The notes beneath the pieces were generated by a model, which saw nothing but the letters and a program-made list of their open reading frames with translations, was not told where the DNA came from and ran no database searches. The position numbers were made by a program, and so were the translations under genes. A DNA stretch of 64,000 nt, taken from NCBI GenBank assembly GCA_963555825.3, contig CAUVXB020000002.1, forward strand, positions 576,001 through 640,000, in the 5' to 3' direction. Of this stretch, positions 1 to 64,000 are shown one piece after another (position 1 is the first letter of the stretch; each line of letters starts with the position of its first letter). This DNA comes from Alphaproteobacteria bacterium (lineage in GTDB: Bacteria; Pseudomonadota; Alphaproteobacteria; JAAXGF01).

Positions 1-347
1 GCCGAAGTACGACAAGGCCGCGGCCTGCCTGGCCAAGGACCGCGACGTCCTGCTGACGTTCTACGACTTCCCCGCCGAGCACTGGAAGCATGTACGCACG
101 ACCAACCCCATCGAGAGCACGTTCGCCACGGTTCGTCTGCGCACCTACCGGACCAAGGGCTGCCTGTCGCGCAAGACGGCGATGGCCATGGTCTTCAAAC
201 TATGCCAGTGCGCTCAGAGAAAATGGAGAAAACTCGATGGATCGAACCATCTCGCCGAGATCATTCGCGGCGTCAAATTCGTAGATGGAGAACGCCAGGA
301 TCGCGCCGCCGCATGATCAGCCCATACACAACTTTTGACAATAGCTC
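1..347 (+). mobile_element. IS256-family element (type A), 3' part; inserted into istA of an IS21 copy
   Basis: Matches 16506-16852; transposase C-terminus (HVRTTNPIES) stops at 316; terminal IR ...TTTTGACAATAGCTC ends at 347. Confidence 0.93.
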
Positions 348-1296
348 CGCCGCCTGGCGCCGGCGGCACTGTTCGGCGAGAGCATCGTTGAGGGCCGCGA
401 AGCTCTCGGCACGCGGGACGGGGACCAGGAAGTTCCGCCGGATGAAGCCGACCAGTCCCTCGACCTTGCCCTTGTCGTTGCCCTTGCCCGGCCGGCCGAA
501 CCTGTCCTCGAACAGATAGTGGGACTGAAGCTCCGTGAAGACGCGCGTTCGCTGCCGCTTCCCATCGCCCAGGATCCGGGCAACCGCCAGCTTGGTGTTG
601 TCGTACAGGATGGATCGGGGGACGCCGCCGAAGAAGGCAAACGCCGCGTTGTGGCCATCGCAGAATGCTTCGGTCGTCTCCGCCGGATAGGCCGCAACAA
701 AGCAACCATCACTGTGGGGAAGGTCGAAGGCAAGGAAGTGGATCTTCCGTAACGCGCCGCCGATCACCGCCATCGCTTCGCCGAAGTCCGCCTGGGCGTG
801 ACCGGGGGAATGGGAGAGTGGCACGAACACCTCACGCGACCGAAGCCCCTGCTCACGAACGTAGTCCTTCACGATGGTGTAGCCGCCCGTGAAACCGTAC
901 TCGTCCCGGAGGCGGTCGAAGATGCGCTTCGCAGTGTGCCGTTGCTTGCGGTGGCTGGTCCGATCGTCTTCCAAGATCCGATCGATGATTCCCGTGAACG
1001 GACCCAGCTTTGGCCGCCTCGGCGGCGCGCTTCGGCGATACCCTGGCGGCACCGAGAACGACAGCATCTTACGGACCGTCTTGCGGTCTACACCAAACAC
1101 CCGCGAGGCCTCGCGGGTGCTCATCCCCTCGACATGACACGCCCGCCGAACCCGTGCGTACAACTCCACCCGATACATCCCCCCCGCCTTCCAGTCAGAG
1201 CAACCCTGACAGAAGGCTATACGCGGTCCCATTTTGGTCCGCCGCAGCCGGATCGACCGGCCGCTTCAGTGGGGGATTATTGCTCTGCCGTTCTCA
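348..1296 (-). mobile_element. istA: IS21-family element copy 1 (left end and 5' istA, 1178 to 348), interrupted by IS256
   Basis: Left end TGAGAACGGCAGAGC on minus strand at 1296; IstA motifs QADFGEA, YDNTK, DKGKVEG; same sequence as 3736-4692 apart from G-tract length. Confidence 0.93.
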
Positions 1297-2104
1297 CCGA
1301 GAATGCCGCAAAGGGTTATTTCGGGGTTCAGGACATCCGCCGCGTTGTGTTCGAGAAGCCGTCGGAATTCCTGCTTCGAGTACAATGTCTCGCCTGTAAC
1401 GACCGTCAGGTTTGATTGGGCGCGGATACGAGCAAGCGAGTCCACGTCGCTTGCGCTGGCCGGGTCCTCAAACCATGAGACCCCATGGGCGTGGAGCGCA
1501 TCGACGATCACGGGGAAGTCCTCCTGGCGCATCCTGCTCCACATATCGATAAGAACTGAAACATCGGGGCCCACCGCATCCCTCACGGCGCGCAGGCACG
1601 CGATGCCGTCTCCGACCGAGTTGTCATAAAGGAAGGGATAGATTTTTACGGCCCTGAATCCTCTTTCCACTTGTTCCGTGGCGAAGGATGCAAGCTGTTC
1701 GGGCGAGCGGGTTTCGTCACTCCAGCAATTTGCATAAACGCCGATGCGCTCGCGGCAAGGACCGCCCAACAACTTGTGAATCGGTGAGTCCAGAGCCTTG
1801 CCGACGATATCCCACAGGGCAATTTCAATGCCGGCGGCAGCCGTTGAAATTTCGATTCCATCTCGGGGGTTGGTGATACTGTCATATGCCATCGTCATGA
1901 AGCGTTTGATGCAAAACGGGTCCATGCCGACGACGTCGTGCGACAGCCTTTGAACCTTCCTGGCAATCGCATGTTCGCGCTCATGTATCCTGTGGGTCTC
2001 TCCCCACCCCTCTATGCCTTCGTCGGTTTCCAGCTTGACCAATATCCAGGTTCTTCCCGGACCCCATGCCGTCACGGATATTTCGGGGGGGATGAAATAG
2101 ATTT

Positions 2105-2824
2105 GGGGCTGTCCTAGCTAAGCGGCATGCTTAGGCTAGGATGGCGGGATGTACGAGAGGAAAAGCCGGCTCAGTGATTGGAAGCGCGGTCGTCTGATTG
2201 AGCACTTCGTTGCGGGTACGACGGCTCGGGCAGCAGCCGAACTGGTTGGCGTCCACCGGAACACGGCGGCCTCGTTTTATACTCGGCTTCGCAAGGTGAT
2301 TGCCGAGGAAATGGAGAAGGCCTCGCCTTTTGCCGGAGAGATCGAGGTTGATGAGAGTTATTTTGGCGGCCGCCGCAAAGGCAAGCGGGGTCGAGGCGCT
2401 GGCGGAAAAGTCCCGGTTTTCGGGCTTTTGAAGCGAGGTGGGAAGGTCTACACGGCGATGATTCCCAATGCCCGGACTGCCACGTTGATGCCGATTATGG
2501 AGCGTATGATCCGGCCTGACAGCATCGTCTATACGGACGGCTTTTCGAGCTATGATGCCCTGGACGTTTCGGACTTCCACCATGTTCGGATCAATCACTC
2601 GGAGCGGTTCGTCGACGAGCGGAGCCATATCAACGGGATCGAGAACTTCTGGAACCAGGCGAAGCGGCATTTACGGCGCTTCAATGGCGTCCCGAAACAG
2701 AGCTTTCACCTGTTCCTCAAGGAGTGCGAATGGCGGTTCAACGGAGGTGACCACCGAGAACTGCTTAACCAATTGAAGACATGGATTATTTTGAGACAGA
2801 AACGCCCTTAGCTAGGACAGCCCG
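2105..2824 (+). mobile_element. IS1595-family (IS1016-like) element
   Basis: IRs GGGCTGTCCTAGCTAAG / CTTAGCTAGGACAGCCC; 8-bp TSD ATAGATTT at 2097-2104 and 2825-2832. Confidence 0.93.
2149..2811 (+). CDS. IS1595-family transposase
   Basis: EVDESYFGG, KRGRGAGGK, YTDG, HINGIENFW motifs. Confidence 0.93.
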   Translation: MYERKSRLSDWKRGRLIEHFVAGTTARAAAELVGVHRNTAASFYTRLRKVIAEEMEKASPFAGEIEVDESYFGGRRKGKRGRGAGGKVPVFGLLKRGGKVYTAMIPNARTATLMPIMERMIRPDSIVYTDGFSSYDALDVSDFHHVRINHSERFVDERSHINGIENFWNQAKRHLRRFNGVPKQSFHLFLKECEWRFNGGDHRELLNQLKTWIILRQKRP

Positions 2825-3065
2825 ATAGATTTTTGCAGCCGTGATTTTCATGAAGTGCGAACCTCCCCTTACTCGTCATCCGACGAGCCGGAGTTTTCTT
2901 GGCGCTCTTCTATCAGGGAACCCGCCAAGATGCTTTAGCCGGCCATCTACTCTCGAGAAATTGCTGCCTCATGGCGACACGCCCGCAGAATAATCCAAGG
3001 CATTAATATGAACAGCCTTCAAATGACATCACTGGGGGAATCCTACGAAAGCCCGCTCACGGCTA

Positions 3066-3395
3066 GAAGCCGACATCCAGCGTGATCTCGCTTGGCGTCC
3101 GGTTTCCGCTCGTAAGCGGAAGTGCCTGTCCTGAAAATTCGGGCGTGAATCATTGAAGTCCGGTTACCGCTCGGAAGTGGACACCGTGAGCCTACGCCGC
3201 TGATGTCTGGTGCTGACCCAGGCTGTGTAAAAACCGCCCCCGAGCGCTATTGGCACGATTTTCTCTAACTTCTCGAATTTCTAAACTCAACAAAATCAAC
3301 ATCTTATCAGAGGGCACTTTAGAAGAATTGACCGAGCACTCTCCTGTTAGTGGTATTTTCCGGCGTTTTTACACAGCCTGGACCCGACGCGGACT
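3066..3395. repeat. Cluster of short REP-like hairpins (GTCCG...CGGAC type), the last one split by a MITE
   Basis: GTCCGGTTTCCGCTCGTAAGCGGAAG, GTCCGGTTACCGCTCGGAAGTGGAC, GTCTGGTGCTGACC//CGACGCGGAC; related hairpins at about 18669-18726. Confidence 0.5.
3219..3380. mobile_element. Non-autonomous MITE with IS1182-like ends
   Basis: Perfect IR CAGGCTGTGTAAAAAC / GTTTTTACACAGCCTG, flanking GACC duplication, AT-rich non-coding interior. Confidence 0.75.
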
Positions 3396-3429
3396 TTGAG
3401 TTTGTCGGTTCGGTCCTACAAGCGCCAGC

Positions 3430-3478
3430 TTGACAAATAGCATATTATATCGCCTTTCGATGTCGAATTTCGATATAG
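3430..3478 (+). promoter_or_regulatory. Putative sigma70 promoter/operator of the chrA remnant
   Basis: TTGACA at 3430, AT-rich spacer, dyad TATATCG...CGATATA, then RBS GGAGG. Confidence 0.4.
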
Positions 3479-3494
3479 CACGGAGGAGTACGCA

Positions 3495-3735
3495 ATTTCT
3501 GACGTTTCGCAGGCGGACTCACGGGTAGAAGCCGCGGCGCGGACCTCGCCCGCGAAAGTCTTCCTCATCTTCCTACGGTTGGGGTGTACGTCGTTTGGCG
3601 GGCCAGTCGCACATCTCGGCTATTTCCGTGACGAGTTTGTCGGCCGGCGGAATTGGATCGATGAACGCGCATATGCCGATCTAGTGGCCCTCTGCCAGTT
3701 CCTGCCTGGACCGGCGTCGAGTCAGGTCGGTATTG
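3495..3735 (+). pseudogene. chrA: Chromate efflux transporter N-terminal fragment truncated by IS21
   Basis: Not in ORF track; translates to VFLIFLRLGCTSFGGPVAHLGYFRDEFVGRRNWIDERAYADLVALCQFLPGPASSQVGI (CHR signature); ATT where the start codon is expected. Confidence 0.88.
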
Positions 3736-4782
3736 TGAGAACGGCAGAGCAATAATCCCCCACTGAAGCGGCCGGTCGATCCGGCTGCGGCGGACCAAAA
3801 TGGGACCGCGTATAGCCTTCTGTCAGGGTTGCTCTGACTGGAAGGCGGGGGGGGGGGGGGGATGTATCGGGTGGAGTTGTACGCACGGGTTCGGCGGGCG
3901 TGTCATGTCGAGGGGATGAGCACCCGCGAGGCCTCGCGGGTGTTTGGTGTAGACCGCAAGACGGTCCGTAAGATGCTGTCGTTCTCGGTGCCGCCAGGGT
4001 ATCGCCGAAGCGCGCCGCCGAGGCGGCCAAAGCTGGGTCCGTTCACGGGAATCATCGATCGGATCTTGGAAGACGATCGGACCAGCCACCGCAAGCAACG
4101 GCACACTGCGAAGCGCATCTTCGACCGCCTCCGGGACGAGTACGGTTTCACGGGCGGCTACACCATCGTGAAGGACTACGTTCGTGAGCAGGGGCTTCGG
4201 TCGCGTGAGGTGTTCGTGCCACTCTCCCATTCCCCCGGTCACGCCCAGGCGGACTTCGGCGAAGCGATGGCGGTGATCGGCGGCGCGTTACGGAAGATCC
4301 ACTTCCTTGCCTTCGACCTTCCCCACAGTGATGGTTGCTTTGTTGCGGCCTATCCGGCGGAGACGACCGAAGCATTCTGCGATGGCCACAACGCGGCGTT
4401 TGCCTTCTTCGGCGGCGTCCCCCGATCCATCCTGTACGACAACACCAAGCTGGCGGTTGCCCGGATCCTGGGCGATGGGAAGCGGCAGCGAACGCGCGTC
4501 TTCACGGAGCTTCAGTCCCACTATCTGTTCGAGGACAGGTTCGGCCGGCCGGGCAAGGGCAACGACAAGGGCAAGGTCGAGGGACTGGTCGGCTTCATCC
4601 GGCGGAACTTCCTGGTCCCCGTCCCGCGTGCCGAGAGCTTCGCGGCCCTCAACGATGCTCTCGCCGAACAGTGCCGCCGGCGCCAGGCGGCGCGGCTGCG
4701 GGGCCACAAGATGCTATGAGGCTGAAGGACGCAGCCTCAAGCTCCTTCGATTATTTCAACCTCGATCAGAAGGAGCGACACG

Positions 4783-5916
4783 ATGGCACAGTTTCCGGTA
4801 TCGACCTCCAATGAACACGCTATTTATGCGGCACTGGAGTTGAGCAAGAACAGCTGGCTTTTGGCGATCCAGGCTCCGGGGCGGGGCAATCCGAGCTTGC
4901 ATCCGATCAAGGGCGGCGACGCTGAAGGACTGATGGCCAAGCTGGACGCGGCGCGGGACCGGGTGGTCAAGGTGACGGGTCGAACGCCGACGATAACGCT
5001 GTGCTACGAGGCCGGCTACGACGGCTTCTGGTTGGCGCGGTTCCTCGAGCAGCGCGGCATCGAGTGTCTGGTCATGGAGCCGGCCAGCTTGCGGGTCAAC
5101 CGCCGGGCGCGGCGGGTGAAGACCGACCGCATCGATGTCGAGAATATTCTTCATACGCTGATCGCCTGGTGCCGCGGCGAGCGTCATGTCTGCTCCATGG
5201 TGGTGATTCCGAGCGTCGCGGAGGAGGACCTTCGCCGCTCTCATCGGGAACGTGACCGATTGGTCCGCGAGCGAACCGCCCACATCAACCGGATCAAGGG
5301 TCTGCTATTCGGTCAGGGCATTCGCGGCATCAATGTCAAGGCGCGCTACAAGACCTTGACACCGGCGGCGCTGGTCACCGGAGACGGCCGACCCCTGCCG
5401 GACCGTCTCGGCCGCGAGATCGCGCGGGAGATCGCGAGACTGGCCCAGGTCCAAGCGCAGATCGTCGAGGTCGAGCGTGAGCGTGATCAAGCGCCGACAC
5501 CGTGTGTGGCCACGGAAAGCAAGCGTCACCAGCTGCTGCGCTTAAAGGGCCTCGGCCCGGCCTTATCCACGACGCTCGCACGGGAAGTCTATTATCGCCA
5601 GTTCGCCAATCGCCGACAGGTGGCAAGCTATATCGGGATCACGCCCAGTGCCTATGACAGCGGCGACGGGCGCCGCAGCCAAGGCATCTCCAAGGCGGGC
5701 AATCGGCTGGCACGGGTTGCCATGATCGAAGCCGCATGGCTTTGGGTCCGCCATCAACCCGATAGCGCTCTGACCCAGTGGTTCCATGACCGCACCCAAG
5801 GTCAGAAGGGGCGCATCAGGCGCGTCATGATCGTCGCCCTGGCCCGCAAACTGGCGATCGCGCTTTGGCGGTATCTGGAAACCGGGCTGATCCCGGTGGG
5901 TGCTGTCGTCAAATAG
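4783..5916 (+). CDS. IS110-family recombinase/transposase
   Basis: ALELSK, CYEAG, KTDRID, YIGITPSAYDSG, ISKAGN, ALARKL motifs. Confidence 0.95.
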   Translation: MAQFPVSTSNEHAIYAALELSKNSWLLAIQAPGRGNPSLHPIKGGDAEGLMAKLDAARDRVVKVTGRTPTITLCYEAGYDGFWLARFLEQRGIECLVMEPASLRVNRRARRVKTDRIDVENILHTLIAWCRGERHVCSMVVIPSVAEEDLRRSHRERDRLVRERTAHINRIKGLLFGQGIRGINVKARYKTLTPAALVTGDGRPLPDRLGREIAREIARLAQVQAQIVEVERERDQAPTPCVATESKRHQLLRLKGLGPALSTTLAREVYYRQFANRRQVASYIGITPSAYDSGDGRRSQGISKAGNRLARVAMIEAAWLWVRHQPDSALTQWFHDRTQGQKGRIRRVMIVALARKLAIALWRYLETGLIPVGAVVK

Positions 5917-5949
5917 GACTGCGGATCAGCTCAGCGTTCTAACGGGCTT

Positions 5950-6200
5950 CATTCCCCGATGGGAACGCTTGTTGGCAGGTTGGATGTGTGACTGCATGTC
6001 TCCTTGGCGAAGGTGCCGTCCACAAGATTAGTCCCATCCCCGTCCTGTGATGGTCCATGTATACAGCATTGTGGCAAGCCGGATCGGAGCTGCCGGATAT
6101 AAGGTGATGCGATCACTCGCACGAAACACGGAACTCATCGCAAGACCCGCCCTGGATACAAAGCCATAACCAATGGAAGAGACGATCATGTGGCGTAGAT
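5950..6200 (+). ncRNA. Putative bridge/seek RNA of the IS1111-group element
   Basis: Target guides GTCTCCTTG (5998-6006) and CCACAAG (6020-6026), donor guides AGCAT (6065-6069) and ATATAAG (6097-6103), each pair separated by a hairpin; RNA ends approximate. Confidence 0.8.
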
Positions 6201-6881
6201 TAAATCCACCTTGACAGCAAACGCCTCATATAAGGAGACCATCGGCGAGCGTCTCGAGCGGGATCGTCAAGTTCTCTTGCCATTGCCGCCTGCTCCCTAT
6301 GATGCCTGCGATAAGCGCCCTGGACGGGCGAGTTCGCTGTCGCTGGTGCGTTACCGCAGCAACGACTATTCCGTGCCCGTGGCCTACGGCCACCGTGAGG
6401 TGCTCATCCGGGGCTACGTCGATGAGGTGGTGATCAGCTGCGGGGCCGAGGTGATCGCCCGGCACCGCCGGTCCTACGACAGCGAGGACCTGATCTTCGA
6501 CCCGCTGCATTACCTGCCCTTGATCGAGCAGAAGATCGGCGCCCTCGACCAGGCCGCGCCATTGGCGGGCTGGGACCTGCCCGAGGCCTTCATCACTCTG
6601 CGGCGGCTCCTCGAAGCTCGTATGGGCAAGGCAGGCAAGCGCGAGTACGTCCAGGTGCTCCGTCTACTGGAGACCTTCCGGCTCGAGGAGGTCGAGGGTG
6701 CGGTCGGCGACGCCCTGCGGCTCGGCGCAATCGGCTTTGATGCGGTGAAGCACCTGGTACTGTGCCGCATCGAGCGGCGGCCGCCCAGGCTCAACCTCGA
6801 CGTCTATCCGTATCTGCCGCGCGCCCGGGTCGCGATGACGTCCGCCAAGTCGTACATGAGCCTGCTGTCGGGGCTCGGCGC

Positions 6882-7646
6882 ATGACCGACACACCGCAAG
6901 TGCTGCTCGCCCACCACCTCAAGACGCTGAAGCTGCCGACCTTCCTGCGCGAGTACGACAAGATCGCCCGGCAGTGCGCCTCGGAAGGCGTCGATCACGT
7001 CCGCTACCTGTTGAGACTCGCCGAGCTCGAGCTGATCGACCGCGAGCGCCGCATGGTCGAGCGGCGCATCAAGGCGGCGCGCTTCCCCGTGGTCAAGAGC
7101 CTCGACAGCTTCGACTTCAAGGTCATCCCCTCGCTCAACAAGGCGCTGGTCCTGGAGCTGGCCCGCTGCGAGTACATCGAGCGCCGCGAGAACCTCATCG
7201 CGCTCGGCAACAGTGGGACCGGCAAGACCCACATCGCCCTCGGTCTCGGCCTGGCGGCCTGCCAGAAGGGCCTCTCGGTCGGCTTCATCACCGCCGCCGC
7301 GCTGGTCCACGAACTCATCGAGGCCCGCGATGACAAGCAGCTGCTGAGGTTCCAGAAGAAGCTCGCCACCTACAAGCTTCTGATCGTCGACGAACTCGGC
7401 TTCGTGCCGCTGTCGAAGACCGGCGCCGAGCTGTTGTTCGAGGTGTTCAGCCAACGCTACGAGCGGGGCTCGACCCTGGTCACCACCAATCTGCCCTTCG
7501 ACGAATGGACCGAGGTGTTCGGCTCCGAGCGCCTCACCGGCGCGCTCCTCGATCGCCTCACCCACCACGTCAACATCCTCGAGATGAACGGTGACAGCTA
7601 CAGGCTCAACCAGAGCCGCAGGCGTCAAACCCCGACTGCTAACTGA
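6882..7646 (+). CDS. istB: IS21 helper ATPase IstB
   Basis: Walker A GNSGTGKT, Walker [16 protein letters not shown]; ATGA overlap with istA. Confidence 0.95.
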   Translation: MTDTPQVLLAHHLKTLKLPTFLREYDKIARQCASEGVDHVRYLLRLAELELIDRERRMVERRIKAARFPVVKSLDSFDFKVIPSLNKALVLELARCEYIERRENLIALGNSGTGKTHIALGLGLAACQKGLSVGFITAAALVHELIEARDDKQLLRFQKKLATYKLLIVDELGFVPLSKTGAELLFEVFSQRYERGSTLVTTNLPFDEWTEVFGSERLTGALLDRLTHHVNILEMNGDSYRLNQSRRRQTPTAN

Positions 7647-7837
7647 ACCGACCACCCAGCCCACGCTTGACCCCGTGGGCCCACAGGTCCCTCCCGCGCG
7701 CGCCGCCGCGTCAGCCTGTTGAGGGCACGCCGCGTCGCGCGCGGGGCCCTCCCGTGGACTACGGGGACAAGCCCGCAGCCGCCAAGCGGTCCCTTCTTAC
7801 ACCGCCGAGGTGGTCCCTTTTTGCTCCGCCATTGACA

Positions 7838-10753
7838 ACGGTGACGGTCACGCTGAGCCCAAGCGGCGCGGGTGCCTCGAGTCTGAGCACGGACCCGCAG
7901 ACCCTGACGTTCACCGCCTTGAGCTGGAACACGGCGGAAACAGTGACCGTCTCGGCCGCAAACGACTCCGACGCCAACGACGAGACAGGCGCAATCGGGC
8001 ACACAGGGTCCGGAGCCGACTACGCAGGGCTACACAGCGATCTCGACGTGACCATCCTCGACAACACCGGAGGACCGATCGTCACCGCAGTAACGATCTC
8101 GCCAACACCCCCCGGAGCGAGCGCGGTCGCCAGGAGCCCGAGGACAAAGGACGAACTCGCGGCGCTGCCCGCAAACGCAGTGCACGGACCCGGAGCAAGG
8201 CTCGTGTTCACCGTGACGTTCAGCAGGGCAGTCACCGTGGTACCTGATCCGAACACCGGAGCAAAACCTGAGCTGAAGCTCGACATCTTCGGGCGCACAC
8301 ACACGGCACGCTACAGCGGGGGGTCGGGCACGACACAGCTCAGGTTCGGATGGACGGCGTCGCAGGGCGACTACGATCCAGACGGACCGAGCATAGACGA
8401 ACTCACAGAGAACGGAGCGAAGATCGAGGACGGAACCGGACGGGAAGCGAACCTCACAGGAGCGAAGCAAAGCAACCTTCAAGCGCATCGAGTGCGAGGC
8501 GGCTTCTACAACATGCGGATCAGCGCAGAGAGCACCAGCGTGCGCGAGGGCGACGACCTCGAGATCAGAGTAACCAGAAGCGGGGAGCACGACGAGACAG
8601 CGCACGCGTCGGTGAGGGTGACCGACAGCGGACTGCCCCAAGAGAGCAGGACCAGCGTGCTCTCGTTCCCGTTCAACTTTGACAGCGAGAACGCACGTCA
8701 AGCGGTATCGACAAATCGCATCACGGTGCCTGGAGACGGTGTGATGAACAACGACCGCACGATCACGCTCGAGATTACCTACGCGGATTTCGGAAACCAA
8801 TGGTACGAGATCGGACCGCCCGCTTCGGCGAGCGTCGCGGTCACGGAGAACAACCTCGGAGAGAACGCACCGGTGCTGTCGGTAGGACCGGCAGATGCGC
8901 ACGAGGTGCCGGGGGCAACGCTCAATTTCGAGGTGAGTCTCAACAAGACACCGGACGAAATGGTCACCGTCGATTACACGACGCGCGACGGAACGGCAAC
9001 CGTGGCCGACGGTGATTACGTCGAGAGGAGCGGAACGCTGACGTTCGAGGGGACCGAGACAGAGCACACGGTGGCCGTGGAAGTGCTTCCTGATGCGCAC
9101 GACGAGGGGAGGGAAACCGTATGGCTCGTGCTGTCGAACCCGCAAGGCGCCGTGATCGGGCGGGGCGAGAACTACGGCCATATCCACAATGACGGACCAA
9201 TCCCGAAGGCGTGGATCGCGCGCTTCGGGCGCACGGTGGCCGAACAGGTGCTGGAGGCGGTCGAGGGCCGGATGCGCGCGGCGCCGGCGCCCGGCGCCGA
9301 GGTCGCGCTCGCCGGCGAGCGGATCGGGGCGCAGTCCCCGGATCGGGGTCCGGGGCAAGCCGAGCCCGGCAGCGACGCGGAACGGGAGGCCCGGCGGGAA
9401 GAGGAGGCCCGGCGCGATACGCAGCGCCTCGCCGGCTGGCTGCAGGGCGAGACCGACCCGGAGGAGGCGCAGCGTCTCAGGTCCCGCGCGGTGACGCCGC
9501 GCGACCTGCTGACCGGCTCGTCTTTCGCGCTGACCGCGGAGACGGCCGGCAAGGACCTGGTCTCGCTCTGGGGCCGGGGCGCGGTGACGCGCTTCGACGG
9601 GCGCGAGGGCGATCTCATGCTGGACGGCGAGGTCGTGACCGGCATGCTCGGCGCCGACTGGACGGGCGGGCGCTGGACCGCCGGTCTGATCGTCTCCCAC
9701 AGCACCGCCGAGGGCGGGTATTCCGGGGCGCCGGACGCCGGGGACGCCGGCAGCGGCGGCAAGGTCGAGGCGACCCTGACCGGCCTCTTCCCCTGGGCGC
9801 GCCATGCGCTCTCGGAGCGGCTGGAGGCCTGGGGCGCGGCCGGCTACGGCCAGGGCGAGCTGACGGTGACGCCGAAGGCGCCGGGGACCGGCGGGGACGG
9901 CCCGGCGATCCACGCCGACCTCGACCTCCGGATGGCGGCGGTGGGCTTGCGCGGCGTGCTGCTGGATCCCGAATCGGGGTCCGGCTTCCAGCTGACCGGC
10001 AAGACCGACGCGATGGTCGTGCAGACGGCGTCGGGGCGGGGGCGCAGCGCCGACGGCGGCAGGCTCGAACCGGCCCGGGCGACGGTGACCCGGCTGCGTC
10101 TCGGGCTGGAGGCGGTGCGGCCGGTCGGGCTCGGCGGCGGGGCGACCCTGACGCCGCGCCTGGAGATCGGGGTGCGCCACGACGGCGGCGACGCCGAGAC
10201 CGGCGTCGGCCTCGACCTCGGCGGCGGGCTTGCGCTCAGCGACCCGAAGCGCGGCCTCCAGGCCGAGCTCAGCGGGCGCGGGCTGCTCGCCCACCAGTCG
10301 ACGGGCTTCCGCGACCTCGGCTTCTCGGGTTCGCTCGCCTGGGAAGGCAAGTCCGGCTCGGACCGGGGGGCGAAGCTGAGGCTGACCCAGACGGTCGGCG
10401 GGTCGTCCGCGGGCGGCGCCGATGCGCTCCTGTCGCGCACCACGCTGGAAGGGCTGGCGGCGAACGACAACGGCGAGGGCGGCAACGACGAGCTGAAGAG
10501 CCGGCGGCTGGAGCTGAAGTTCGGCTACGGCCTGTCGGCCTTCGGCGACCGTTTCACCTGGACGCCGGAGGTTGGCGTCGGCCTGTCGGACACCGGGCGC
10601 GACTACAGCCTCAGCTGGCGCCTGGTGCGCGGCGGGTCCGGCAGCGACGGCGGCGCGCTCGAACTCTCCTTCGAGGCGCGCCGGCGCGAGAGCGCCAACG
10701 ACGACACGGACCCGGTGCACGAGGTCGGTCTCCGTCTGACGGCGCGCTTCTGA
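7838..10753 (+). pseudogene. 5'-truncated large surface protein: Ig-like/Calx-beta passenger plus autotransporter-type beta-barrel
   Basis: Calx-beta motif VTVDYTTRDGTAT-DGDY-SGTLTFEGTETEHTVAVEV-D-HDEGRET; barrel ending in C-terminal F; N-terminus removed by IS21. Confidence 0.85.
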
Positions 10754-10957
10754 TGGGGTCCGGGCGGGTGTTGTCGGCAGTTTTCCTTTCGCGATTTCTT
10801 CCTCAGCGATATCACCGCCGAAGGCCCTGCGGCAAGGAGGGGAAGCATGGTGCGCGCGCGACGCGTGACCCTTCACGAGTCGGAGCGACGGTTCTACCGC
10901 GCGAAGCGCGGCCCCCTCCCGCTTTCATTGTTTGGCTCCAGCACCGGCTTCATCGAT

Positions 10958-11100
10958 GCGCATGGACGTGCCGTGCAGCTCGAAGCGTATGGCGCCATGA
11001 ACGAGACGGTCGAGGATGGCGTCTGCCAGGGTGGGATCGTTGAGCTGGCGGTGCCAGTCGGCGACGGGCAACTGACTGGTGACGATCACCGAGCGGCGGC
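10958..11100 (-). pseudogene. istB: istB C-terminal remnant from a different IS21
   Basis: [14 protein letters not shown]...[25 protein letters not shown]. Confidence 0.75.
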
Positions 11101-11105
11101 TGACG

Positions 11106-11225
11106 CGGTCCGGTTCCGGGCCGGGGTCTCTGGAGCTTTCGCTTGAGGCGCGCCGGCGCGAGAGAGCCAATGACAACACCCCGCCCGAGCACGGGTTCGT
11201 GCTCACGGTGACTGCGCGCTGGTAG
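11106..11225 (+). pseudogene. C-terminal remnant of a second autotransporter paralogue
   Basis: [33 protein letters not shown] parallels GALELSFEARRRESANDDTDPVHEVGLRLTARF* at the end of 7838-10753. Confidence 0.75.
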
Positions 11226-11251
11226 CGGGATTAGCAAGCGGGAGACATGGG

Positions 11252-11536
11252 ATGAACCGATCGGAACTGGTCCGGCAGGTGGCCGTGCAAACGGGCTTGG
11301 ACCCGGCGGCGGCGGATGCGGCGGTGAAAGCCGCGCTCGGAGCGGTCGCCGGCGCGCTGGCGCGGGGCGAGACGGTACGGCTTGTGGGGTTCGGGGCGTT
11401 CGGCGTGCGCTCGCGCCCGGCGCGCACGGCGCGCAATCCCGCGACCGGCGCGAGCATCGCCGTGCCGGCGTCGCGGTCGGTGTCGTTCCGGGCCGGCAAG
11501 GGGCTCCGGGACGCGGTGAACCGGACGGCCGGGTAG
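11252..11536 (+). CDS. HU/IHF-family DNA-binding protein
   Basis: MNRSELV..., GFGAF, RTARNPATG, FRAGKGLRDAV. Confidence 0.95.
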   Translation: MNRSELVRQVAVQTGLDPAAADAAVKAALGAVAGALARGETVRLVGFGAFGVRSRPARTARNPATGASIAVPASRSVSFRAGKGLRDAVNRTAG

Positions 11537-11722
11537 CCGTGGCGGGGGCGGACGGACCGGGTTGCGGCTTCAGGGCGGGGCTTCGGCCCCCGCGGGAAGG
11601 CGGTCTGCGAACGACCGGCGCGGATCGCTGCGCCGCGCCAGGTCTTGCGGCACTGCCTTGGGCGACATTGGGCGGCGGCGTTGAATGATATTGGCGTGCG
11701 ACACTGGTGATGTTCGGCAGCT

Positions 11723-12536
11723 GTGCCGGACCCGGGCCGCGCAGTGCGGAACCGGTGCCGGGCAGTGAGGCGCCGGGGCCGTAAACGGGCCGCGAAGGAG
11801 ACCGTTGACGGGTTTCGGGCGTGGCTGTTTCTCAGACACGTCGAGACTTATCTGGCGGCGTGGCGGGTGCACTCCGTCCTGCCCGCTCTCGAGCCGGTCT
11901 TCGAGCCCGGTCCCTTCCCGATCCGCATCCAGACGGCGGCGGATCTGGAGGCCGCCCGGTTCGATGTTCTGGCGTGGGCGGACCCCGACGCGGACGGACC
12001 GGCGCCGCCCTTCTGGGTTCAATCGAAGATGGCGGAAGGCGTGCTTGAGCCGGACGCGGAGCCCCTGGTTGCAGAGGTTGCGGCCGACGGGGGCGCGGTC
12101 GAGGGGCTGCGCCTGGCCGGCGGCGACCTGGTGCTCAAGATCGAGTGGGTCGGCGCGGTCGTGCAGATCCGGATCCGGGGCTCCGCGCCGTTCCCCGAGG
12201 ACGGCGGGATCGACATTCGTCACCGCTTCGCGCTGCGGATGCCGCCGACGATGGGACGAATGGTCGACTTCTGGAGCGTGGCGGGCCTGCCGGCCCCTCG
12301 GTTGGGGCGGGTCGGGGGGCGAGGATCGGGCTCTTGTGAAGGCGCTGGACGGACTGCGGGCCGGTAAGACGCCGCGCCAGATTGCCGTGGACATCTACGG
12401 GGCGGACGAGGTGGCCGCCGAGTGGTACAGCGACGGCGGGATGCGCTCGCAGGTCAGGCGGTGGATCGACAAGGCCAGCGCCCTGGCGGACGGCGGCTGG
12501 CGCGACCTGGTGCCGCGCCATGGGCCCGTCGGGTGA
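11723..12536 (+). CDS. DUF6499/DUF2285 (FseA-like) transcriptional activator split by a +1 frameshift near 12314-12319
   Basis: AWLFLR motif in frame 11723; C-terminal ALDG..G...RQIA...YG...EW......RSQVRR......A...GGWRDL in the +1 frame. Confidence 0.65.
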
Positions 12537-12539
12537 CCG

Positions 12540-12793
12540 CGTTCGGGAGGCGTGCCGGCCTTTCGGACGGGTCGGGAACGGGGGGCGAAGATTGGGAGGA
12601 CTGCAAGTTCGTGAAGGAGCTGGACGGGCAGCGGGAGGACAAGGCGGCCCGCGAGGTCGCCGAGGTCATCTTCGGGCCGGCGGTCGAGGCCGAGTGGCGC
12701 TGCGACGGCGGGATGCGCTCGCAGGTCAGGCGGCAGATCGCCACGGCGCGCGCCCGCAACGGCGGCGGCCGGCGCGATCTCGTGACCCCGTAA
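12540..12793 (+). pseudogene. Second, stand-alone DUF2285 HTH module
   Basis: KELDG..AREVAEVIFG..EW..DGGMRSQVRR; shares GACGGCGGGATGCGCTCGCAGGTCAGGCGG with the first copy; no clear start. Confidence 0.55.
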
Positions 12794-12809
12794 CGGGGCG
12801 GAGGATTGA

Positions 12810-13315
12810 TCGGGTGCGGGCGACGATCTCGGCCTCGGCGGCCGTGGCCACCGGCGCGTCGTAATAGGTCGAGCGTGGCAGGCCCATCAGTCGGCATCCT
12901 TGGGCGATGGAGAGACCATCGGGCCGGCAATCACGGATGTAGTCGCGCTTCTCGGCCGGGGTGCGCTTTTCAGAGCCCCTTTTAGAAACTCGATCTCCAG
13001 CGCCTGCCGGCCGACCAGGCGCTCGAGGGCAGCGATTTTCGCCTCGTATTCCTGCAGGAGATCGGCAGCCTCGGCATCTTCGTCGTAGGTGCCGGCTTCC
13101 AGCTTCGCCACCCAGACACGGATCAAGTTACGCGAGACGTCGTGGCGCCGGGAGAGCCCGTGAAGGCTCTCCCCGGCGAGAAACTCCTGCGCCACCTGCC
13201 GCTTGAATTCGATACTGTATGTGCGGTGCTTTGCCATGGCTTTCATCCTCTGAAAGCCCGGCGTCCCCGGTCAACTCCTTATACATCACCTGTCCGGGTC
13301 CAGGGGCGCACTCCA
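12810..13315 (-). mobile_element. Truncated IS3-family element (orfA 12887-13246 plus start of orfB)
   Basis: YSIEFKRQVA HTH, LERLVGRQALEIEFLK; orfB start MGLPRSTYY then lost. Confidence 0.8.
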
Positions 13316-13384
13316 ATGACGGGGGTCAATATTGAGAGCCGATTGACACCCTGGAGGAAGGCAAAGCCATCTGGAGGGAAAAGT

Positions 13385-13462
13385 TCGTAGCCTGAACTTA
13401 AACTGACAGACGCCGCCTCAAATCCGGCACCTGTCAGATCAGGTCTGAATTACTACATCTAA
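13385..13462. promoter_or_regulatory. Tn3-family res-like site, interrupted by IS1380 (continues at about 15111-15121)
   Basis: Rejoined CTGACAG...TGTCAGATCAGGTCTGAATT...GTGACATA resembles Tn21/Tn1721-type res subsites (from memory). Confidence 0.4.
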
Positions 13463-15106
13463 ACCCGCATTTCCCAAGTATCGTCGATATTCAGTGCGGC
13501 GAGAAGGCGATTCTGCTATAAGAATCATGAAGTTGTAGCATACATGGAGCGGCGGATATGGCACACCCGATGGGTGAATCGAAACCGGGGTGCCTTCGGG
13601 TCGTTTTTGACCGTCGATTGAAGCTTGAATTCCACGGTTCCAAGATCACCTCTGATGCCGGGTTGCTCGCCTACCGGGAGCTTGACGATGCCCTCGGCCT
13701 GACTGAGATGGCCGAGGGTGTTTTCCAGGATAGCCGTACCGGCAAGAACGGATGGCACGGCATGACGGGTCAGTTTCGCCAGTCCGTTTTCGGGCGCCTT
13801 GGCGGCTATGACGATGTGAACGACGCCGACCGTCTGGGACGCGATCCCGCCATGCGCTGGATTGTTGGCGGCAAGGCCATCGAAAGACAGGCCGCTTCCA
13901 CCAGCCAGATGGGACGCTTCGAGACGGAGCTATTGGCCACCGACGAGAACGTTGAAGCCTTGGTCGACATGAACGGGGTGTGGATCGACAAGGTTCATGA
14001 CCGCCATCCGCCGAAGATGATCATTCTCGACATGGACAGCAGCGTCAGCCCGACCCATGGCGAACAAGAGGGAACAGCGTACAATGGTCACTTCGGCTGT
14101 ACCTGCTAGCATCCGCTATTCCTGTTCAACCAGTTCGGCGACTTGGAGAGATGTTCCCTGCGCCCCGGTAATGTTCACAGTGCCGACGGATGGCGGAATG
14201 TTCTGGAGCCGGTGGTGATGCGCTATAAGGAAAGGAAGGTGCGGCTGTATTTTCGTGGCGATGCCGCCTTCGCCTCACCGGAGATATACGAATATCTCGA
14301 AGCCGAGGGATTACTCTACGTCATCCGCCTCAAAGCGAACGCGATTCTCCAGCGGAACATTGCCCATCTGCTTACGCGACCTGTCGGTCGCCCGCCCGAC
14401 CATGTTCGCCGTTTCCACGCCAGCTTCAGCTATCAGGCCGGATCGTGGAACAAGAAGCGCCGTGTCGTGGCCAAAGTGGAGTGGCACCCCGGCGAGCTGG
14501 TTCCTCGCGTCGGTTTCATCGTCACTAATCTGTCGCGCCCTACCAAGCGGGTGGTGGCGTTCTATAATCACCGTGGCACGGCGGAGCAGCACATCAAGGA
14601 AGGCAAGAACGCCATCAACTGGACCCGTCTGTCATGTCGCAAGTTCCGCAACAATGCCGTTCGGCTCCAGCTTCACGCCCTGGCCTACAATCTGGGCAAC
14701 TTCATGAGGACACTGGCTTTGCCGAAGGAGGTGGAGCACTGGTCGATGACGACGTTGCGCGACAAGCTGGTGAAGATCGGGGCCAAGGTTGTCCGACATG
14801 GCCGCTACGTTACGTTCCAATTGGCTGAGGTGGCGGTGCCGAGGGACCTGTTCCGGAAAATCCTGAGCTTGATTGATGATCTGCGACGAAGACCCGCTCC
14901 GGCGTAGGCCGAGGGAATCGACGGCGAGGAGAAAGCGACAGGAGAGGTGTGTCTGGATGGCGAGAAAAATGACCGAGTGGCCTTCCAAGCGCGGGCCGAT
15001 TACCAAAATCATGCCATCGGATGGCTGCATAGGGGATACAGTTCCCTTGGCGGTGGGAAAGTGGTACGATTTCCACGAATTTGGATGGTATATGGGGAAT
15101 GTCGGT
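13463..15106 (+). mobile_element. IS1380-family element
   Basis: Imperfect IRs ACCCGCATTTCCC / GGGAATGTCGGT; CTAA duplicated at 13459-13462 and 15107-15110. Confidence 0.88.
13558..14907 (+). pseudogene. IS1380 transposase with internal nonsense codon (TAG 14107-14109)
   Basis: ITSDAG, LDMDS, HGEQEG..YNGHFGCTC*HPL (normally CYHPL), RGDAAF, FYNHRGTAEQHIKE. Confidence 0.9.
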
Positions 15107-15477
15107 CTAAGTGACATACCCTTCGAGCTCAAGACGGATGAGACGATGTGCGGGAATGGCGGCTGTGGGTCTACCATCGAATTTCGTGAGGAATAGGCTG
15201 TTGTTGCGCAGTGGGGATGTGCGAGAACTCGCGGCGGCGAGTTATCCACATATCCAGTGCGGCGGCAGTGATTTTCCTGGAATCGCAGGTGGCTTGTGCG
15301 GTGAACGGCGGTTAGCCTGACGCCGACGGGGGTGTGGCTGTTTGGGTCAGTGGTCCGGCTTGCCGGGCTCACTCAAGTTTGAATTGCCGCCCCCGTCACC
15401 TGCATCATCCGACGGGTCGACCGGGATGGTGCCGATCGCTGGCGATCGTGGCTCTGCAGGTAGACGAGACCGAAGGA

Positions 15478-16852
15478 GAGCTATAACCGAATCTTGTGTA
15501 CGGCGTTGAAATGAAGGCGGCGTATCCTGGTGATTGTTGATGTCACCACTTGAGCTAAGCCAAGGAAGGATACGCCATGAAAGAGAATACCGTTGTTGCT
15601 TTTCAAAACCCATCTGATTTTCAGAAAGATCCGTTGACGGAAGTCCTACAAGCTGGAGCTCGCGAGTTGTTGGCCCAAGCCGTTGAGGCCGAGGTCTCCG
15701 TGTTTTTGGGTAGCCATGCGGCGCTTGTTGACGCCGCCGGCCGCCGCCGGGTTGTCCGCAATGGATATCTGCCGGAACGCTTCATCCAGACCGGGATCGG
15801 CCCGGTGAGCGTGCGCCAACCCCGTGTGCGGGACCGGGGGGACGGCGCCATCCGCTTCACGTCGGCGATCCTGCCGCGCTATCTGCGCCGCGCCAAGAGC
15901 CTGGAAGACCTTTTGCCATGGCTGTATCTGAAGGGCATTTCCACCGGCGACTTCGGGGAAGCCTTGGCGGCGCTCCTGGGGAGCTCCGCGCCGGGGCTTT
16001 CGGCCTCCACGATCACCCGGCTGAAAGAGGTCTGGGGGGTTGAGGCGGAGCGCTGGCAACGGCGCGACCTCACGGCCAAGCGCTACGTCTATTTCTGGGT
16101 GGACGGCATCTATTTCAGCGCCCGCATGGAGGAAGAGAAGCAGTGCATCCTGGTGATCGTCGGGGCCACGGACAAGGGACAGAAGGAACTGATCGCCATC
16201 GCCGACGGCTATCGCGAAAGTGAGCAGTCCTGGCTCGAAGTTCTGCTCGATCTCAAGCGGCGCGGCCTTGAAATGGGTCCGCAACTGGCGCTCGGCGACG
16301 GCGCGCTCGGCTTCTGGAAGGCGCTCCGCCAAGTCTACCCAGGCGCCCGCGAGCAACGCTGCTGGGTTCACAAGACGGGCAACGTCTTGAACAAGCTGCC
16401 CAAGGGTCTGCAAAAGAAAGCCAAGGGGCGCCTGCAAGACATCTGGATGGCCGAAACCAGGAAGGATGCCGAGAGCGCCTTCGACTTCTTCCTGGAAGCC
16501 TACGGGCCGAAGTACGACAAGGCCGCGGCCTGCCTGGCCAAGGACCGCGACGTCCTGCTGACGTTCTACGACTTCCCCGCCGAGCACTGGAAGCATGTAC
16601 GCACGACCAACCCCATCGAGAGCACGTTCGCCACGGTTCGTCTGCGCACCTACCGGACCAAGGGCTGCCTGTCGCGCAAGACGGCGATGGCCATGGTCTT
16701 CAAACTATGCCAGTGCGCTCAGAGAAAATGGAGAAAACTCGATGGATCGAACCATCTCGCCGAGATCATTCGCGGCGTCAAATTCGTAGATGGAGAACGC
16801 CAGGATCGCGCCGCCGCATGATCAGCCCATACACAACTTTTGACAATAGCTC
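15478..16852 (+). mobile_element. IS256-family element (type A), complete
   Basis: IRs GAGCTATAACCGAATCTTGTGTA / TACACAACTTTTGACAATAGCTC; 9-bp TSD ACCGAAGGA. Confidence 0.95.
15577..16821 (+). CDS. IS256-family transposase
   Basis: RNGY, LYLKGISTGD, WVDG, GDGALG, QRCWVHK, TTNPIES. Confidence 0.95.
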   Translation: MKENTVVAFQNPSDFQKDPLTEVLQAGARELLAQAVEAEVSVFLGSHAALVDAAGRRRVVRNGYLPERFIQTGIGPVSVRQPRVRDRGDGAIRFTSAILPRYLRRAKSLEDLLPWLYLKGISTGDFGEALAALLGSSAPGLSASTITRLKEVWGVEAERWQRRDLTAKRYVYFWVDGIYFSARMEEEKQCILVIVGATDKGQKELIAIADGYRESEQSWLEVLLDLKRRGLEMGPQLALGDGALGFWKALRQVYPGAREQRCWVHKTGNVLNKLPKGLQKKAKGRLQDIWMAETRKDAESAFDFFLEAYGPKYDKAAACLAKDRDVLLTFYDFPAEHWKHVRTTNPIESTFATVRLRTYRTKGCLSRKTAMAMVFKLCQCAQRKWRKLDGSNHLAEIIRGVKFVDGERQDRAAA

Positions 16853-17215
16853 ACCGAAGGATGATCCGAGGGTCTTGTTTGCTGAAGGAGCGATCCATGC
16901 TGAACCCCCAAGCTTTGCAACTGCGTGTCGGTGTCGATGTCGGCTCGCAGTGCCACTCTGTTGCCGTCGGTCTCACGGACGGCAGTCTGCTCGAGGAATT
17001 CGAGATCCCGCATACGGCAGCGGGTTTCGAGTATTTCTTTGCCCGCATCGAGGGGCACGCCAAGCGCCATCCCTAACCCGCTTCCCTACCGCGACCCTTC
17101 GCCTTGCGGAATGAAATAGAGCGCGGGTCGCTGACCGCGCTGCGGGAGAAGTTGGTATCTGTGTCCTCGACTTGTGCTATATCAATCAGCCGAAATACGT
17201 TTTCCTGGAGCCCGT

Positions 17216-18610
17216 ATGCGCATCCCTGGAGCCGATAAGGCTATCGACAATCTCATTAAATGGTCCGCGAACGAGGAGTGGAACCCTTTTCGTGAGCAGG
17301 TATTCGCGGAGCATTTTGACATGATCTTCGACCGCTTCGACACCACCAAGGAGGAAATCGCCGACCTTCTAGGCGATTCATTTGGCATGGTGTTCGGGTG
17401 CGTCCTCGAGGACTTCTTTACCGCCAGATTTGGCGACAAGGGCGATAACATCATTGATGACTACCTGAAGCGACGGGGGTGGCGGGAGAAAATCTCGGCA
17501 AAACGTTACCTGGAGGCCATCAGGGACTCTGTTTTGTCGCTCTACGAGGTCGTTGACCTAGATCCGGGACACAGTATGACGGTCAGGGATTTGGTATTGG
17601 GGGGCGATACTATCACTGTAGAGGAAAAGCTTGGGTCGGAAACGGCCGCGCGGTGGGACCGGATTGCTGGACGGATCGTGACGGTCAACAAGAAGGTCTA
17701 TTTCACCGGCTCCTTGCTGCTGTTCCCGCACGAGGTGGCGGATGAGATTCTTTCCGGCATCGAGGAGATGGTCAAGAGTATCAAGAAGAAGCTCCAGAGG
17801 GAGGCCAAGAAGCAGGGAGAACCAGCGGATTTCAAGGACAGAGACCTGCGGGAGATGTTTCTTCACGCGAGCGCCCGCCTATTCACCCGGACTTGGCTGA
17901 TTGATGTTCTGGATCGAGCCTCAGAACCTTTACCCGAGATCCGCAATACCGATGGCGATGAGATCGTGTTCTCAGAAGCCCGGTTTCCAATCACCGGCGA
18001 ACTTGCCAGTGTCATCGTCGGCCTCGACGCAATCAACGAGTTCGAAAGGGACGACCCCGACGAATTGCAATGGACTTGGCATGGACATGGTTCACCATCC
18101 AAGAGGGTGTCGCGAGGAAAGGGCCACACCTTCAAGGCGGACGATGATGCCGGTCGAACCATACTGGGCAACATCGAGATCGGTGAGGACGCACTAGTCC
18201 TGAGCACGAATTCGAAGGAACGCGCCGATAAGGGCCGGGACCTATTGCTTTCTCGCCTTGATGGGTTGGTTGGCCAGCCTCTGACCTCACATCAGACCCC
18301 GGAGAAAATGCTTGATGAGCGATCCGGTTCCGCTCCTGTGCAGTCCGAACTGCCTCCCGAAGTGGCAGAGCAAGTCATCCATTCCTATTTGGAAACCCAT
18401 TATCGGCAGGCCCTCGATGACCCGCTGCCTTATCTCGACGGCAAAACACCTCGACAAGCCGCAAAGACCAAAAAGGGCAGAGCGCAAGTGATAAATTGGC
18501 TCAAGAAACTGGAAAACTCGGAAGCCAGGCGCGCTGCTAGTGAAGGGCAAGAGCCCTATAACTTCCAGTGGATGTGGCGGGAGATGAAGATCGACGATGC
18601 TCGTCGCTAA
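17216..18610 (+). CDS. Conserved hypothetical protein with C-terminal MbcA/ParS(DUF2384)-like motif
   Basis: Long intact ORF with RBS; C-terminal LDDPLPYLDGKTPRQA motif. Confidence 0.7.
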   Translation: MRIPGADKAIDNLIKWSANEEWNPFREQVFAEHFDMIFDRFDTTKEEIADLLGDSFGMVFGCVLEDFFTARFGDKGDNIIDDYLKRRGWREKISAKRYLEAIRDSVLSLYEVVDLDPGHSMTVRDLVLGGDTITVEEKLGSETAARWDRIAGRIVTVNKKVYFTGSLLLFPHEVADEILSGIEEMVKSIKKKLQREAKKQGEPADFKDRDLREMFLHASARLFTRTWLIDVLDRASEPLPEIRNTDGDEIVFSEARFPITGELASVIVGLDAINEFERDDPDELQWTWHGHGSPSKRVSRGKGHTFKADDDAGRTILGNIEIGEDALVLSTNSKERADKGRDLLLSRLDGLVGQPLTSHQTPEKMLDERSGSAPVQSELPPEVAEQVIHSYLETHYRQALDDPLPYLDGKTPRQAAKTKKGRAQVINWLKKLENSEARRAASEGQEPYNFQWMWREMKIDDARR

Positions 18611-18728
18611 GAAAGTAAAACCGTGATCGAAAGCAGAGCCCTAGCAGGAAATCCGGCATAGGCTTTGAATGTCTCTCGTTGGGGGATAAGCGGAAGTTCA
18701 AGGCACGGCCCCAAAGAGTCCGCTTATA

Positions 18729-18897
18729 ATGGGGTGGACGGCCCCACACGGCATCTAGGTGCCAGAAGTGGTAGCTGTTGACTGACCACTTACAAAGGAG
18801 CCGTCCTATGACCGAAGTTAGCACGATTGGGCTTGATCTTGCGAAGAACGTTTTCCAGGTTCACGGGGTCGATGTCTCAGGCGAGACCGTGATCCGC
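18729..18897 (+). pseudogene. IS110 (IS1111-group) left end and N-terminal transposase fragment next to REP-like hairpins
   Basis: MTEVSTIGLDLAKNVFQVHGVD from ATG 18808. Confidence 0.8.
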
Positions 18898-18945
18898 CCT
18901 AAAGAGTGTCTTAAGTCTCGGTCTGTAGCGCCAAGCGCGAGGCTG

Positions 18946-21900
18946 CTACATGCCCATGCTTCGTCCCCGGGATCTTTTGTGGGTCTGGCGTTCTTCTTCC
19001 TCGGCCGTTTCGCGCGTTTTGGAGTGGCGCTCAACATAGTCGTCGAATTCCTTTTGTGCCGCCTTGCGTTCTTCCCCCGTTGCGTTGTACGCGGCTGACT
19101 GGAGCCGGCTGAACTCGCGAGCGTCCCTTTGTGCGCGGCGCTGGCTTTCCTCGTGCGTCTCCTGCGGTGCGGATTGTTCGCTATGGCGCTCCCGTTCAGC
19201 GGCCTCCGATATCTGCCTGTCGTCCCTGGCCATCAGCCTGCCGATATCGGTGAGCGCCCAGCGCATGCGCTCCAGGCCGAGCGGGATGCCGTTGAGATGA
19301 CTGCCGTAGATAACATGGCCATCCATGATACGCCGGCCGGTCTCGGCCAGCCTGTCGATGTCCGTCCGCCACCTGTCATAGCCGGTGAGACCGGTAACCG
19401 GTCTGTTTAAATCGATCGCGACGGTTTCCAGCACCTCGCTACGATATTCCAGCCGGTCCTTGACCGCAGCGAGATAATCCTCGATTTCACGCCGGGTTTT
19501 GGTCCCTTTGTCGAGTTGGGCGAGCACGTTCCCGAGCGACCGGCGTGGGCGGTCTTCAAGGGCCGGGTTTTTGGCCAACGCTTCCATGCGGGCTCGGAGC
19601 TGTTTGTAGCCTTTCACATATATGGCATGAACACCGGCCCGTTCCGCGGCCGCGAGGTGACGGCTCCAGTCATGTCTCAATACCGAATAGGTATCCCAGG
19701 CGATCTGCTCTTCCGTGTGTGTGGACGGTTCCTTCACGGACGGGGCTGGCGCCACGGGTGAAGGTTGTACATCCGGATCTCGTTCGGTTGGCATGGCAAC
19801 CGTTTCAATCGGTGGAGGGGCATGTGCTGGGTTACGCGGCCTGTCACCGTCAGGCCCTGCAGGCTGGATGCGCCCGTCCGGCACGGTGACTGCCGGTTCA
19901 ACGGCTCCGACGCCAAGCGGCAGCACTCCCTGGCGCCTCTTGGGCTCGATCCCCTGTTGTTCGGCCTCCCGCTTGATCCGATGCACGTAGCGCATCGTGG
20001 ACGCCCGCCGGTGGCGTCGCGCCCGTGTATGGAGATCCTCGAAAGCATCGAGGTCCTTGCGCCCGATGCCGCCGCGCTGGGCCAACAGGGAGGCGAAGTC
20101 GCCGGGCCGGGCGCGGAAGATCTCGGCCTGTTTCAGCAGCACGGCGTGCCGGGTGAGGGTTTCCTGGAAAGCCCCGCTGAGCGCGACGGAGTCGCCCTCG
20201 GCGCGAGTCCGTTCGCGGAGATCGTCGTACGCCGCCAGAACTTGCCCGCGGCCGTCTACGAACGAAGCCACCGCCTGGGCATGACGCCAGCCGAAGGCGG
20301 TGCGCCGGATATCCCGTGCGATGCGAGCCAGCGCGTTGTCGTTCGCCGCCGGACGGGCTTCCAGCGGTTCTCCCCGGGTTTCTCGGATTGACCGGGAATT
20401 GTCCTCCCGGACATTCTCCCGCCGGTCTTCCCATTTGCCCTCGGCCATGTAGTCGAGCGCGGCCTCCTTCGGTTGCGACCGCGACCAGCGTTCAGCCAGA
20501 TACGCCCGGATCTCGGTGTCCGTTACCGCCACTTCCCGGTCGTTGTCCGCTCGCCTGTCGGCGATATCGAGAGCGAGCGGGGCGCGATTGACATAGATGT
20601 CGAGCCCCTCGCGATGGCGTGTCGCGGCGGGATAGATCGTCTCACGCGCGGGCCTTGCATCGGCCAGCAGGAACGTGCGGTCCACGGTCAACCCCTGGGC
20701 CGAGGTGATGGTGAGCGCATAGCCGTGATCGAGGCGGATATTGCTGTACCAGTCGCGGATCTCGTCGTGATGGAACGAGACGGACCGCCCATCCTCGGTA
20801 CGCGCCGATATCAGGACACTCGGCTCCGTACCGGCCTCACCCCTCTCAACCTTGAAGTCGTCCACCGTGACCACGGTGCCGTTGAACAGCTGCTTCTCCC
20901 AGTGGGTGGCGCCGATACGCAGCCTGTCGCCGCGCGCGATCTCGAGCGGCGAAGCCGTCCGTTCGTCTTCCATCCCCCGGCTTACGATCACCGTCACCCG
21001 ATCCGTATCGAGCCGTTCCCCATCCGGCAGGGCGGCGAACCGGCGTTCCCGCATCAGATGCGAAAGAGCCCGCACCTCGGCCCGTGTGCGCGCCAGCACC
21101 ACGCTGGACTTGTCGGGGTTCGCCCGCTGGTAGCGATCCCAGTCATCAACCAAGCCGGTCAACGTCTTTTCTTCATCATATCCGATATGGAACCGGCCTC
21201 TTGCGTGATGAGCCGCGATGGCCGATACCGCATCGCCATCGCGCAAGGCCTCCGACGCGGCAACCTGCCACGGCGTGAACTGGGGCTTCTCAGCCATGGC
21301 CTCGTAGTCGCCAAGAATTTTGGCGCGTTCTTGCTCTCCCATCAATTCCGCGCGGAACCGCGCTGCCTCCGGCGTCTCGCCATGGACATGAACCAGGATA
21401 TCCTCCGGGTCCGCTTTCTGGCGCCGTATGCGGTCCACCCGCACGCTGCCAACGGCGTCGCGGATCAACCTCAACCCCGGTCCCGCTTCCACCGGTTGTT
21501 GCTGCTGTGTGTCGCCCGCGAAGACGATCTTCGCTCCATGGCGTTCGGAGAGTTGGAGAATGTGATGCGCCTGGCGGGTCGACAGCATCCCCGCTTCGTC
21601 GACGATAATGGTGGTATCCTTGTTAATCTCGATCCCACCCCGAGCGGCAAGGCGCAGCAGCTTGTCGACACAGAACGGCCGCGCATCGACATCGTTGCCA
21701 AGCGCCACGGCCGTGCGCCAGGCCACGGCCGTGGCGATAATGCTCTGCCCGTGTTCGCGATAGAGATCGGCAATGGGCCTGAGCGTCGTGGTTTTGCCCG
21801 AGCCTGCCGCTCCTTCGATGATGGCGACCCGGCCCTCGGATGAGGTGACCGAGCGGATCGCCGCGATCTGTTCCTCGCTCAGCGGATAACCCGCCTTCAG

Positions 21901-23213
21901 CAACCCCGCCACCTTTGCCCCGATGGCCTGGGCGGACAAGGAATGGCCCGTATCGGCGGCCATGCCTTCCGCCATATCCCTGACTTCCTGCTCCATCCGC
22001 AGGTTGTGACGGGTCGAATACAGCCTCGTGTGCGCCATATCGGCCCGACCCTCGGCCGAACGCGGCGGGCGGGTCAGGCGCACCACCTCGGGGCTTAGAA
22101 GCACGCGTTCGATACTTGTCGCCACCGCGTCCCGGTTCAACAAGCCGGCGGTGGCGTTGCCCACCCGCTCGACGATATCCGGCAGGCGGAATACCGCTTC
22201 CTCGCGTGTAAGACGGTACGGCAGGTCTTCCAGGACTTCTGTCAGCGCCCGGATCTGCTCTTGGGTAATCTCTTCCGACTTGCCCAATAGCGAGGCAATT
22301 AGTGCCTCGCGTTCGACATATCCCTCCGCCTCGCCGCGCCAGCGCTGATGCCGGATCTCCGGATCGTTGTCCGGCGACTTGCCAGCCCGTGTGATCTTGT
22401 TCGCTGCTGCTGCACGCGGTGCGTTGCCCTCGACCGTAAAGCCCATCTCCCGGGCCGCTTCGATAATCGCCGCCCGGCGCTTCGACCAGTGTCCGATCAG
22501 GTGCTCGGGCATGCCTGTGATACGCGTGAACTCTCCATCCTTGCCGTACTGTTCCATGCGGATGCCGAGACGATCTTGCAGGCTCCAGGCGAGTGTATTG
22601 CGGTAAACCGCCCCCGCCGCCTTCATCCAGGTGTAGACCGGGTGCTGATGCAGCGCCCGGTACTTGCCGTCCCGGTGTGTCCGGGCGGCATTGAAGATCA
22701 CGCAGTGGGTATGCAGCTGGGGGTCGTTATCCCGGCTGGTGCCGTGCTGGAACATCGCTGCCGCGATATCGGCCGGCAGCACCTCGATATCGCCGTCCCG
22801 GTTACGGATACGGGTGTAGGCGCAATGGCGCAGCACCGTCTCTTCCAGCGCTACGCGAGCCGCATCGTTATGCGCGTCTCGATCTTTGAACGTAGCTCGG
22901 GATCGGCGATGGCCCACAAGGCCGAGACGCTCTTGTCGGCGCTGAAGGTCAGGTCGAGACCGGCCGAACGGCGCTCGCTGCCGGCATTCCGCGTTAGCTT
23001 GCCTCCGCCGTTCGGGGCGAAGCCGTGATACAGCCGGTGGAAGTCGCTGCTGTCGACCTTGCCGCCGTCGACAAGACCGAACAGGCCGTTGGGGTTGAAC
23101 CACACTCCGTCCGGCTCTTCTCCCGCCGTGTAATACTCGTTGGGATGGCGGAAGGAGCGCTGGCTCTCCAGGTAGTACGCGGCAGACGCCGCCTGGGCGA
23201 GTGTCGCTACCAC
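18946..23213 (-). pseudogene. traA: MOB-F (TrwC/TraA-like) relaxase-helicase copy 1, 1-bp frameshift near 22877
   Basis: YY...YY N-terminus, DLTFSADKSVS, HGTSRDNDPQLHTH, GAAGSGKTT, VDEAGM; GAGACGCGCAT versus GAGCGGGCGCAT in copy 2. Confidence 0.9.
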
Positions 23214-23399
23214 GATGAGCTCCGCAAGGCAGGGGGAATGACCGCGGCGACGGAGCCAAGCGCCGCCTTCCGGCCCGGGGCCGGGACGGCGTCCATGACT
23301 ACTGGAGCGGAAATCCTCATAAGCGTCCGATCGTTACCCGGGTTTCCCAAGCAAATCGTCCCTCGTTGACCGATACTCGGCCACAGTCTCCCTGGGACA

Positions 23400-23430
23400 G
23401 CGCACTTCAGTGCAGAGGTGTGAGAAGTAA
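23400..23430 (+). other. oriT: Predicted MOB-F oriT/nic copy 1 (nick at about 23421/23422)
   Basis: Hairpin GCAC-TTCA-GTGC then AGAGGTGT^GAG; resembles R388 GCACC-GAAA-GGTGC and F-type GGTGT^GG. Confidence 0.65.
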
Positions 23431-23800
23431 CAAACGCCATTTCTCTCTCGTTCGCGACCGAGCATACGCATATCGTTCAAGGTTGCAAGGGATTTTTTGA
23501 CACGCCGCAGGGACGGCGCGCAGGTTTGGCAAACGCTGGATTTTCACGCTGTTGCATTCGGGGGAGGTTAGGCAAGCGCACGGACCATCATGGCTGGTGT
23601 TTCGGATTGCCAAGGTTCTCATTCCTCAGAACGGTGACCGGATAGCCGGCGAATGCATCTGGGCCTGATTACGAATCCTAATCGAGGGCGACGACAACGC
23701 TTCCCAGACCCTGGCGGCGGCGAGGCAAACCTCGAGGCGGTGGATGTGGCGCCGACGGTCGGCCGAATGTGTGACCGATAATGGCGGAGGGAGACGGAAT

Positions 23801-24103
23801 ATGACTGCGAAACGCTTCAACAAAGCGGATATCGACTTCGATGCCATAGATGGTGAATTGGCGAAACTTGTGCCGCCTAAGCTGAGCCTGACGGATGTGC
23901 TGGACCGTTTACGGAAGCGGCTGGTTGAGCAACAGTCCAAGGGGGTTACGGTGGCTCAGATGCATGAAGTGTTGAAATCGGGCGGCATCGATATCACGGA
24001 GCGCAGTCTGCGGACGTTTCTGACCAAGGGCGTATTGCCGGGAAGGAAGGTTGCCGAGGCCGCCAGGGCCATGGTGTCGGAAGAAGGCAAAGAGCCGTTC
24101 TGA
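23801..24103 (+). CDS. Small relaxosome-accessory (MobC-like) protein, divergent from the relaxase
   Basis: 100 aa, RBS GGAGG/GGAG, sits across oriT, paralogue at 28515-28816. Confidence 0.65.
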   Translation: MTAKRFNKADIDFDAIDGELAKLVPPKLSLTDVLDRLRKRLVEQQSKGVTVAQMHEVLKSGGIDITERSLRTFLTKGVLPGRKVAEAARAMVSEEGKEPF

Positions 24104-24572
24104 GCCGAATGACGGCGCATATGGGTTCGTCGTGGCGGTTTTCGGGATGCGAATAATGAAGTTGCAATGGGGGATGGCCGGGCCCCAGCGTGGCGCTTCA
24201 GCGCCCGCATACGGCGATGGCGCGAAGTGGCCGAGCCGATAGGCGGCGATGCATCATTCGAAGAACGAGGAGCCGACAGCGAGCGTAAGCTCGCACAATT
24301 GGCGGTGGCGCGAAGCGCCCCGCCATGGGCCGTGACTTTATGCACACGGCATAAAAAAGGGGCCGACCTCCGCTGTGTGATGGCGGGGGCCGACCCTGAA
24401 GGGTGTCGCTACGCGGCGGCGAGAATAATGCCGAGTAGTTGCTAATGCCGAGTGACGTGCGGGGAACGGCTTGTCCGCGCCGATTTCCCACCGATTCGCT
24501 CGGCATTAATTCTGGTAGTCAGTTTTCCGGCAAAGTCGTCCTCCCTTTCGATCAGATGGAGGACGACAACAA

Positions 24573-26144
24573 ATGTCTTCGACACCCAACCGCCGGCCCC
24601 TGCTGGGGACCACAGCACTGGCCGGCTTCGACGCAAGCATTTTCGCGTTCATTGACGATCTTCGTCGTCGCGGCGAGATTGCTGAAGGTCAGTTCCCCAA
24701 GTACCGGTATGCCGCCCGTCACTTCCTGATCTGGCTTGAGCTCACCGGTATCGCGCTCAAAACAGTCGACGCCACAGTCATCGACCGCTTTCTGCGGCAC
24801 GATTGCCGTTGTGCCGCATCGTCCGCACCTGTCCGGCCTCGCCGCTGGCGCAAGGGCCGCACGTCGCCCAAACTCATGACGTTCATCCGCTTCCTTGAGC
24901 GGACGGGGCGGATCGAGACGCCGGGTGAGCTGGACGACAATTTCCAGTTGCTGGACGCGTTCCTCGCGGGCTTGCGCCGCGGTAGATATGCGACCGCAAC
25001 CATCAAACTGTACCGTTACGGCTGCGCCGGTCTCATTGTCTGGCTCCACCTCTCACGGATCCGCCTGCGCGATCTGACACCGGATATTTATGCACGCTTC
25101 CGGAACAGGCAGTTCGTCTGCTCAATCCCCGGGATGTTCTGCGGCCACGAAACGCAGTCACCCGGAACCGCTTACCGAACCGAAGTCCGCGGCTTCCTGA
25201 AGCATCTCGTCGCAATCGGGCGGATTGAACCCCTGGAGCCGTTCCCGGGCGAGAAGGCGCCGTCCGCTCGCCTTGAGAGGTACGCCGTGTGGCTTGAACG
25301 CCATCGCGGCATCTGCCCGGGGACTATACGCCAGCATGTCCGTTTGATCGCAGAGATGCTGCCTCACCTTGGAGATGATCCCGGGGGTTATGGCGCGGCA
25401 CTGATCCGGCGAGTGCTGTTCGAGCATATGGAGCCCTGGTCGCGAAGCTACGCCCAGAGGCTGACAACCGTGATGCGCATGTACCTTCGGTTCCTGGTAT
25501 CGGAAGGCAGCATCGCGGCAGCGCTGGTCGGGGCCGTGCCGACGGTGCCTCAGTGGCGGTTGTCAACCTTGCCACGGTACATCCCGGCCGACGATGTCGC
25601 GCGCACCATCGCCTCCTGCGGTGATGACCCTATGGGCGTACGCGACCGGGCGATCCTGCTGCTTCTGGCACGACTTGCACTGCGGGCAGGGGACATCGTT
25701 GCCCTGCGCCTCGGCGATATCGACTGGGACAGGGCCGAGATCCGTGTCTCGGGAAAGTCACGACGGCAGACGGCTCTGCCGCTGCCCCAGGATGCCGGCG
25801 ACGCGCTCCATGCCTATATCGCGACGGTGCGGCCAAGGGTGGATGAGGAGAAGGTGTTCCTCTGCGTCAACGCACCCTGTCGACCGTTCACCGACTCAAG
25901 CACCGTCAGTGCTGTGGCGGAACGCGCACTCGACCGCGTCGGGGTCAAGACCTTCGCCGGTCGCGGTGCGCATGCGTTCCGCCACTCCCAGGCGACAGCG
26001 TTGCTCAGGTCGGGAGCAACGCTCGATGTCATCCAATCGCTGCTCCGGCACGCCTCCCCCGACACCACCATGATCTACGCCAAGACCGATGCGGTCATGT
26101 TGCAGGAGATCGCCCAGCCCTGGATCGGAGGGATCGAGGCATGA
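24573..26144 (+). CDS. ritA: Tyrosine recombinase RitA
   Basis: RDRAILLLLARLALR, HAFRH, LRH...Y catalytic set. Confidence 0.92.
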   Translation: MSSTPNRRPLLGTTALAGFDASIFAFIDDLRRRGEIAEGQFPKYRYAARHFLIWLELTGIALKTVDATVIDRFLRHDCRCAASSAPVRPRRWRKGRTSPKLMTFIRFLERTGRIETPGELDDNFQLLDAFLAGLRRGRYATATIKLYRYGCAGLIVWLHLSRIRLRDLTPDIYARFRNRQFVCSIPGMFCGHETQSPGTAYRTEVRGFLKHLVAIGRIEPLEPFPGEKAPSARLERYAVWLERHRGICPGTIRQHVRLIAEMLPHLGDDPGGYGAALIRRVLFEHMEPWSRSYAQRLTTVMRMYLRFLVSEGSIAAALVGAVPTVPQWRLSTLPRYIPADDVARTIASCGDDPMGVRDRAILLLLARLALRAGDIVALRLGDIDWDRAEIRVSGKSRRQTALPLPQDAGDALHAYIATVRPRVDEEKVFLCVNAPCRPFTDSSTVSAVAERALDRVGVKTFAGRGAHAFRHSQATALLRSGATLDVIQSLLRHASPDTTMIYAKTDAVMLQEIAQPWIGGIEA

Positions 26145-27079
26145 CGGAGAAAGCCACCATCACAGAGCATATCGAGCGCTTTGTCGCGATGAAGCAAAGG
26201 GTCGGTTACCGGTTCACGCGGAGCGGGACGACACTGCGGAGCTTTGCGCGGTTCGCCGAGGGCCGTGACGAAACATTCATCCGTTACGAGACAGCCCTCG
26301 AATGGGCATCGGCATCGGCGGCGGCGTCACGAAACGAGCGAGTGAGCAAGCTGCGAGCGGTCCATGCCATGGCCTGCTGGCTGCATGCCGAGGACCCACG
26401 TCACGAGGTGCCGCCCCGTGATGCTCTAGGTCATCTGTCCAAAAGGAGACCGCAGCCGTACCTGGTATCGGTCCCGGACATCCAGAAACTGCTGACAGCG
26501 GCACTGTCCATGCGGCCCGTCGGCACCATCGCCCCGCTGACCTGGCACCACCTGTTCGGTCTCATCGCCGCAACCGGCCTGCGCATCGGCGAAGCCCTCG
26601 CATTGACGCTGGACGACATCACGCCTGACGGCCTCGTCATCCGAGACACGAAGTTCGGCAAGACGAGGATGGTCGCGCTGCACCCGACCACCTGGGATGC
26701 GCTGAACCGCTATCTGGATGCACGACTCAAGGAGAAAACTCCAGACCGGCATCTGTTCGTGATCGCCACCGGCCGGTGCCCACATAGACAGTATGCGGAT
26801 CACGTCTTCCGCAAAATCGCGGAGCAAGCGGGAATCCGGGAACCCGACGCGGCACGAGGACCGACCCCGCACTCGCTACGGCATTCTTTCGCCGTCCGGT
26901 CACTTGAGAACCTGGCTCCCGGCGTCAACCCGGACCGTCACATATTGGCCCTCGCCACCTACCTCGGCCATGTCGGGGTCTCGAGCACCTATTGGTATCT
27001 GGAATCGACCCCGGTCCTGCTGCGCGGCATCGCCGAGGCCGCGCAGCAGGCTCACGCGAATGGAGGGTCCGATGACTGA
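26141..27079 (+). CDS. ritB: Tyrosine recombinase RitB
   Basis: TGLRIGE, TKFGK, HSLRH, YLGH....TYWY. Confidence 0.92.
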   Translation: MTEKATITEHIERFVAMKQRVGYRFTRSGTTLRSFARFAEGRDETFIRYETALEWASASAAASRNERVSKLRAVHAMACWLHAEDPRHEVPPRDALGHLSKRRPQPYLVSVPDIQKLLTAALSMRPVGTIAPLTWHHLFGLIAATGLRIGEALALTLDDITPDGLVIRDTKFGKTRMVALHPTTWDALNRYLDARLKEKTPDRHLFVIATGRCPHRQYADHVFRKIAEQAGIREPDAARGPTPHSLRHSFAVRSLENLAPGVNPDRHILALATYLGHVGVSSTYWYLESTPVLLRGIAEAAQQAHANGGSDD

Positions 27080-28064
27080 TCTTGCCCCCCATCTCACCGC
27101 CTTCCTGCAGGAGCACCTGCCCAACGAGCGGCGCTTCAGCCGACACACCGTGCAGAGCTATACCGAGTGCTTCCGGCTGCTCGTCCTCTACGCGGCGGAG
27201 CAAATCAAAGTCCGCCCCTGTGCTTTGAAAATCGAGCACTTCACGGTGGCGCTCCTGCTGGCCTTCCTCGAATCCCTGGAGAAGGTTCGCAACAACAGCA
27301 TCGGCACGCGCAATATCCGCCTCGCCGCCATCAAGTCCTTCTTCCGGTACGTGGAATACCGTGTCCCGAGCTGCCTCGACCACGCATTGCAGGTGCGCGC
27401 CATCCCGCAGAAGCGCGCCGACAAGCCCCTGATCGACTGGCTCGACCGGACCGAGATGCAGGCGATCCTGGATGCTCCGGATACCGCAACGGTGGCAGGC
27501 TTGCGCGACCGCGCGATGCTGCACCTGTGCTACGCCGCCGGGCTGCGGGTGTCGGAACTGACCGGACTCACCCTCGACAGCCTGTCGGGTTCCCAGCTTG
27601 AGACTATCCGCGTCCTGGGCAAGGGGCGGCGCGAGCGCGAACTGCCGCTGTGGAGGGAAACGAAAACCGTCCTCAATGAGTGGCTCGACGTCCGGCCGGC
27701 CGTCAACAACCGCTACCTGTTCCTCAACGCACGGGGGCGGGCAATGAGCACGGACGGCTTCGCATACATCCTCAAGCAGCATGTCGCCACGGCGGCCCAG
27801 AAGGTCCCGTCGATCGACACCAAGCGGGTGACCCCGCATGTGCTCCGTCACTCGACGGCAATGACGATCCTGCATGCCACCGACGATATACGGAAGGTCT
27901 CGTTGTGGCTCGGGCATGCGGACATCAAGATCACCGAAACGTATGTCCGCGCGAGCCCGGCCGAGAAACTGGCAATCCTTGAGATCAACACACCGCCTTC
28001 CATCCGGTCGGGGAACTTCCCGGGTCTGAAGGACAGCCTGATGAGGGTTCTCGGCGGGAACTGA
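27072..28064 (+). CDS. ritC: Tyrosine recombinase RitC
   Basis: MTDLAPHLTAF, GLRVSE, GKGRRER, HVLRH, WLGH.....ETY. Confidence 0.92.
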   Translation: MTDLAPHLTAFLQEHLPNERRFSRHTVQSYTECFRLLVLYAAEQIKVRPCALKIEHFTVALLLAFLESLEKVRNNSIGTRNIRLAAIKSFFRYVEYRVPSCLDHALQVRAIPQKRADKPLIDWLDRTEMQAILDAPDTATVAGLRDRAMLHLCYAAGLRVSELTGLTLDSLSGSQLETIRVLGKGRRERELPLWRETKTVLNEWLDVRPAVNNRYLFLNARGRAMSTDGFAYILKQHVATAAQKVPSIDTKRVTPHVLRHSTAMTILHATDDIRKVSLWLGHADIKITETYVRASPAEKLAILEINTPPSIRSGNFPGLKDSLMRVLGGN

Positions 28065-28514
28065 CTGCCAGAATTAATGCCGAGCGAATCGGCGGGAAAT
28101 CGGCGCGGACAAGCCGTTCCCCGCACGTCACTCGGCATTAGCAACTACTCGGCATTATGCTCGCCGCCGCGTAGCGACACCATTCAGGGTCGGCCCCCGC
28201 CATCACACGGCGGAGGTCGGCCCCCTTTTTATGCCGGGTGCATAAAGTCACGGCCCAAGGCGGGGCGCTTCGCGCCGCCGCCAACTGTGCGAGCTTACGC
28301 TCGCTGGCGGCTCGCCGTTCTTCGAACGATGCATCGCCGCCTCACGGCACGGCGCTTCGCGCCATTGCCGTACGCGGGCGCTGACGCGCCACGCCATATC
28401 CGAAAACCTCCCCCCGCAGATTCGGTGTTCATACCCCGAGAACCGCCACGACGGACCGCCGTTCATTGAACGCCGCTTCCTTGCTTTACGAACCCGCATG
28501 CGCCGTCGTTCGGC

Positions 28515-28816
28515 TCAGAACGGATCGCTGCCTTCTTCGGACACCATGGCCCTGGCAACCTCGGCAACCTTCCTTCCCGGCAATACGCCCTTGTCCAGAA
28601 ACGTCCGCAGACTGCGCTCCGTGATATCGATGCTTCCAGCGTTCAACACCTCTTGCATCTGAGCCACCGTCACTCCCTTGGCCTGTTGTTCGACCAATCG
28701 CTTCCGCAAACGGTCCAGCACATCCGTCAGGCTCAGCTTAGGCGGCACAAGTTTGCCAACACCCCGTCTATGGCACCGAAGTCGATATCCGCTTCGTTGA
28801 AGCGTTTCGCAGACAT
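28515..28816 (-). pseudogene. MobC-like accessory gene copy 2 with 1-bp deletion near 28755
   Basis: TTG GC- AAA CTT versus TTG GCG AAA CTT in copy 1. Confidence 0.7.
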
Positions 28817-29087
28817 ATTCCGTCTCTCTCGCCATTTCAGGATTCGTAATCAGGCCCAGATGCATTCGTCGGCTATCCGATCACCGTTCTGAGGAATAAG
28901 AGCCTTGGCAATCCGAAACACCGGCCATGATGGTCCGTGCGCTTGCCTAACCTCCCCCGAATGCAACAGCGCGAAAATCCTGTGTTTGCCAAACCTGCGC
29001 GCCGTCCCTGCGGCGTGTCAAAAAATCCCTTGCAACGTCGAACGATATGCGTATGCTCGGTCGCGAACGAGAGCGAAATGGCGTTTG

Positions 29088-29118
29088 TTACTTCTCACAC
29101 CTCTGCACCCTTAGGTGC
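29088..29118 (-). other. oriT: Predicted MOB-F oriT/nic copy 2 (nick at about 29097/29096)
   Basis: Minus strand GCACC-TAAG-GGTGC-AGAGGTGT^GAG; homology between the two arms breaks at this hairpin. Confidence 0.65.
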
Positions 29119-29303
29119 TTTGATCTCGATAAATGTAATGAACTTTGCCCTGATTTGTAAAGATCGCACGGCCATTTCGTTAAACCTCTGTAAAATACAG
29201 GAATTCCCAAGGCTGGAATCATGAGAGCTACGACAGTCATATTCCGGCTGTACTCCGGCCAGGTTGTATCCCTATCCGGCAACGTCGTTACCGGGCTGGC
29301 GTC

Positions 29304-32300
29304 ATGGTAGCCACTCTGGCCCAGGCCGCATCGGCTGCGTATTACCTGGAGAGCCAGCGCTCCTTTCGTCATCCCAATGAGTACTACACAGCGGGTGAAG
29401 AACCGGATGGCGTCTGGTTCAATCCGAAGGGCCTGTTCGGTCTTGCCGACGACGGCAAGGTCGACAGCAGCGACTTCCACCGGCTGTATAACGGCTTCGC
29501 ACCGAACACCGGAGGCAAGCTCACACAAAACGCGGGCAGCGAGCGGCGCTCGGCGGGTCTCGACATGACCTTCAGCGCGGACAAGAGCGTCTCGGCTTTA
29601 TGGGCGGTCGCCGATCCGGAACTGCGTTCGGAGATCGAGCGGGCGCATAACGATGCGGCTCGGGTAGCGCTGGAGGAGACGGTGCTACGTCATTGCGGGT
29701 ATACCCGCGTCCGTAACCGGGACGGCGGGATCGAGGTGCTTCCCGCCGATATATCCGCCGCGATGTTCCAACATGGAACCAGCCGGGACAACGACCCGCA
29801 ACTGCATACCCACTGCGTGATCTTTAATGCCGCCCGGACCCACCGGGACGGCAAGTACCGGGCGCTGCATCAACACCCGGTCTATACCTGGATGAAGGCG
29901 GCGGGAGCGGTCTACCGCAATGCGTTAGCCTGGAGCCTGCGAGACCGTCTCGGCGTCCGCATGGAACAGTATGGCAGGGATGGAGAGTTCACGCGTATCG
30001 CAGGCATGCCCGAGGACCTGATCGGTCACTGGTCGAAGCGCCGGGCGGCGATTATCGAAGCGGCCCGGGAGATGGGCTTTACGGTCGAGGGCAACGCGCC
30101 GCGGGCAGCGGCGGCGAACAAGATCACACGCGCAGGAAAATCGCCCGACAATGACCCGGAGATCCGGCACGGGCGCTGGCGCGGCGAAGCGGAAGGGTAT
30201 GTCGAACGCGAGGCACTGATCGCCTCGCTTCTTGGGAAGGCGGAAGAGATTACCCAAGAGCATATCCGGGCTCTAACAGAGGTGCTGGAAGACCTGCCGT
30301 ACCGTCTTACCCGCGAGGAAGCGGTATTCCGCCTGCCGGATATCGTGGAGCGCGTGGGCAATGCTACCGCAGGGCTGTTGAACCATGAGGCGGTCGCGAC
30401 AAGCATAGAGCGTGTTCTTCTGAGCCCTGAGGTCGTGCGCCTGACCCGCGCGCCACGGTCGGCCGAGGGCCGGGCCGACATGGCGCACACCAGGCTCTAT
30501 TCAACCCGTCACAACCTCCAAATGGAGCTTGAAGTCCGTGACATGGCGGCCGGAATGGCCGCAGATACGGGACATTCCTTGTCCGCCCAGGCAATCGAGA
30601 ACAAGGTGACGGGGCTTCTGGCGGCGGGTTATCCGTTGAGCGAAGAACAGATCCAGGCGATTCGGGCCGTCACGTCTTCGAGCGGGCGTGTAGCCATCAT
30701 CGAGGGAGCGGCGGGTTCGGGAAAGACCACAACGCTGCGGCCCATCGCCGATCTATACCGCGAACACGGACAGAGCATCATCGCCACGGCCGTGGCTTGG
30801 CGCACCGCCGTGGCGCTGGGTAACGATGTCGATGCGCGGCCGTTCTGCGTCGACAAGCTGCTGCGCCTTGCCGCGCGGGGCGGTATCGAGATCGATGGAG
30901 ACACCACCATCATCGTCGACGAGGCGGGGATGCTGTCGACCCGTCAGGCGCATCATATTCTCCAACTCTCAGAACGCCATGGGGCGAAGATCGTCTTCGC
31001 AGGCGACACGCAGCAGCAGCAACCGGTGGAAGCGGGACCGGGGTTGAGGTTGGTGCGCGACGCTGTGGGCAGCGTTAGGGTTGACAGAATCCGCCGCCAG
31101 AAGGCCGACCTGGAAGATATTCTGGTCCATGTCCATGGGGAGAATCCGGAGGCTGCGCGGCTCCGTACGGGGATGATGGGGGAGCAGGAACGCACCCGCA
31201 TTGTTGCTGAATACGAGGCGATGGAGGATAAGCCTGCATTCACACCGTGGCAGGTGGCGGCATCGGAAGCGCTGCGCGATGGCGACGCGGCATCGGCCAT
31301 AGCGGCTCACCACGCAAGGGGCCGGTTTCATATCGGGTACGACGAAGAAAAGACGCTGACCGGTCTGGTCGATGACTGGGACCGCTACCAGCGGGAACAT
31401 CCCGACAAATCCAGCGTGGTGCTGGCGCGCACACGAGCCGAAGTGCGGGCGCTGTCGTACCTGATGCGGGAGCGTCGTTTCGCCGCCCTGCCGGATGGGG
31501 AACGGCCCGATACGGACCGGGTGACGGTGATCGTAAGCCGGGGGACGGAAGACGAGCGAACAACCTCTCCACTGGAGATCGCGCGCGGCGACCGGTTGCG
31601 CATCGGCGCCACCCACTGGGAGAAGCAACTGTTCAACGGCACCGTGGTCACGGTTGACGACTTCAAGGTTGAGAGGGGCGAGGCCGGTACGGAGCCAAGT
31701 GTCCTGATATCGGCGCGCACCGAGGACGGACGAGAGGTCATTTTCCGTCACGATGAGATCCGCGACTGGTTCGGCAATATCCGCCTCGATCACGGCTATG
31801 CCCTCACTATTACCTCCGCCCAGGGGTTGACCGTGGACAGGACGTTCCTGCTGGCCGATGCACGGCCGGCACGTGAGACGATCTATCCCGCCGCGACACG
31901 CCATCGCGAGGGGCTCGACATCTACGTCAACCGGGCGCCGCTCGTTCTCGATATCGCCGACAGGCGAGCGGACAACGACCGGGAAATTGCGGTGACGGAC
32001 ACCGAGATCAGGGCGTATCTGGCCGAACGCTGGTCGCGCTCGCAGCCGAAGGAGGCGGCGCTCGACTACATGGCCAATGGTATATGGGAGGACCGCCGTG
32101 AGAATGTCCGGGAGGACAGAAGCCGATCCTCCGGCGAAACCCAGGGCGGGGCCGGTGATATCCGTGCCGCAGCCAACGACAACGCGCTGGCCCGCATCGC
32201 GCGGGATATCCGGCGTACCGCCTTCGGCTGGCGCCATGCCCAGGCGGTCTCCACCTTCGCCGCTGGCCGCGCGGAAATTCTGGCGGCATACGACGATCTG

Positions 32301-33725
32301 CGCGAGCGCACCCGCACGCAAGGCGATACCGTGGCGCTTGGGCCTGCTTACCAGGAGACGCTAACCCGTCACTCGGCACTGCTTAAACAGGCCGCGGCCT
32401 TCCGCGCCCGGCCGGCCGACTTCGCCTCCCTGCTGGCAGAACGCGGCGGTATCGGGCGCAGGGATCTCGACGCCTTCGAGGATCTCCATACACGGGCGCG
32501 ACGCCACCGGCGCGCGGCCACGATGCGCTACGTGCATCGGATCAAACGGGAGGCTGAACAAGGGCCGGAACAGCAACCTGGGCCGGAGTTGCGGCAAGGC
32601 GAGCTGCCTCTGGAGGACGATCATGCCGCGCTGGACGGGCGTGCCGAAGCGGTGGAGCGGACCGCGACGACAGCGCCATCCCGCAGTCCTGCCGCGACGA
32701 CAGCCGATGCGGGGGCGCCCGCAACAGACGCGGAAACCGCAAAGCCGGACTGGGTGGAGCCTTACGAAGCCTTGCGGCGGGATTGGAACAGCCTGATCGA
32801 AAGGGTTCAACAAACCGGGGAACCCATATTCTACGCTAAGGGGTATGCGGACATGATGCCGCGCATGCAGGCGCTCGAGGATAACCGGGATATCCCGGCC
32901 GAGACACGGGCACCGATGATCCGGGCGCTCGAAAATCACCAACGGGATCTCTCGGCGCGGAAATACGTCGCGGACTATCTTGACGCGGCCGAACGGCACA
33001 TGGGCAATTTCGCCGGCCTTCAAAGCGCGGCGGAGAGCCCCGATATTCCGATCGCCAAGGTACCGGATCATCCGGATTGGAGGCAGGAAGCGGAGCGCCT
33101 GGCGGCGGCGGGTGAGGCCATTCTCTCGGACAAGGAGGCCTACGGTGTGCATCTCGATCACATCCTGATCGGCGATACACGCATCAAATGGGTGCTCTCG
33201 GACCTTCGCGAGGCGATCCGGCGGGACAGCGCCGCCATCCGCGAGAACGCCGTAACAGAAACCCGGGAGCGCCCTTCCCCGGTGCCAACGCCCGAAGAGA
33301 GCGCCCGCGAAGCTCAAAGCAAGGTCCACGAGTTCCGCCGGCTTCAGTCGGCCGCCTACCATGCATCGGGGGACGAGCGCAAAGCGGCGCAGAAGGCGTT
33401 CGACGAATATCGAGCGCGCGAGTCCAAACACTACACCACGTCCGGGGAAGACCGCCGCCACGCCCGCGACATACATGAAGAGACCCGACAACAGCCCTCC
33501 TCGCCGCAAACGGACGAGGAGCGCAGGCGCGAAGCCCAAAGCAAGGCCCACGAGTTCCGCCGGCTTCAATCGGCCGCGTACAACGCAACGGGGGACGAGC
33601 GCATAGCGGCACAGAAGGCGTTCGACGACTATCGCGAGCGCGAGTTCAAAAAGAACGAGAAGCACGAGGAGAAGAAGCGCCAGACCCGCAAGAAGTCCAA
33701 GGGCCTGAGAATGCGCCTGCAGTAA
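29304..33725 (+). CDS. traA: MOB-F relaxase-helicase copy 2 (intact)
   Basis: YY/YY tyrosines, DPQLHTH HUH motif, RecD-like helicase motifs, HGYALTITSAQG. Confidence 0.95.
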   Translation: MVATLAQAASAAYYLESQRSFRHPNEYYTAGEEPDGVWFNPKGLFGLADDGKVDSSDFHRLYNGFAPNTGGKLTQNAGSERRSAGLDMTFSADKSVSALWAVADPELRSEIERAHNDAARVALEETVLRHCGYTRVRNRDGGIEVLPADISAAMFQHGTSRDNDPQLHTHCVIFNAARTHRDGKYRALHQHPVYTWMKAAGAVYRNALAWSLRDRLGVRMEQYGRDGEFTRIAGMPEDLIGHWSKRRAAIIEAAREMGFTVEGNAPRAAAANKITRAGKSPDNDPEIRHGRWRGEAEGYVEREALIASLLGKAEEITQEHIRALTEVLEDLPYRLTREEAVFRLPDIVERVGNATAGLLNHEAVATSIERVLLSPEVVRLTRAPRSAEGRADMAHTRLYSTRHNLQMELEVRDMAAGMAADTGHSLSAQAIENKVTGLLAAGYPLSEEQIQAIRAVTSSSGRVAIIEGAAGSGKTTTLRPIADLYREHGQSIIATAVAWRTAVALGNDVDARPFCVDKLLRLAARGGIEIDGDTTIIVDEAGMLSTRQAHHILQLSERHGAKIVFAGDTQQQQPVEAGPGLRLVRDAVGSVRVDRIRRQKADLEDILVHVHGENPEAARLRTGMMGEQERTRIVAEYEAMEDKPAFTPWQVAASEALRDGDAASAIAAHHARGRFHIGYDEEKTLTGLVDDWDRYQREHPDKSSVVLARTRAEVRALSYLMRERRFAALPDGERPDTDRVTVIVSRGTEDERTTSPLEIARGDRLRIGATHWEKQLFNGTVVTVDDFKVERGEAGTEPSVLISARTEDGREVIFRHDEIRDWFGNIRLDHGYALTITSAQGLTVDRTFLLADARPARETIYPAATRHREGLDIYVNRAPLVLDIADRRADNDREIAVTDTEIRAYLAERWSRSQPKEAALDYMANGIWEDRRENVREDRSRSSGETQGGAGDIRAAANDNALARIARDIRRTAFGWRHAQAVSTFAAGRAEILAAYDDLRERTRTQGDTVALGPAYQETLTRHSALLKQAAAFRARPADFASLLAERGGIGRRDLDAFEDLHTRARRHRRAATMRYVHRIKREAEQGPEQQPGPELRQGELPLEDDHAALDGRAEAVERTATTAPSRSPAATTADAGAPATDAETAKPDWVEPYEALRRDWNSLIERVQQTGEPIFYAKGYADMMPRMQALEDNRDIPAETRAPMIRALENHQRDLSARKYVADYLDAAERHMGNFAGLQSAAESPDIPIAKVPDHPDWRQEAERLAAAGEAILSDKEAYGVHLDHILIGDTRIKWVLSDLREAIRRDSAAIRENAVTETRERPSPVPTPEESAREAQSKVHEFRRLQSAAYHASGDERKAAQKAFDEYRARESKHYTTSGEDRRHARDIHEETRQQPSSPQTDEERRREAQSKAHEFRRLQSAAYNATGDERIAAQKAFDDYREREFKKNEKHEEKKRQTRKKSKGLRMRLQ

Positions 33726-33957
33726 GCCGCGCGGTTGGCTGGACCGGCGCCCTCTCTCCTCGACCTCATGGGCAATGGCGCGTCCTCACGGCATCGAACG
33801 CGGTGAGAGGTGCCATTTTGAGTGCCGGGTTCTAATCTGGAGGCACTCAACCGAACCGCAAACGGGCCGATGCGGTCCCTGGCGGAAGGAACGTTCGGAT
33901 CGGGACAGCCCTCAACACGCCGCACAATCTTGACAACCAGTGTTGTTTGTTTATGTT

Positions 33958-34407
33958 ATGTCCGTGTCAACACCGAGGGCCGCCTCCTTGCAGCGTTTCA
34001 CCGATCAGCCCTCCGACCTCGCCCTGCCGCTCTACGGCTCCAGGGTACCCGCCGGATTTCCAAGCCCCGCCGACGACCATATCGAGGGCAAGCTTGATCT
34101 CAATCTGCATCTGATCCGCCGCCCGGCGGCGACCTTTTTCATCCGCGCGCAGGGCGAATCCATGCGCGATGCCGGAATATTCGACGGCGACCTTCTCGTT
34201 GTCGACCGCGCCATCGCGCCCCAGGCCGGCGATATCGTCATCGCCGTCCTGCATGGCGATCTGACGGTCAAACGCCTGAGAAAGAGCAATGGCGCCCTGA
34301 TCCTCTACGCCGAGAATCCGGATTTTCCCGATATCGCCCTCGACGATGCCGGTTGCGAGGCCTGGGGCGTCGTTACCCACAGCATCCGCCGGCACTGCGC
34401 GCGTTAG
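33958..34407 (+). CDS. umuD: DNA polymerase V autoproteolytic subunit
   Basis: [18 protein letters not shown]. Confidence 0.93.
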
Positions 34408-34411
34408 GTCC

Positions 34412-35731
34412 ATGGCCACGATCGGCCTGGTCGATTGCAACAACTTCTATGCCTCGTGCGAGCGGGTGTTCCAACCTTCGCTCGCCGGCCGCCCCATCGT
34501 CGTGCTGTCCAACAACGATGGCTGCATCGTCGCCCGCTCCCAGGAGGCCAAGGCGCTCGGCATCGCCATGGGCGTCCCGCTGTTCCAGGCGAAGCGCCTC
34601 GTCGAACGCCACGATGTCACGGTGCTGTCCTCGAACTACGCGCTCTATGGCGACCTGTCGGAACGGGTGATGAGCATTCTGGCCGCCGAGGCGCCGCGCA
34701 TCGAGGTCTACAGTATCGACGAGAGTTTCCTCGATCTCGACCGCCTTGCGGTTCCCGACCCGGCCCGGTGGTGCCACGATCTTCGCACCCGGATCCGCCG
34801 CTGGACCGGCATCCCGGTATCGATAGGGATCGGTCCGACCAAGACCCTGGCCAAGATCGCCAACAGGATCGCGAAAAGCGCGCCACGGACGGGAGGGGTT
34901 CTTGACCTGTCGGGCAACCCCGCCTGGATCGGCCCGGCACTCGCCAGAACCGCCGCGGGCGATGTCTGGGGCATAGGCAGCCGCTGGTCGAGGATGCTGG
35001 CCGGGCGCGGGATCGGGACCGCGCTGGACCTGCGCGATGCGCCCGATGGCTGGGTGCGCCAGCGCATGGGCGTGACCGGGCTCAGAACGGTGCACGAGCT
35101 GCGCGGCATCGCCTGTCATGAACTGGAGACACAGCCCGCCGCGAAACAGACCACCTGCTGTTCGCGAAGCTTCAGCCGGGCCATTAGCGATAGGGAGCAG
35201 GTTCGCGATGCCATCGTATCCTTCGCGGAAAGGACGGCGGAGAAAATCCGCCGGGCCGATCAGGTCTGCGGCAATCTTCAGGTATCCATCGCGACCGACA
35301 GTTTCGATACCGCCGCCCCGCAATATACGACCGCCGCATCGGCAGCGTTCCCGGCGCCAACCGCCGACAGCCGCGTTATCGTCGCGGCGGCGTTGCGAAT
35401 ATTCGAGCACCTCTGGCGCGAGGGCTTTGCCTACCGCAAGGCCGGCGTGATGCTCCTTGACCTGTCGCCGGCCGGCGATGCGGTTGGATCGCTGTTTGAG
35501 GACGGGCCGTCGGAGAACGGCCGCTTGATGCAGGCGGTGGATCGGATCAACGGGCGGTTCGGGCGGGGCTCGATCGGCCTCGGTCTCGCGGCCAGAACTG
35601 CGGAGTGGCGGATGCGCCAGGAACGCCTTTCCCCGCGCTACACCACCCGATGGCGGGAGCTGGCGGCGGCGAACACTGGACCGGTCACGCCGCACGCCGA
35701 AGCCGTTAAATCCGGCATTCCGCCACTATGA
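34412..35731 (+). CDS. umuC: Y-family DNA polymerase V catalytic subunit
   Basis: [35 protein letters not shown]. Confidence 0.95.
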
Positions 35732-35771
35732 GGAAAACCGTTCCAGGATTGAAACTGCGGCGGGAAGAAGT

Positions 35772-35904
35772 TCATCGTTGCGCTGCATCTATCCGCCGCG
35801 CGAACGCGCTGCCGCCGCCCATGGTGACACGCAGCCCGTCATGATTCTTCAGGTAGCGCGCCAAGGGCTCGCGGATATCCCGGTGATCATCGGCCACGGG
35901 AACG
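35772..35904 (-). pseudogene. Degenerate response-regulator receiver remnant hit by IS256
   Basis: VADDHRDIREPLARYLKNHDGLRVT; divergent from the EF-hand gene. Confidence 0.5.
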
Positions 35905-37342
35905 GGGGATGTCCCGGTATTTGTTGAAACTTTGAATTAGGGTGGCGTTGCTTCCCCTGAGCCGTAGGCTCGGGGTGCTTAAACCAAGAAAGGAAGCAAC
36001 ACCATGAAGACGACTACCACATCCGCGACCGCGCTGGCCAGTGCGGCGAATGTTCACGCCCTTGTTAAAGAGGCCTTTGACGCGGTCGGGGCGAGCTTTG
36101 AGCGGTTCTGCCTGATGGCTGGCATTGAAAGCCTGACACAGATGCTGGGAGAAGACGTGGACACGCTTGCGGGTGGGCGATATGAGCACCGTCCAGACAA
36201 GCCTGGCTACCGATGGGGTCAGGCCAAGGCGCAGGTTGGGTTCCATGGGGGCAAGATCGAAGTTGATCGCCCGCGTGTCCGCAACAAGGCGACGGGTAAA
36301 GAGATGACGCTGCCGAGTTGGGAAGAGATTGCCGCTGGCGGCTTTCTCGATCAGTGGGCCGTGAACCTGATGGTGATGAACGTCGCGACCCGACAATTTG
36401 GCCGGGCGGTGCGCCTGCCGGAAGCCCGGGTTCCGGCACAAGTTGGCAGCGGGCTTTCAAAGTCTGCGGTCTCACGTCGCTTCAAGGCCCTGACGCAGGC
36501 GCATTTCAATGATTGGATGGGGTCCGATCTGTCCGAGCACGACATCATTGCGATCCAGATCGACGGACTGCATCTGGACGATCGCCTATTGATGATCGGA
36601 GCCGTCGGCATTGACGTTTTGGGGGAAAAGCACCCTCTGGGCGTCATTGAGGGGGCCACAGAGAACACCGCTACCGTGCAGGCCCTGCTCGATAACCTGA
36701 TTGAGCGCGGCCTTGATCCGGAGGGCTGTTACCTCTTCATCGTGGACGGTGCCAAAGCGCTCACCAAGGCCATCCGGCGTACCTTCGGCGCAGACATCCC
36801 CATTCAGCGTTGCCAGATCCACAAGGCTCGCAACATTACCGACAGGCTCGACCCGAAGCATCACGCAGCTGTGCGACGTGCTCTGAAGCAGGCATGGGAA
36901 CTGGATGACGCCGACAAGGCTGAGCGCTTGATGCGCAATCTGGCGCGGAGGCTGGAGATGGAAGCGCCGGATGTGTCGAAATCGATCCTCGAAGGCATCG
37001 ATGAAATCCTGACTGTCGTCAGACTTGGCCTTCCGTTGGAATTGCGGCGCTCACTGGCCAGTACCAACATCATTGAATCCATGAACAGCGTTATCCGCCG
37101 CGTCTGCCGAAATGTGAAGCGCTGGCGGGATGCAAAAATGGCCTTGCGCTGGACTTCCGCCGGGATGTTCGAAGCGCAGAAAGGCTTTCGCCGCATCAAA
37201 GCATACAAGCAACTGCCCATTCTCAAGCAAGCTCTCATCGATCACCGCGAAAAAGCCAAACTTGACCAGTTGAAGGACGCAGCATAACCTCCCATCAAGC
37301 AGCGCCGCTCAGGCGAGTTTCAACACAGACTGGGACATTCCC
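35905..37342 (+). mobile_element. IS256-family element (type B)
   Basis: IRs GGGGATGTCCC / GGGACATTCCC; 8-bp TSD CGGGAACG. Confidence 0.95.
36004..37287 (+). CDS. IS256-family transposase
   Basis: QIDG, VDGAKAL, QRCQIHK, STNIIES. Confidence 0.95.
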   Translation: MKTTTTSATALASAANVHALVKEAFDAVGASFERFCLMAGIESLTQMLGEDVDTLAGGRYEHRPDKPGYRWGQAKAQVGFHGGKIEVDRPRVRNKATGKEMTLPSWEEIAAGGFLDQWAVNLMVMNVATRQFGRAVRLPEARVPAQVGSGLSKSAVSRRFKALTQAHFNDWMGSDLSEHDIIAIQIDGLHLDDRLLMIGAVGIDVLGEKHPLGVIEGATENTATVQALLDNLIERGLDPEGCYLFIVDGAKALTKAIRRTFGADIPIQRCQIHKARNITDRLDPKHHAAVRRALKQAWELDDADKAERLMRNLARRLEMEAPDVSKSILEGIDEILTVVRLGLPLELRRSLASTNIIESMNSVIRRVCRNVKRWRDAKMALRWTSAGMFEAQKGFRRIKAYKQLPILKQALIDHREKAKLDQLKDAA

Positions 37343-37535
37343 CGGGAACGACGGTGACGCTTCAATAGCCAACGGCTAACGAGAGCCTCGCCCAAACGCA
37401 GGCAAAGAGCGTAACAAAGTTTGCCGGTTCCCCGATTGTCCAACTCGCGCAACACAAAGTGCGCGGATGCACATAGTTTTTGCGGCAAACGCTACCTATA
37501 TTTGGGTCATAGACATTCGACGCAGGAGCATATCC

Positions 37536-38020
37536 ATGAGAACGAGAACGAAGGGCTGATCGGAATAGGCATCGCCGCGGCTATCGGCGGCATCGCACTC
37601 GCGGGCGCGAGCTACGCGGAACGCGGTCATGGCGGCATGGGTTTTTTCGCCAAAGGACAGTTCGCACTCATGGCGATGGAAATAATCGATTCCATCGACA
37701 CCGACGGTGACGGCAAGCTCAGCCAGGCGGAGATCGACAAGGTGCGCGATGACCGTCATGCGGCCCACGATGGCGACAGCGACGGCAACCTCAGCCTCGA
37801 TGAATTCGCCGGCGTCTGGCATGAAACCACGCGCCCGCTCACCGTGCGCGCCTTCCAGATGCTGGATACGGACGGCAACGCTGTCATCTCGCGCGCGGAG
37901 TACGACAGGCCGTTGGCCAACATCGTCGAGCGGCTGGACCGCAACGACGACGGCAGGCTGTCGATGAGTGACCGGTGGCGCCACCGCCGGGGGCCGCAAA
38001 AGCGTAACAACGCCAATTAG
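37536..38020 (+). CDS. Secreted EF-hand calcium-binding protein (apparent 1-bp frameshift after MRTRTK)
   Basis: Four DxDxDG loops; signal peptide; RBS AGGAG before ATG 37536, which is out of frame by one base. Confidence 0.8.
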
Positions 38021-38199
38021 GCGGCATGCGCCGGCCCTCCAGGTGCGGGCTATTGCCTCCCGTAGCCCACACCGCCAGCCATCGGCTCTTGCACCGAACG
38101 CAACATCAATACGATTTCGGACAATCGATTGCGGCCGATTGCGGCCGATTGCGGATACTTCCGGCCTGACCGGCAACGCCAATAACCCTGGAGGTTCAA

Positions 38200-38649
38200 A
38201 TGTTCGGCAATCCCTCGTTGAACACCCGCATCGCCGTCGGCAAAACGCTCGGCGCCCTGTTCGGCCTTGCGGGATTTATCTACCTCACTGTCTATCCGGT
38301 CGGCGATGACAGCCTGCTGCGCTGGGGAATATTGCTCTGGTACACAACGCTGGGCGCGATCATCGGCGTGTTCGGCGTCTACACGCGGCACCCCATCTTG
38401 AGAGTGCCGATGCCGTGGTGGTTTCTTGCGCCTCTTTTGGGGGCGTGGATGAACTTCGTGCTGACGTTCTTTGCCTACGACACGCTGGCCGCCGCCATGG
38501 CGTCCGTGTTCGGTCCGGAGGGCATCTTGTCTTCCCCGTTCTGGTTTGTCGCCGAGGGCGCCATCGCCGGGCTCGTCATCGGCTTCGCCGCCACACGGTT
38601 CGGTGGCGAGGGACCCGAGACCGTTGCCCAAACCGCGGCCGTCCGGTAA
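38200..38649 (+). CDS. Hypothetical 4-TM membrane protein
   Basis: RBS GGAGG, four hydrophobic segments. Confidence 0.75.
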   Translation: MFGNPSLNTRIAVGKTLGALFGLAGFIYLTVYPVGDDSLLRWGILLWYTTLGAIIGVFGVYTRHPILRVPMPWWFLAPLLGAWMNFVLTFFAYDTLAAAMASVFGPEGILSSPFWFVAEGAIAGLVIGFAATRFGGEGPETVAQTAAVR

Positions 38650-38731
38650 ATCGGCGACCACTCGCGCCGCTCTGCCAGGGCAACGCGTTTGTAACGTGAA
38701 CGAGGAAAACGCGGCCGGTTTTGCCGGGCCG

Positions 38732-39514
38732 TCAAGGCGCGCGAACGGGAAACCTGCACTCGATCGCCTTGTTCTTCCGTCTCGCATCCTCCGCGCAATC
38801 GACGATCGTGCGGCCGTAGTTCTGCCAGATGTGGGCGCTCCAGCCGCTGGTCGGATCGTGGAGCGGCACGATCTGGAATTGTTGCTCAAGCAGCACACCG
38901 AGCATAAAGAAGGCGGGTACGGCGACGGCCAGCGCGAGCGCCGACAATCGAAAGCGATACCGGCGCTGCGTGTCTGCCCAGCGGTGGAAGTCGGCCGTGA
39001 CTTTCCGATTATTGTCCTCGACACATTTCGCGGTTTCGCCTGTTGCGGCTTCCCGCGCAGCCAGCACCTTATCGAGCGCGGCTCCGGTTTTCTCCGCCCC
39101 GGACGCGAACTTCTCCATGGCAAGGGTAAGCTCGTCGACTTTCCCACTTAGCTCGACCAAATTAACGCCCGGTTCCTTGCCGAGGCGCGCGCAAATGCGG
39201 CGCGTCAGATCAAGGACGTTTGCAAGTGTTGCGATTTCATCGGCCGGGACGCGTTCCGGATCGGGGTCGCCCCCAGTACCGCCGCCCGGCAGATCCTTCG
39301 CGCCATCACTTCCGGCTGGCTGAGATGGATCGCCCGTGTTCGCCACGAGGCTCTCCGATGCTGTCTCCCCGCGATCCTCACCCGGGACTTCCCCGGCGGG
39401 CGCCGCGCTTCTCGGAGCGCCAATTGCCGAAGCGCGTGTCCATCCGGCGGGCCTTAATGCTTCATTGGCCCCAGGATCGCGATTGCCTGCCAATTGTTCA
39501 AGTTTCTCCGTCAT
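38732..39514 (-). CDS. Hypothetical coiled-coil/single-TM protein translationally coupled to the coupling protein
   Basis: ATGA overlap at 39511-39514; TM ALALAVAVPAFFMLGVLL; C-terminal Cys pair. Confidence 0.7.
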   Translation of the reverse strand: MTEKLEQLAGNRDPGANEALRPAGWTRASAIGAPRSAAPAGEVPGEDRGETASESLVANTGDPSQPAGSDGAKDLPGGGTGGDPDPERVPADEIATLANVLDLTRRICARLGKEPGVNLVELSGKVDELTLAMEKFASGAEKTGAALDKVLAAREAATGETAKCVEDNNRKVTADFHRWADTQRRYRFRLSALALAVAVPAFFMLGVLLEQQFQIVPLHDPTSGWSAHIWQNYGRTIVDCAEDARRKNKAIECRFPVRAP

Positions 39515-41493
39515 AACGCTTTTCCTCCAAAGGGCAGTTTGAATTGCGGCCACAATCTCTTTTCGTAGCCTTCCGCGGCGCGTTGCTTGCGGATGACGAA
39601 CGGATTGGGATCTGCAAGGTTGCGGGAATCCCAGCGGTGCCAGTAGCGCGCGTGGTGGAGATGGAGTGCATCGCGCGGCATGTCCTTGGGCGAGGCGATG
39701 ACGTATTGGTGGTCGGGGCCAAGCGTCATGAGTTCGTCGGGGGTGATCAGGCGCTCGCGCACCAGGGCGCGGGAATCGCCGGCCTGCCATTGCGTGTTGG
39801 CGGTGACGATTCGGTTCTCGGCGATGGTGCCGGAACGGTTCTCGGTCCGGGCCTCGTAGGTGGCGGTGCCGATGGCCTTGGAGAGTTCCTCCGCGCCCTC
39901 GGCGTCGGTGCGCGGAAAGCCCAGGATCTGGACCAGTTCGGCGAGATGCAGGAGGGTCTTGCGGGGCTCCTTGCCCCAGCTCGAATCGAGCGCCGAGATG
40001 GACTGGGCGAAGCACCAGAAGTGAACGCCCTTGCCGGCGGCCATGGTGTAGCCGTCCATGACCGGCTTGAGGTAGCCGAGCCGCGGCATCTCGTCGATGA
40101 CGATCAGCAGGTCGCGCTCAAGCGGCTTTATACCTGCGACGGCGTTGGGGATGGCGACCCACAGGCGCAGCCAGCCCTTGACGTGCTCGATGGTCTCTTC
40201 CGGCGCAACGACGAACAAGTCGGTATTGCCCTCCGCCAGATCCAAGGGATCGAAGCTGGAGGTTTGCGTATGGGCGAGCAATTCAGGGTAGTTCAGGAAG
40301 GCGAGCTGGTTGGCGATGGTCATGAAATTGCTGCCGCCTTCCTCATCGCCGACCTGGGCCTGGCGCTCAACCGCGATATGGGTGAGCCCGCCGGCAAAGC
40401 GGTCCATTGAGGCCACCCCCTCGGCAAAATCATCCCGTTCCTTCGGTGGCATCGAGAGCATCTCGTAAAGGGTGGACAGGTTTTGCCTCTCGGCCGGTTC
40501 CTGGAAACGGACCCATGCCATGTAACCCGCGACGATAGCGCGCGCGGACTCATAGAAATGCTTGCCGGCGTTATGAGCATCAGGACGCGGCGGCGTGAGC
40601 AGAGCGTCCAGGAGGACATAGATGTCGCGCACGGCGAGGCTTTCATCGTCTCGAATGAAGTCGAGCGGGTTGTAGAGCACGCTTTCGACATCCGGCAGAT
40701 GGGTTTCGTTGAACTTCTTGTGCTTGGCCACCACCCCGAAGGGATCGATCAGCAGAGCCCGGCGGCCCAACTCGCGCCTGCGCCGCGCGGCGATGCACCA
40801 GAGCTCGCCGCGCGGGTCTATGGTGACCGTCGATCCCTGGAACCCCCGGTCGCCGGGCGACAGCAGGTTAAGGGCGATGAGAGCGCCCTTGCCGACGCGG
40901 GGCGGCGCCACGGTGATGGCGGAGCCTTCCAGGGACCAGCCGATCAGCTTGGCGTTGCGGCCCGCGCCCCACTGGCCGAGCAGGATGCCCCGGCGTTTGG
41001 CCAGGCGGCGCAGAAACCTTCGGCCGAGCAGCTTCGACTTGCCATAAAGATCGGACTCGGCCCGCTGCCGCCGCTTGCCGCTCTCCAGGTATTTGAAGCT
41101 GTCGATCAGGACCTCGAACCACAGCATGAAAGAAATCGCGAAGCCCGGTGGCGGCACGGCGATCAAGGCCAGTTCATAGCCGCTCAGACGCGTGAGCCGG
41201 TCGACGAAGCCCGGGAAGGATGAGGCCTCGAGCACGGGACGGACGATCTCCATCCAGACCGACGCGGCGCAGATCATCATTGCGGCCCCGTAGAGCCCGA
41301 AACGGACCCAGGCGCCCTTCTCCTGGCGGCCGGTGGCAAAGTAGGCCAGCAGTACCAGGGTAAGAACGGCGCCGAGAATGGCGAGGCTGATATGGGAGGA
41401 GCGGAGACGCTCCAGCAGGTAGGCTGAACAGCCGGCGCCCGCGGCAAGCAGCAGGACAGAGATGCAGATCGGCAGGAAACGCACAGGTTTCAA
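39511..41493 (-). CDS. virD4: Type IV coupling protein, VirD4/TraG family
   Basis: N-terminal TMs; APPRVGKG Walker A, IDPRGEL, YNPLD, VIDEMPRLG, ERLITPDE. Confidence 0.9.
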   Translation of the reverse strand: MKPVRFLPICISVLLLAAGAGCSAYLLERLRSSHISLAILGAVLTLVLLAYFATGRQEKGAWVRFGLYGAAMMICAASVWMEIVRPVLEASSFPGFVDRLTRLSGYELALIAVPPPGFAISFMLWFEVLIDSFKYLESGKRRQRAESDLYGKSKLLGRRFLRRLAKRRGILLGQWGAGRNAKLIGWSLEGSAITVAPPRVGKGALIALNLLSPGDRGFQGSTVTIDPRGELWCIAARRRRELGRRALLIDPFGVVAKHKKFNETHLPDVESVLYNPLDFIRDDESLAVRDIYVLLDALLTPPRPDAHNAGKHFYESARAIVAGYMAWVRFQEPAERQNLSTLYEMLSMPPKERDDFAEGVASMDRFAGGLTHIAVERQAQVGDEEGGSNFMTIANQLAFLNYPELLAHTQTSSFDPLDLAEGNTDLFVVAPEETIEHVKGWLRLWVAIPNAVAGIKPLERDLLIVIDEMPRLGYLKPVMDGYTMAAGKGVHFWCFAQSISALDSSWGKEPRKTLLHLAELVQILGFPRTDAEGAEELSKAIGTATYEARTENRSGTIAENRIVTANTQWQAGDSRALVRERLITPDELMTLGPDHQYVIASPKDMPRDALHLHHARYWHRWDSRNLADPNPFVIRKQRAAEGYEKRLWPQFKLPFGGKAL

Positions 41494-41611
41494 ACTCCTT
41501 CATTGGTTGCAGGCGTAATTCCAGACCGATCCGGAGGGCGTTCGTCGACGCCTCCGATCCGGCATCGCCCGCCGTGTGTTGCGGTATGGATATTTCGATC
41601 TGTGTGAATCA

Positions 41612-43921
41612 TTACCGGCTCCCGGCAATGCCGCCGCCGCGCCGCGGCCCCGCGCCGATCCGCAAACCGCCCACCCGCGAGATGGCGCCGGCGGCAGCAC
41701 CTCCGACCCGCTCGCCGCCGTCCTCGCCCGTACTGCCTCTGCCGCCGATCCAGTCGAGGACGGCCGAGGGCAGCAGGTCGATGAGCTTGAACGAGGCGTT
41801 CATCAGCCCGTAGGCGATCATCACGTAGAGGGTGAGCATGGCGAGGAAGCCGATGGGACCGAGGCCGCCCGACGCGCCCGCGTCGCGCATCTGCGGCAGC
41901 CAGACCTCGTTGAACAGCCCGATCCCGGCCAGGAACACGAAATAGCCCGCAATCAGGCCGAACAGCATCAGCGGCGGGCGCAGGATCAGCCCGGGCAGGA
42001 ACAGCCAGCCCAGGCGGGTGGCCTGTGTCGCGAGCCGGTTGCCGTCGCCGCGCGTCACATGGGCGGCGGCGAACACGGTGACGGCCAGTACCGCCACGGC
42101 GACGGTCACGATCCAGCCGAGGATGGCAAACAGGAAACGGATGAAGGGCAGTGCCGGCAGCAGGTAGGCGAGCACCGCGCCGGCCATCAGCAGGAGCCCG
42201 AGCACGGTGGAGACGAAGCCGTCGGCGACCTGCCAGACGGATTCGAACATATCGAGGCCCTTGCCGACGAAGGGCACGGATTCGAGCAGCCCCGATCCTG
42301 CCGCCGCACCCATCAGCGCGGCCGTGGCGGCCAGCGCCGCGTTCATCAGGCCGTGTCCGAGGGAAGCCAGATCAGCAATGGGATTGCCGCTGTCGGCGAC
42401 GATCACGCTGTCGAGGTCGATGAACTCCATCACCCCCGCCGCCATGCCGCCACCGCCCGGCGCGGGCAACGCGGCGGCGCCACTGGCAGCGGCGGAAAAC
42501 AGCATGGGCTGGTAGCCGCGCGACTGGACCAGGGCAGTCGTCAGTCCCTTGACGGCGGCATCGGCGGCGGGCGCCCATTGCCCCAGGCTCGGCGGCGGCA
42601 GGCTGACGCCCGGAATGTTATGAGCGGCGGCCTGGAACAGGCCGGTGCGGTGGGCGATGGTGTTGAAGAAGCTCGCGGCCGACATCCAGCTTGCCGCCTT
42701 GGCATCCTCGGCCACCACACGGGCAAGCTCCGCGCGTTCCTCGGAAGCGGCGCGGGCAAGCGCCGTATCGAGCACGCCCGCATAACGCTCGGCCAGGCCC
42801 CGGCCCTCAAGCAGGGCATCGAGATCGGGCAAGGGCCGGCCGTAGACGGGCGATCCGGTCACATAATGGCCGGCGAGATCGGTGGCGACGGCGCGGATCT
42901 CCGGCAGCAGCCCGGCCAGCGCGTTACGGTGCCCCTCGGCGGCGATGCCGCGTGCGCCTTCCGCCGCGAGCCCGGCGAAGCGGATCGCGCCGCACAGATC
43001 GCCCGGCATGCTGCGCCCGGCGCCGTCGTAATGCAGGATCCTCGCCCCGATGCGCCGGACCCGGACGGTTCCAGGGCTTTTGTAGGCCTCGTCGGACTCT
43101 CGGAGTTCTATATAGGGTGCATCCCCTGCGCGGGCGGCGCTGCCGTTGGCCGCATACCGGCAGGTCTCCAGGATCAGGGTTCGGGCGATGGCGGCGCGCC
43201 AGACCGTTTCACGGGGCCGGGGCGCGATGGGCTCGCCTTCGCCGAGCGCCTCTTCCGAGAACGGCTCCCAGACGGCGTTGGCGAAATCCCCTCCGAGATG
43301 GGCGAGGCCCACGACAGCGTGCTGGGCGCCGTTCATGCCGCCCGGCAGCGGCGCCATCAGGGCAACGGCGGCAACGATGCGCACGATCTCCCAGGCGCCG
43401 AAGCCGAAGCGGCCCTCGCGGGCGGTATCGAGGGTGCCGGCCACCGTGTGCCAGACCAGCAGGAACCCCGCCAGCGCCAGCACACCGCCGTTGAAGACGA
43501 ACAGCATGCCGCCGAGCACGGAGCTGCGGCCCGCGCCGATATCGCCGAGAAAGGCCAGCACGTCCCGCGTAGCTTGGTCGGCATCGGCGAACAGGCCCCG
43601 GCCGATGGTCTGTGCCGCCGCCGGTTCCGCCAGCAGCAGCCCCGCGATACCCGTGGCTGCGAGCACCGTTCCCGCGAGCAGGATCAGAAGGCCGATACAG
43701 GAAAGGGCACGCTTCCTCTCCGATAACCGCAACCTGTTTGCTTTTGGTGTGTTGGCTACCGCGTCGTCTTTCCCCGTCTCATGCGTCACGTTCGGTGCAG
43801 AATTGGCCGGCACCGGGAGCCGAAACGGCCACATCCTCCGGACCAGCTCGGCCGAAGACCGCACCGCATCCGTGAGCGGGCGAGTCAATTCCGGGGCGAA
43901 CAGGAAGCGGAGCGCGCTCAT
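41612..43921 (-). CDS. traY: DotA/TraY-family T4SS inner-membrane protein
   Basis: LRFLFAPEL N-terminus, FNGGVL, SWMSAASFF, YLLPALPFIRF, LRPPLMLFGL, PSAVLDWIG. Confidence 0.85.
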   Translation of the reverse strand: MSALRFLFAPELTRPLTDAVRSSAELVRRMWPFRLPVPANSAPNVTHETGKDDAVANTPKANRLRLSERKRALSCIGLLILLAGTVLAATGIAGLLLAEPAAAQTIGRGLFADADQATRDVLAFLGDIGAGRSSVLGGMLFVFNGGVLALAGFLLVWHTVAGTLDTAREGRFGFGAWEIVRIVAAVALMAPLPGGMNGAQHAVVGLAHLGGDFANAVWEPFSEEALGEGEPIAPRPRETVWRAAIARTLILETCRYAANGSAARAGDAPYIELRESDEAYKSPGTVRVRRIGARILHYDGAGRSMPGDLCGAIRFAGLAAEGARGIAAEGHRNALAGLLPEIRAVATDLAGHYVTGSPVYGRPLPDLDALLEGRGLAERYAGVLDTALARAASEERAELARVVAEDAKAASWMSAASFFNTIAHRTGLFQAAAHNIPGVSLPPPSLGQWAPAADAAVKGLTTALVQSRGYQPMLFSAAASGAAALPAPGGGGMAAGVMEFIDLDSVIVADSGNPIADLASLGHGLMNAALAATAALMGAAAGSGLLESVPFVGKGLDMFESVWQVADGFVSTVLGLLLMAGAVLAYLLPALPFIRFLFAILGWIVTVAVAVLAVTVFAAAHVTRGDGNRLATQATRLGWLFLPGLILRPPLMLFGLIAGYFVFLAGIGLFNEVWLPQMRDAGASGGLGPIGFLAMLTLYVMIAYGLMNASFKLIDLLPSAVLDWIGGRGSTGEDGGERVGGAAAGAISRVGGLRIGAGPRRGGGIAGSR

Positions 43922-43926
43922 GGCGG

Positions 43927-45078
43927 TCAGTTCGCTCCGGCGGCCGGGTTGGCGAGGCCGGGCAGAAGGCGCATGCCTTCGGCAGCCAACGCCAGCCCAG
44001 TGGCGCCGATGGCGCCACGCCGTTCATCGAGCCGGTAGCGGCGCCAGTCGAGCATCAGCGAGACCGCTTGCAGGGTGACCAGCTCGCGCAGCAGGTTCTC
44101 CTGGCTCATCGCTTGCAGACCGACGAACCAGCCGGGGTTCTCGAACCGGCGGCTGGCGAGCAGCTCCAGAAGCTCATAGCGGCTGACCGGGGTTGCCGCA
44201 TTGCGTCCCGGCGCGGCCAGAGCGGCCCAGGCTCCGAGCGCGGCGCCCGGTGCGCGCAATGCGCGGGCATGGGCGAAGTAGTCGCCGGCCAGCGCGGCGC
44301 GGGCGTCGGCGGAGCGGGCGAGCAGGATGCGGCGGCGCTCCTGATCGGTCTCGGCGGAGGCCAGCGCCGGCGGGTCGTGCACCACGGGGACGGCGAGATT
44401 GCGCGACAGCTCGACCGCCGTGCGCAGTTCCGCTTCGTTCGCGAAGGTGCGCCGGTCGAACAGGTTTCCGGCTTTGAGATCGGCGGCGTGGAGCGCATCC
44501 CCGCCCCGGCAGAGCGCGGCATCCTCCCCGGCCCGCGCGCCGTTGCAATAGGTGCTCGTCAGGCTCTCGAAGCGGGCCGCGTTGCCGGCGGCGGCGCCGG
44601 CATCGGGAACGGCGGCGCGGTCGCCCGCGATACGCCCCGTCTCAGCGTCCGCGGCTCGCCCATAGGCGCTTTCGGCCGCTTGCCGTGCCGCGGCAAGCCC
44701 AGCCAGGCCGGTGATGGCGGCGCAGCCGCTGTCCGTCGGCCGGCGGGCGCGCATGGCCCTGGTTTCCTCGACCTCGCGGGCGATCTGCGCCTGAAGCTTG
44801 GTCTGGGCGTCGAGCGCGCCGGTCACCGCCTTGGCGCTTTGCGCCGCATAACCCGAGAGCTGGCCCGTTTGCAGGCGCAGCGCCTCGACGATCGTGGCTT
44901 CCATGACGTCGATTTCACGGGTGAGACCGGCGAGCACGCGGCTCGCCTCGGCCCGGTCGTTGTCGGTCGGATCGCACGGCGAATGGGCGTGCGCGGGCGG
45001 AACCGCCAACCTTGCGGTCAGCGCCGTGGCAAGGATCACGGCATGGAAGACCGTGCGGCAACGAACGGGGGTACTCAT
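43927..45078 (-). CDS. TraW-like secreted conjugal transfer protein
   Basis: Signal peptide, Cys spacing, RRFENPGW...ENLLRE; position upstream of traY. Confidence 0.6.
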   Translation of the reverse strand: MSTPVRCRTVFHAVILATALTARLAVPPAHAHSPCDPTDNDRAEASRVLAGLTREIDVMEATIVEALRLQTGQLSGYAAQSAKAVTGALDAQTKLQAQIAREVEETRAMRARRPTDSGCAAITGLAGLAAARQAAESAYGRAADAETGRIAGDRAAVPDAGAAAGNAARFESLTSTYCNGARAGEDAALCRGGDALHAADLKAGNLFDRRTFANEAELRTAVELSRNLAVPVVHDPPALASAETDQERRRILLARSADARAALAGDYFAHARALRAPGAALGAWAALAAPGRNAATPVSRYELLELLASRRFENPGWFVGLQAMSQENLLRELVTLQAVSLMLDWRRYRLDERRGAIGATGLALAAEGMRLLPGLANPAAGAN

Positions 45079-45614
45079 TGCCCACCTCCCAGGATGCTGC
45101 GGAAGCGTTCGGCGTTGACCCCACTGTCTTGCAGGATGTTGCCGTTCCGGGCGTCGGTATCGAGCCCCGGCAGGCGGTGCAGACCCGGCAACCGGGGCAG
45201 CCGTGACGTATAGACCGAGGCGTCCAGCGTGCGCCCGACATAGCCGCGGTAGGTGTTCCGCGCGATCTCACAGACCCGGCGCTGCGCGAGACCGAGGATT
45301 TCCTCGAGCGCGCGGCCGGGATCGAACAGCACGTCGAAGGCCCGGTAGTTGAAGAGGTCCTCCAGGCAGGAGAAGTCGAGGATCGAGTCCGGATCGCGAA
45401 TACCCTGATCGGGATTGCGGATAACGGCGAGATCCTGCTCGACGCCCCGCGCGGCGCTCGCCGCCAGCGCCTCGCGGATCCCGGGATCGCAGCCCGCTTC
45501 AAGTGCGGCGGGCGGCGGCGCCTGGGCCAGGGCCGGCGAGACTCCGGGAACGGAGGCGAGCACCGGCGCCAGAAGCGCCAGTGCCGCGAGCGCGAGACCC
45601 GCGCGCCCGTTCAT
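45075..45614 (-). CDS. TraV-like secreted conjugal transfer protein
   Basis: Signal peptide, GCDP and FSCL...VC; overlaps both neighbours. Confidence 0.55.
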   Translation of the reverse strand: MNGRAGLALAALALLAPVLASVPGVSPALAQAPPPAALEAGCDPGIREALAASAARGVEQDLAVIRNPDQGIRDPDSILDFSCLEDLFNYRAFDVLFDPGRALEEILGLAQRRVCEIARNTYRGYVGRTLDASVYTSRLPRLPGLHRLPGLDTDARNGNILQDSGVNAERFRSILGGGQ

Positions 45615-46102
45615 CACTGCCCCCCGAGCCCTAAAGCGCCGTCCGGTACCACGCCATTGGCCTCCCCGGCTGGTGCGGGCGTGCCGGTGGTCTCGCCGGG
45701 ATCCTCGTTTTCCACCACCTCGCCCACGTCTTCCACGTCTTCCACGCGGCCGTCGTCCTGGCGCGGGGACAGCACGTTGACGCGGCCTTGCGGTCCCGCG
45801 ACGACGATTTCCGTAACCCGGCGGCTTTCGCCCTTCTTGTCCTGATATTCGTGGCTGGTAATGCGCCCTTCGATCAGCAGCGCGGCACCCTTGCGGATCA
45901 ACTTTTCGACTGCCGCGACGGCGGCGCCGAACACAACGATCCGGTGCCACTGGGTGGCCTCACCCGTCCCGCCGTCCTGGCGCCGCCATTTATCCGTGGT
46001 GGCCAGACTGAATGTGGCGGTTTTGTCGCCGCTCTTCATCGTGCGGATCTGGGGGTCGCGCCCCGCGTGGCCCAGCAACATCACCCGGTTCATGTTCAAC
46101 AT
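45614..46102 (-). CDS. ssb: Single-stranded DNA-binding protein
   Basis: NRVMLLGHAGRDP, FSLAT, QWHRIVVFG, KGAALLIEG; lacks the DDIPF tail. Confidence 0.92.
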   Translation of the reverse strand: MLNMNRVMLLGHAGRDPQIRTMKSGDKTATFSLATTDKWRRQDGGTGEATQWHRIVVFGAAVAAVEKLIRKGAALLIEGRITSHEYQDKKGESRRVTEIVVAGPQGRVNVLSPRQDDGRVEDVEDVGEVVENEDPGETTGTPAPAGEANGVVPDGALGLGGQ

Positions 46103-46105
46103 CGT

Positions 46106-46667
46106 TTATTCCTCCGTTTCGGTTGATTGGCTGGCCGGTACGGACCGGCCGGTGGAAACCGCCGCGGCCGGATCATCACCGGCCGGCTTGAAGGCGGATT
46201 CGGTGGTTTCGGCTGCCAGCGCGAGCTCCGCCGCGAGGCGGTCGAGCACGTCTTCCTCGGTGGCGCCGGCACGGATGCCCGCCGCCGCAAGGCGGCCAAG
46301 CTCGGCGCCGATGCGGGCACGCGCGGTCCCCGTGGGGAAGGCCCGGGCCAGCACGGCCCGCGCTTTGGCCGGGGCCAGCCGCGCCTGAAGACGCGACCGC
46401 AGCGCCACGTCGGCGGGGCTGGTGGTCAGCGCCCAAAGTTCGGCCGGTCCCGGCGTATTGACGACCAGTTGCTCAAAGCGCCCGCGCGCATCGCTGGCGA
46501 TAAGAAGTACCGGCGCGCCGTCCCTGCCGGGTCCCGGCAGGCGGTAGCGGATGGCGTCCTGGAGGGTCTCGCTCAGTGCGAATATCCCGGACAGCGCCTC
46601 GATCTCACGGGCCTTGCCGCCCGCGCCGAGGATCCAGTAGCGGTTGGCAAGCTCGGTCAGCGCGCCG
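46106..46667 (-). pseudogene. traU: C-terminal part of TraU/IcmB(DotO) ATPase, truncated by IS3
   Basis: NTPGPAELWALTTSPADVALRSRL...LARAFPTG. Confidence 0.7.
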
Positions 46668-48175
46668 TGTCTGACGTCAGCGCCTTTGGGACGAATTGAG
46701 GTAATTGCATAACGGAGGATTTCTGGCTCATCGTAGTGACCGAAGGGAACGAAGATGAGACAGAAATCAATGAGCAAGAACGACCCGGCGGAGAGAACGG
46801 TTCGGGATATTCGGCGCAAGACACGCAAGCAGTATACGGCTGAGGAGAAGATCCGGATCGTGGTGTCGGGCCTGCGCGGCGAGGAGAGCATCGCCGCCTT
46901 GTGCCGCCGCGAGGGCATCGCCGAGGGTCTGTATTACAGCTGGTCGAAAGAGTTTTTGGAAGCGGGCAAGAAGCGGCTCGCCGGCGACACCGGGCGCCAA
47001 GCGACCTCGGGCGAGGTTAAAGGCCTGCGCCAGGAGATGCGCGACTTGAAGGAGTTGGTCGCCGAACTTTCGCTGGAGAACCGTCTTCTCAAAAAAAACA
47101 TGATCGGGCATGGGGGAGGCGAGGAATGAGGTATCCCGCATCCGAGAAGCTGGAGATCATCCGCCTGGTCGAGCAGTCCCACCTGGGCGTCGGGTCCACT
47201 TTGGACAAGCTGGGCATTCCGAAGACCACCTTTTATCGCTGGTACGATCGCTTTCTGGCCTTTGGCGACGCCGGTCTTGAGGATCGCAACAGCAGCCCGG
47301 GCCGGGTGTGGAACCGGATCCCGGATGATGTCCGGGGGCAGATCATCGATCTTGCCCTGGAGGAGACGCAACTGTCGCCCCGGGAACTGGCCGTCAGGTT
47401 TACGGACACCAGGGGCTACTTTGTCTCGGAAGCCTCGGTTTACCGGCTTCTCAAGGCCCACGGCCTGATCACCAGCCCCGCTTTCGTGGTCATCAAGGCA
47501 GCCGATGAGTTCCGCGACAAGACCACGGCGCCGAACCAGCTGTGGCAGACCGACTTCACCTATCTCAAGGTCATCGGCTGGGGCTGGTTTTACCTGTCGA
47601 CCATCCTGGACGACTATTCCCGCTACATAATTGCTTGGAAGCTCTGCACCAACATGACGGCGGACGATGTGACGGCAACACTGAAGTTGGCGCTAGAAGC
47701 CTCAGGCTGCAATCGCGCCAATGTCGTCCACAAGCCGAGGCTGCTCAGCGACAACGGCTCGTCCTATATCTCCGGCGATCTGGCTGAATGGCTCGAGGAC
47801 CACGGTATGGATCACGTTCGGGGCGCACCGTATCACCCGCAAACCCAGGGCAAGATCGAGCGCTGGCATCAAACGCTGAAGAACCGGATCCTGCTTGAAA
47901 ATTATTATCTGCCCGTCGGCATCGCTGTCTTCATCGCCTTCGTCGATCACTACAACAACCAACGCTACCACGAGAGCATAGGCAACGTAACTCCAGCCGA
48001 CGCCTACTTTGGACGCCACACCGCCATCATCGAAAAGAGAAAAAAGATCAAAAACTGACCACCCAAAACCGCCGCTTGAACCATCAACGCCAAGCGGCTT
48101 AACATCAAACAAAGATGAGCCATATCCTCCCTTATGAAACACGCTCAACAGTCCCATTTGTTTTGATGACGGACA
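46668..48175 (+). mobile_element. IS3-family element (orfA 46755-47129, orfB 47126-48058)
   Basis: TG...CA ends; A8C slippery run at 47091; WQTDFT, SDNG, GKIERW; no TSD; orfB 3' end degenerate. Confidence 0.9.
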
Positions 48176-48513
48176 CGAGCGCGGCGCACGGGACCGCTAT
48201 TTTGTCGATATCTATGAGGATATGGCATACGTCACGATCTCCTACGATCCACCGAGACCCTGGCCGTTCCGTTGGGAGCGCAACCGGATGCGCGGCGAGA
48301 TCCGGCTCGACCTTGTCGCGTTCCGACACGCAGTCAGTCATGGTCAGTCCGTGCTCGAAAGACGACTACCGAAGGGAGAAATGCTATTGACCGAGAACGG
48401 CGGCTAAGGCGTGCCGCAAGAGATCGTGCTGCCGACTTCGACAATTTAGTTTCTGGGTGGCAACATCGCTTGCCCAAATAAATCAGGCACGTATATGCGT
48501 TTCCTTTACGGTG

Positions 48514-50272
<1,759 letters not shown>

Positions 50273-50633
50273 TCAACCGACAGTCTTCAGATGCCCGTTC
50301 GGACGACTCCCACAGCACTCTCTCGTCAGGTCCATGAACAGCTGGATTGCATTCGCCACCAACTGGCTTCTTTGCTGATGCCCAACGCCCTTCTCCCGGA
50401 ACGTATGACCACGGATGAGTGCCTCGGCGAAGTGATGGAGTCCTTCCCCAGCAGGCTGATGACGCATGCCGGCTTCCCATGGCCACACAGAGAGTATACG
50501 TTGACCACCGTTCGGGACGTTATCTGACGAATATCCACTCAAGTTCATTCGTGGCGTCGGCCCCCTGGGATGTCGAAAAAGACGGTTGCGTACTTTCCAA
50601 GGCTGATAGCGCGCTTTTTCAAGAGGCAATCAG

Positions 50634-50990
50634 ATGCAGGTAAACCAGGAGAAAATTAAGCTAGCTCTGGGGGGTGCTGTTGGTGGTGGAATTGTATTGG
50701 CCATCATCGGATTCAGTTGGGCTGGATGGGTTACAGCGGGTACTGCTCAGGAAATGGCGAGGCAAATGGCTGATGACGCCGTCGTCGCCCGATTGGCGCC
50801 GATTTGTGTCGAGCAGTTTAACCAAGTATCGGAGAAAGATGAGAAGCTCAAAATGTTGAACGAAACAGATTCCTGGCAGAGAGGTGACTTTGTAGTAAAA
50901 CAGGGTTGGGCCACAATGCCTGGCGAAAAGGAAGCCGACAGCGCGGTTGCTGTAAAATGTGCGGTATTGCTTGCGGAACTCGGTCAGTAG
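50634..50990 (+). CDS. Conserved hypothetical membrane-anchored protein
   Basis: RBS GAGG; TM plus IGFSWAGWVT, ICVEQF, GWATMPG...C. Confidence 0.75.
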   Translation: MQVNQEKIKLALGGAVGGGIVLAIIGFSWAGWVTAGTAQEMARQMADDAVVARLAPICVEQFNQVSEKDEKLKMLNETDSWQRGDFVVKQGWATMPGEKEADSAVAVKCAVLLAELGQ

Positions 50991-51127
50991 ACATCCTCTG
51001 TCCTTCGCTTCCGCGGACCTGTATCAATCGGCATTCGGCAGTGCTAGCAGCCTGTCGGACTTGAGCCGGGAGTCGAAATAGGATTCGATGGTATCAGTTG
51101 ATTTGCCCGCGCGTGATGGAGGCCGTC

Positions 51128-52486
51128 ATGAGCAATTTCCGACCGGTCGACCGGGAGACGGGGTTTCTGCTGCCGCCGTCGGTGGAGGAATGGCTTCCCG
51201 AGCGGCATCTGGCGCGCTTCGTGGTCGAGGTGATCGAGCAGTTGGACCTCTCGGCGTTCGTGAAGGCCTATCGCGGCTCGGGCTCGGCGTCCTATCACCC
51301 GAGCATGCTGCTGGGGCTTCTGGTCTACGGCTATGCCACGGGGGTGTTTTCGAGCCGCAAGTTGGAGCGCGCGACCTATGATTCTGTCGCTTTCCGCTTC
51401 ATCGCGGCCAACGATCATCCCGACCACGATACCATCGCCGCGTTCCGGCGGCGTTTTCTCGACCGGATCGAAGGGCTGTTCGTCGAGGTGCTGCTGCTGG
51501 CCCGGGAAGCCGGGGTGCTGAAGCTCGGCACGGTGGCGCTGGACGGCACCAAGGTGCACGCCAACGCGAGCCGGCACAGCGCGCTGTCGTGGAAACACGC
51601 CTGCGAGCTCGAAGCCCGGTTGAAGGCCGAGGTGGCGGAGTTGATGGCGTTGGCGGAGGCGGCCGATGGGGCGGATGTGCCCGACGGGATGTCGGTGCCC
51701 GAGGAACTGGCCCGGCGCGAGGATCGTCTGGCCCGCATCGCCGAGGCCAAGGCGGTGATCGAGGCGCGGGCGCGCGAACGCCTTGAGCGGGAACGGGCCG
51801 AGTACGAGGCGAAGCTCGAGGCGCGCGCGGAGAAGGCCGAGAAGACGGGCCGCAAGCCGGGCGGCCGTCCACCCGAGCCGCCGGTGGCCGGGCCCGGGCC
51901 GAAGGACCAGGTCAATCTGACCGACGCGGACTCGCGCATCATGCCGGTGGCCGGCGGCGGCTTCGAACAGGCCTACAACGCCCAAGCCCTGGTGGCGGCC
52001 GACAGCCTGCTGGTGGTCACCAACGACGTGGTCCAGGCCCCCAACGACAAGCGACAAATCGAGCCGGCGCTGGAAGCGCTCGCCCGCCTTCCCGAGGCGC
52101 TGGGCGCGCCCGAGACCCTGCTGGCGGACAGCGGCTACTTCAGCGAGGCCAACGTGAACGCCTGCGCCGAGGCCGAGATCGCGCCGTTGATCACGCCCGG
52201 CCGGGAACGCCATCATCTCTCCTGGAAGGACCGCTTCGCCGGCGCGCCGCCGCCCCCGGAGAACCCGACGCCGCTGGAAGCGATGACACATCGACTGGCG
52301 ACGCCCGAGGGCCGGCAACTCTACGCCCTGCGCAAGCAAACGCCGGAACCGGTGTTCGGCATCATCAAATCGGCCATGGGCTTCCGCCAGTTCTCGCTAC
52401 GCGGCCTGGACAAGGTCACGGGCGAATGGAACCTGGTGACCCTGGCCTGGAACATAAAGAGAATGTTCACCTTGCAATACGCTTGA
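51128..52486 (+). CDS. IS1182-family transposase
   Basis: YHPSMLL, SSRKLE, PDHDTI, LDGTK, ADSGY, EPVFGIIK. Confidence 0.93.
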   Translation: MSNFRPVDRETGFLLPPSVEEWLPERHLARFVVEVIEQLDLSAFVKAYRGSGSASYHPSMLLGLLVYGYATGVFSSRKLERATYDSVAFRFIAANDHPDHDTIAAFRRRFLDRIEGLFVEVLLLAREAGVLKLGTVALDGTKVHANASRHSALSWKHACELEARLKAEVAELMALAEAADGADVPDGMSVPEELARREDRLARIAEAKAVIEARARERLERERAEYEAKLEARAEKAEKTGRKPGGRPPEPPVAGPGPKDQVNLTDADSRIMPVAGGGFEQAYNAQALVAADSLLVVTNDVVQAPNDKRQIEPALEALARLPEALGAPETLLADSGYFSEANVNACAEAEIAPLITPGRERHHLSWKDRFAGAPPPPENPTPLEAMTHRLATPEGRQLYALRKQTPEPVFGIIKSAMGFRQFSLRGLDKVTGEWNLVTLAWNIKRMFTLQYA

Positions 52487-52487
52487 G

Positions 52488-52655
52488 CAGGCGGCCGGAC
52501 TCCGTACCTCGCGAAAAGGAATAAGAGTATGCTCGCCTTGCGGCACGCGCGAGCAAGCGAACGTACTTCGTGCCCTCACGAGAGGGCATAAGAGTATACT
52601 CACCCTGCGGTACGCGCGGCCAAGCGACCGCACTCCGTGTCCTCACGAAAGGCGC
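52488..52655 (+). repeat. Degenerate 66-67 bp tandem repeat (about 2.5 units) in the IS1182 3' region
   Basis: Units start at 52488, 52554, 52621; shared CA(A/G)GCG, CCTC(A/G)CGA, ATAAGAGTAT. Confidence 0.8.
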
Positions 52656-52725
52656 TCGATCCCATGACCTCTCCACATCGCGATCCGTCCACACCCATTC
52701 TCGCGGACCTCAGTCCGACAGGCTG

Positions 52726-54070
<1,345 letters not shown>

Positions 54071-54071
54071 T

Positions 54072-55243
54072 TATACCATCGAGCATTGAAGGAGACTCAT
54101 TTAGGGGATTCCCAAACGGCAAGAAGTCTGAATCAATGAGGCGAACTGATACGGAGGTTCGCTATGGGCAGAGCGGTTGCGTTACGGGAAGATTTTGATG
54201 GTCCGGCGCTTCGGCGGTTAGCCAAGGCGTCGAAGGATGCTGGACAGAGCCGGCGGCTTCTTGCGCTGGCTGAGATTTACGATGGTGGCCGTCGCACGGA
54301 GGCGGCGCGGATCGGTACTGTCGGGCTCCAGGTGGTCCGTGACTGGGTTCTCCGTTTCAACGCCAAGGGGCCGGATGGTCTGATTGACGGCAAGGCGACA
54401 GGCAAGCCGGCCAAGCTCAATGACAGGCAGCGACAAGCGCTCGCTCGGCTTGTTGAGAGCGGACCGATTCCGGCGATCCACGGTGTCGTGCGTTGGCGCC
54501 GAAAGGACCTGGCGCATTGGATATTCGAAGAGTTCCGCATTTCGGTTGATGAGACGACGGTGGGCCGTGAATTGAGGGCGCTGGGGTTTCGCAAGATATC
54601 GGCGCGACCACGCCACAAGGGGCAGAACGAGTTTGCCGTCGAGGATTTTAAAAAAACTTCCCCGCCGGGTTGGGGGAGATCCGAGCCAGGCTCCCGGCCA
54701 ACACCGCGATAGAAATTTGGTGGCAAGATGAGGCCCGGGTCGGCCAGAAAACCATGCTCACCCGGCGCTGGGCGCGACGCGGCAGCCGACCCACGGCGCT
54801 CCGGGACCAACGCACGAAGTCGGCCTATATCTTTGGTGCCATCTGTCCCGCGCGCGGTGTCGGTGCGGGCCTTGTCCTGCCCCGCTGCAACACTCAGGCC
54901 ATGCAATGGCATCTTGATGAAATCTCGGCCCTGGTGACACCAGGCGCTCACGCTGTACTCATCATCGACCGGGCCGGATGGCACACCACCGGCAGGCTCG
55001 AGATCCCATCCAACATCACATTGATGTTCTTGCCACCAAGAGCGCCCGAGCTGAACCCCGTCGAAAACATATGGCAGTTCATGCGCGATAACTGGCTTTC
55101 CAACAGGATATTCAAGACCTACGACGATATCGTCGCGCTGTGTTGCGAAGCCTGGAACAGGCTCATCGATCAACCCTGGAAGATCATGTCGATCGGACGC
55201 CGAAAATGGGCCCATGGGTTCTGATTAATGCCCGTTGGTATTA
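54072..55243 (+). mobile_element. IS630-family element (54164-54712 plus 54670-55224, -1 frameshift)
   Basis: IR TACCATCGAGCATT / AATGCCCGTTGGTA with TA/TTA flanks; TTTAAAAAAAC slippery site; QDEARVG, DRAGWH, PELNPVE. Confidence 0.92.
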
Positions 55244-55835
55244 GCGCGCCGCCTTCACCGTTGGAATTTGGTGTGGGCCACTTGCTCCAGGTAGGCAACT
55301 GACCCACGAAGATGGGGACCGGGACCCGATAAGCGCCGGGAGCGCCGGAGAAGCCGTCGGCAGGGGCGGATCAAGGGCGAGGTGGAGATGTCGGCGAACC
55401 CGATCGGTGCCCACTAGGTCGACCGTAATATGGCCGACTGCGGGGCGAACCGACAGGCGGTGATCCCCGGACGGTAAATTGGGCGTGCCAGGGACATGGA
55501 AGATCGACCTGTAATTCCTGACCTTGGCACGCCCCCCGGATCTTCGAAGAAATTCTTCCCGCATAAGAGTGAATTTTTTGAGCCTAACAGGGAATTCTTG
55601 GCCCGGAACCGGGAATTTGCGATCTCTGCTTGCAGGTACGCGGTTGGTCCCGTGCCATCACTCACTCGCTGGGCAGAATTTACGGCGCTTTTGACATTGG
55701 AGAGCAAGTTCCGCACCCGGGGGAATGTTCGGTAATAACACTTCCATGGGTGGGTCCTACGCGCACCGTCGCATGCCCGTCACCCGGACTTTCCCGGGCG
55801 CCAATGAAGACGCTGGGCCGTGAAAACGGAGACCC

Positions 55836-55877
55836 TGTTTACAAGATTACCCTGTTCTTGGTTTACAAGATCACCCT
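55836..55877 (+). repeat. Direct repeat GTTTACAAGAT(T/C)ACCCTG x2 upstream of the SNF2 operon
   Basis: Two near-identical 17-mers about 25 bp apart. Confidence 0.55.
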
Positions 55878-56029
55878 GCGCTTGGCCTCGCTGCTGCCAA
55901 CTCATCGGCGTCTAGCTACAAGCCAATCGTTTTATGCGCGTAACAAATTGCGATAGCATGACTTGGGCCCGGCCGGGAGCCCCCTGGTGGCACCCGGTTC
56001 GGCTGAGGGCAAGGGGGGCAAGCACTGAC

Positions 56030-59000
56030 GTGACGCTGTTTCTGCACGGGGCATTCGCTGGAGAGCGTTTCTTGGTGTGGGGAGAGGTACCCCCGAAGCA
56101 AGCGGCACCCGTCAGGAAGCCCCGTGGCCGGCGGCCGAAGGTGCCGCCGCCACCACCCTCTCCGTTCGACCCCGGACCCGAAGTCTTGGCCGCGGCCCTT
56201 TCCGCCGGGTGGCCGGAGATCGATAGTCCGCCTGCCGACAAGGTGGTCGTCTGGTTGCCCTCGAAAGGTGCCAGGCCGGTGGCGTCCCGTCCCCTGATCG
56301 AGGACCCGCCGGAAGCGACGGGCGGGATCACGATCGCGCCGTGGACGGTCTCCGCCCTGGTCGTGCCCATTGTGGACGCGGTTTATTTGCTGAGCCGCTG
56401 CGCCGGCCGGAGCCGCCTTGCGCCGGGCGTTTTCGTGGCCGACGATCTGGCGTTCTGGGCTGAGGCTCTGCGGTTCGCGGGCGCCCTGGTGGCGCGCGGG
56501 AGCTTCCTTCCCGACCTGATCGAAGAAGACAACGTGTTCCTAGCGCGCTGGCGCCCGGTCGTGCTGGGAAAGGAACGCGGTGTTCAAGCCCGGTTAGCGG
56601 ACGCCATGCCCGACTCCTGCCGGGCGGCCAGCCCAGGCTCGACTCCGCCAGACACCGGCCGGGCCTCGGTGTTGGGTGGATTCCTTGACGCCGCCTTGGA
56701 CAGCCTCGTGCGCACGGCCGCGGCACCGAAGGCAGCGCCCATGACGGCGGCACGACCGGGGCGGGGATCCCAGAGTCGGCCCGGGGCAGCCGCGCTTGAC
56801 ACCGTGGACGACCGCTGGTTGGCGGCCTTGCGCGGCCCCGAACCCCGGGTCGATGGAAATCAGGAAGAGCTTGTCGCGCTCCGTCAGAGGTGTCGGGAGT
56901 GGCGCCGGCCGGTGGCGGTGGTTCACGAGGGGCCATTCCGCCTGTGTTTTCGCCTCGAGGAGCCGGCCCCGGAGGAGGACGAGGTTGAACGGCCGTGGAG
57001 CCCCGGTGAAGCGGCGTGGACTCTCCGCTACCTGATCCAGTCCAACAGCGACCCGAGCCTCATCGTGCCGGCCGCCGAGGCATGGCGCGCCCGAGGCCGG
57101 GCGGCGGCGGCGTTCAAGGCGGATGGTTTCGACGTCCGGGACTTCTTGCTGTCGTCCTTGGGCCGAGCGGTGCGGCTCTGCCCCGTTCTGGAGGATAGTC
57201 TGCGCGGCCGCCTGCCCGACCTTCACGTCACCGACGCCGCCGGTGCCGTGTCCTTCCTCACCGATCATGCTCTTGTCCTCGAGCAAGCTGGTTTCGGTGT
57301 GATGCTGCCGGCGTGGTGGACGGCCAAGAGCACCAAGCTGCGCCTCTCCGCCCGCGCCCAGGTCACGTCGCCGAAGATGCAGGGCGGCAATGGTCTCTCG
57401 CTCGACGAGATCGTTCGCTTCGACTGGCAAGTGGCGCTGGGAGACCAGAGCCTGTCGCGCGAGGACCTGATGGCGCTGGCCAAGCTGAAGGTGCCTTTGG
57501 TCCGCGTCCGCGGCCAATGGGTCTTGCTCGACGCCGAGGAAATCAAGGACGCGATAGCCCGTCTCAAGCGCAAGGACAAGGGGCTCACGGGCCGTGATGC
57601 GCTGCGCATCGCCCTGGGTGGACAGGCGGGTGGGTCGGCCGGCGGTGACGGCGTGGTATCCGGCGGCATCGAGGCGCGGGGCTGGATCGCCGATGTCCTG
57701 GCCCGTCTCGAGAACCGGGACACCATCGAGCCCCTGCCGGTGCCCAGTGCCTTCGAGGGTGAGCTCAGGCCGTACCAGGAGCGGGGATATGCATGGCTCC
57801 GATTTTTGCGCCGCTGGGGCCTTGGCGCCTGCCTTGCCGACGACATGGGGCTCGGCAAGACGGTGCAAACCCTGGCGCTGATCCTCTACGACCGAGAGAA
57901 GCCGGAGGATAGAGCGCCAGTCCTGCTGGTCTGCCCGACCTCGGTGATCGGCAACTGGCAGCGGGAGGCGGCCCGCTTCACGCCCGATCTGGCGGTCATG
58001 GTTCACCATGGCGGCGCCCGCGGCCGTGGTAAGGCCCTGCGCAAGACGGCATTCAAGCACGACGTGGTGATCACCAGCTACGCCTTGCTCCAGCGGGACG
58101 TCACGGCGCTGGACGCGGTGCCCTGGAAAGGCGTCGTCCTCGACGAGGCGCAAAACATCAAGAACCCGGAGACCAAGCAGGCCCGTGCCGCGCGCGCGCT
58201 GACGGCTGGCTATCGGATCGCGCTCACCGGCACACCGGTTGAGAACAACGTGGGCGACCTCTGGTCGGTCATGGAGTTCCTCAACCCGGGTCTCCTCGGC
58301 ACCCAGGCGGACTTCAAGCGCCGATTTTTTGTGCCCATCCAGGCGAACAGTGATGTTCAGGCCATCGAGCGGCTCAAAGCGCTGACCGGCCCGTTCATTC
58401 TGCGCCGGTTGAAGAGCGACAAGACCATCATCGCCGATCTTCCGGAGAAGATGGAGATGAAGGTCTATTGCAACCTGACCCGGGAGCAGGGCTCGCTCTA
58501 TGCGGCCGTGGTGGATGAGGCCATGGAGACCCTGACCGCGGCCGATGGCATCCGGCGCAGGGGCGTGGTGCTGGCAACGCTGTCCAAGCTCAAGCAGGTG
58601 TGCAACCACCCGGCCCAGTTCCTGGGCGACAATTCGACCGTGCCCGGGCGCTCGGGCAAGCTGGCACGGCTCGTGGAGATGCTCGAGGAAGTCCTGGAGG
58701 CGGGCGAGCGGGCCCTGGTGTTCACCCAGTTCTCGGAGATGGGCGAGATCATCAAAACCCACCTGCAGGAGACCTTCGGCGAGGAGGTTCTGTTCCTGCA
58801 CGGCGGCGTGCCCAGGGCGAAGCGGGACCGGATGGTGAAGAGATTCCAGGAGGCCGGGGCGTCGATCTTCCTGCTCTCCCTCAAGGCCGGCGGCACCGGT
58901 CTCAATCTGACCGCCGCCAATCATGTGTTCCACTTCGACCGCTGGTGGAACCCGGCGGTGGAGGATCAGGCCACGGACCGGGCCTTCCGCATCGGGCAGA

Positions 59001-59188
59001 CTCGAGGGGTGCAGGTGCACAAGTTCCTCTGCCTCGGCACGCTCGAGGAAAAGATCGACGAGATGATCGAGCGCAAGAAGGAGGTGGCCTCGGCCATCGT
59101 GGGCGCGGGCGAGGCTTGGCTCACCGAGCTGACCACCGAGCAGTTGACCGATATATTGAGCCTGCGCGAGGATGCGGTCGGAGAGTAG
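56030..59188 (+). CDS. SNF2-family helicase/ATPase with N-terminal helicase-associated (DUF3670-type) region
   Basis: LADDMGLGKT, DEAQ, TGTPVEN, SGK, GTGLNL, QATDRAFRIGQ; start codon uncertain. Confidence 0.93.
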   Translation: MTLFLHGAFAGERFLVWGEVPPKQAAPVRKPRGRRPKVPPPPPSPFDPGPEVLAAALSAGWPEIDSPPADKVVVWLPSKGARPVASRPLIEDPPEATGGITIAPWTVSALVVPIVDAVYLLSRCAGRSRLAPGVFVADDLAFWAEALRFAGALVARGSFLPDLIEEDNVFLARWRPVVLGKERGVQARLADAMPDSCRAASPGSTPPDTGRASVLGGFLDAALDSLVRTAAAPKAAPMTAARPGRGSQSRPGAAALDTVDDRWLAALRGPEPRVDGNQEELVALRQRCREWRRPVAVVHEGPFRLCFRLEEPAPEEDEVERPWSPGEAAWTLRYLIQSNSDPSLIVPAAEAWRARGRAAAAFKADGFDVRDFLLSSLGRAVRLCPVLEDSLRGRLPDLHVTDAAGAVSFLTDHALVLEQAGFGVMLPAWWTAKSTKLRLSARAQVTSPKMQGGNGLSLDEIVRFDWQVALGDQSLSREDLMALAKLKVPLVRVRGQWVLLDAEEIKDAIARLKRKDKGLTGRDALRIALGGQAGGSAGGDGVVSGGIEARGWIADVLARLENRDTIEPLPVPSAFEGELRPYQERGYAWLRFLRRWGLGACLADDMGLGKTVQTLALILYDREKPEDRAPVLLVCPTSVIGNWQREAARFTPDLAVMVHHGGARGRGKALRKTAFKHDVVITSYALLQRDVTALDAVPWKGVVLDEAQNIKNPETKQARAARALTAGYRIALTGTPVENNVGDLWSVMEFLNPGLLGTQADFKRRFFVPIQANSDVQAIERLKALTGPFILRRLKSDKTIIADLPEKMEMKVYCNLTREQGSLYAAVVDEAMETLTAADGIRRRGVVLATLSKLKQVCNHPAQFLGDNSTVPGRSGKLARLVEMLEEVLEAGERALVFTQFSEMGEIIKTHLQETFGEEVLFLHGGVPRAKRDRMVKRFQEAGASIFLLSLKAGGTGLNLTAANHVFHFDRWWNPAVEDQATDRAFRIGQTRGVQVHKFLCLGTLEEKIDEMIERKKEVASAIVGAGEAWLTELTTEQLTDILSLREDAVGE

Positions 59189-59200
59189 TCGGAGAGTAGC

Positions 59201-59881
59201 ATGAGCGACGCTTGGGAGAACCTCGATCCAGACGACCTCGAGGCGGAGATGGAACGCCAAGAAGCTTCCGAGCTGTCCCCCGCCGGCATCGCCGAGCAAA
59301 ACCGGTACTTGCTCCAGCGCCAGCAAGAGTTCCGCCTGGCGGCGGATGCCGTGACCGCGGCCTGGAGTGAACGCGGCGAAGTGGAGGCCGTGGCGCTGTT
59401 CGGCTCGGTGGCGGTAGCGCTGTGGAAGGAGGTGCCGCGGTTCCGCACCTACCGGCGGGCGGGAATCGCCCTTAGGCACGAGTGCAAGGACCTGGACCTG
59501 GCCCTGTGGCTATCGAGCACCAGCGAGCTCGGCGGCCTGCGGAAGGCGAAGACCCGGGCCTTGGCCGAGATGTACAAGGAGACCGGGATCGGCGTGGCGT
59601 CCCATCAGGTGGATGTCTTCGTGCTGGCACCGGGCACGGACAGCTATCTCGGTCGGTTGTGCGACTTCGCCCGCTGTCCCAAGCACAAACCGGAATGCCT
59701 GGTTCCCGGCTGTGGTGCCGTAGCGTTCTTGCAGCAGCACGACGGCTTCGTGTTTGACCCGGAGGCGTTGGCGCCGGATCGGGTCATCCGCCTGTTCGAC
59801 CGGCAAAGCGGCTTGCTCCGGAAGGCCGCGGAGGTCCCCCTGCCCGAACGGGAGGAGGACGAAGATGGCGCGATGGCATGA
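59201..59881 (+). CDS. Putative Pol-beta-fold nucleotidyltransferase with Cys cluster
   Basis: VALFGSVA...KDLDLALW...VDVFV; CDFARCPKHKPECLVPGC. Confidence 0.65.
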   Translation: MSDAWENLDPDDLEAEMERQEASELSPAGIAEQNRYLLQRQQEFRLAADAVTAAWSERGEVEAVALFGSVAVALWKEVPRFRTYRRAGIALRHECKDLDLALWLSSTSELGGLRKAKTRALAEMYKETGIGVASHQVDVFVLAPGTDSYLGRLCDFARCPKHKPECLVPGCGAVAFLQQHDGFVFDPEALAPDRVIRLFDRQSGLLRKAAEVPLPEREEDEDGAMA

Positions 59882-60752
59882 GTTCGGCTATTACCCGCCG
59901 TCCCGTCCCCGCGAGGCCAAGGGTGGCATCAAGGCGCAGAGCAAGCGGGGCGCCTTCGCCTCGAGTTGGTGGAGCCAGCGCTGGATCGCCACACTGGAGT
60001 CCTTCCCCATCGGCGCCCGCCTGGGACGCGGGCGCAGCTATGCCCGCAAGGGTCAGGTGATCTCCCTGGAGATCGACAAGGGGCGGGTGACCGCGGAGGT
60101 GCAGGGTTCGCGGACGCGCCCCTACGCGGTCTCGATCACGATGAAGCCGATCGCAACGTCCAAGTGGAGAAAGATTGCCAAACAAGCCTCCGAGAACCTG
60201 CTTGTGGCGGCCAAGCTCATGGCCGGGGAGATGCCGCCGGAGATCGAGGAGGTGTTCGCCGATGTGCGCGCACCCTTGTTCCCGACGAACCAGAGGGACC
60301 TGACGACCAGGTGTAGTTGCCCCGATTGGTCGAATCCTTGCAAGCACGTCGCCGCGGTCTACTACTTGCTGGCCGAGGCGTTCGACCGCGACCCCTTTCT
60401 GCTGTTCCGCCTGCGGGGCATGGAGCGGGACGGTCTCGTCGCGCTGCTCGGGCTGGGCGGCACCACGGGCGACGAGGAGACACTGGTCGCCGAGGCCCAA
60501 GCCGCGCCCGCGGAACCTCTCACAACCGATCCTGAAGCCTTCTGGTCGGGTCCGAAAGGCTATGACGAGCTCCTGAAGGAGGTAGCGGTCCCTGAGCACC
60601 CCGCGCCGATGGCGAGCCATCTTGGCGGCTTTCCCTTCTGGCGGGGCGAGAAGAACTTCGCGTCCTCGGTATCCCAAATCAACGAACGGGCGATGCGAAA
60701 CGGGCTACGGACGTTCACGGGCGATTGGGAGATTCCGGCCGATTCCGAATGA
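59865..60752 (+). CDS. SWIM zinc-finger protein
   Basis: RLGRGRSYAR, VQGSR, CSCPDWSNPCKH, FDRDPFLLFRLRG; RBS GGAGGAGG. Confidence 0.92.
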   Translation: MARWHEFGYYPPSRPREAKGGIKAQSKRGAFASSWWSQRWIATLESFPIGARLGRGRSYARKGQVISLEIDKGRVTAEVQGSRTRPYAVSITMKPIATSKWRKIAKQASENLLVAAKLMAGEMPPEIEEVFADVRAPLFPTNQRDLTTRCSCPDWSNPCKHVAAVYYLLAEAFDRDPFLLFRLRGMERDGLVALLGLGGTTGDEETLVAEAQAAPAEPLTTDPEAFWSGPKGYDELLKEVAVPEHPAPMASHLGGFPFWRGEKNFASSVSQINERAMRNGLRTFTGDWEIPADSE

Positions 60753-60965
60753 CGCCTCGGGCCTGGCCACAATTCTCCCCTGTTCATCGGTGCTGACAAC
60801 CGACTTGAGCCTTATGGAAATCACACCGGGAGTCTTCAGCGCCGTGCGATGTGATGCGACTATGGGCGTCAGCTGAACGCGTACGGTTTGCTGGTAGCGA
60901 GGTAACAGAGGCGAACTTCCTAATAAGGTTTTTGCGGCGGATAAGGTTTTCAGGAACCACAGGAA

Positions 60966-61991
60966 CCTGCTTATCCGTGACACTCCGCCTGTGGGGATGT
61001 ATGTTCTCAATATGTTCTGCATGAGGGGGTTACGGTTATGGGGTTCAAGGTTGCATCGCGCGTGCGCGGTCTGAGCGACGAGGCGTTTCGGGAGGCCTTC
61101 GGCACCAAGGAGCAGTGCCGCGCGGCGCTGGTCCGGCTGCGCTGGCCGGGCGGCTTCGTCTGCCCCTGCTGCGGCCATCGGGAGCATTGCGTGCTGGCGG
61201 GTCGGGGTCTCTATCAATGCAACCGGTGCAAGAAGCAGACATCGCCCACGGCGGGCACGATCTTCCACGCGACCAAGCTGCCGCTGACACTCTGGTTCGC
61301 CGCCATCCACCTGGTCGTGACGGCGAAGAACGGCATCTCGTTGGTGGAACTCGGCCGCCGTCTCGGGGTCAAGCAGCCGACGCCCTGGGCCGTGAAGCAC
61401 AAGATCATGGCGGTGATGGCGCGGCGCGAGGGGGAGACGGCGCTTACGGGGCGGGTGGAGATGGACGACGCCTATCTCGGCGGGGCGCGCTCCGGCGGCA
61501 AGCGGGGCCGCGGCGCGGCGGGCAAGACACCCTTCGTGGCGGCGGTCTCGACCAGTCCCGAGGGGCGCCCGCGCAAGCTGAAGCTGGCGCCGGTCAAGGG
61601 CTTCCGCAAGCGCGAGATCGCGCGCGGCGCCAAACACTGGCTGGCCCCCGGAGCGGCGGTTGTGACGGACGGCCTGGGCTGCTGGAGCGCACTCGACGAA
61701 GCCGCCTGCAGCCATCGGGCAATCCGCACCGGGTCGGGCCGACAGGCGGCCCGCAGGGCGCCGTTAAAATGGGTGAACACGACGCTCGGCAACATCAAGA
61801 GCGCGATCACCGGGACTTATCGCAAGCTCGGCCCCGACCATGCCGGACGCTATCTCGCCAGCTTCGCCTGGCGCTACAACCGGCGCTATCAACTCCAGAC
61901 AATGATCCCGCGTTTCGTCCATAGCGCCGCACAAACCCAGCCCATGCCCTATCGCCTCCTCATCGCAGGATGACTTTCAGGGATAAGCAGG
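60966..61991 (+). mobile_element. IS1595-family element (transposase 61038-61973)
   Basis: IR CCTGCTTATCC / GGATAAGCAGG; Zn ribbon, EMDDAYLGG, TDG; no TSD seen. Confidence 0.88.
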
Positions 61992-61995
61992 AAGT

Positions 61996-62140
61996 TCATT
62001 GCCCTGTCTGGTTTGTCGCGATGTGGATGCCAATGCTGTCGCCCACGCGCGAACCCGACGCTTTCACGGATTCGTTGGCGAGGTGCGCATACCGCGCGGT
62101 GGTCTGGACCTGTGTGTGACCGAGCAGCTTGCCGATCACC
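61996..62140 (-). pseudogene. Tyrosine integrase C-terminal remnant
   Basis: IGKLLGHTQVQTTARYAHL. Confidence 0.75.
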
Positions 62141-63112
62141 AGCCGTTCTACTGCCAGACTGAAGCCTACCGGCGCGAGGGGATCGATCTCGACCGCACCA
62201 TGCTGGGCAACTGGGCCGGGCGCGGGGTGCAGTTCCTGGCTCCCGGTCATCGACCGGATGATCGACCACCTCAAGGCGTCCGACTGCCTGTTCATGGACG
62301 AGGCCACGGTACCGGTGCTGGCGCCGGGGACCGGGCAGACCCGTCTCGACTATCTGTGGGCGATCGCCCGCGATCAGCGCGGCCATGGCGGTCCCGACCC
62401 GCCGATCGTGGAGTTCCACCACTCGCGCAATCGCAGCGCCAAGGTCGCCCTGGAATTGATGCGCGACTATGCCGGCGGCGACCCGCTGCATGTCGATGGC
62501 TACACAGTGTACGACGCGCTCGGCGATCCGGGACGGGTCTCCAACCCATGGGATCTCGCATACTGTTGGGTCCACTGGCGGAGACGGTTTGTGGAGTTCC
62601 AGCGCGGCACGGCGTCGCCCGTGTGCGAGGAGATACTCGGACGCATCGCGGCGCTGTCCCGGATAGAGGCCATGGTGCGCGGCCATCCACCGGAGCACCG
62701 GCTTAAGGTCCGACAGGAACTCTCGACGCCGATCGTCGAGGCCCTGCGGCCCTGGGTCGAAGCCCAGCTTGGGCGCCTGTCGAGCGCATCCGAGCTCGCC
62801 AGGCATATCCGATACGCCCTCAAGCGCTACTAGAACGGCCTGAGCCGGCTCCTCCATGACCGGCGTATCGAGATGGACACCATTCCTGTCGGGAACCTCA
62901 TCCGCCTGGTGAAGCTCACAAAGAAAAACGCACTCTTCGCCGACAGTGACGACAGCGCCAAAACCTGGGCGCGATGCGCCAGCCTGACCGACACCCTGAG
63001 CCGGATCGTCGACATGCACTCCATGTCATTCCTCAACGATCTAATGCCCTGGAACTTCACCCCGGCAATCCCGACCGTCACTCGTCAAGAAGGTTAACGG
63101 CGCGGCGCTTAC
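62140..63112 (+). pseudogene. IS66 tnpC remnant with right end
   Basis: MDEATVPVL, HVDGY, CWVHWRRRF, LMPW; frameshift and internal TAG; ends in CGCTTAC. Confidence 0.85.
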
Positions 63113-63225
63113 GTTTGAACCGGTAGCTGTCGTTTCCGGTCTCGACGATGTGGCAGTGGTGGGTTAGGCGATCGAGGAGAGCGGTTGTCATTTTCTCGTC
63201 GCTAAAGACCGTCGGCCATTCGGCC
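63113..63225 (-). pseudogene. istB: istB C-terminal remnant
   Basis: [36 protein letters not shown]. Confidence 0.8.
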
Positions 63226-63369
63226 TGGCTTTACGCCGTTGGCGCCATGTCGACGAGTTCATCCATGTGTTGACTGGGGGTTGACACAATTATTAAACCA
63301 CAGACGTGGAAATTCGTATATCTATAACTAATTGATATTACGCATATGTTTTATACAAGATTCAGATTC

Positions 63370-63726
63370 TTAAATATGTCGATCAAATTGTTGGATGCCA
63401 GAACCGGGAAAGGCGAGGAGGCCCTTCGGCAGGAAGTTCAGCAGGACGTCGTTACGCCGGAAGGGCGCGGCCTTTCCGTCTCGATCCCAGTTCGGCTTGC
63501 AGACGACCTGGTGAACGCCGTTCTTCTCCGCCCAGCTTGCCGCGATCTTCTCCGCGCCGGGTCCGCCGCCGTGCAGCAGGACCATATCGTCGTACTTGAT
63601 CTTGATGCTGTCCAGCGAGCGCCAGATCGCGGTGACGTCGTCGAAGTCCTTGCCGCCGGTGAAGCCGACCAGGGTGCCTTCGGGCAGATGCGCGGTGGTT
63701 TCGCGGTCTTTGCGGGCGCGCAGGTA
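63370..63726 (-). pseudogene. DUF2493 (SLOG/YspA-like) plasmid protein fragment truncated by IS21
   Basis: FTGG.DF.D, VLLHGG..GAEKIA..WA, GKAAPFRRND, FPGSGI. Confidence 0.75.
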
Positions 63727-64000
63727 TGAGAACGGCAGAGCAATAATCCCCCACTGAAGCGGCCGGTCGATCCGGCTGCGGCGGACCAAAATGGGACCGC
63801 GTATAGCCTTCTGTCAGGGTTGCTCTGACTGGAAGGCGGGGGGGATGTATCGGGTGGAGTTGTACGCACGGGTTCGGCGGGCGTGTCATGTCGAGGGGAT
63901 GAGCACCCGCGAGGCCTCGCGGGTGTTTGGTGTAGACCGCAAGACGGTCCGTAAGATGCTGTCGTTCTCGGTGCCGCCAGGGTATCGCCGAAGCGCGCCG
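63727..64000 (+). mobile_element. istA: IS21-family element copy 3 (runs off window)
   Basis: Same left end and istA start as copy 2. Confidence 0.93.

Follow-up and report, generated by a model that had tools for sequence, protein, structure and literature searches.

Most insertion sequences of the IS1111 group are already predicted to carry RNAs of the bridge (seek) kind, and members that target other mobile elements are known: IS1383 targets the inverted repeats of IS1384, and IS4321/IS5075 target the terminal repeats of Tn21-family transposons. According to Siddiquee et al. 2024 (PMC11187229), IS1111-group elements with a seekRNA 3' of the transposase gene include ISEc11, ISKpn4/ISPst6, and ISPa11, and the target of ISKpn4/ISPst6 is attC sites. 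The bridge RNA of IS621 and its recombinase are the subject of Durrant et al. 2024 (PMC11208160) and Hiraizumi et al. 2024 (PMC11208158; PDB 8wt6).

Here we analyzed a 64,000-nucleotide stretch of an alphaproteobacterial contig (the window). An original prediction had placed in it an element whose RNA could be read as programmed against the istA gene of IS21. From the sequence, we hold it to be very likely that positions 4711-6234 are an IS110-family element of IS1111 architecture, with its own bridge (seek) RNA specifying a 12-base site in IS21 istA.

A 1524-bp element inside IS21 istA

The inserted element (4711-6234, 1524 bp) separates two parts of an IS21 copy. The left part (3736..4710) contains an IS21 end, matched to that of the ~78 genomic copies, and the 5' portion of istA, an open reading frame starting at 3862 whose truncated product matches Pfam rve. 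The right part (6235..7837) contains the 3' portion of istA (to 6885), istB (6762-7646), and the other IS21 end, likewise matched to the genomic copies, with hits to Pfam Mu-transpos_C_2 and IstB_IS21 and to NCBIfam NF038214. The host is a 2569-bp unit present in ~78 genomic copies that are ~99.9% identical, and an intact IstA of 499 amino acids was read from an empty copy. It has what is expected of IS21: an IstA with an integrase core and a Mu-type C-terminal domain, followed by an IstB ATPase, in multiple copies with defined ends. Of the 499 codons of istA, 283 precede the insertion, with the catalytic core on that side and the C-terminal domain on the other.

The element itself consists of a left end of 72 bases (4711-4782), a gene for a protein of 377 amino acids (4783..5916), and a non-coding right end of 318 bases (5917-6234). 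The protein is an intact transposase (recombinase) of the IS110 RNA-guided family. Both Pfam DEDD_Tnp_IS110 (PF01548) and Transposase_20 (PF02371) score above their cut-offs, and NCBIfam NF033542 (IS110 family RNA-guided transposase) matches residues 15-368 over profile positions 1-341 of 343 with 204.4 bits, against a cut-off of 140. Its relatives in the PDB are the ISCro4 and IS621 transposases. Among 62 distinct relatives, E19, E76, D118, S293, and G294 are invariant and D115 is found in 61. As its first acidic residue the protein has Glu rather than Asp; from its position in the motif, and not from a structural alignment, we tentatively take E19 to be the counterpart of the first Asp of the DEDD family. 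With this intact transposase and the ~78 copies of IS21, the view that an intact element sits in a site of another multicopy insertion sequence was upheld.

The empty site has a single AAG, and the occupied one has it at either junction (4708..4710 and again 6232-6234), as seen from the empty sites and from a joint with three ambiguous bases. In contigs of all four runs, we found a skipped form that lacks exactly 1524 bases, with 4707 joined to 6232 and the three bases ambiguous. Because of this form and of 69 unoccupied exact 12-mers, we regard the pre-insertion site as real, in agreement with the target that had been reconstructed for it. Crossover occurs somewhere within the AAG at 4708-4710. 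The original prediction had taken all three bases as the core. AAG does stand at both junctions, but the core is probably AG, since the left junction and the right-end tip of the relatives have only AG in common, with the first of the three bases differing. Counting the core on the left would place the element at 4709-6232, which is an equally valid notation.

A subterminal inverted repeat of 7 bp lies near each end. The left repeat (4716..4722) is the reverse complement of 6223-6229, is kept in relatives, and has outside it an extension of 5 bases, or of 7 if the AG core is included; outside the right repeat (6223..6229), read in the sequence and compared among relatives, come an extension of 3 bases and then the AG core. 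Between the gene and the right-end tip, 18 bases from the latter, is a perfect -35 consensus hexamer that faces outward (6211..6216) and is kept in near relatives that were aligned without using it as an anchor. This hexamer could make a promoter only with sequence past the tip, for example with the left end in a putative circular form. At a junction of this kind, the best -10 candidate at 17-base spacing is weak, matching 3 of 6 positions, and a sigma-70 promoter scan of 4600-6400 gave no sites. The abutted right-left junction had no genome match at ≤2 mismatches. The circle joint was also absent among the contigs of the runs, a weak negative given that contigs drop rare forms.

A blastn search of the genome gave 17 rows, of which 11 are full-length copies with these exact ends, at 99.87-100% identity and eight of them 100% identical. 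Seven are in the same IS21 site and four are at other places. Insertion of other copies at unrelated sites had been named as the outcome that would count against the guide; instead, 11/11 full copies lie at matching sites, with 12/12 positions of the target in eight and 11/12 in three. The 12-base site occurs once per IS21 copy, in istA at codon 283, and all 69 of the unoccupied exact 12-mers in the genome are within IS21 copies. The element nests in IS21 in one orientation. At 3/4 of the sites outside IS21, the guide match extends two bases further right than in IS21, and because of this longer match we read the IS21 site as the commonest good match, neither the best nor the exclusive one. 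Thus, the proposed aiming at istA stands insofar as the guide fits the site, and falls short insofar as IS21 is the most abundant rather than the best target.

Nine copies are resident in IS21, and the element may have entered IS21 by its own guide only once or a few times, with most of the nine then spreading as an IS21 composite moved by IstA/IstB in trans. To call the RNA programmed against IS21 would then overstate repeated targeting. We consider this history unlikely. In its favor, IS21 is clearly mobile (~78 copies, ~99.9% identity), and interrupted IS21 copies retain both IS21 ends. Moreover, in 60 ungapped copies the IS21 left part varies at just 6 sites, and the commonest haplotype is found in 6/7 occupied ones. 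Because variable sites are so few and occupied copies mostly carry the commonest haplotype, single-nucleotide differences cannot separate repeated entry from hitch-hiking. However, the four insertions outside IS21 are at the same motif, which indicates that the element itself chooses the sequence; loose ends in other runs point to further insertion contexts that this genome lacks; and of the IS21 sites still empty, 65-69 fit the target at 12/12 positions. Hitch-hiking would also be compatible with a guide mechanism, affecting only the number of independent events. Our preferred reading is still that of a guided element, for which some of the copies within IS21 may have been carried along by IS21 itself.

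Haplotypes of the IS21 right part were uninformative, as most copies differ in length by one base and the filter thus retained just 7. Elsewhere, genomes of the same family held only diverged or fragmentary relatives of the element, and in a plasmid collection 55 records gave partial matches of 60-90% identity, annotated as IS110-family transposase, with no record in that collection covering 80% of the element.

The element is active-looking, judged by its sequence, and could be seen as a parasite of a parasite. Its guide would be set on the istA of an IS21 that had bloomed to ~78 copies, disabling copy after copy (9 of ~74-78 hit). The site might then serve as a harmless landing place, the insertions as a brake on IS21 expansion, and the pair as a case of insertion sequence conflict mediated by a guide RNA, in which a Glu-first recombinase clade takes part. 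We regard this broader picture as doubtful, somewhat more so than the composite history above.

Guide motifs and the predicted RNA

The right end would encode a predicted bridge (seek) RNA of ~160 bases (~5982-6142) with two internal loops. Upstream of this core, just past the stop codon, is a predicted hairpin (5934..5968) that appears in the centroid fold and lies in an alignable region with compensating changes visible by eye. The target-binding stem-loop (5982..6039) is supported by stem covariation and by loop sides that covary with the flanks of each element. Its outer stem pairs 5982-5993 with 6030-6039; double-sided changes are seen in 8/10 pairs, and pairing holds in 94.5% of cells. 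Within it, the 5' side of the loop (5994-6005, running into 6006) is complementary to the top strand, covering core and right flank, and the 3' side (6018-6029) is identical to the top strand, covering left flank and core at 6020-6026. An inner hairpin (6006-6017) lies between the two target motifs.

The donor-binding stem-loop (6046..6142) was identified from its structure and its covariation with the element ends. Its long-range outer stem (6049-6056 with 6130-6139) is in the minimum-energy fold of 14/25 representatives. The loop presents a 5-mer on its 5' side (6065-6069) that tracks the left end through three classes, and a 7-mer on its 3' side (6097-6103) that tracks the right-end tip through three sequence classes, with an inner hairpin (6073-6094) between them. 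A further small hairpin is at 6108-6121. Both loops are built alike, with a guide, a hairpin opening in GG and closing in CC, and another guide.

The four motifs had been part of the original prediction, and by reading the sequence we found each of them, as well as the small hairpin within each pair, where it had been placed. Of the target motifs, the 9-mer (5998-6006) is a reverse complement to nine bases of the target across the junction, and the 7-mer (6020-6026) repeats the final seven of the left flank, 4704-4710. For the donor, the reverse complement of the element's opening five bases (4711-4715) is found as the 5-mer at 6065-6069, and a copy of its closing seven (6228-6234) as the 7-mer at 6097-6103. 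In the loop of this element, the three bases beside the donor 5-mer are an incomplete complement of the core.

To assess chance, 5917-6215 was shuffled 5000 times with dinucleotides preserved, leaving the order and spacing of the motifs free. A target-right match as long or longer arose in 103/5000 shuffles, a target-left match in 502, and a donor-left match in 375, whereas the donor-right match (the 5-mer) arose in 4322, which is chance level. Both target matches occurred jointly in 10/5000 shuffles, and all four in 1/5000. Taken alone, the motifs of this single sequence are suggestive only. They are only modestly unlikely, and the case draws its weight from the other copies and from relatives.

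The single-sequence minimum-energy fold of 5917-6234 was no better than that of shuffles (z +0.81), and the loops were absent from it. A search of Rfam gave no family match; its four hits all had E above 6 and were far under gathering scores. Contigs from RNA libraries cover 5597-6239 in three runs of one study; such contigs give neither ends nor strand, and DNA was possibly present. In one RNA run, contigs lay over the non-coding end and none over 4777-5366, a pattern that cannot rank parts of the gene, as it consists of contig gaps. In another, depth over 5603-6192 was higher than over the gene, and contig depth is likewise not a basis for ranking parts.

We propose that the RNA, if produced with about these ends, would act as follows. 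The first loop would read the target, its 3' side pairing with the bottom strand (left flank and core), and the second loop would likewise read the ends of the excised element where they abut. The recombinase, held on the RNA, would exchange strands at the short common core, probably AG inside AAG. The 12-base site would be set by the target loop, so that insertions into IS21 all face the same way and interrupt its transposase gene; the element would also enter the few other places that match 11-12 of 12 positions.

Covariation of guides, ends and stems among relatives

Comparison with homologues had been suggested as a check on the RNA. We collected 80 related loci with 49-89% protein identity; both flanks were readable in 62/81 elements, which between them have 46 distinct targets. 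For the target loop, the longest matches to an element's own flanks summed to 12.54, compared to 9.80 ± 0.21 when flanks were permuted, and 0/10,000 permutations reached the observed value. In this match, the present element ranks first of the 46. Its nearest relatives target a palindromic repeat. Compared to one relative (L055), whose protein is 83% identical, the guides differ at three bases, mirroring the three bases at which the 12-base targets differ, a natural retargeting in which guide and target changed side by side.

These data bear on whether the protein might read DNA directly to choose its site, leaving the complementarity of the non-coding region as a coincidence or a by-product of shared ancestry. 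In this single sequence, the two target matches together (10/5000 shuffles) are only modestly improbable, as such an account would have it. However, it is hard to reconcile with guides that covary with flanks over 46 distinct targets, or with three guide changes that mirror three target changes at 83% protein identity, and RNA is required in experiments on family members, as described in PMC11187229 and PMC11208160. We consider direct reading by the protein exceedingly improbable.

In the donor loop, the 7-mer equals the right-end tip exactly in 34/47 rows and with a one-base mismatch in 13/47, as read by eye and with no permutation control. By the same reading, the two variant classes of tip are accompanied by a matching donor loop in 4/4 rows of one and 3/4 of the other, and exact complementarity between the 5-mer and the left end is kept through three classes with compensating changes (12, 8, and 1 rows). 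Among near relatives, the donor loop is nearly constant and is therefore less tested.

Conceivably, only the first loop guides, as a short seekRNA, the protein recognizing the ends by their subterminal inverted repeats, and the second-loop matches being incidental or structural. The chance-level donor 5-mer and the little-varying donor loop of near relatives would suit such an arrangement, and the available part of PMC11187229 describes target matches alone and an 82-nt seekRNA as enough for ISEc11 movement. Nevertheless, the 7-mer shifts with the tip in two further classes and the 5-mer with the left end in its three complementary classes, the two loops share their layout, and both loops are reported for IS1111-group elements by Durrant et al. 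(PMC11208160). Guidance by the first loop alone seems to us improbable, and we favor a predicted RNA in which both loops read DNA. As to the donor motifs of the original prediction, the right-end 7-mer is backed by its covariation with the tip, but the 5-base match of this element is by itself no better than chance.

The secondary structure is conserved as well. A hand-drawn structure placed on a MAFFT alignment had 84.4% of cells paired, compared to 34-39% when it was slid along the alignment. A covariance model located the RNA 3' of the gene in 56/58 sources, and in its alignment 86.3% of cells were paired (31-46% when slid), with changes in both partners for 24/34 pairs. Support is weakest for the donor outer stem: all of its pairs (8/8) change on both sides, yet only 62-71% of cells are paired in an alignment that was itself fitted to the structure.

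Overall, covariation with homologues is strong for both target guides, the right-end donor guide, and the stems. The properties that define a bridge (seek) RNA were found one by one: two segments match opposite target strands, overlap at the core, and change with the target; a second loop matches the abutted element ends and changes with them; and the secondary structure is conserved with compensating changes.

Comparison with known systems

The present element resembles the IS1111 group, as PMC11187229 presents it, in its long non-coding region 3' of the transposase gene, to which we add its short left end, and in the asymmetric extensions outside the subterminal inverted repeats (7 bases on the left, counting the AG core there, and 3 on the right), a criterion taken from that source. 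As in that group, two RNA segments match both target strands and overlap at the junction, with the complement of the top strand 5' of that of the bottom strand, and close relatives have been retargeted naturally by changes in those segments only. Near relatives of the element target palindromic repeats, like ISPa11. Conversely, its transposase has 377 amino acids, outside the 330-350 that the source gives for IS1111; the element is therefore IS1111-like in architecture and a putative member of the group. The inverted repeat has 7 bp rather than the usual 11-13, the target is inside the transposase gene of another insertion sequence, and, unlike the elements of that study, the present one is known from sequence alone.

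With IS621, the element probably shares a DEDD-type recombinase with a Ser-Gly C-terminal domain and, in prediction, a single RNA with target-binding and donor-binding internal loops, each of which is directed at opposite strands on its left and right, with a short core in both sides. It differs in that the RNA is in the right end with the guide order reversed, whereas IS621 has its RNA in the left end with the left guide first, and in its core, probably AG here and CT in IS621. Protein similarity to IS621 is confined to the C-terminal 150 residues (E about 7e-8).

Our literature search turned up no IS110/IS1111 element that targets istA, and the ISfinder-wide RNA and target predictions in the supplements of PMC11208160 and PMC11187229 may include a close relative. 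Like IS1383, IS4321/IS5075, and ISKpn4/ISPst6, the present element prefers a site in another mobile element and nests there in one orientation. Those elements use terminal repeats or recombination sites, whereas the target here is istA coding sequence, so that a guided insertion sequence lives in the transposase gene of another.

As a natural recombinase, guide, and target set, the locus meets the original expectation with its core revised to the more likely AG. Within a single genome, the recombinase gene is intact, the two-loop guide can be read, the donor ends are present, and the target is found both occupied and, in 69 copies, empty. The 46 targets among relatives indicate which RNA positions are free and which are fixed, which should help the study of the less-explored IS1111-type bridge RNAs and the choice of new orthologues. 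Current understanding is not overturned; the element clearly exemplifies, in nature, a kind of system already described in 2024 rather than adding a new one.

The inserted element and its IS21 host

The element is 1524 bp long (4711-6234) and splits an IS21 copy into two parts (3736-4710 and 6235-7837). As expected from the original prediction of an intact element, it contains a single unbroken ORF (4783-5916, 377 aa) with both IS110-type transposase Pfam domains, which is matched over its full length by NCBIfam NF033542, 'IS110 family RNA-guided transposase' (204 bits against a cut-off of 140). By sequence, the only solved relatives were the ISCro4 and IS621 transposases, across the C-terminal 150 residues. 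E19, E76, D118, S293, and G294 are invariant in 62 distinct relatives, and D115 is present in 61 of the 62. In the IS110 family, Asp is usual as the first catalytic acidic residue, whose presumed equivalent here is E19; given the invariance of E19, this first acidic residue is Glu throughout the clade. The ORF is bordered by a left end of 72 bases and a right end of 318 bases. The subterminal inverted repeat is 7 bp long (4716-4722 and 6223-6229), and its extensions, counting the core on the left, are 7 and 3 bases, as reported for the IS1111 family (PMC11187229). Upstream, at 2149-2811, is an IS1595-family (ISXO2-like) transposase gene, and a 1028-aa ORF begins directly after the IS21 copy (7667-10753).

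The IS21 unit (2569 bp) carries istA, encoding an rve core and a Mu-type C-terminal domain, and istB. IS21 has multiplied to about 78 copies, at about 99.9% identity, which make up roughly 3% of the 6.04-Mb genome. Intact IstA has 499 aa, and the insertion is at codon 283, past the catalytic core and ahead of the C-terminal domain. Relative to a reference copy, the stretch from the left end to the start of istA is 8 bases longer in the window's copy. The predicted pre-insertion target proved to exist: 4/4 sequencing runs examined contained a form from which exactly 1524 bases are missing (4707 and 6232 joined, with three bases ambiguous), and 69 exact, unoccupied copies of the 12-base site are present in the genome. 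IS21 left parts that extend as far as the site number 74, of which 65 are unoccupied and 9 bear the left end of the element; 69 right parts are empty and 9 carry its right-end tip. A diverged IS21 variant, in which the first base of the 12-base site is changed, is present in five copies, all empty: four clean copies (C2:3585426, C2:1705103, C1:1500915, and C1:1633397) and a further one (C2:1500061). It shows many differences from the main type among 122 variable sites found in 7 copies.

Guide motifs and structure of the predicted RNA

The four predicted motifs and their hairpins were all found in the 3' non-coding end. In the target loop, the first internal loop of the predicted bridge (seek) RNA, 5998-6006 is the reverse complement of nine junction-spanning target bases and 6020-6026 has the same sequence as the seven bases that end the left flank, with a hairpin between them (6006-6017). 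In the second or donor loop, a 5-mer (6065-6069) matches the opening five bases of the element as their reverse complement and a 7-mer (6097-6103) is identical to its closing seven, again around a hairpin (6073-6094). Both loops share one layout: guide, hairpin with a GG opening and CC closing, guide. Matches at least as long were counted in 5000 dinucleotide shuffles of 5917-6215. The target-right match was reached in 103 of these, target-left in 502, and donor-left in 375, and both target matches jointly in 10; all four together were reached once. The donor 5-mer alone is no evidence, because 4322 of the 5000 shuffles reached it. On their own, therefore, the four motifs are only modestly improbable.

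Covariation with homologues was much more telling. One genome per species was scanned, giving 405 confirmed relatives, and the best 80 of the 405 (49-89% protein identity) were used. In alignments 3' of the stop codon, conserved stems flank two variable stretches that align with 5994-6006 and 6018-6026; in many elements these are the complement of that element's own right flank and a same-sense match to its own left flank. With element ends placed by conserved end motifs, we scored the longest match of the target-loop region to the flanks of every element. Both flanks were readable in 62 of 81 elements, which gave 46 distinct targets. The mean sum for own flanks was 12.54, compared to 9.80 +/- 0.21 when permuted; 0 of 10,000 permutations attained the own-flank value, though many of the 'other' targets come from close kin. 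The element in the window ranked first of 46. The target of its nearest relatives is a palindromic repeat. Relative to L055, a relative at 83% protein identity, three guide-base differences mirror three differences between the 12-base targets.

RNAalifold returned the target-loop outer stem together with compensating changes. A five-helix structure drawn by hand on a MAFFT alignment of 22 sequences had 84.4% of cells paired, versus 34-39% when the partners were slid. A covariance model built from it was run on 58 of 81 sources, leaving out 23 loci from already represented genomes, and found the RNA downstream of the gene, on the gene's strand, in 56 of the 58. In the model alignment, which is fitted to the structure and so biased towards it, 86.3% of cells were paired (31-46% when slid) and both sides change in 24 of 34 pairs; for the target-loop outer stem, 8 of 10 pairs change on both sides, with 94.5% pairing. 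The long-range donor stem was weakest (62-71% pairing in this alignment), and 14 of 25 representatives form it in their minimum-energy fold.

Among near relatives, neither the second loop nor the element ends vary. In more distant relatives the right-end tip falls into two further sequence classes, and the 7-mer of the loop changes along with it. Counted by eye over 47 usable rows, the 7-mer equals the tip exactly in 34 (4/4 and 3/4 rows in the variant classes) and is one base off in 13, 11 of these at the last base (A in the tip, G in the loop). Exact complementarity between the 5-mer and the left end is seen in three compensating classes (12, 8, and 1 rows), with one mismatch in several other rows.

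The trinucleotide AAG, originally proposed as the core, is present a single time in the empty site and stands at both junctions, indicating that crossover takes place within it. However, in relatives the left junction and right-end tip often differ at the first of the three bases and have only the last two in common, so that AG is the more probable core. In one clade (L069-L083 and L092) the right-end tip ends in A while the donor loop and left junction have G, and two copies (L119 and L122) have AA at the left junction where sister copies have AG. Such replacement of the G of AG by A at one junction looks like a footprint of recombination across a mismatched core.

Promoter prediction on the linear element found none. 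There is a perfect -35 hexamer 18 bases in from the right-end tip, and when the left end is joined to that tip the best -10 candidate matches at 3/6 positions. PMC11187229 describes circle junctions creating a promoter in both families, and a circle-junction promoter is inferred here. The non-coding end is covered by RNA-library contigs, although such contigs cannot prove a transcript.

Copies of the element and the range of its targets

A blastn search of the element against its own genome returned 17 rows: 11 full-length copies, 8 of them at 100% identity, and 6 partial. Seven of the 11 occupy the IS21 site, in one orientation throughout, and four lie elsewhere (L001, L005, L009, and L006, at C2:3454581, 1503417, 3497095, and 798605). 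The 12-mer is matched 12/12 at eight sites (the seven in IS21 and one other) and 11/12 at three; none of the 11 full copies sits at unrelated sequence, the outcome that would have counted against the original prediction. The covariance model gave 15 hits in this genome, comprising the 11 full copies, two partial copies, and two distant relatives (C2:2829430-2829613 and C1:1793929-1794123; 46 and 39 bits), so at least two lineages of these elements are present.

Outside IS21, the four sites are in or beside a resolvase-domain gene, another IS110-family element, an IS4/IS5-type element, and an intergenic stretch. Three of these insertions fall within mobile-element DNA or at its margin. The IS4/IS5-type element has 30 copies, and at its site the repeat stops 0-4 bases from the junction, leaving the original left flank uncertain; a caspase-domain gene is near the intergenic insertion.

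Two findings qualify the idea that the element is programmed against IS21. The 5' side of the target loop, reverse-complemented, runs two bases past its IS21-matching part, and these two bases are present at 3 of the 4 non-IS21 sites but absent from the IS21 site. IS21 is therefore the commonest good match, not the best. Furthermore, the interrupted IS21 copies retain both IS21 ends and could have moved in trans, and SNPs are too few to decide. The element certainly entered IS21 once or more and other sites four times, and its independent entries into IS21 number anywhere from one to nine.

Two remnants of the element also occupy the IS21 site (C1:1251300-1251660 and C1:1730301-1730600). In both, the truncated right end adjoins one and the same foreign sequence, which is the terminal part of a transposase-like protein gene; one breakpoint is inside the target loop and the other retains just the last seven bases. 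Loose ends of run contigs (4701-4734 and 6199-6239) join the element ends to flanks absent from this genome. Because these contigs come from other runs and carry new flanks, the element is mobile among related strains. One right-end relative among them leads into a different target.

Comparison with known systems

The element has the same layout and guide order as IS1111. Aiming at another mobile element is familiar: IS1383 inserts into IS1384 repeats, and IS4321 and IS5075 insert into Tn21-type repeats. The attC-targeting family members described in PMC11187229 are further precedent. Supplementary tables of predicted RNAs aside, our literature search found no report of an insertion site inside istA. 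We conclude that the original observation is confirmed and that its interpretation is supported, with corrections to the 5-mer, the core (AG), the standing of IS21 (commonest, not best), and the entry count. The predicted system works like the bridge RNA of IS621 (PMC11208160) and the seek RNA of ISEc11 and its kin (PMC11187229), and the element is a further case of the known bridge/seek RNA insertion sequences.

Follow-up and report, generated by a model that had tools for sequence, protein, structure and literature searches.

The window, a 64,000-nucleotide stretch of alphaproteobacterial DNA, carries a RIT (recombinase in trio) element between two homologous MobF relaxase modules that are arranged as mirror images (Table 1). 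RIT elements were first described in Cupriavidus metallidurans CH34 (PMC3414803). The element in the window spans positions 24420–28163 and consists of ritA, ritB and ritC bounded by 105-bp terminal inverted repeats. An earlier, sequence-only reading of this DNA had proposed a RIT at this position, which is confirmed by three adjacent open reading frames (ORFs) on the same strand, each with a PF00589 match. The ritC gene is likely to start at the ATG at 27072, behind a GGAGG sequence, and would then overlap ritB by 8 bp; RIT genes typically overlap by 4–8 bp (PMC3414803).

Table 1. Features of the mirror unit in the window.
Feature	Position	Strand	Details
Left arm	18930–24419	-	Inverted homology to 28164–33739; reads outward from the RIT
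Left MobF/TrwC-type relaxase-helicase gene	18946–23213	-	Frameshifted in the assembly near 22876–22877
Most conserved non-coding arm block	23410–23679		95.9% identical to 29108–28839; candidate oriT/promoter region
Short dispersed repeat, MITE-like	23683–23785		Left arm only; ~100 nt; 13 other genome copies
Small conserved ORF, left copy	23801–24103	+	100 aa; matches no known family
RIT left terminal inverted repeat	24420–24524	+	Begins with the 6-bp core CGAGAA (24420–24425)
ritA, tyrosine recombinase	24573–26144	+	523 aa; PF00589, 3.4e-27
ritB, tyrosine recombinase	26141–27079	+	312 aa; PF00589, 1.3e-19; 4-bp overlap with ritA
ritC, tyrosine recombinase	27072–28064	+	PF00589, 4.9e-31; likely start, open frame back to 26793
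RIT right terminal inverted repeat	28059–28163	-	Outer 6 bp (28158–28163) are the core variant CGAGCA, read inward
Right arm	28164–33739	+	Second, distinct module of the left arm's family; mirror orientation
Small conserved ORF, right copy	28518–28816	-	Frameshifted in the assembly
Right MobF relaxase-helicase gene	29304–33725	+	1473 aa; single open frame

By tblastn, RitA is 33–94% identical to the first gene of the trios at 29 loci, and in the complete trios among these loci the three Rit proteins are found in the same order. The protein shows one weak SAM-like match, at residues 234–312 of 523; PMC8138268 describes a pair of core-binding domains for RitA and an additional C-terminal helix for RitC. 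Like known RITs, as they appear in the available text of PMC3414803, PMC10214605, PMC5737581 and PMC8138268, the window element has a long RitA, the order RitA, RitB, RitC and overlaps of 4 and 8 bp, is ~3.5–3.8 kb long and exists in identical multiple copies per genome. Its two repeats differ at three positions (24424, 24490 and 24516, when 24420–24524 is compared with 28163–28059), and the left repeat contains two direct copies of TAATGCCGAG. Terminal repeats of ~90–105 bp are found in the RIT clade of the window, and the earlier premise that RIT repeats are short therefore fails for this clade; the published lengths given in the text available are ‘28-9 bp’ (PMC3414803) and ‘34 bp’ (PMC10214605). 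The genome holds three RIT copies that are 100% identical, one of them split by a 1.45-kb insertion, and the left terminal repeat is common to all three. Because a single duplication of 10 kb or more (99.95% identity) contains both copy 2 and copy 3, the three copies represent two independent RIT sites. The window copy is an ordinary and probably intact element.

Self-alignment of the window reveals inverted homology between 18930–24524 and 33739–28059 at 78–96% identity, and the mirror unit that had been noticed around the RIT is thus real. As had also been noticed, the homology starts inside the RIT ends, with 93.5% identity between 24188–24524 and 28394–28059. Further out it amounts to 89.7% (23780–24130 versus 28836–28488), 95.9% (the non-coding block of Table 1), 86.3% over 3,262 nt of the relaxase genes (19957–23212 versus 32561–29305) and 78.0% (18930–19117 versus 33739–33551). 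The gap previously reported ahead of the relaxase genes is seen at 23213–23409 and 29109–29304: this segment of ~195 nt, 5′ of the left relaxase start, is without similarity to its mirror partner, and at least three variants of it exist among module arms. A second interruption falls in the relaxase C-terminal part (19118–19956). The copies of the MITE-like repeat outside the left arm (~89% identity) are spread over both contigs. Homology between the arms stops at the relaxase stop codons, beyond which lies unrelated single-copy DNA, and no repeats were found at the outer ends of the ~15-kb unit.

The genome contains six copies of the MobF relaxase module, and the window arms are two of these. 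The right arm matches C2:71828-75294 at 95.9% and C2:888596-892996 at 89.8% identity, whereas it shares 86.3% identity with the left arm, whose best paralogues elsewhere are 88.3–88.4% identical. Because each arm is nearer to paralogues elsewhere than to its partner, the arms represent neither a fold-back nor a duplication made in situ. The earlier description of diverged arms that are no simple fold-back holds, given that they differ by 4–22% and that an insertion of 100 nt is one-sided.

Of the two facing relaxases that the sequence-only reading placed in the arms, both are recognizable as long ORFs with TrwC and AAA_30 domains, although the left one is frameshifted in the assembly. The right relaxase scores 231.1 bits against PF08751 (TrwC; cut-off 25), 142 bits against AAA_30 and 213.6 bits against the NCBIfam MobF model NF041492 (cut-off 100), which assigns it to MobF. 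By tblastn, residues 1–112 of the left relaxase lie at 23213–22878 and residues 114–1375 in another frame at 22875–19018, and the Pfam TrwC match of the long frame covers only profile positions 102–284. Contigs from four of four public sequencing runs carry one extra base behind 22877, possibly of paralogue origin. The arms resemble MobF systems of the TrwC (R388) or TraI (F) type in joining an N-terminal TrwC relaxase to an SF1 helicase P-loop domain. They differ from known MobF modules in having no close plasmid relative (3 of 72,556 PLSDB records match the arm, each across 1–2% of its length) and an accessory ORF of no known family.

This small ORF had been labelled mobC, a label that is unsupported because the ORF matches no Pfam or NCBIfam family at E ≤ 0.01; neither do the longer ORFs at 23744–24103 and 28515–28865. 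The atlas yielded unnamed clusters only and a weak StbA-like lead at 0.88. The left copy is 86–93% identical in the four arms of genome G018; in the right copy, residues 1–23 and 20–100 fall in different frames by tblastn. The label of oriT hairpin is likewise unsupported: the conserved block offers nothing hairpin-like on a local scale apart from a near-palindrome of 16 nt (23447–23462 and 29056–29071), and no Rfam family matched the block. By its position, its conservation (95.9%) and this near-palindrome, the 270-nt block is a candidate oriT.

An empty paralogous site at C2:~3257644 aligns with both flanks of RIT copy 2; the right flank matches at 99.7% identity across 358 nt and the left flank at 92.5% across 710 nt. 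Comparison of the empty and filled sites reveals a 3,764-bp insertion with CGAGAA at both junctions. The insertion lies at the 3′ end of a SLOG/DUF2493 gene that is convergent with a MobF relaxase module; the core falls 1–2 codons past a conserved GIPV, and a 20-bp palindrome carried by the insertion restores the stop codon. Empty SLOG genes end in GIPVLLAAA-stop or similar, and filled ones in GIPVLLVMQSSA-stop, GIPVMHVMPSSA-stop or GIPVQRIIPSSG-stop. A normal copy has the order module, core, left repeat, ritABC, right repeat, core variant, 20-bp palindrome, core and SLOG end. Across the genome, the SLOG-side 17-mer occurs five times and the palindrome solely at RIT copies 2 and 3.

The same target recurs elsewhere. 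A PF10686 (YAcAr/SLOG) gene lies on the palindrome side at three further RIT loci (L001, L004 and L006), the site in G018 falls within the 3′ end of a PF10686 gene and, among ten SLOG loci fetched from G032, seven are empty and three filled, with a core of 5–6 bp in common. What is conserved next to the RIT is the end of the SLOG gene rather than the relaxase. The palindrome half-sites are 0–2 mismatches from TAATGCCGAG in ten of ten lineages, with no lineage-specific covariation between half-sites and repeat motif (a mean of 1.5 mismatches to the lineage's own repeats versus 1.63 to those of other lineages).

Among 20 RIT copies surveyed for the palindrome, 15 have one perfect example, centred on GAGCTC and adjoining one repeat. 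It follows ritC in ten copies and precedes ritA in five, and both states are seen for the same RIT inside single genomes. Four copies have no perfect palindrome (the window copy, L016, L022 and L025, the last two with imperfect ones), and L017 alone has two. Mirrored flanks are confined to three of the 20 copies and coincide either with zero palindromes (the window copy and L016) or with two (L017). L016 consists of a RIT between two target-left halves, and L017 of a RIT between two target-right halves; the two RITs are 100% identical, inverted and ~690 kb apart on one chromosome. This anatomy is what recombination between a pair of inverted RIT copies should leave behind, and L016 and L017 therefore resemble its two reciprocal products; the argument draws on one other genome, in which no uninterrupted paralogue of the target was found.

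The left junction of the window copy is identical to that of copy 2, and the right junction is its mirror image: the right repeat directly abuts the right arm, with neither the 20-bp palindrome nor the outer core that normal copies carry in between, and no palindrome occurs within 330 nt. The lack of a palindrome, a target half on both sides and repeats of 105 bp set the window copy apart from known RITs in the available text of the four sources cited above. Those RITs, like this element family, have inverted repeats and a palindrome at their ends and often reside in conjugative elements and genomic islands. Both window arms meet the RIT repeats at the same nucleotide of the 6-bp core. This shared nucleotide supports the first of two alternatives offered by the sequence-only reading, a RIT-linked fusion, at a common site, of two related transfer modules, and the identities given above, which make the arms different members of one family, fit it as well. 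Because the right repeat retains its own bases at all three diagnostic positions, including the fifth core base, any crossover lay within or outside the first four core bases, and homologous exchange inside the repeats consequently does not fit.

We consider it likely that the mirror unit is a rearrangement scar, made through the RIT, that fuses two target-bearing modules. The RIT would insert by site-specific recombination at the 6-bp core, catalysed by its putatively active tyrosine recombinases, and its palindrome would give the SLOG gene a new short tail and stop codon. Because the near-identical repeats each abut a 6-bp spacer and the half-sites resemble the repeat motif, the element would have two equivalent core sites usable in either orientation. 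Two RIT copies lying in opposite orientation in two modules may then have recombined with each other, or a single RIT may have used its free second core to recombine with another module at that module's empty site. In both cases, one module would be joined to the left repeat and the other to the right repeat, and the palindrome and both SLOG halves would have been deleted or have left on a reciprocal product, since lost. Such a product is not present in this genome, so deletion or subsequent loss has to be assumed. The anatomy, junctions, target and comparison with other copies are observed; the positions of strand exchange, the circular form, the order of events and the choice between deletion and inversion we infer. 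Because its two remaining cores are mutually inverted, the trapped RIT would at most flip and would not excise precisely.

One competing account, which is very unlikely, is that the RIT inserted into an older head-to-head junction of two relaxase modules, such that the mirror predates the RIT. Both arms end on one nucleotide and have their last ~18 nt in common, and the genome is IS-rich and heavily rearranged. However, this account requires a prior, precise module fusion exactly at the RIT core, for which there is no known cause. Moreover, all 17 non-mirrored copies bring a palindrome (15 perfect and two imperfect), whereas the window copy has none, and an empty head-to-head junction is absent from G000 and G018.

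We regard as very unlikely the second alternative of the sequence-only reading, a functional composite RIT–MobF element in which the RIT would be the integration or inversion module of a mobilizable unit with two oriT–relaxase ends, and its centre a switch. In several genomes, RITs of this clade do lie within conjugation genes or next to them, and two inverted cores make flipping mechanically possible. The unit is not recurrent, however: across the 29 RIT loci from other genomes, the small ORF occurs at none and a TrwC domain at three, all in one genome where the RIT interrupts that domain, and all four arms in G018 are RIT-free with empty sites. One gene in each arm is frameshifted in the assembly, and, when assessed as an IME or composite transposon, the unit shows no defined outer ends, only edges without repeats in unrelated single-copy DNA. 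The flipped junction was not seen in contigs of four public runs, which is weak evidence.

It is similarly improbable that the assembly was mis-joined or collapsed across the three 100% identical 3.5-kb RIT copies, which all lie on one contig. Nothing examined spans the RIT, and the contigs of the four runs, all short, include none that covers the 3.7-kb element and both arms. Against an artefact, the divergence of the arms and the one-sided insertion exclude a fold-back, and the right junction, with repeat directly on arm, is unique. Because all three left junctions are of the arm type, any pairing of left and right junctions would still yield an arm–RIT–arm mirror; in addition, the genome was closed into two contigs although it holds hundreds of identical IS copies, which implies that reads exceeded 3.7 kb. 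An inverted duplication that copied a single arm in situ, for example at replication or RIT insertion, with later divergence, is hardly credible. The junction symmetry, exact to the nucleotide, would suit it. However, the right arm is closest to a copy that lies at a distance of 530 kb, the arms are up to 22% apart although the RIT between them matches copies elsewhere at 100%, and the two ~195-nt stretches that precede the relaxase genes show no relationship.

The RIT and the mirror unit have parallels among other mobile elements. Phages and ICEs that target tRNA genes insert at the 3′ end of the gene and rebuild it. The RIT likewise enters a conserved gene within its final codons and supplies a replacement end and stop codon. 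Unlike these elements, it targets a protein gene of another mobile element and has two equivalent ends rather than an asymmetric attP with arm sites. Repeated mobile elements, such as IS elements and prophages, mediate inversions and deletions that swap flanks. The flank swap in L016 and L017 is as expected from two inverted copies, and the window copy has the anatomy of L016. The difference is that the swapped RIT flanks are homologous to one another, the element being target-specific, and for this reason the rearrangement results in a mirror. Like the RIT, Tn554, strand-biased circularizing elements (SE) and GInts employ several tyrosine recombinases, insert site-specifically and show a 6-bp sequence common to the junctions (PMC10214605). 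As described there, they differ from it in having a non-recombinase helper (TnpC, Srap/Tfp or GinD) and cargo, and the available text of this source, which lists RIT target specificity as ‘not tested’, does not describe long terminal inverted repeats and a palindrome for them.

The junctions in the window reveal where and how these poorly understood elements insert. Although RIT elements have been catalogued since 2009, the portions of the RIT literature covered here hold no defined 6-bp core, SLOG gene-end target, stop-codon rebuilding or palindrome on either side; the main RIT survey is reportedly that of Ricker et al. 2013, which is not among them and in which part of this may have been described already. 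This genome and its relatives provide exact RIT ends, a 6-bp core, a conserved target gene and natural rearrangement products, with filled and empty versions of one site available in two genomes, and the circular-form junction is predictable from these data. For the element itself the mirror unit is probably a dead end, and it shows that a target-specific element residing in multi-copy conjugative modules can reshape a chromosome.

More tentatively, and a little short of what we would call probable, RITs in general may use two equivalent cores, each comprising a repeat tip, 6-bp spacer and palindrome half, around a GAGCTC-centred palindrome. They would insert either way round into the 3′ ends of SLOG/DUF2493 genes, or into other genes of conjugative elements, rebuild the stop codon and ride these elements. 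Because both ends would remain recombination-competent, RITs could fuse, invert or delete DNA between any copies of the target, with the window unit and the L016/L017 pair as footprints. The conjugation-gene locations of the clade's RITs comprise SLOG genes, the Walker-A codons of relaxase genes (L007–L009) and a DUF7146-Toprim gene (L010).

Mirror symmetry around the RIT element (recombinase-in-trio; ritA, ritB and ritC; 24420–28163), proposed in a sequence-only reading of this DNA, is borne out by the inverted matches obtained in a repeat search and by blastn of the window (table). Besides the gaps in arm–arm homology listed there, the homology is missing over part of the relaxase C-terminus. 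The listed gaps correspond to segments of about 195 nt immediately 5′ of each relaxase start, which are unrelated between the two arms and come in three or more versions across the six modules of the genome; the adjoining block is the best-conserved part of the arm (95.9%). The roughly 100 nt that are extra in the left arm only are a dispersed short repeat (about 103–115 nt, with around 89% identity among copies), of which 13 further copies exist in the genome, nine on C2 and four on C1, its other contig.

Coordinates of the mirror unit, its surroundings and the parts of a normal RIT insertion (numbers without prefix are window positions; G000, genome of the window; C2, contig carrying the window)
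Feature	Location	Observation
Window	G000:C2:576001-640000	two-contig genome, 6.04 Mb, 65% G+C
Inverted match	18930-19117 vs 33739-33551	78.0%
Inverted match, relaxase genes	19957-23212 vs 32561-29305	86.3% over 3262 nt
Inverted match	23410-23679 vs 29108-28839	95.9%
Inverted match	23780-24130 vs 28836-28488	89.7%
Inverted match	24188-24524 vs 28394-28059	93.5%
Arm–arm homology missing	23213-23409 / 29109-29304	
Extra segment, left arm only	23683-23785	
RIT core, window copy	24525-28058	
RIT core, copy 2	C2:3599864-3603397	
RIT core, copy 3	C2:2330984-2325992	
Relaxase module copy	C2:71828-75294	95.9% to right arm
Relaxase module copy	C2:888596-892996	89.8% to right arm
Normal copy, first part		left repeat, 105 bp; opens with two direct copies of TAATGCCGAG
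Normal copy, second part		ritABC
Normal copy, third part		right repeat, 3 mismatches vs left repeat
Normal copy, fourth part		core variant CGAGCA (inward orientation)
Normal copy, fifth part		perfect palindrome TTATGCAGAGCTCTGCATAA
Normal copy, last parts		CGAGAA, then second half of target
umuD/umuC-like genes	33940-35731	
Conjugation-type genes	39511-45078	
IS-rich segments	273-16821, 36004-37287, 47126-52486, 61038-61973	

Both long arm ORFs encode TrwC together with a P-loop helicase, and the right relaxase scores 213.6 bits with the NCBIfam MobF model (cut-off 100). The left relaxase is frameshifted near 22876–22877 in this assembly. A form with an extra base behind 22877 is present in contigs of all four public runs, with depth shares of 608/1208, 464/981, 32/32 and 34/56; its source could be paralogues, strain variation or consensus error. 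The small ORF of the right arm is also frameshifted in this assembly. No Pfam or NCBIfam family matches the small ORF, and its neighbours in the protein atlas are all unnamed, so its earlier label 'mobC' was a guess from position; the label 'oriT' was likewise positional. An Rfam search of 17000–36000 gave a single sub-threshold chance match (E = 0.8), and a DNA search of the right arm against a plasmid database returned three records, each over 1–2% of the query. The central ORFs encode three tyrosine recombinases, whose genes overlap by 4 bp and, with the ATG at 27072 taken as the ritC start, by 8 bp, as published for RIT trios (PMC3414803). The ritC frame is open for 279 nt 5′ of this likely start, overlapping ritB (26793–27079), and tblastn aligns the extension in close relatives at lower identity (52.7% vs 74% in the RIT locus L007).

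C2 carries three copies of the RIT core, all 100% identical. Copy 3 is interrupted at RIT positions 27496–27505 by an insertion of 1.45 kb, and these 10 nt stand on either side of the insert. A right flank of at least 10 kb is common to copies 2 and 3 at 99.95%; they therefore represent one insertion that was followed by segmental duplication. The relaxase module is present in six copies on C2, two of them frameshifted. One copy elsewhere is close to the right arm (table), and the left arm reaches at most 88.4% identity to any other copy. These identities thus mark the arms as two distinct family members that were brought together, neither a local duplication nor a fold-back, and they bear out the earlier remark that the arms are too diverged for the latter.

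Copies 2 and 3 reveal the form of a normal insertion, which comprises 3764 bp if one copy of the 6-bp core is counted and has CGAGAA at both junctions. The flanks of copy 2 have an empty paralogue at about C2:3257644, with 99.7% identity across 358 nt on the right side and 92.5% across 710 nt on the left. As its target, the RIT uses the 3′ end of a gene encoded on the opposite strand. A genome of the same class but a different family, G018, carries four complete arms that are 84–94% identical in DNA, every one of them free of RIT, and there the site falls within the last codons of a PF10686 gene (YAcAr/SLOG, formerly DUF2493). Empty SLOG genes end in GIPVLLAAA, and the filled one at copy 2 has the end GIPVLLVMQSSA, with both the tail and the stop codon supplied by the palindrome. 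The four G018 loci (L042–L045) are as close to the window arms (84–94%) as these are to one another, which suggests that the relaxase module was recently exchanged horizontally.

When all RIT junctions were aligned with three RIT-free arm ends, the left junction of the window copy proved identical to that of copy 2, and its right junction is the mirror image thereof, with the right repeat meeting the second arm at the same nucleotide. Neither the 20-bp palindrome nor the outer core nor the SLOG half is present in the window copy. At each of the three diagnostic positions, one of which is the fifth base of the core, its right repeat has kept the base proper to that repeat, and this places any crossover at the core and not inside the 105-bp repeats.

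A search for RitA relatives yielded 29 loci, of which 18 were analysed together with two copies from the window's genome, giving 20 RIT copies. Loci were left out as short contigs (L013, L014, L021 and L029), as the same place as L001 (L002), as interrupted or partial trios (L018, L023, L024 and L026) or for an identity of 33% (L027 and L028); copy 3, being a duplicate of copy 2, was not counted. Mirrored flanks were seen in three of the 20: the window copy, L016 and L017, where the alignment within 3 kb extends over 2638, 592 and 115 nt, respectively. The RITs of L016 and L017 are 100% identical and lie inverted on one chromosome, separated by about 690 kb. L016 has two left halves of the target and no palindrome, and L017 has two right halves and two palindromes. 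They exactly match the two products expected of recombination between two RITs inserted in opposite orientation within two homologous targets. An uninterrupted paralogue of the L016/L017 target was not found in genome G031, where DNA matches end before the junction. The window copy shares the anatomy of L016; of the 20 copies, these are the two that carry no palindrome, perfect or imperfect.

The window copy probably arose by recombination, either homologous exchange, RIT by RIT, or site-specific exchange of a free core with an empty site; both routes give the observed product. Its reciprocal partner was not found in G000: either RITs or cores in direct repeat recombined to give a deletion, or the partner product was lost. 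The earlier suggestion that RIT-mediated recombination fused two related elements is supported in that distinct arms meet at the same core nucleotide. The two cores left in the window copy have opposite orientations; the trapped RIT would be able to flip from one orientation to the other between the arms but not to excise precisely. The configuration is unusual and probably a dead end.

A functional composite RIT–MobF element, which the sequence-only reading had offered as its alternative, is unlikely, because the unit does not recur in the other loci and genomes examined, including G018, the conserved partner of the RIT across genomes is the SLOG gene and not the relaxase, each arm has a broken gene in this assembly, and the unit's outer ends are embedded in unrelated single-copy DNA. 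The outer flanks have nothing in common with G018 or the rest of G000 except IS copies. Insertion of the RIT into an already existing head-to-head junction of two modules is improbable: it requires an unexplained earlier fusion exactly at the core and leaves the absent palindrome unexplained. An assembly error at the identical RIT copies is improbable. Assembled contigs of the public runs are short on this stretch (longest listed piece 1027 nt; four runs from four studies) and none spans the RIT with both arms, but every pairing of the three left with the three right junctions still gives one arm–RIT–arm mirror, since the unusual right junction is present and an arm adjoins the RIT at each left junction. 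In-situ duplication of one arm is contradicted by the arms' identities to other paralogues and hardly deserves credence.

RITs of other genomes are placed by the same rules. One perfect palindrome abuts one repeat in 15 of the 20 copies, after ritC in ten and before ritA in five; L017 alone has two. A perfect palindrome is absent from L016, the window copy, L022 and L025, the last two having imperfect ones. GAGCTC forms the centre of every perfect palindrome. Both placements occur for the same RIT in one genome, as in L004 versus L006 and L015, where the palindrome is always toward the SLOG gene, and in L007, L009 and L010 versus L008. Palindrome half-sites differ from the repeat motif by 0–2 mismatches in all ten lineages, with no lineage-specific covariation between the two across these lineages (on average 1.5 mismatches to an element's own repeats vs 1.63 to those of other lineages). 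We infer that two equivalent core sites flank the palindrome, each combining a repeat tip with a 6-bp spacer and one half of the palindrome, which would explain insertion in either orientation. Palindromic ends of 47–51 bp have been read as a hint of hairpin intermediates (PMC5737581). The main value of the window object is that RIT insertion becomes experimentally addressable.

Ten SLOG loci fetched from G032, the genome of L004, comprise seven empty and three filled sites with a 5–6-bp core in common. At least 26 places in that genome match the 600-nt end of the SLOG gene at 76–92% identity, so the target is highly multi-copy there. Filled genes in G032 have the tail GIPVMHVMPSSA before the stop codon, and those at L001 and L003, in a third genome, have GIPVQRIIPSSG. 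At L001 (3259–13582), two 100% identical RITs converge on a 2758-nt segment with a SLOG gene, their palindromes facing inward; the flanks are also found at L003. A related RIT of another genome (75% RitA identity) lies within TrwC-type relaxase genes at Walker-A codons in three of four copies, and the fourth adjoins DUF7146-Toprim; at L009, the two junctions share a repeat of six bases. Further lineages are inserted in hipA or IS genes. Among the papers covered by full-text search, none links RITs to DUF2493/SLOG genes. Sphingobium plasmid p3 (NZ_CP046256.1; L067) carries a trio at 38% RitA identity with a second trio adjacent on the other strand; the first lies between a gene with the annotation 'strawberry notch C-terminal domain' and one with the annotation 'methylase', and is a further case of RITs nested in conjugative plasmid genes.

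The IS load of the window's genome is extreme, with hundreds of near-identical copies and single types represented dozens of times, at 100% identity, on both contigs. At least ten transposase genes lie in the window alone, of rve, IS1595, IS110, IS21, IS4/5-like and Mutator types. Immediately beyond the right arm come the umuD/umuC-like genes, followed farther out by a T4CP gene (TraG/VirD4 type), one of the DotA/TraY family and a weakly TraW-like one, apparent remnants of a type IVB conjugative element.
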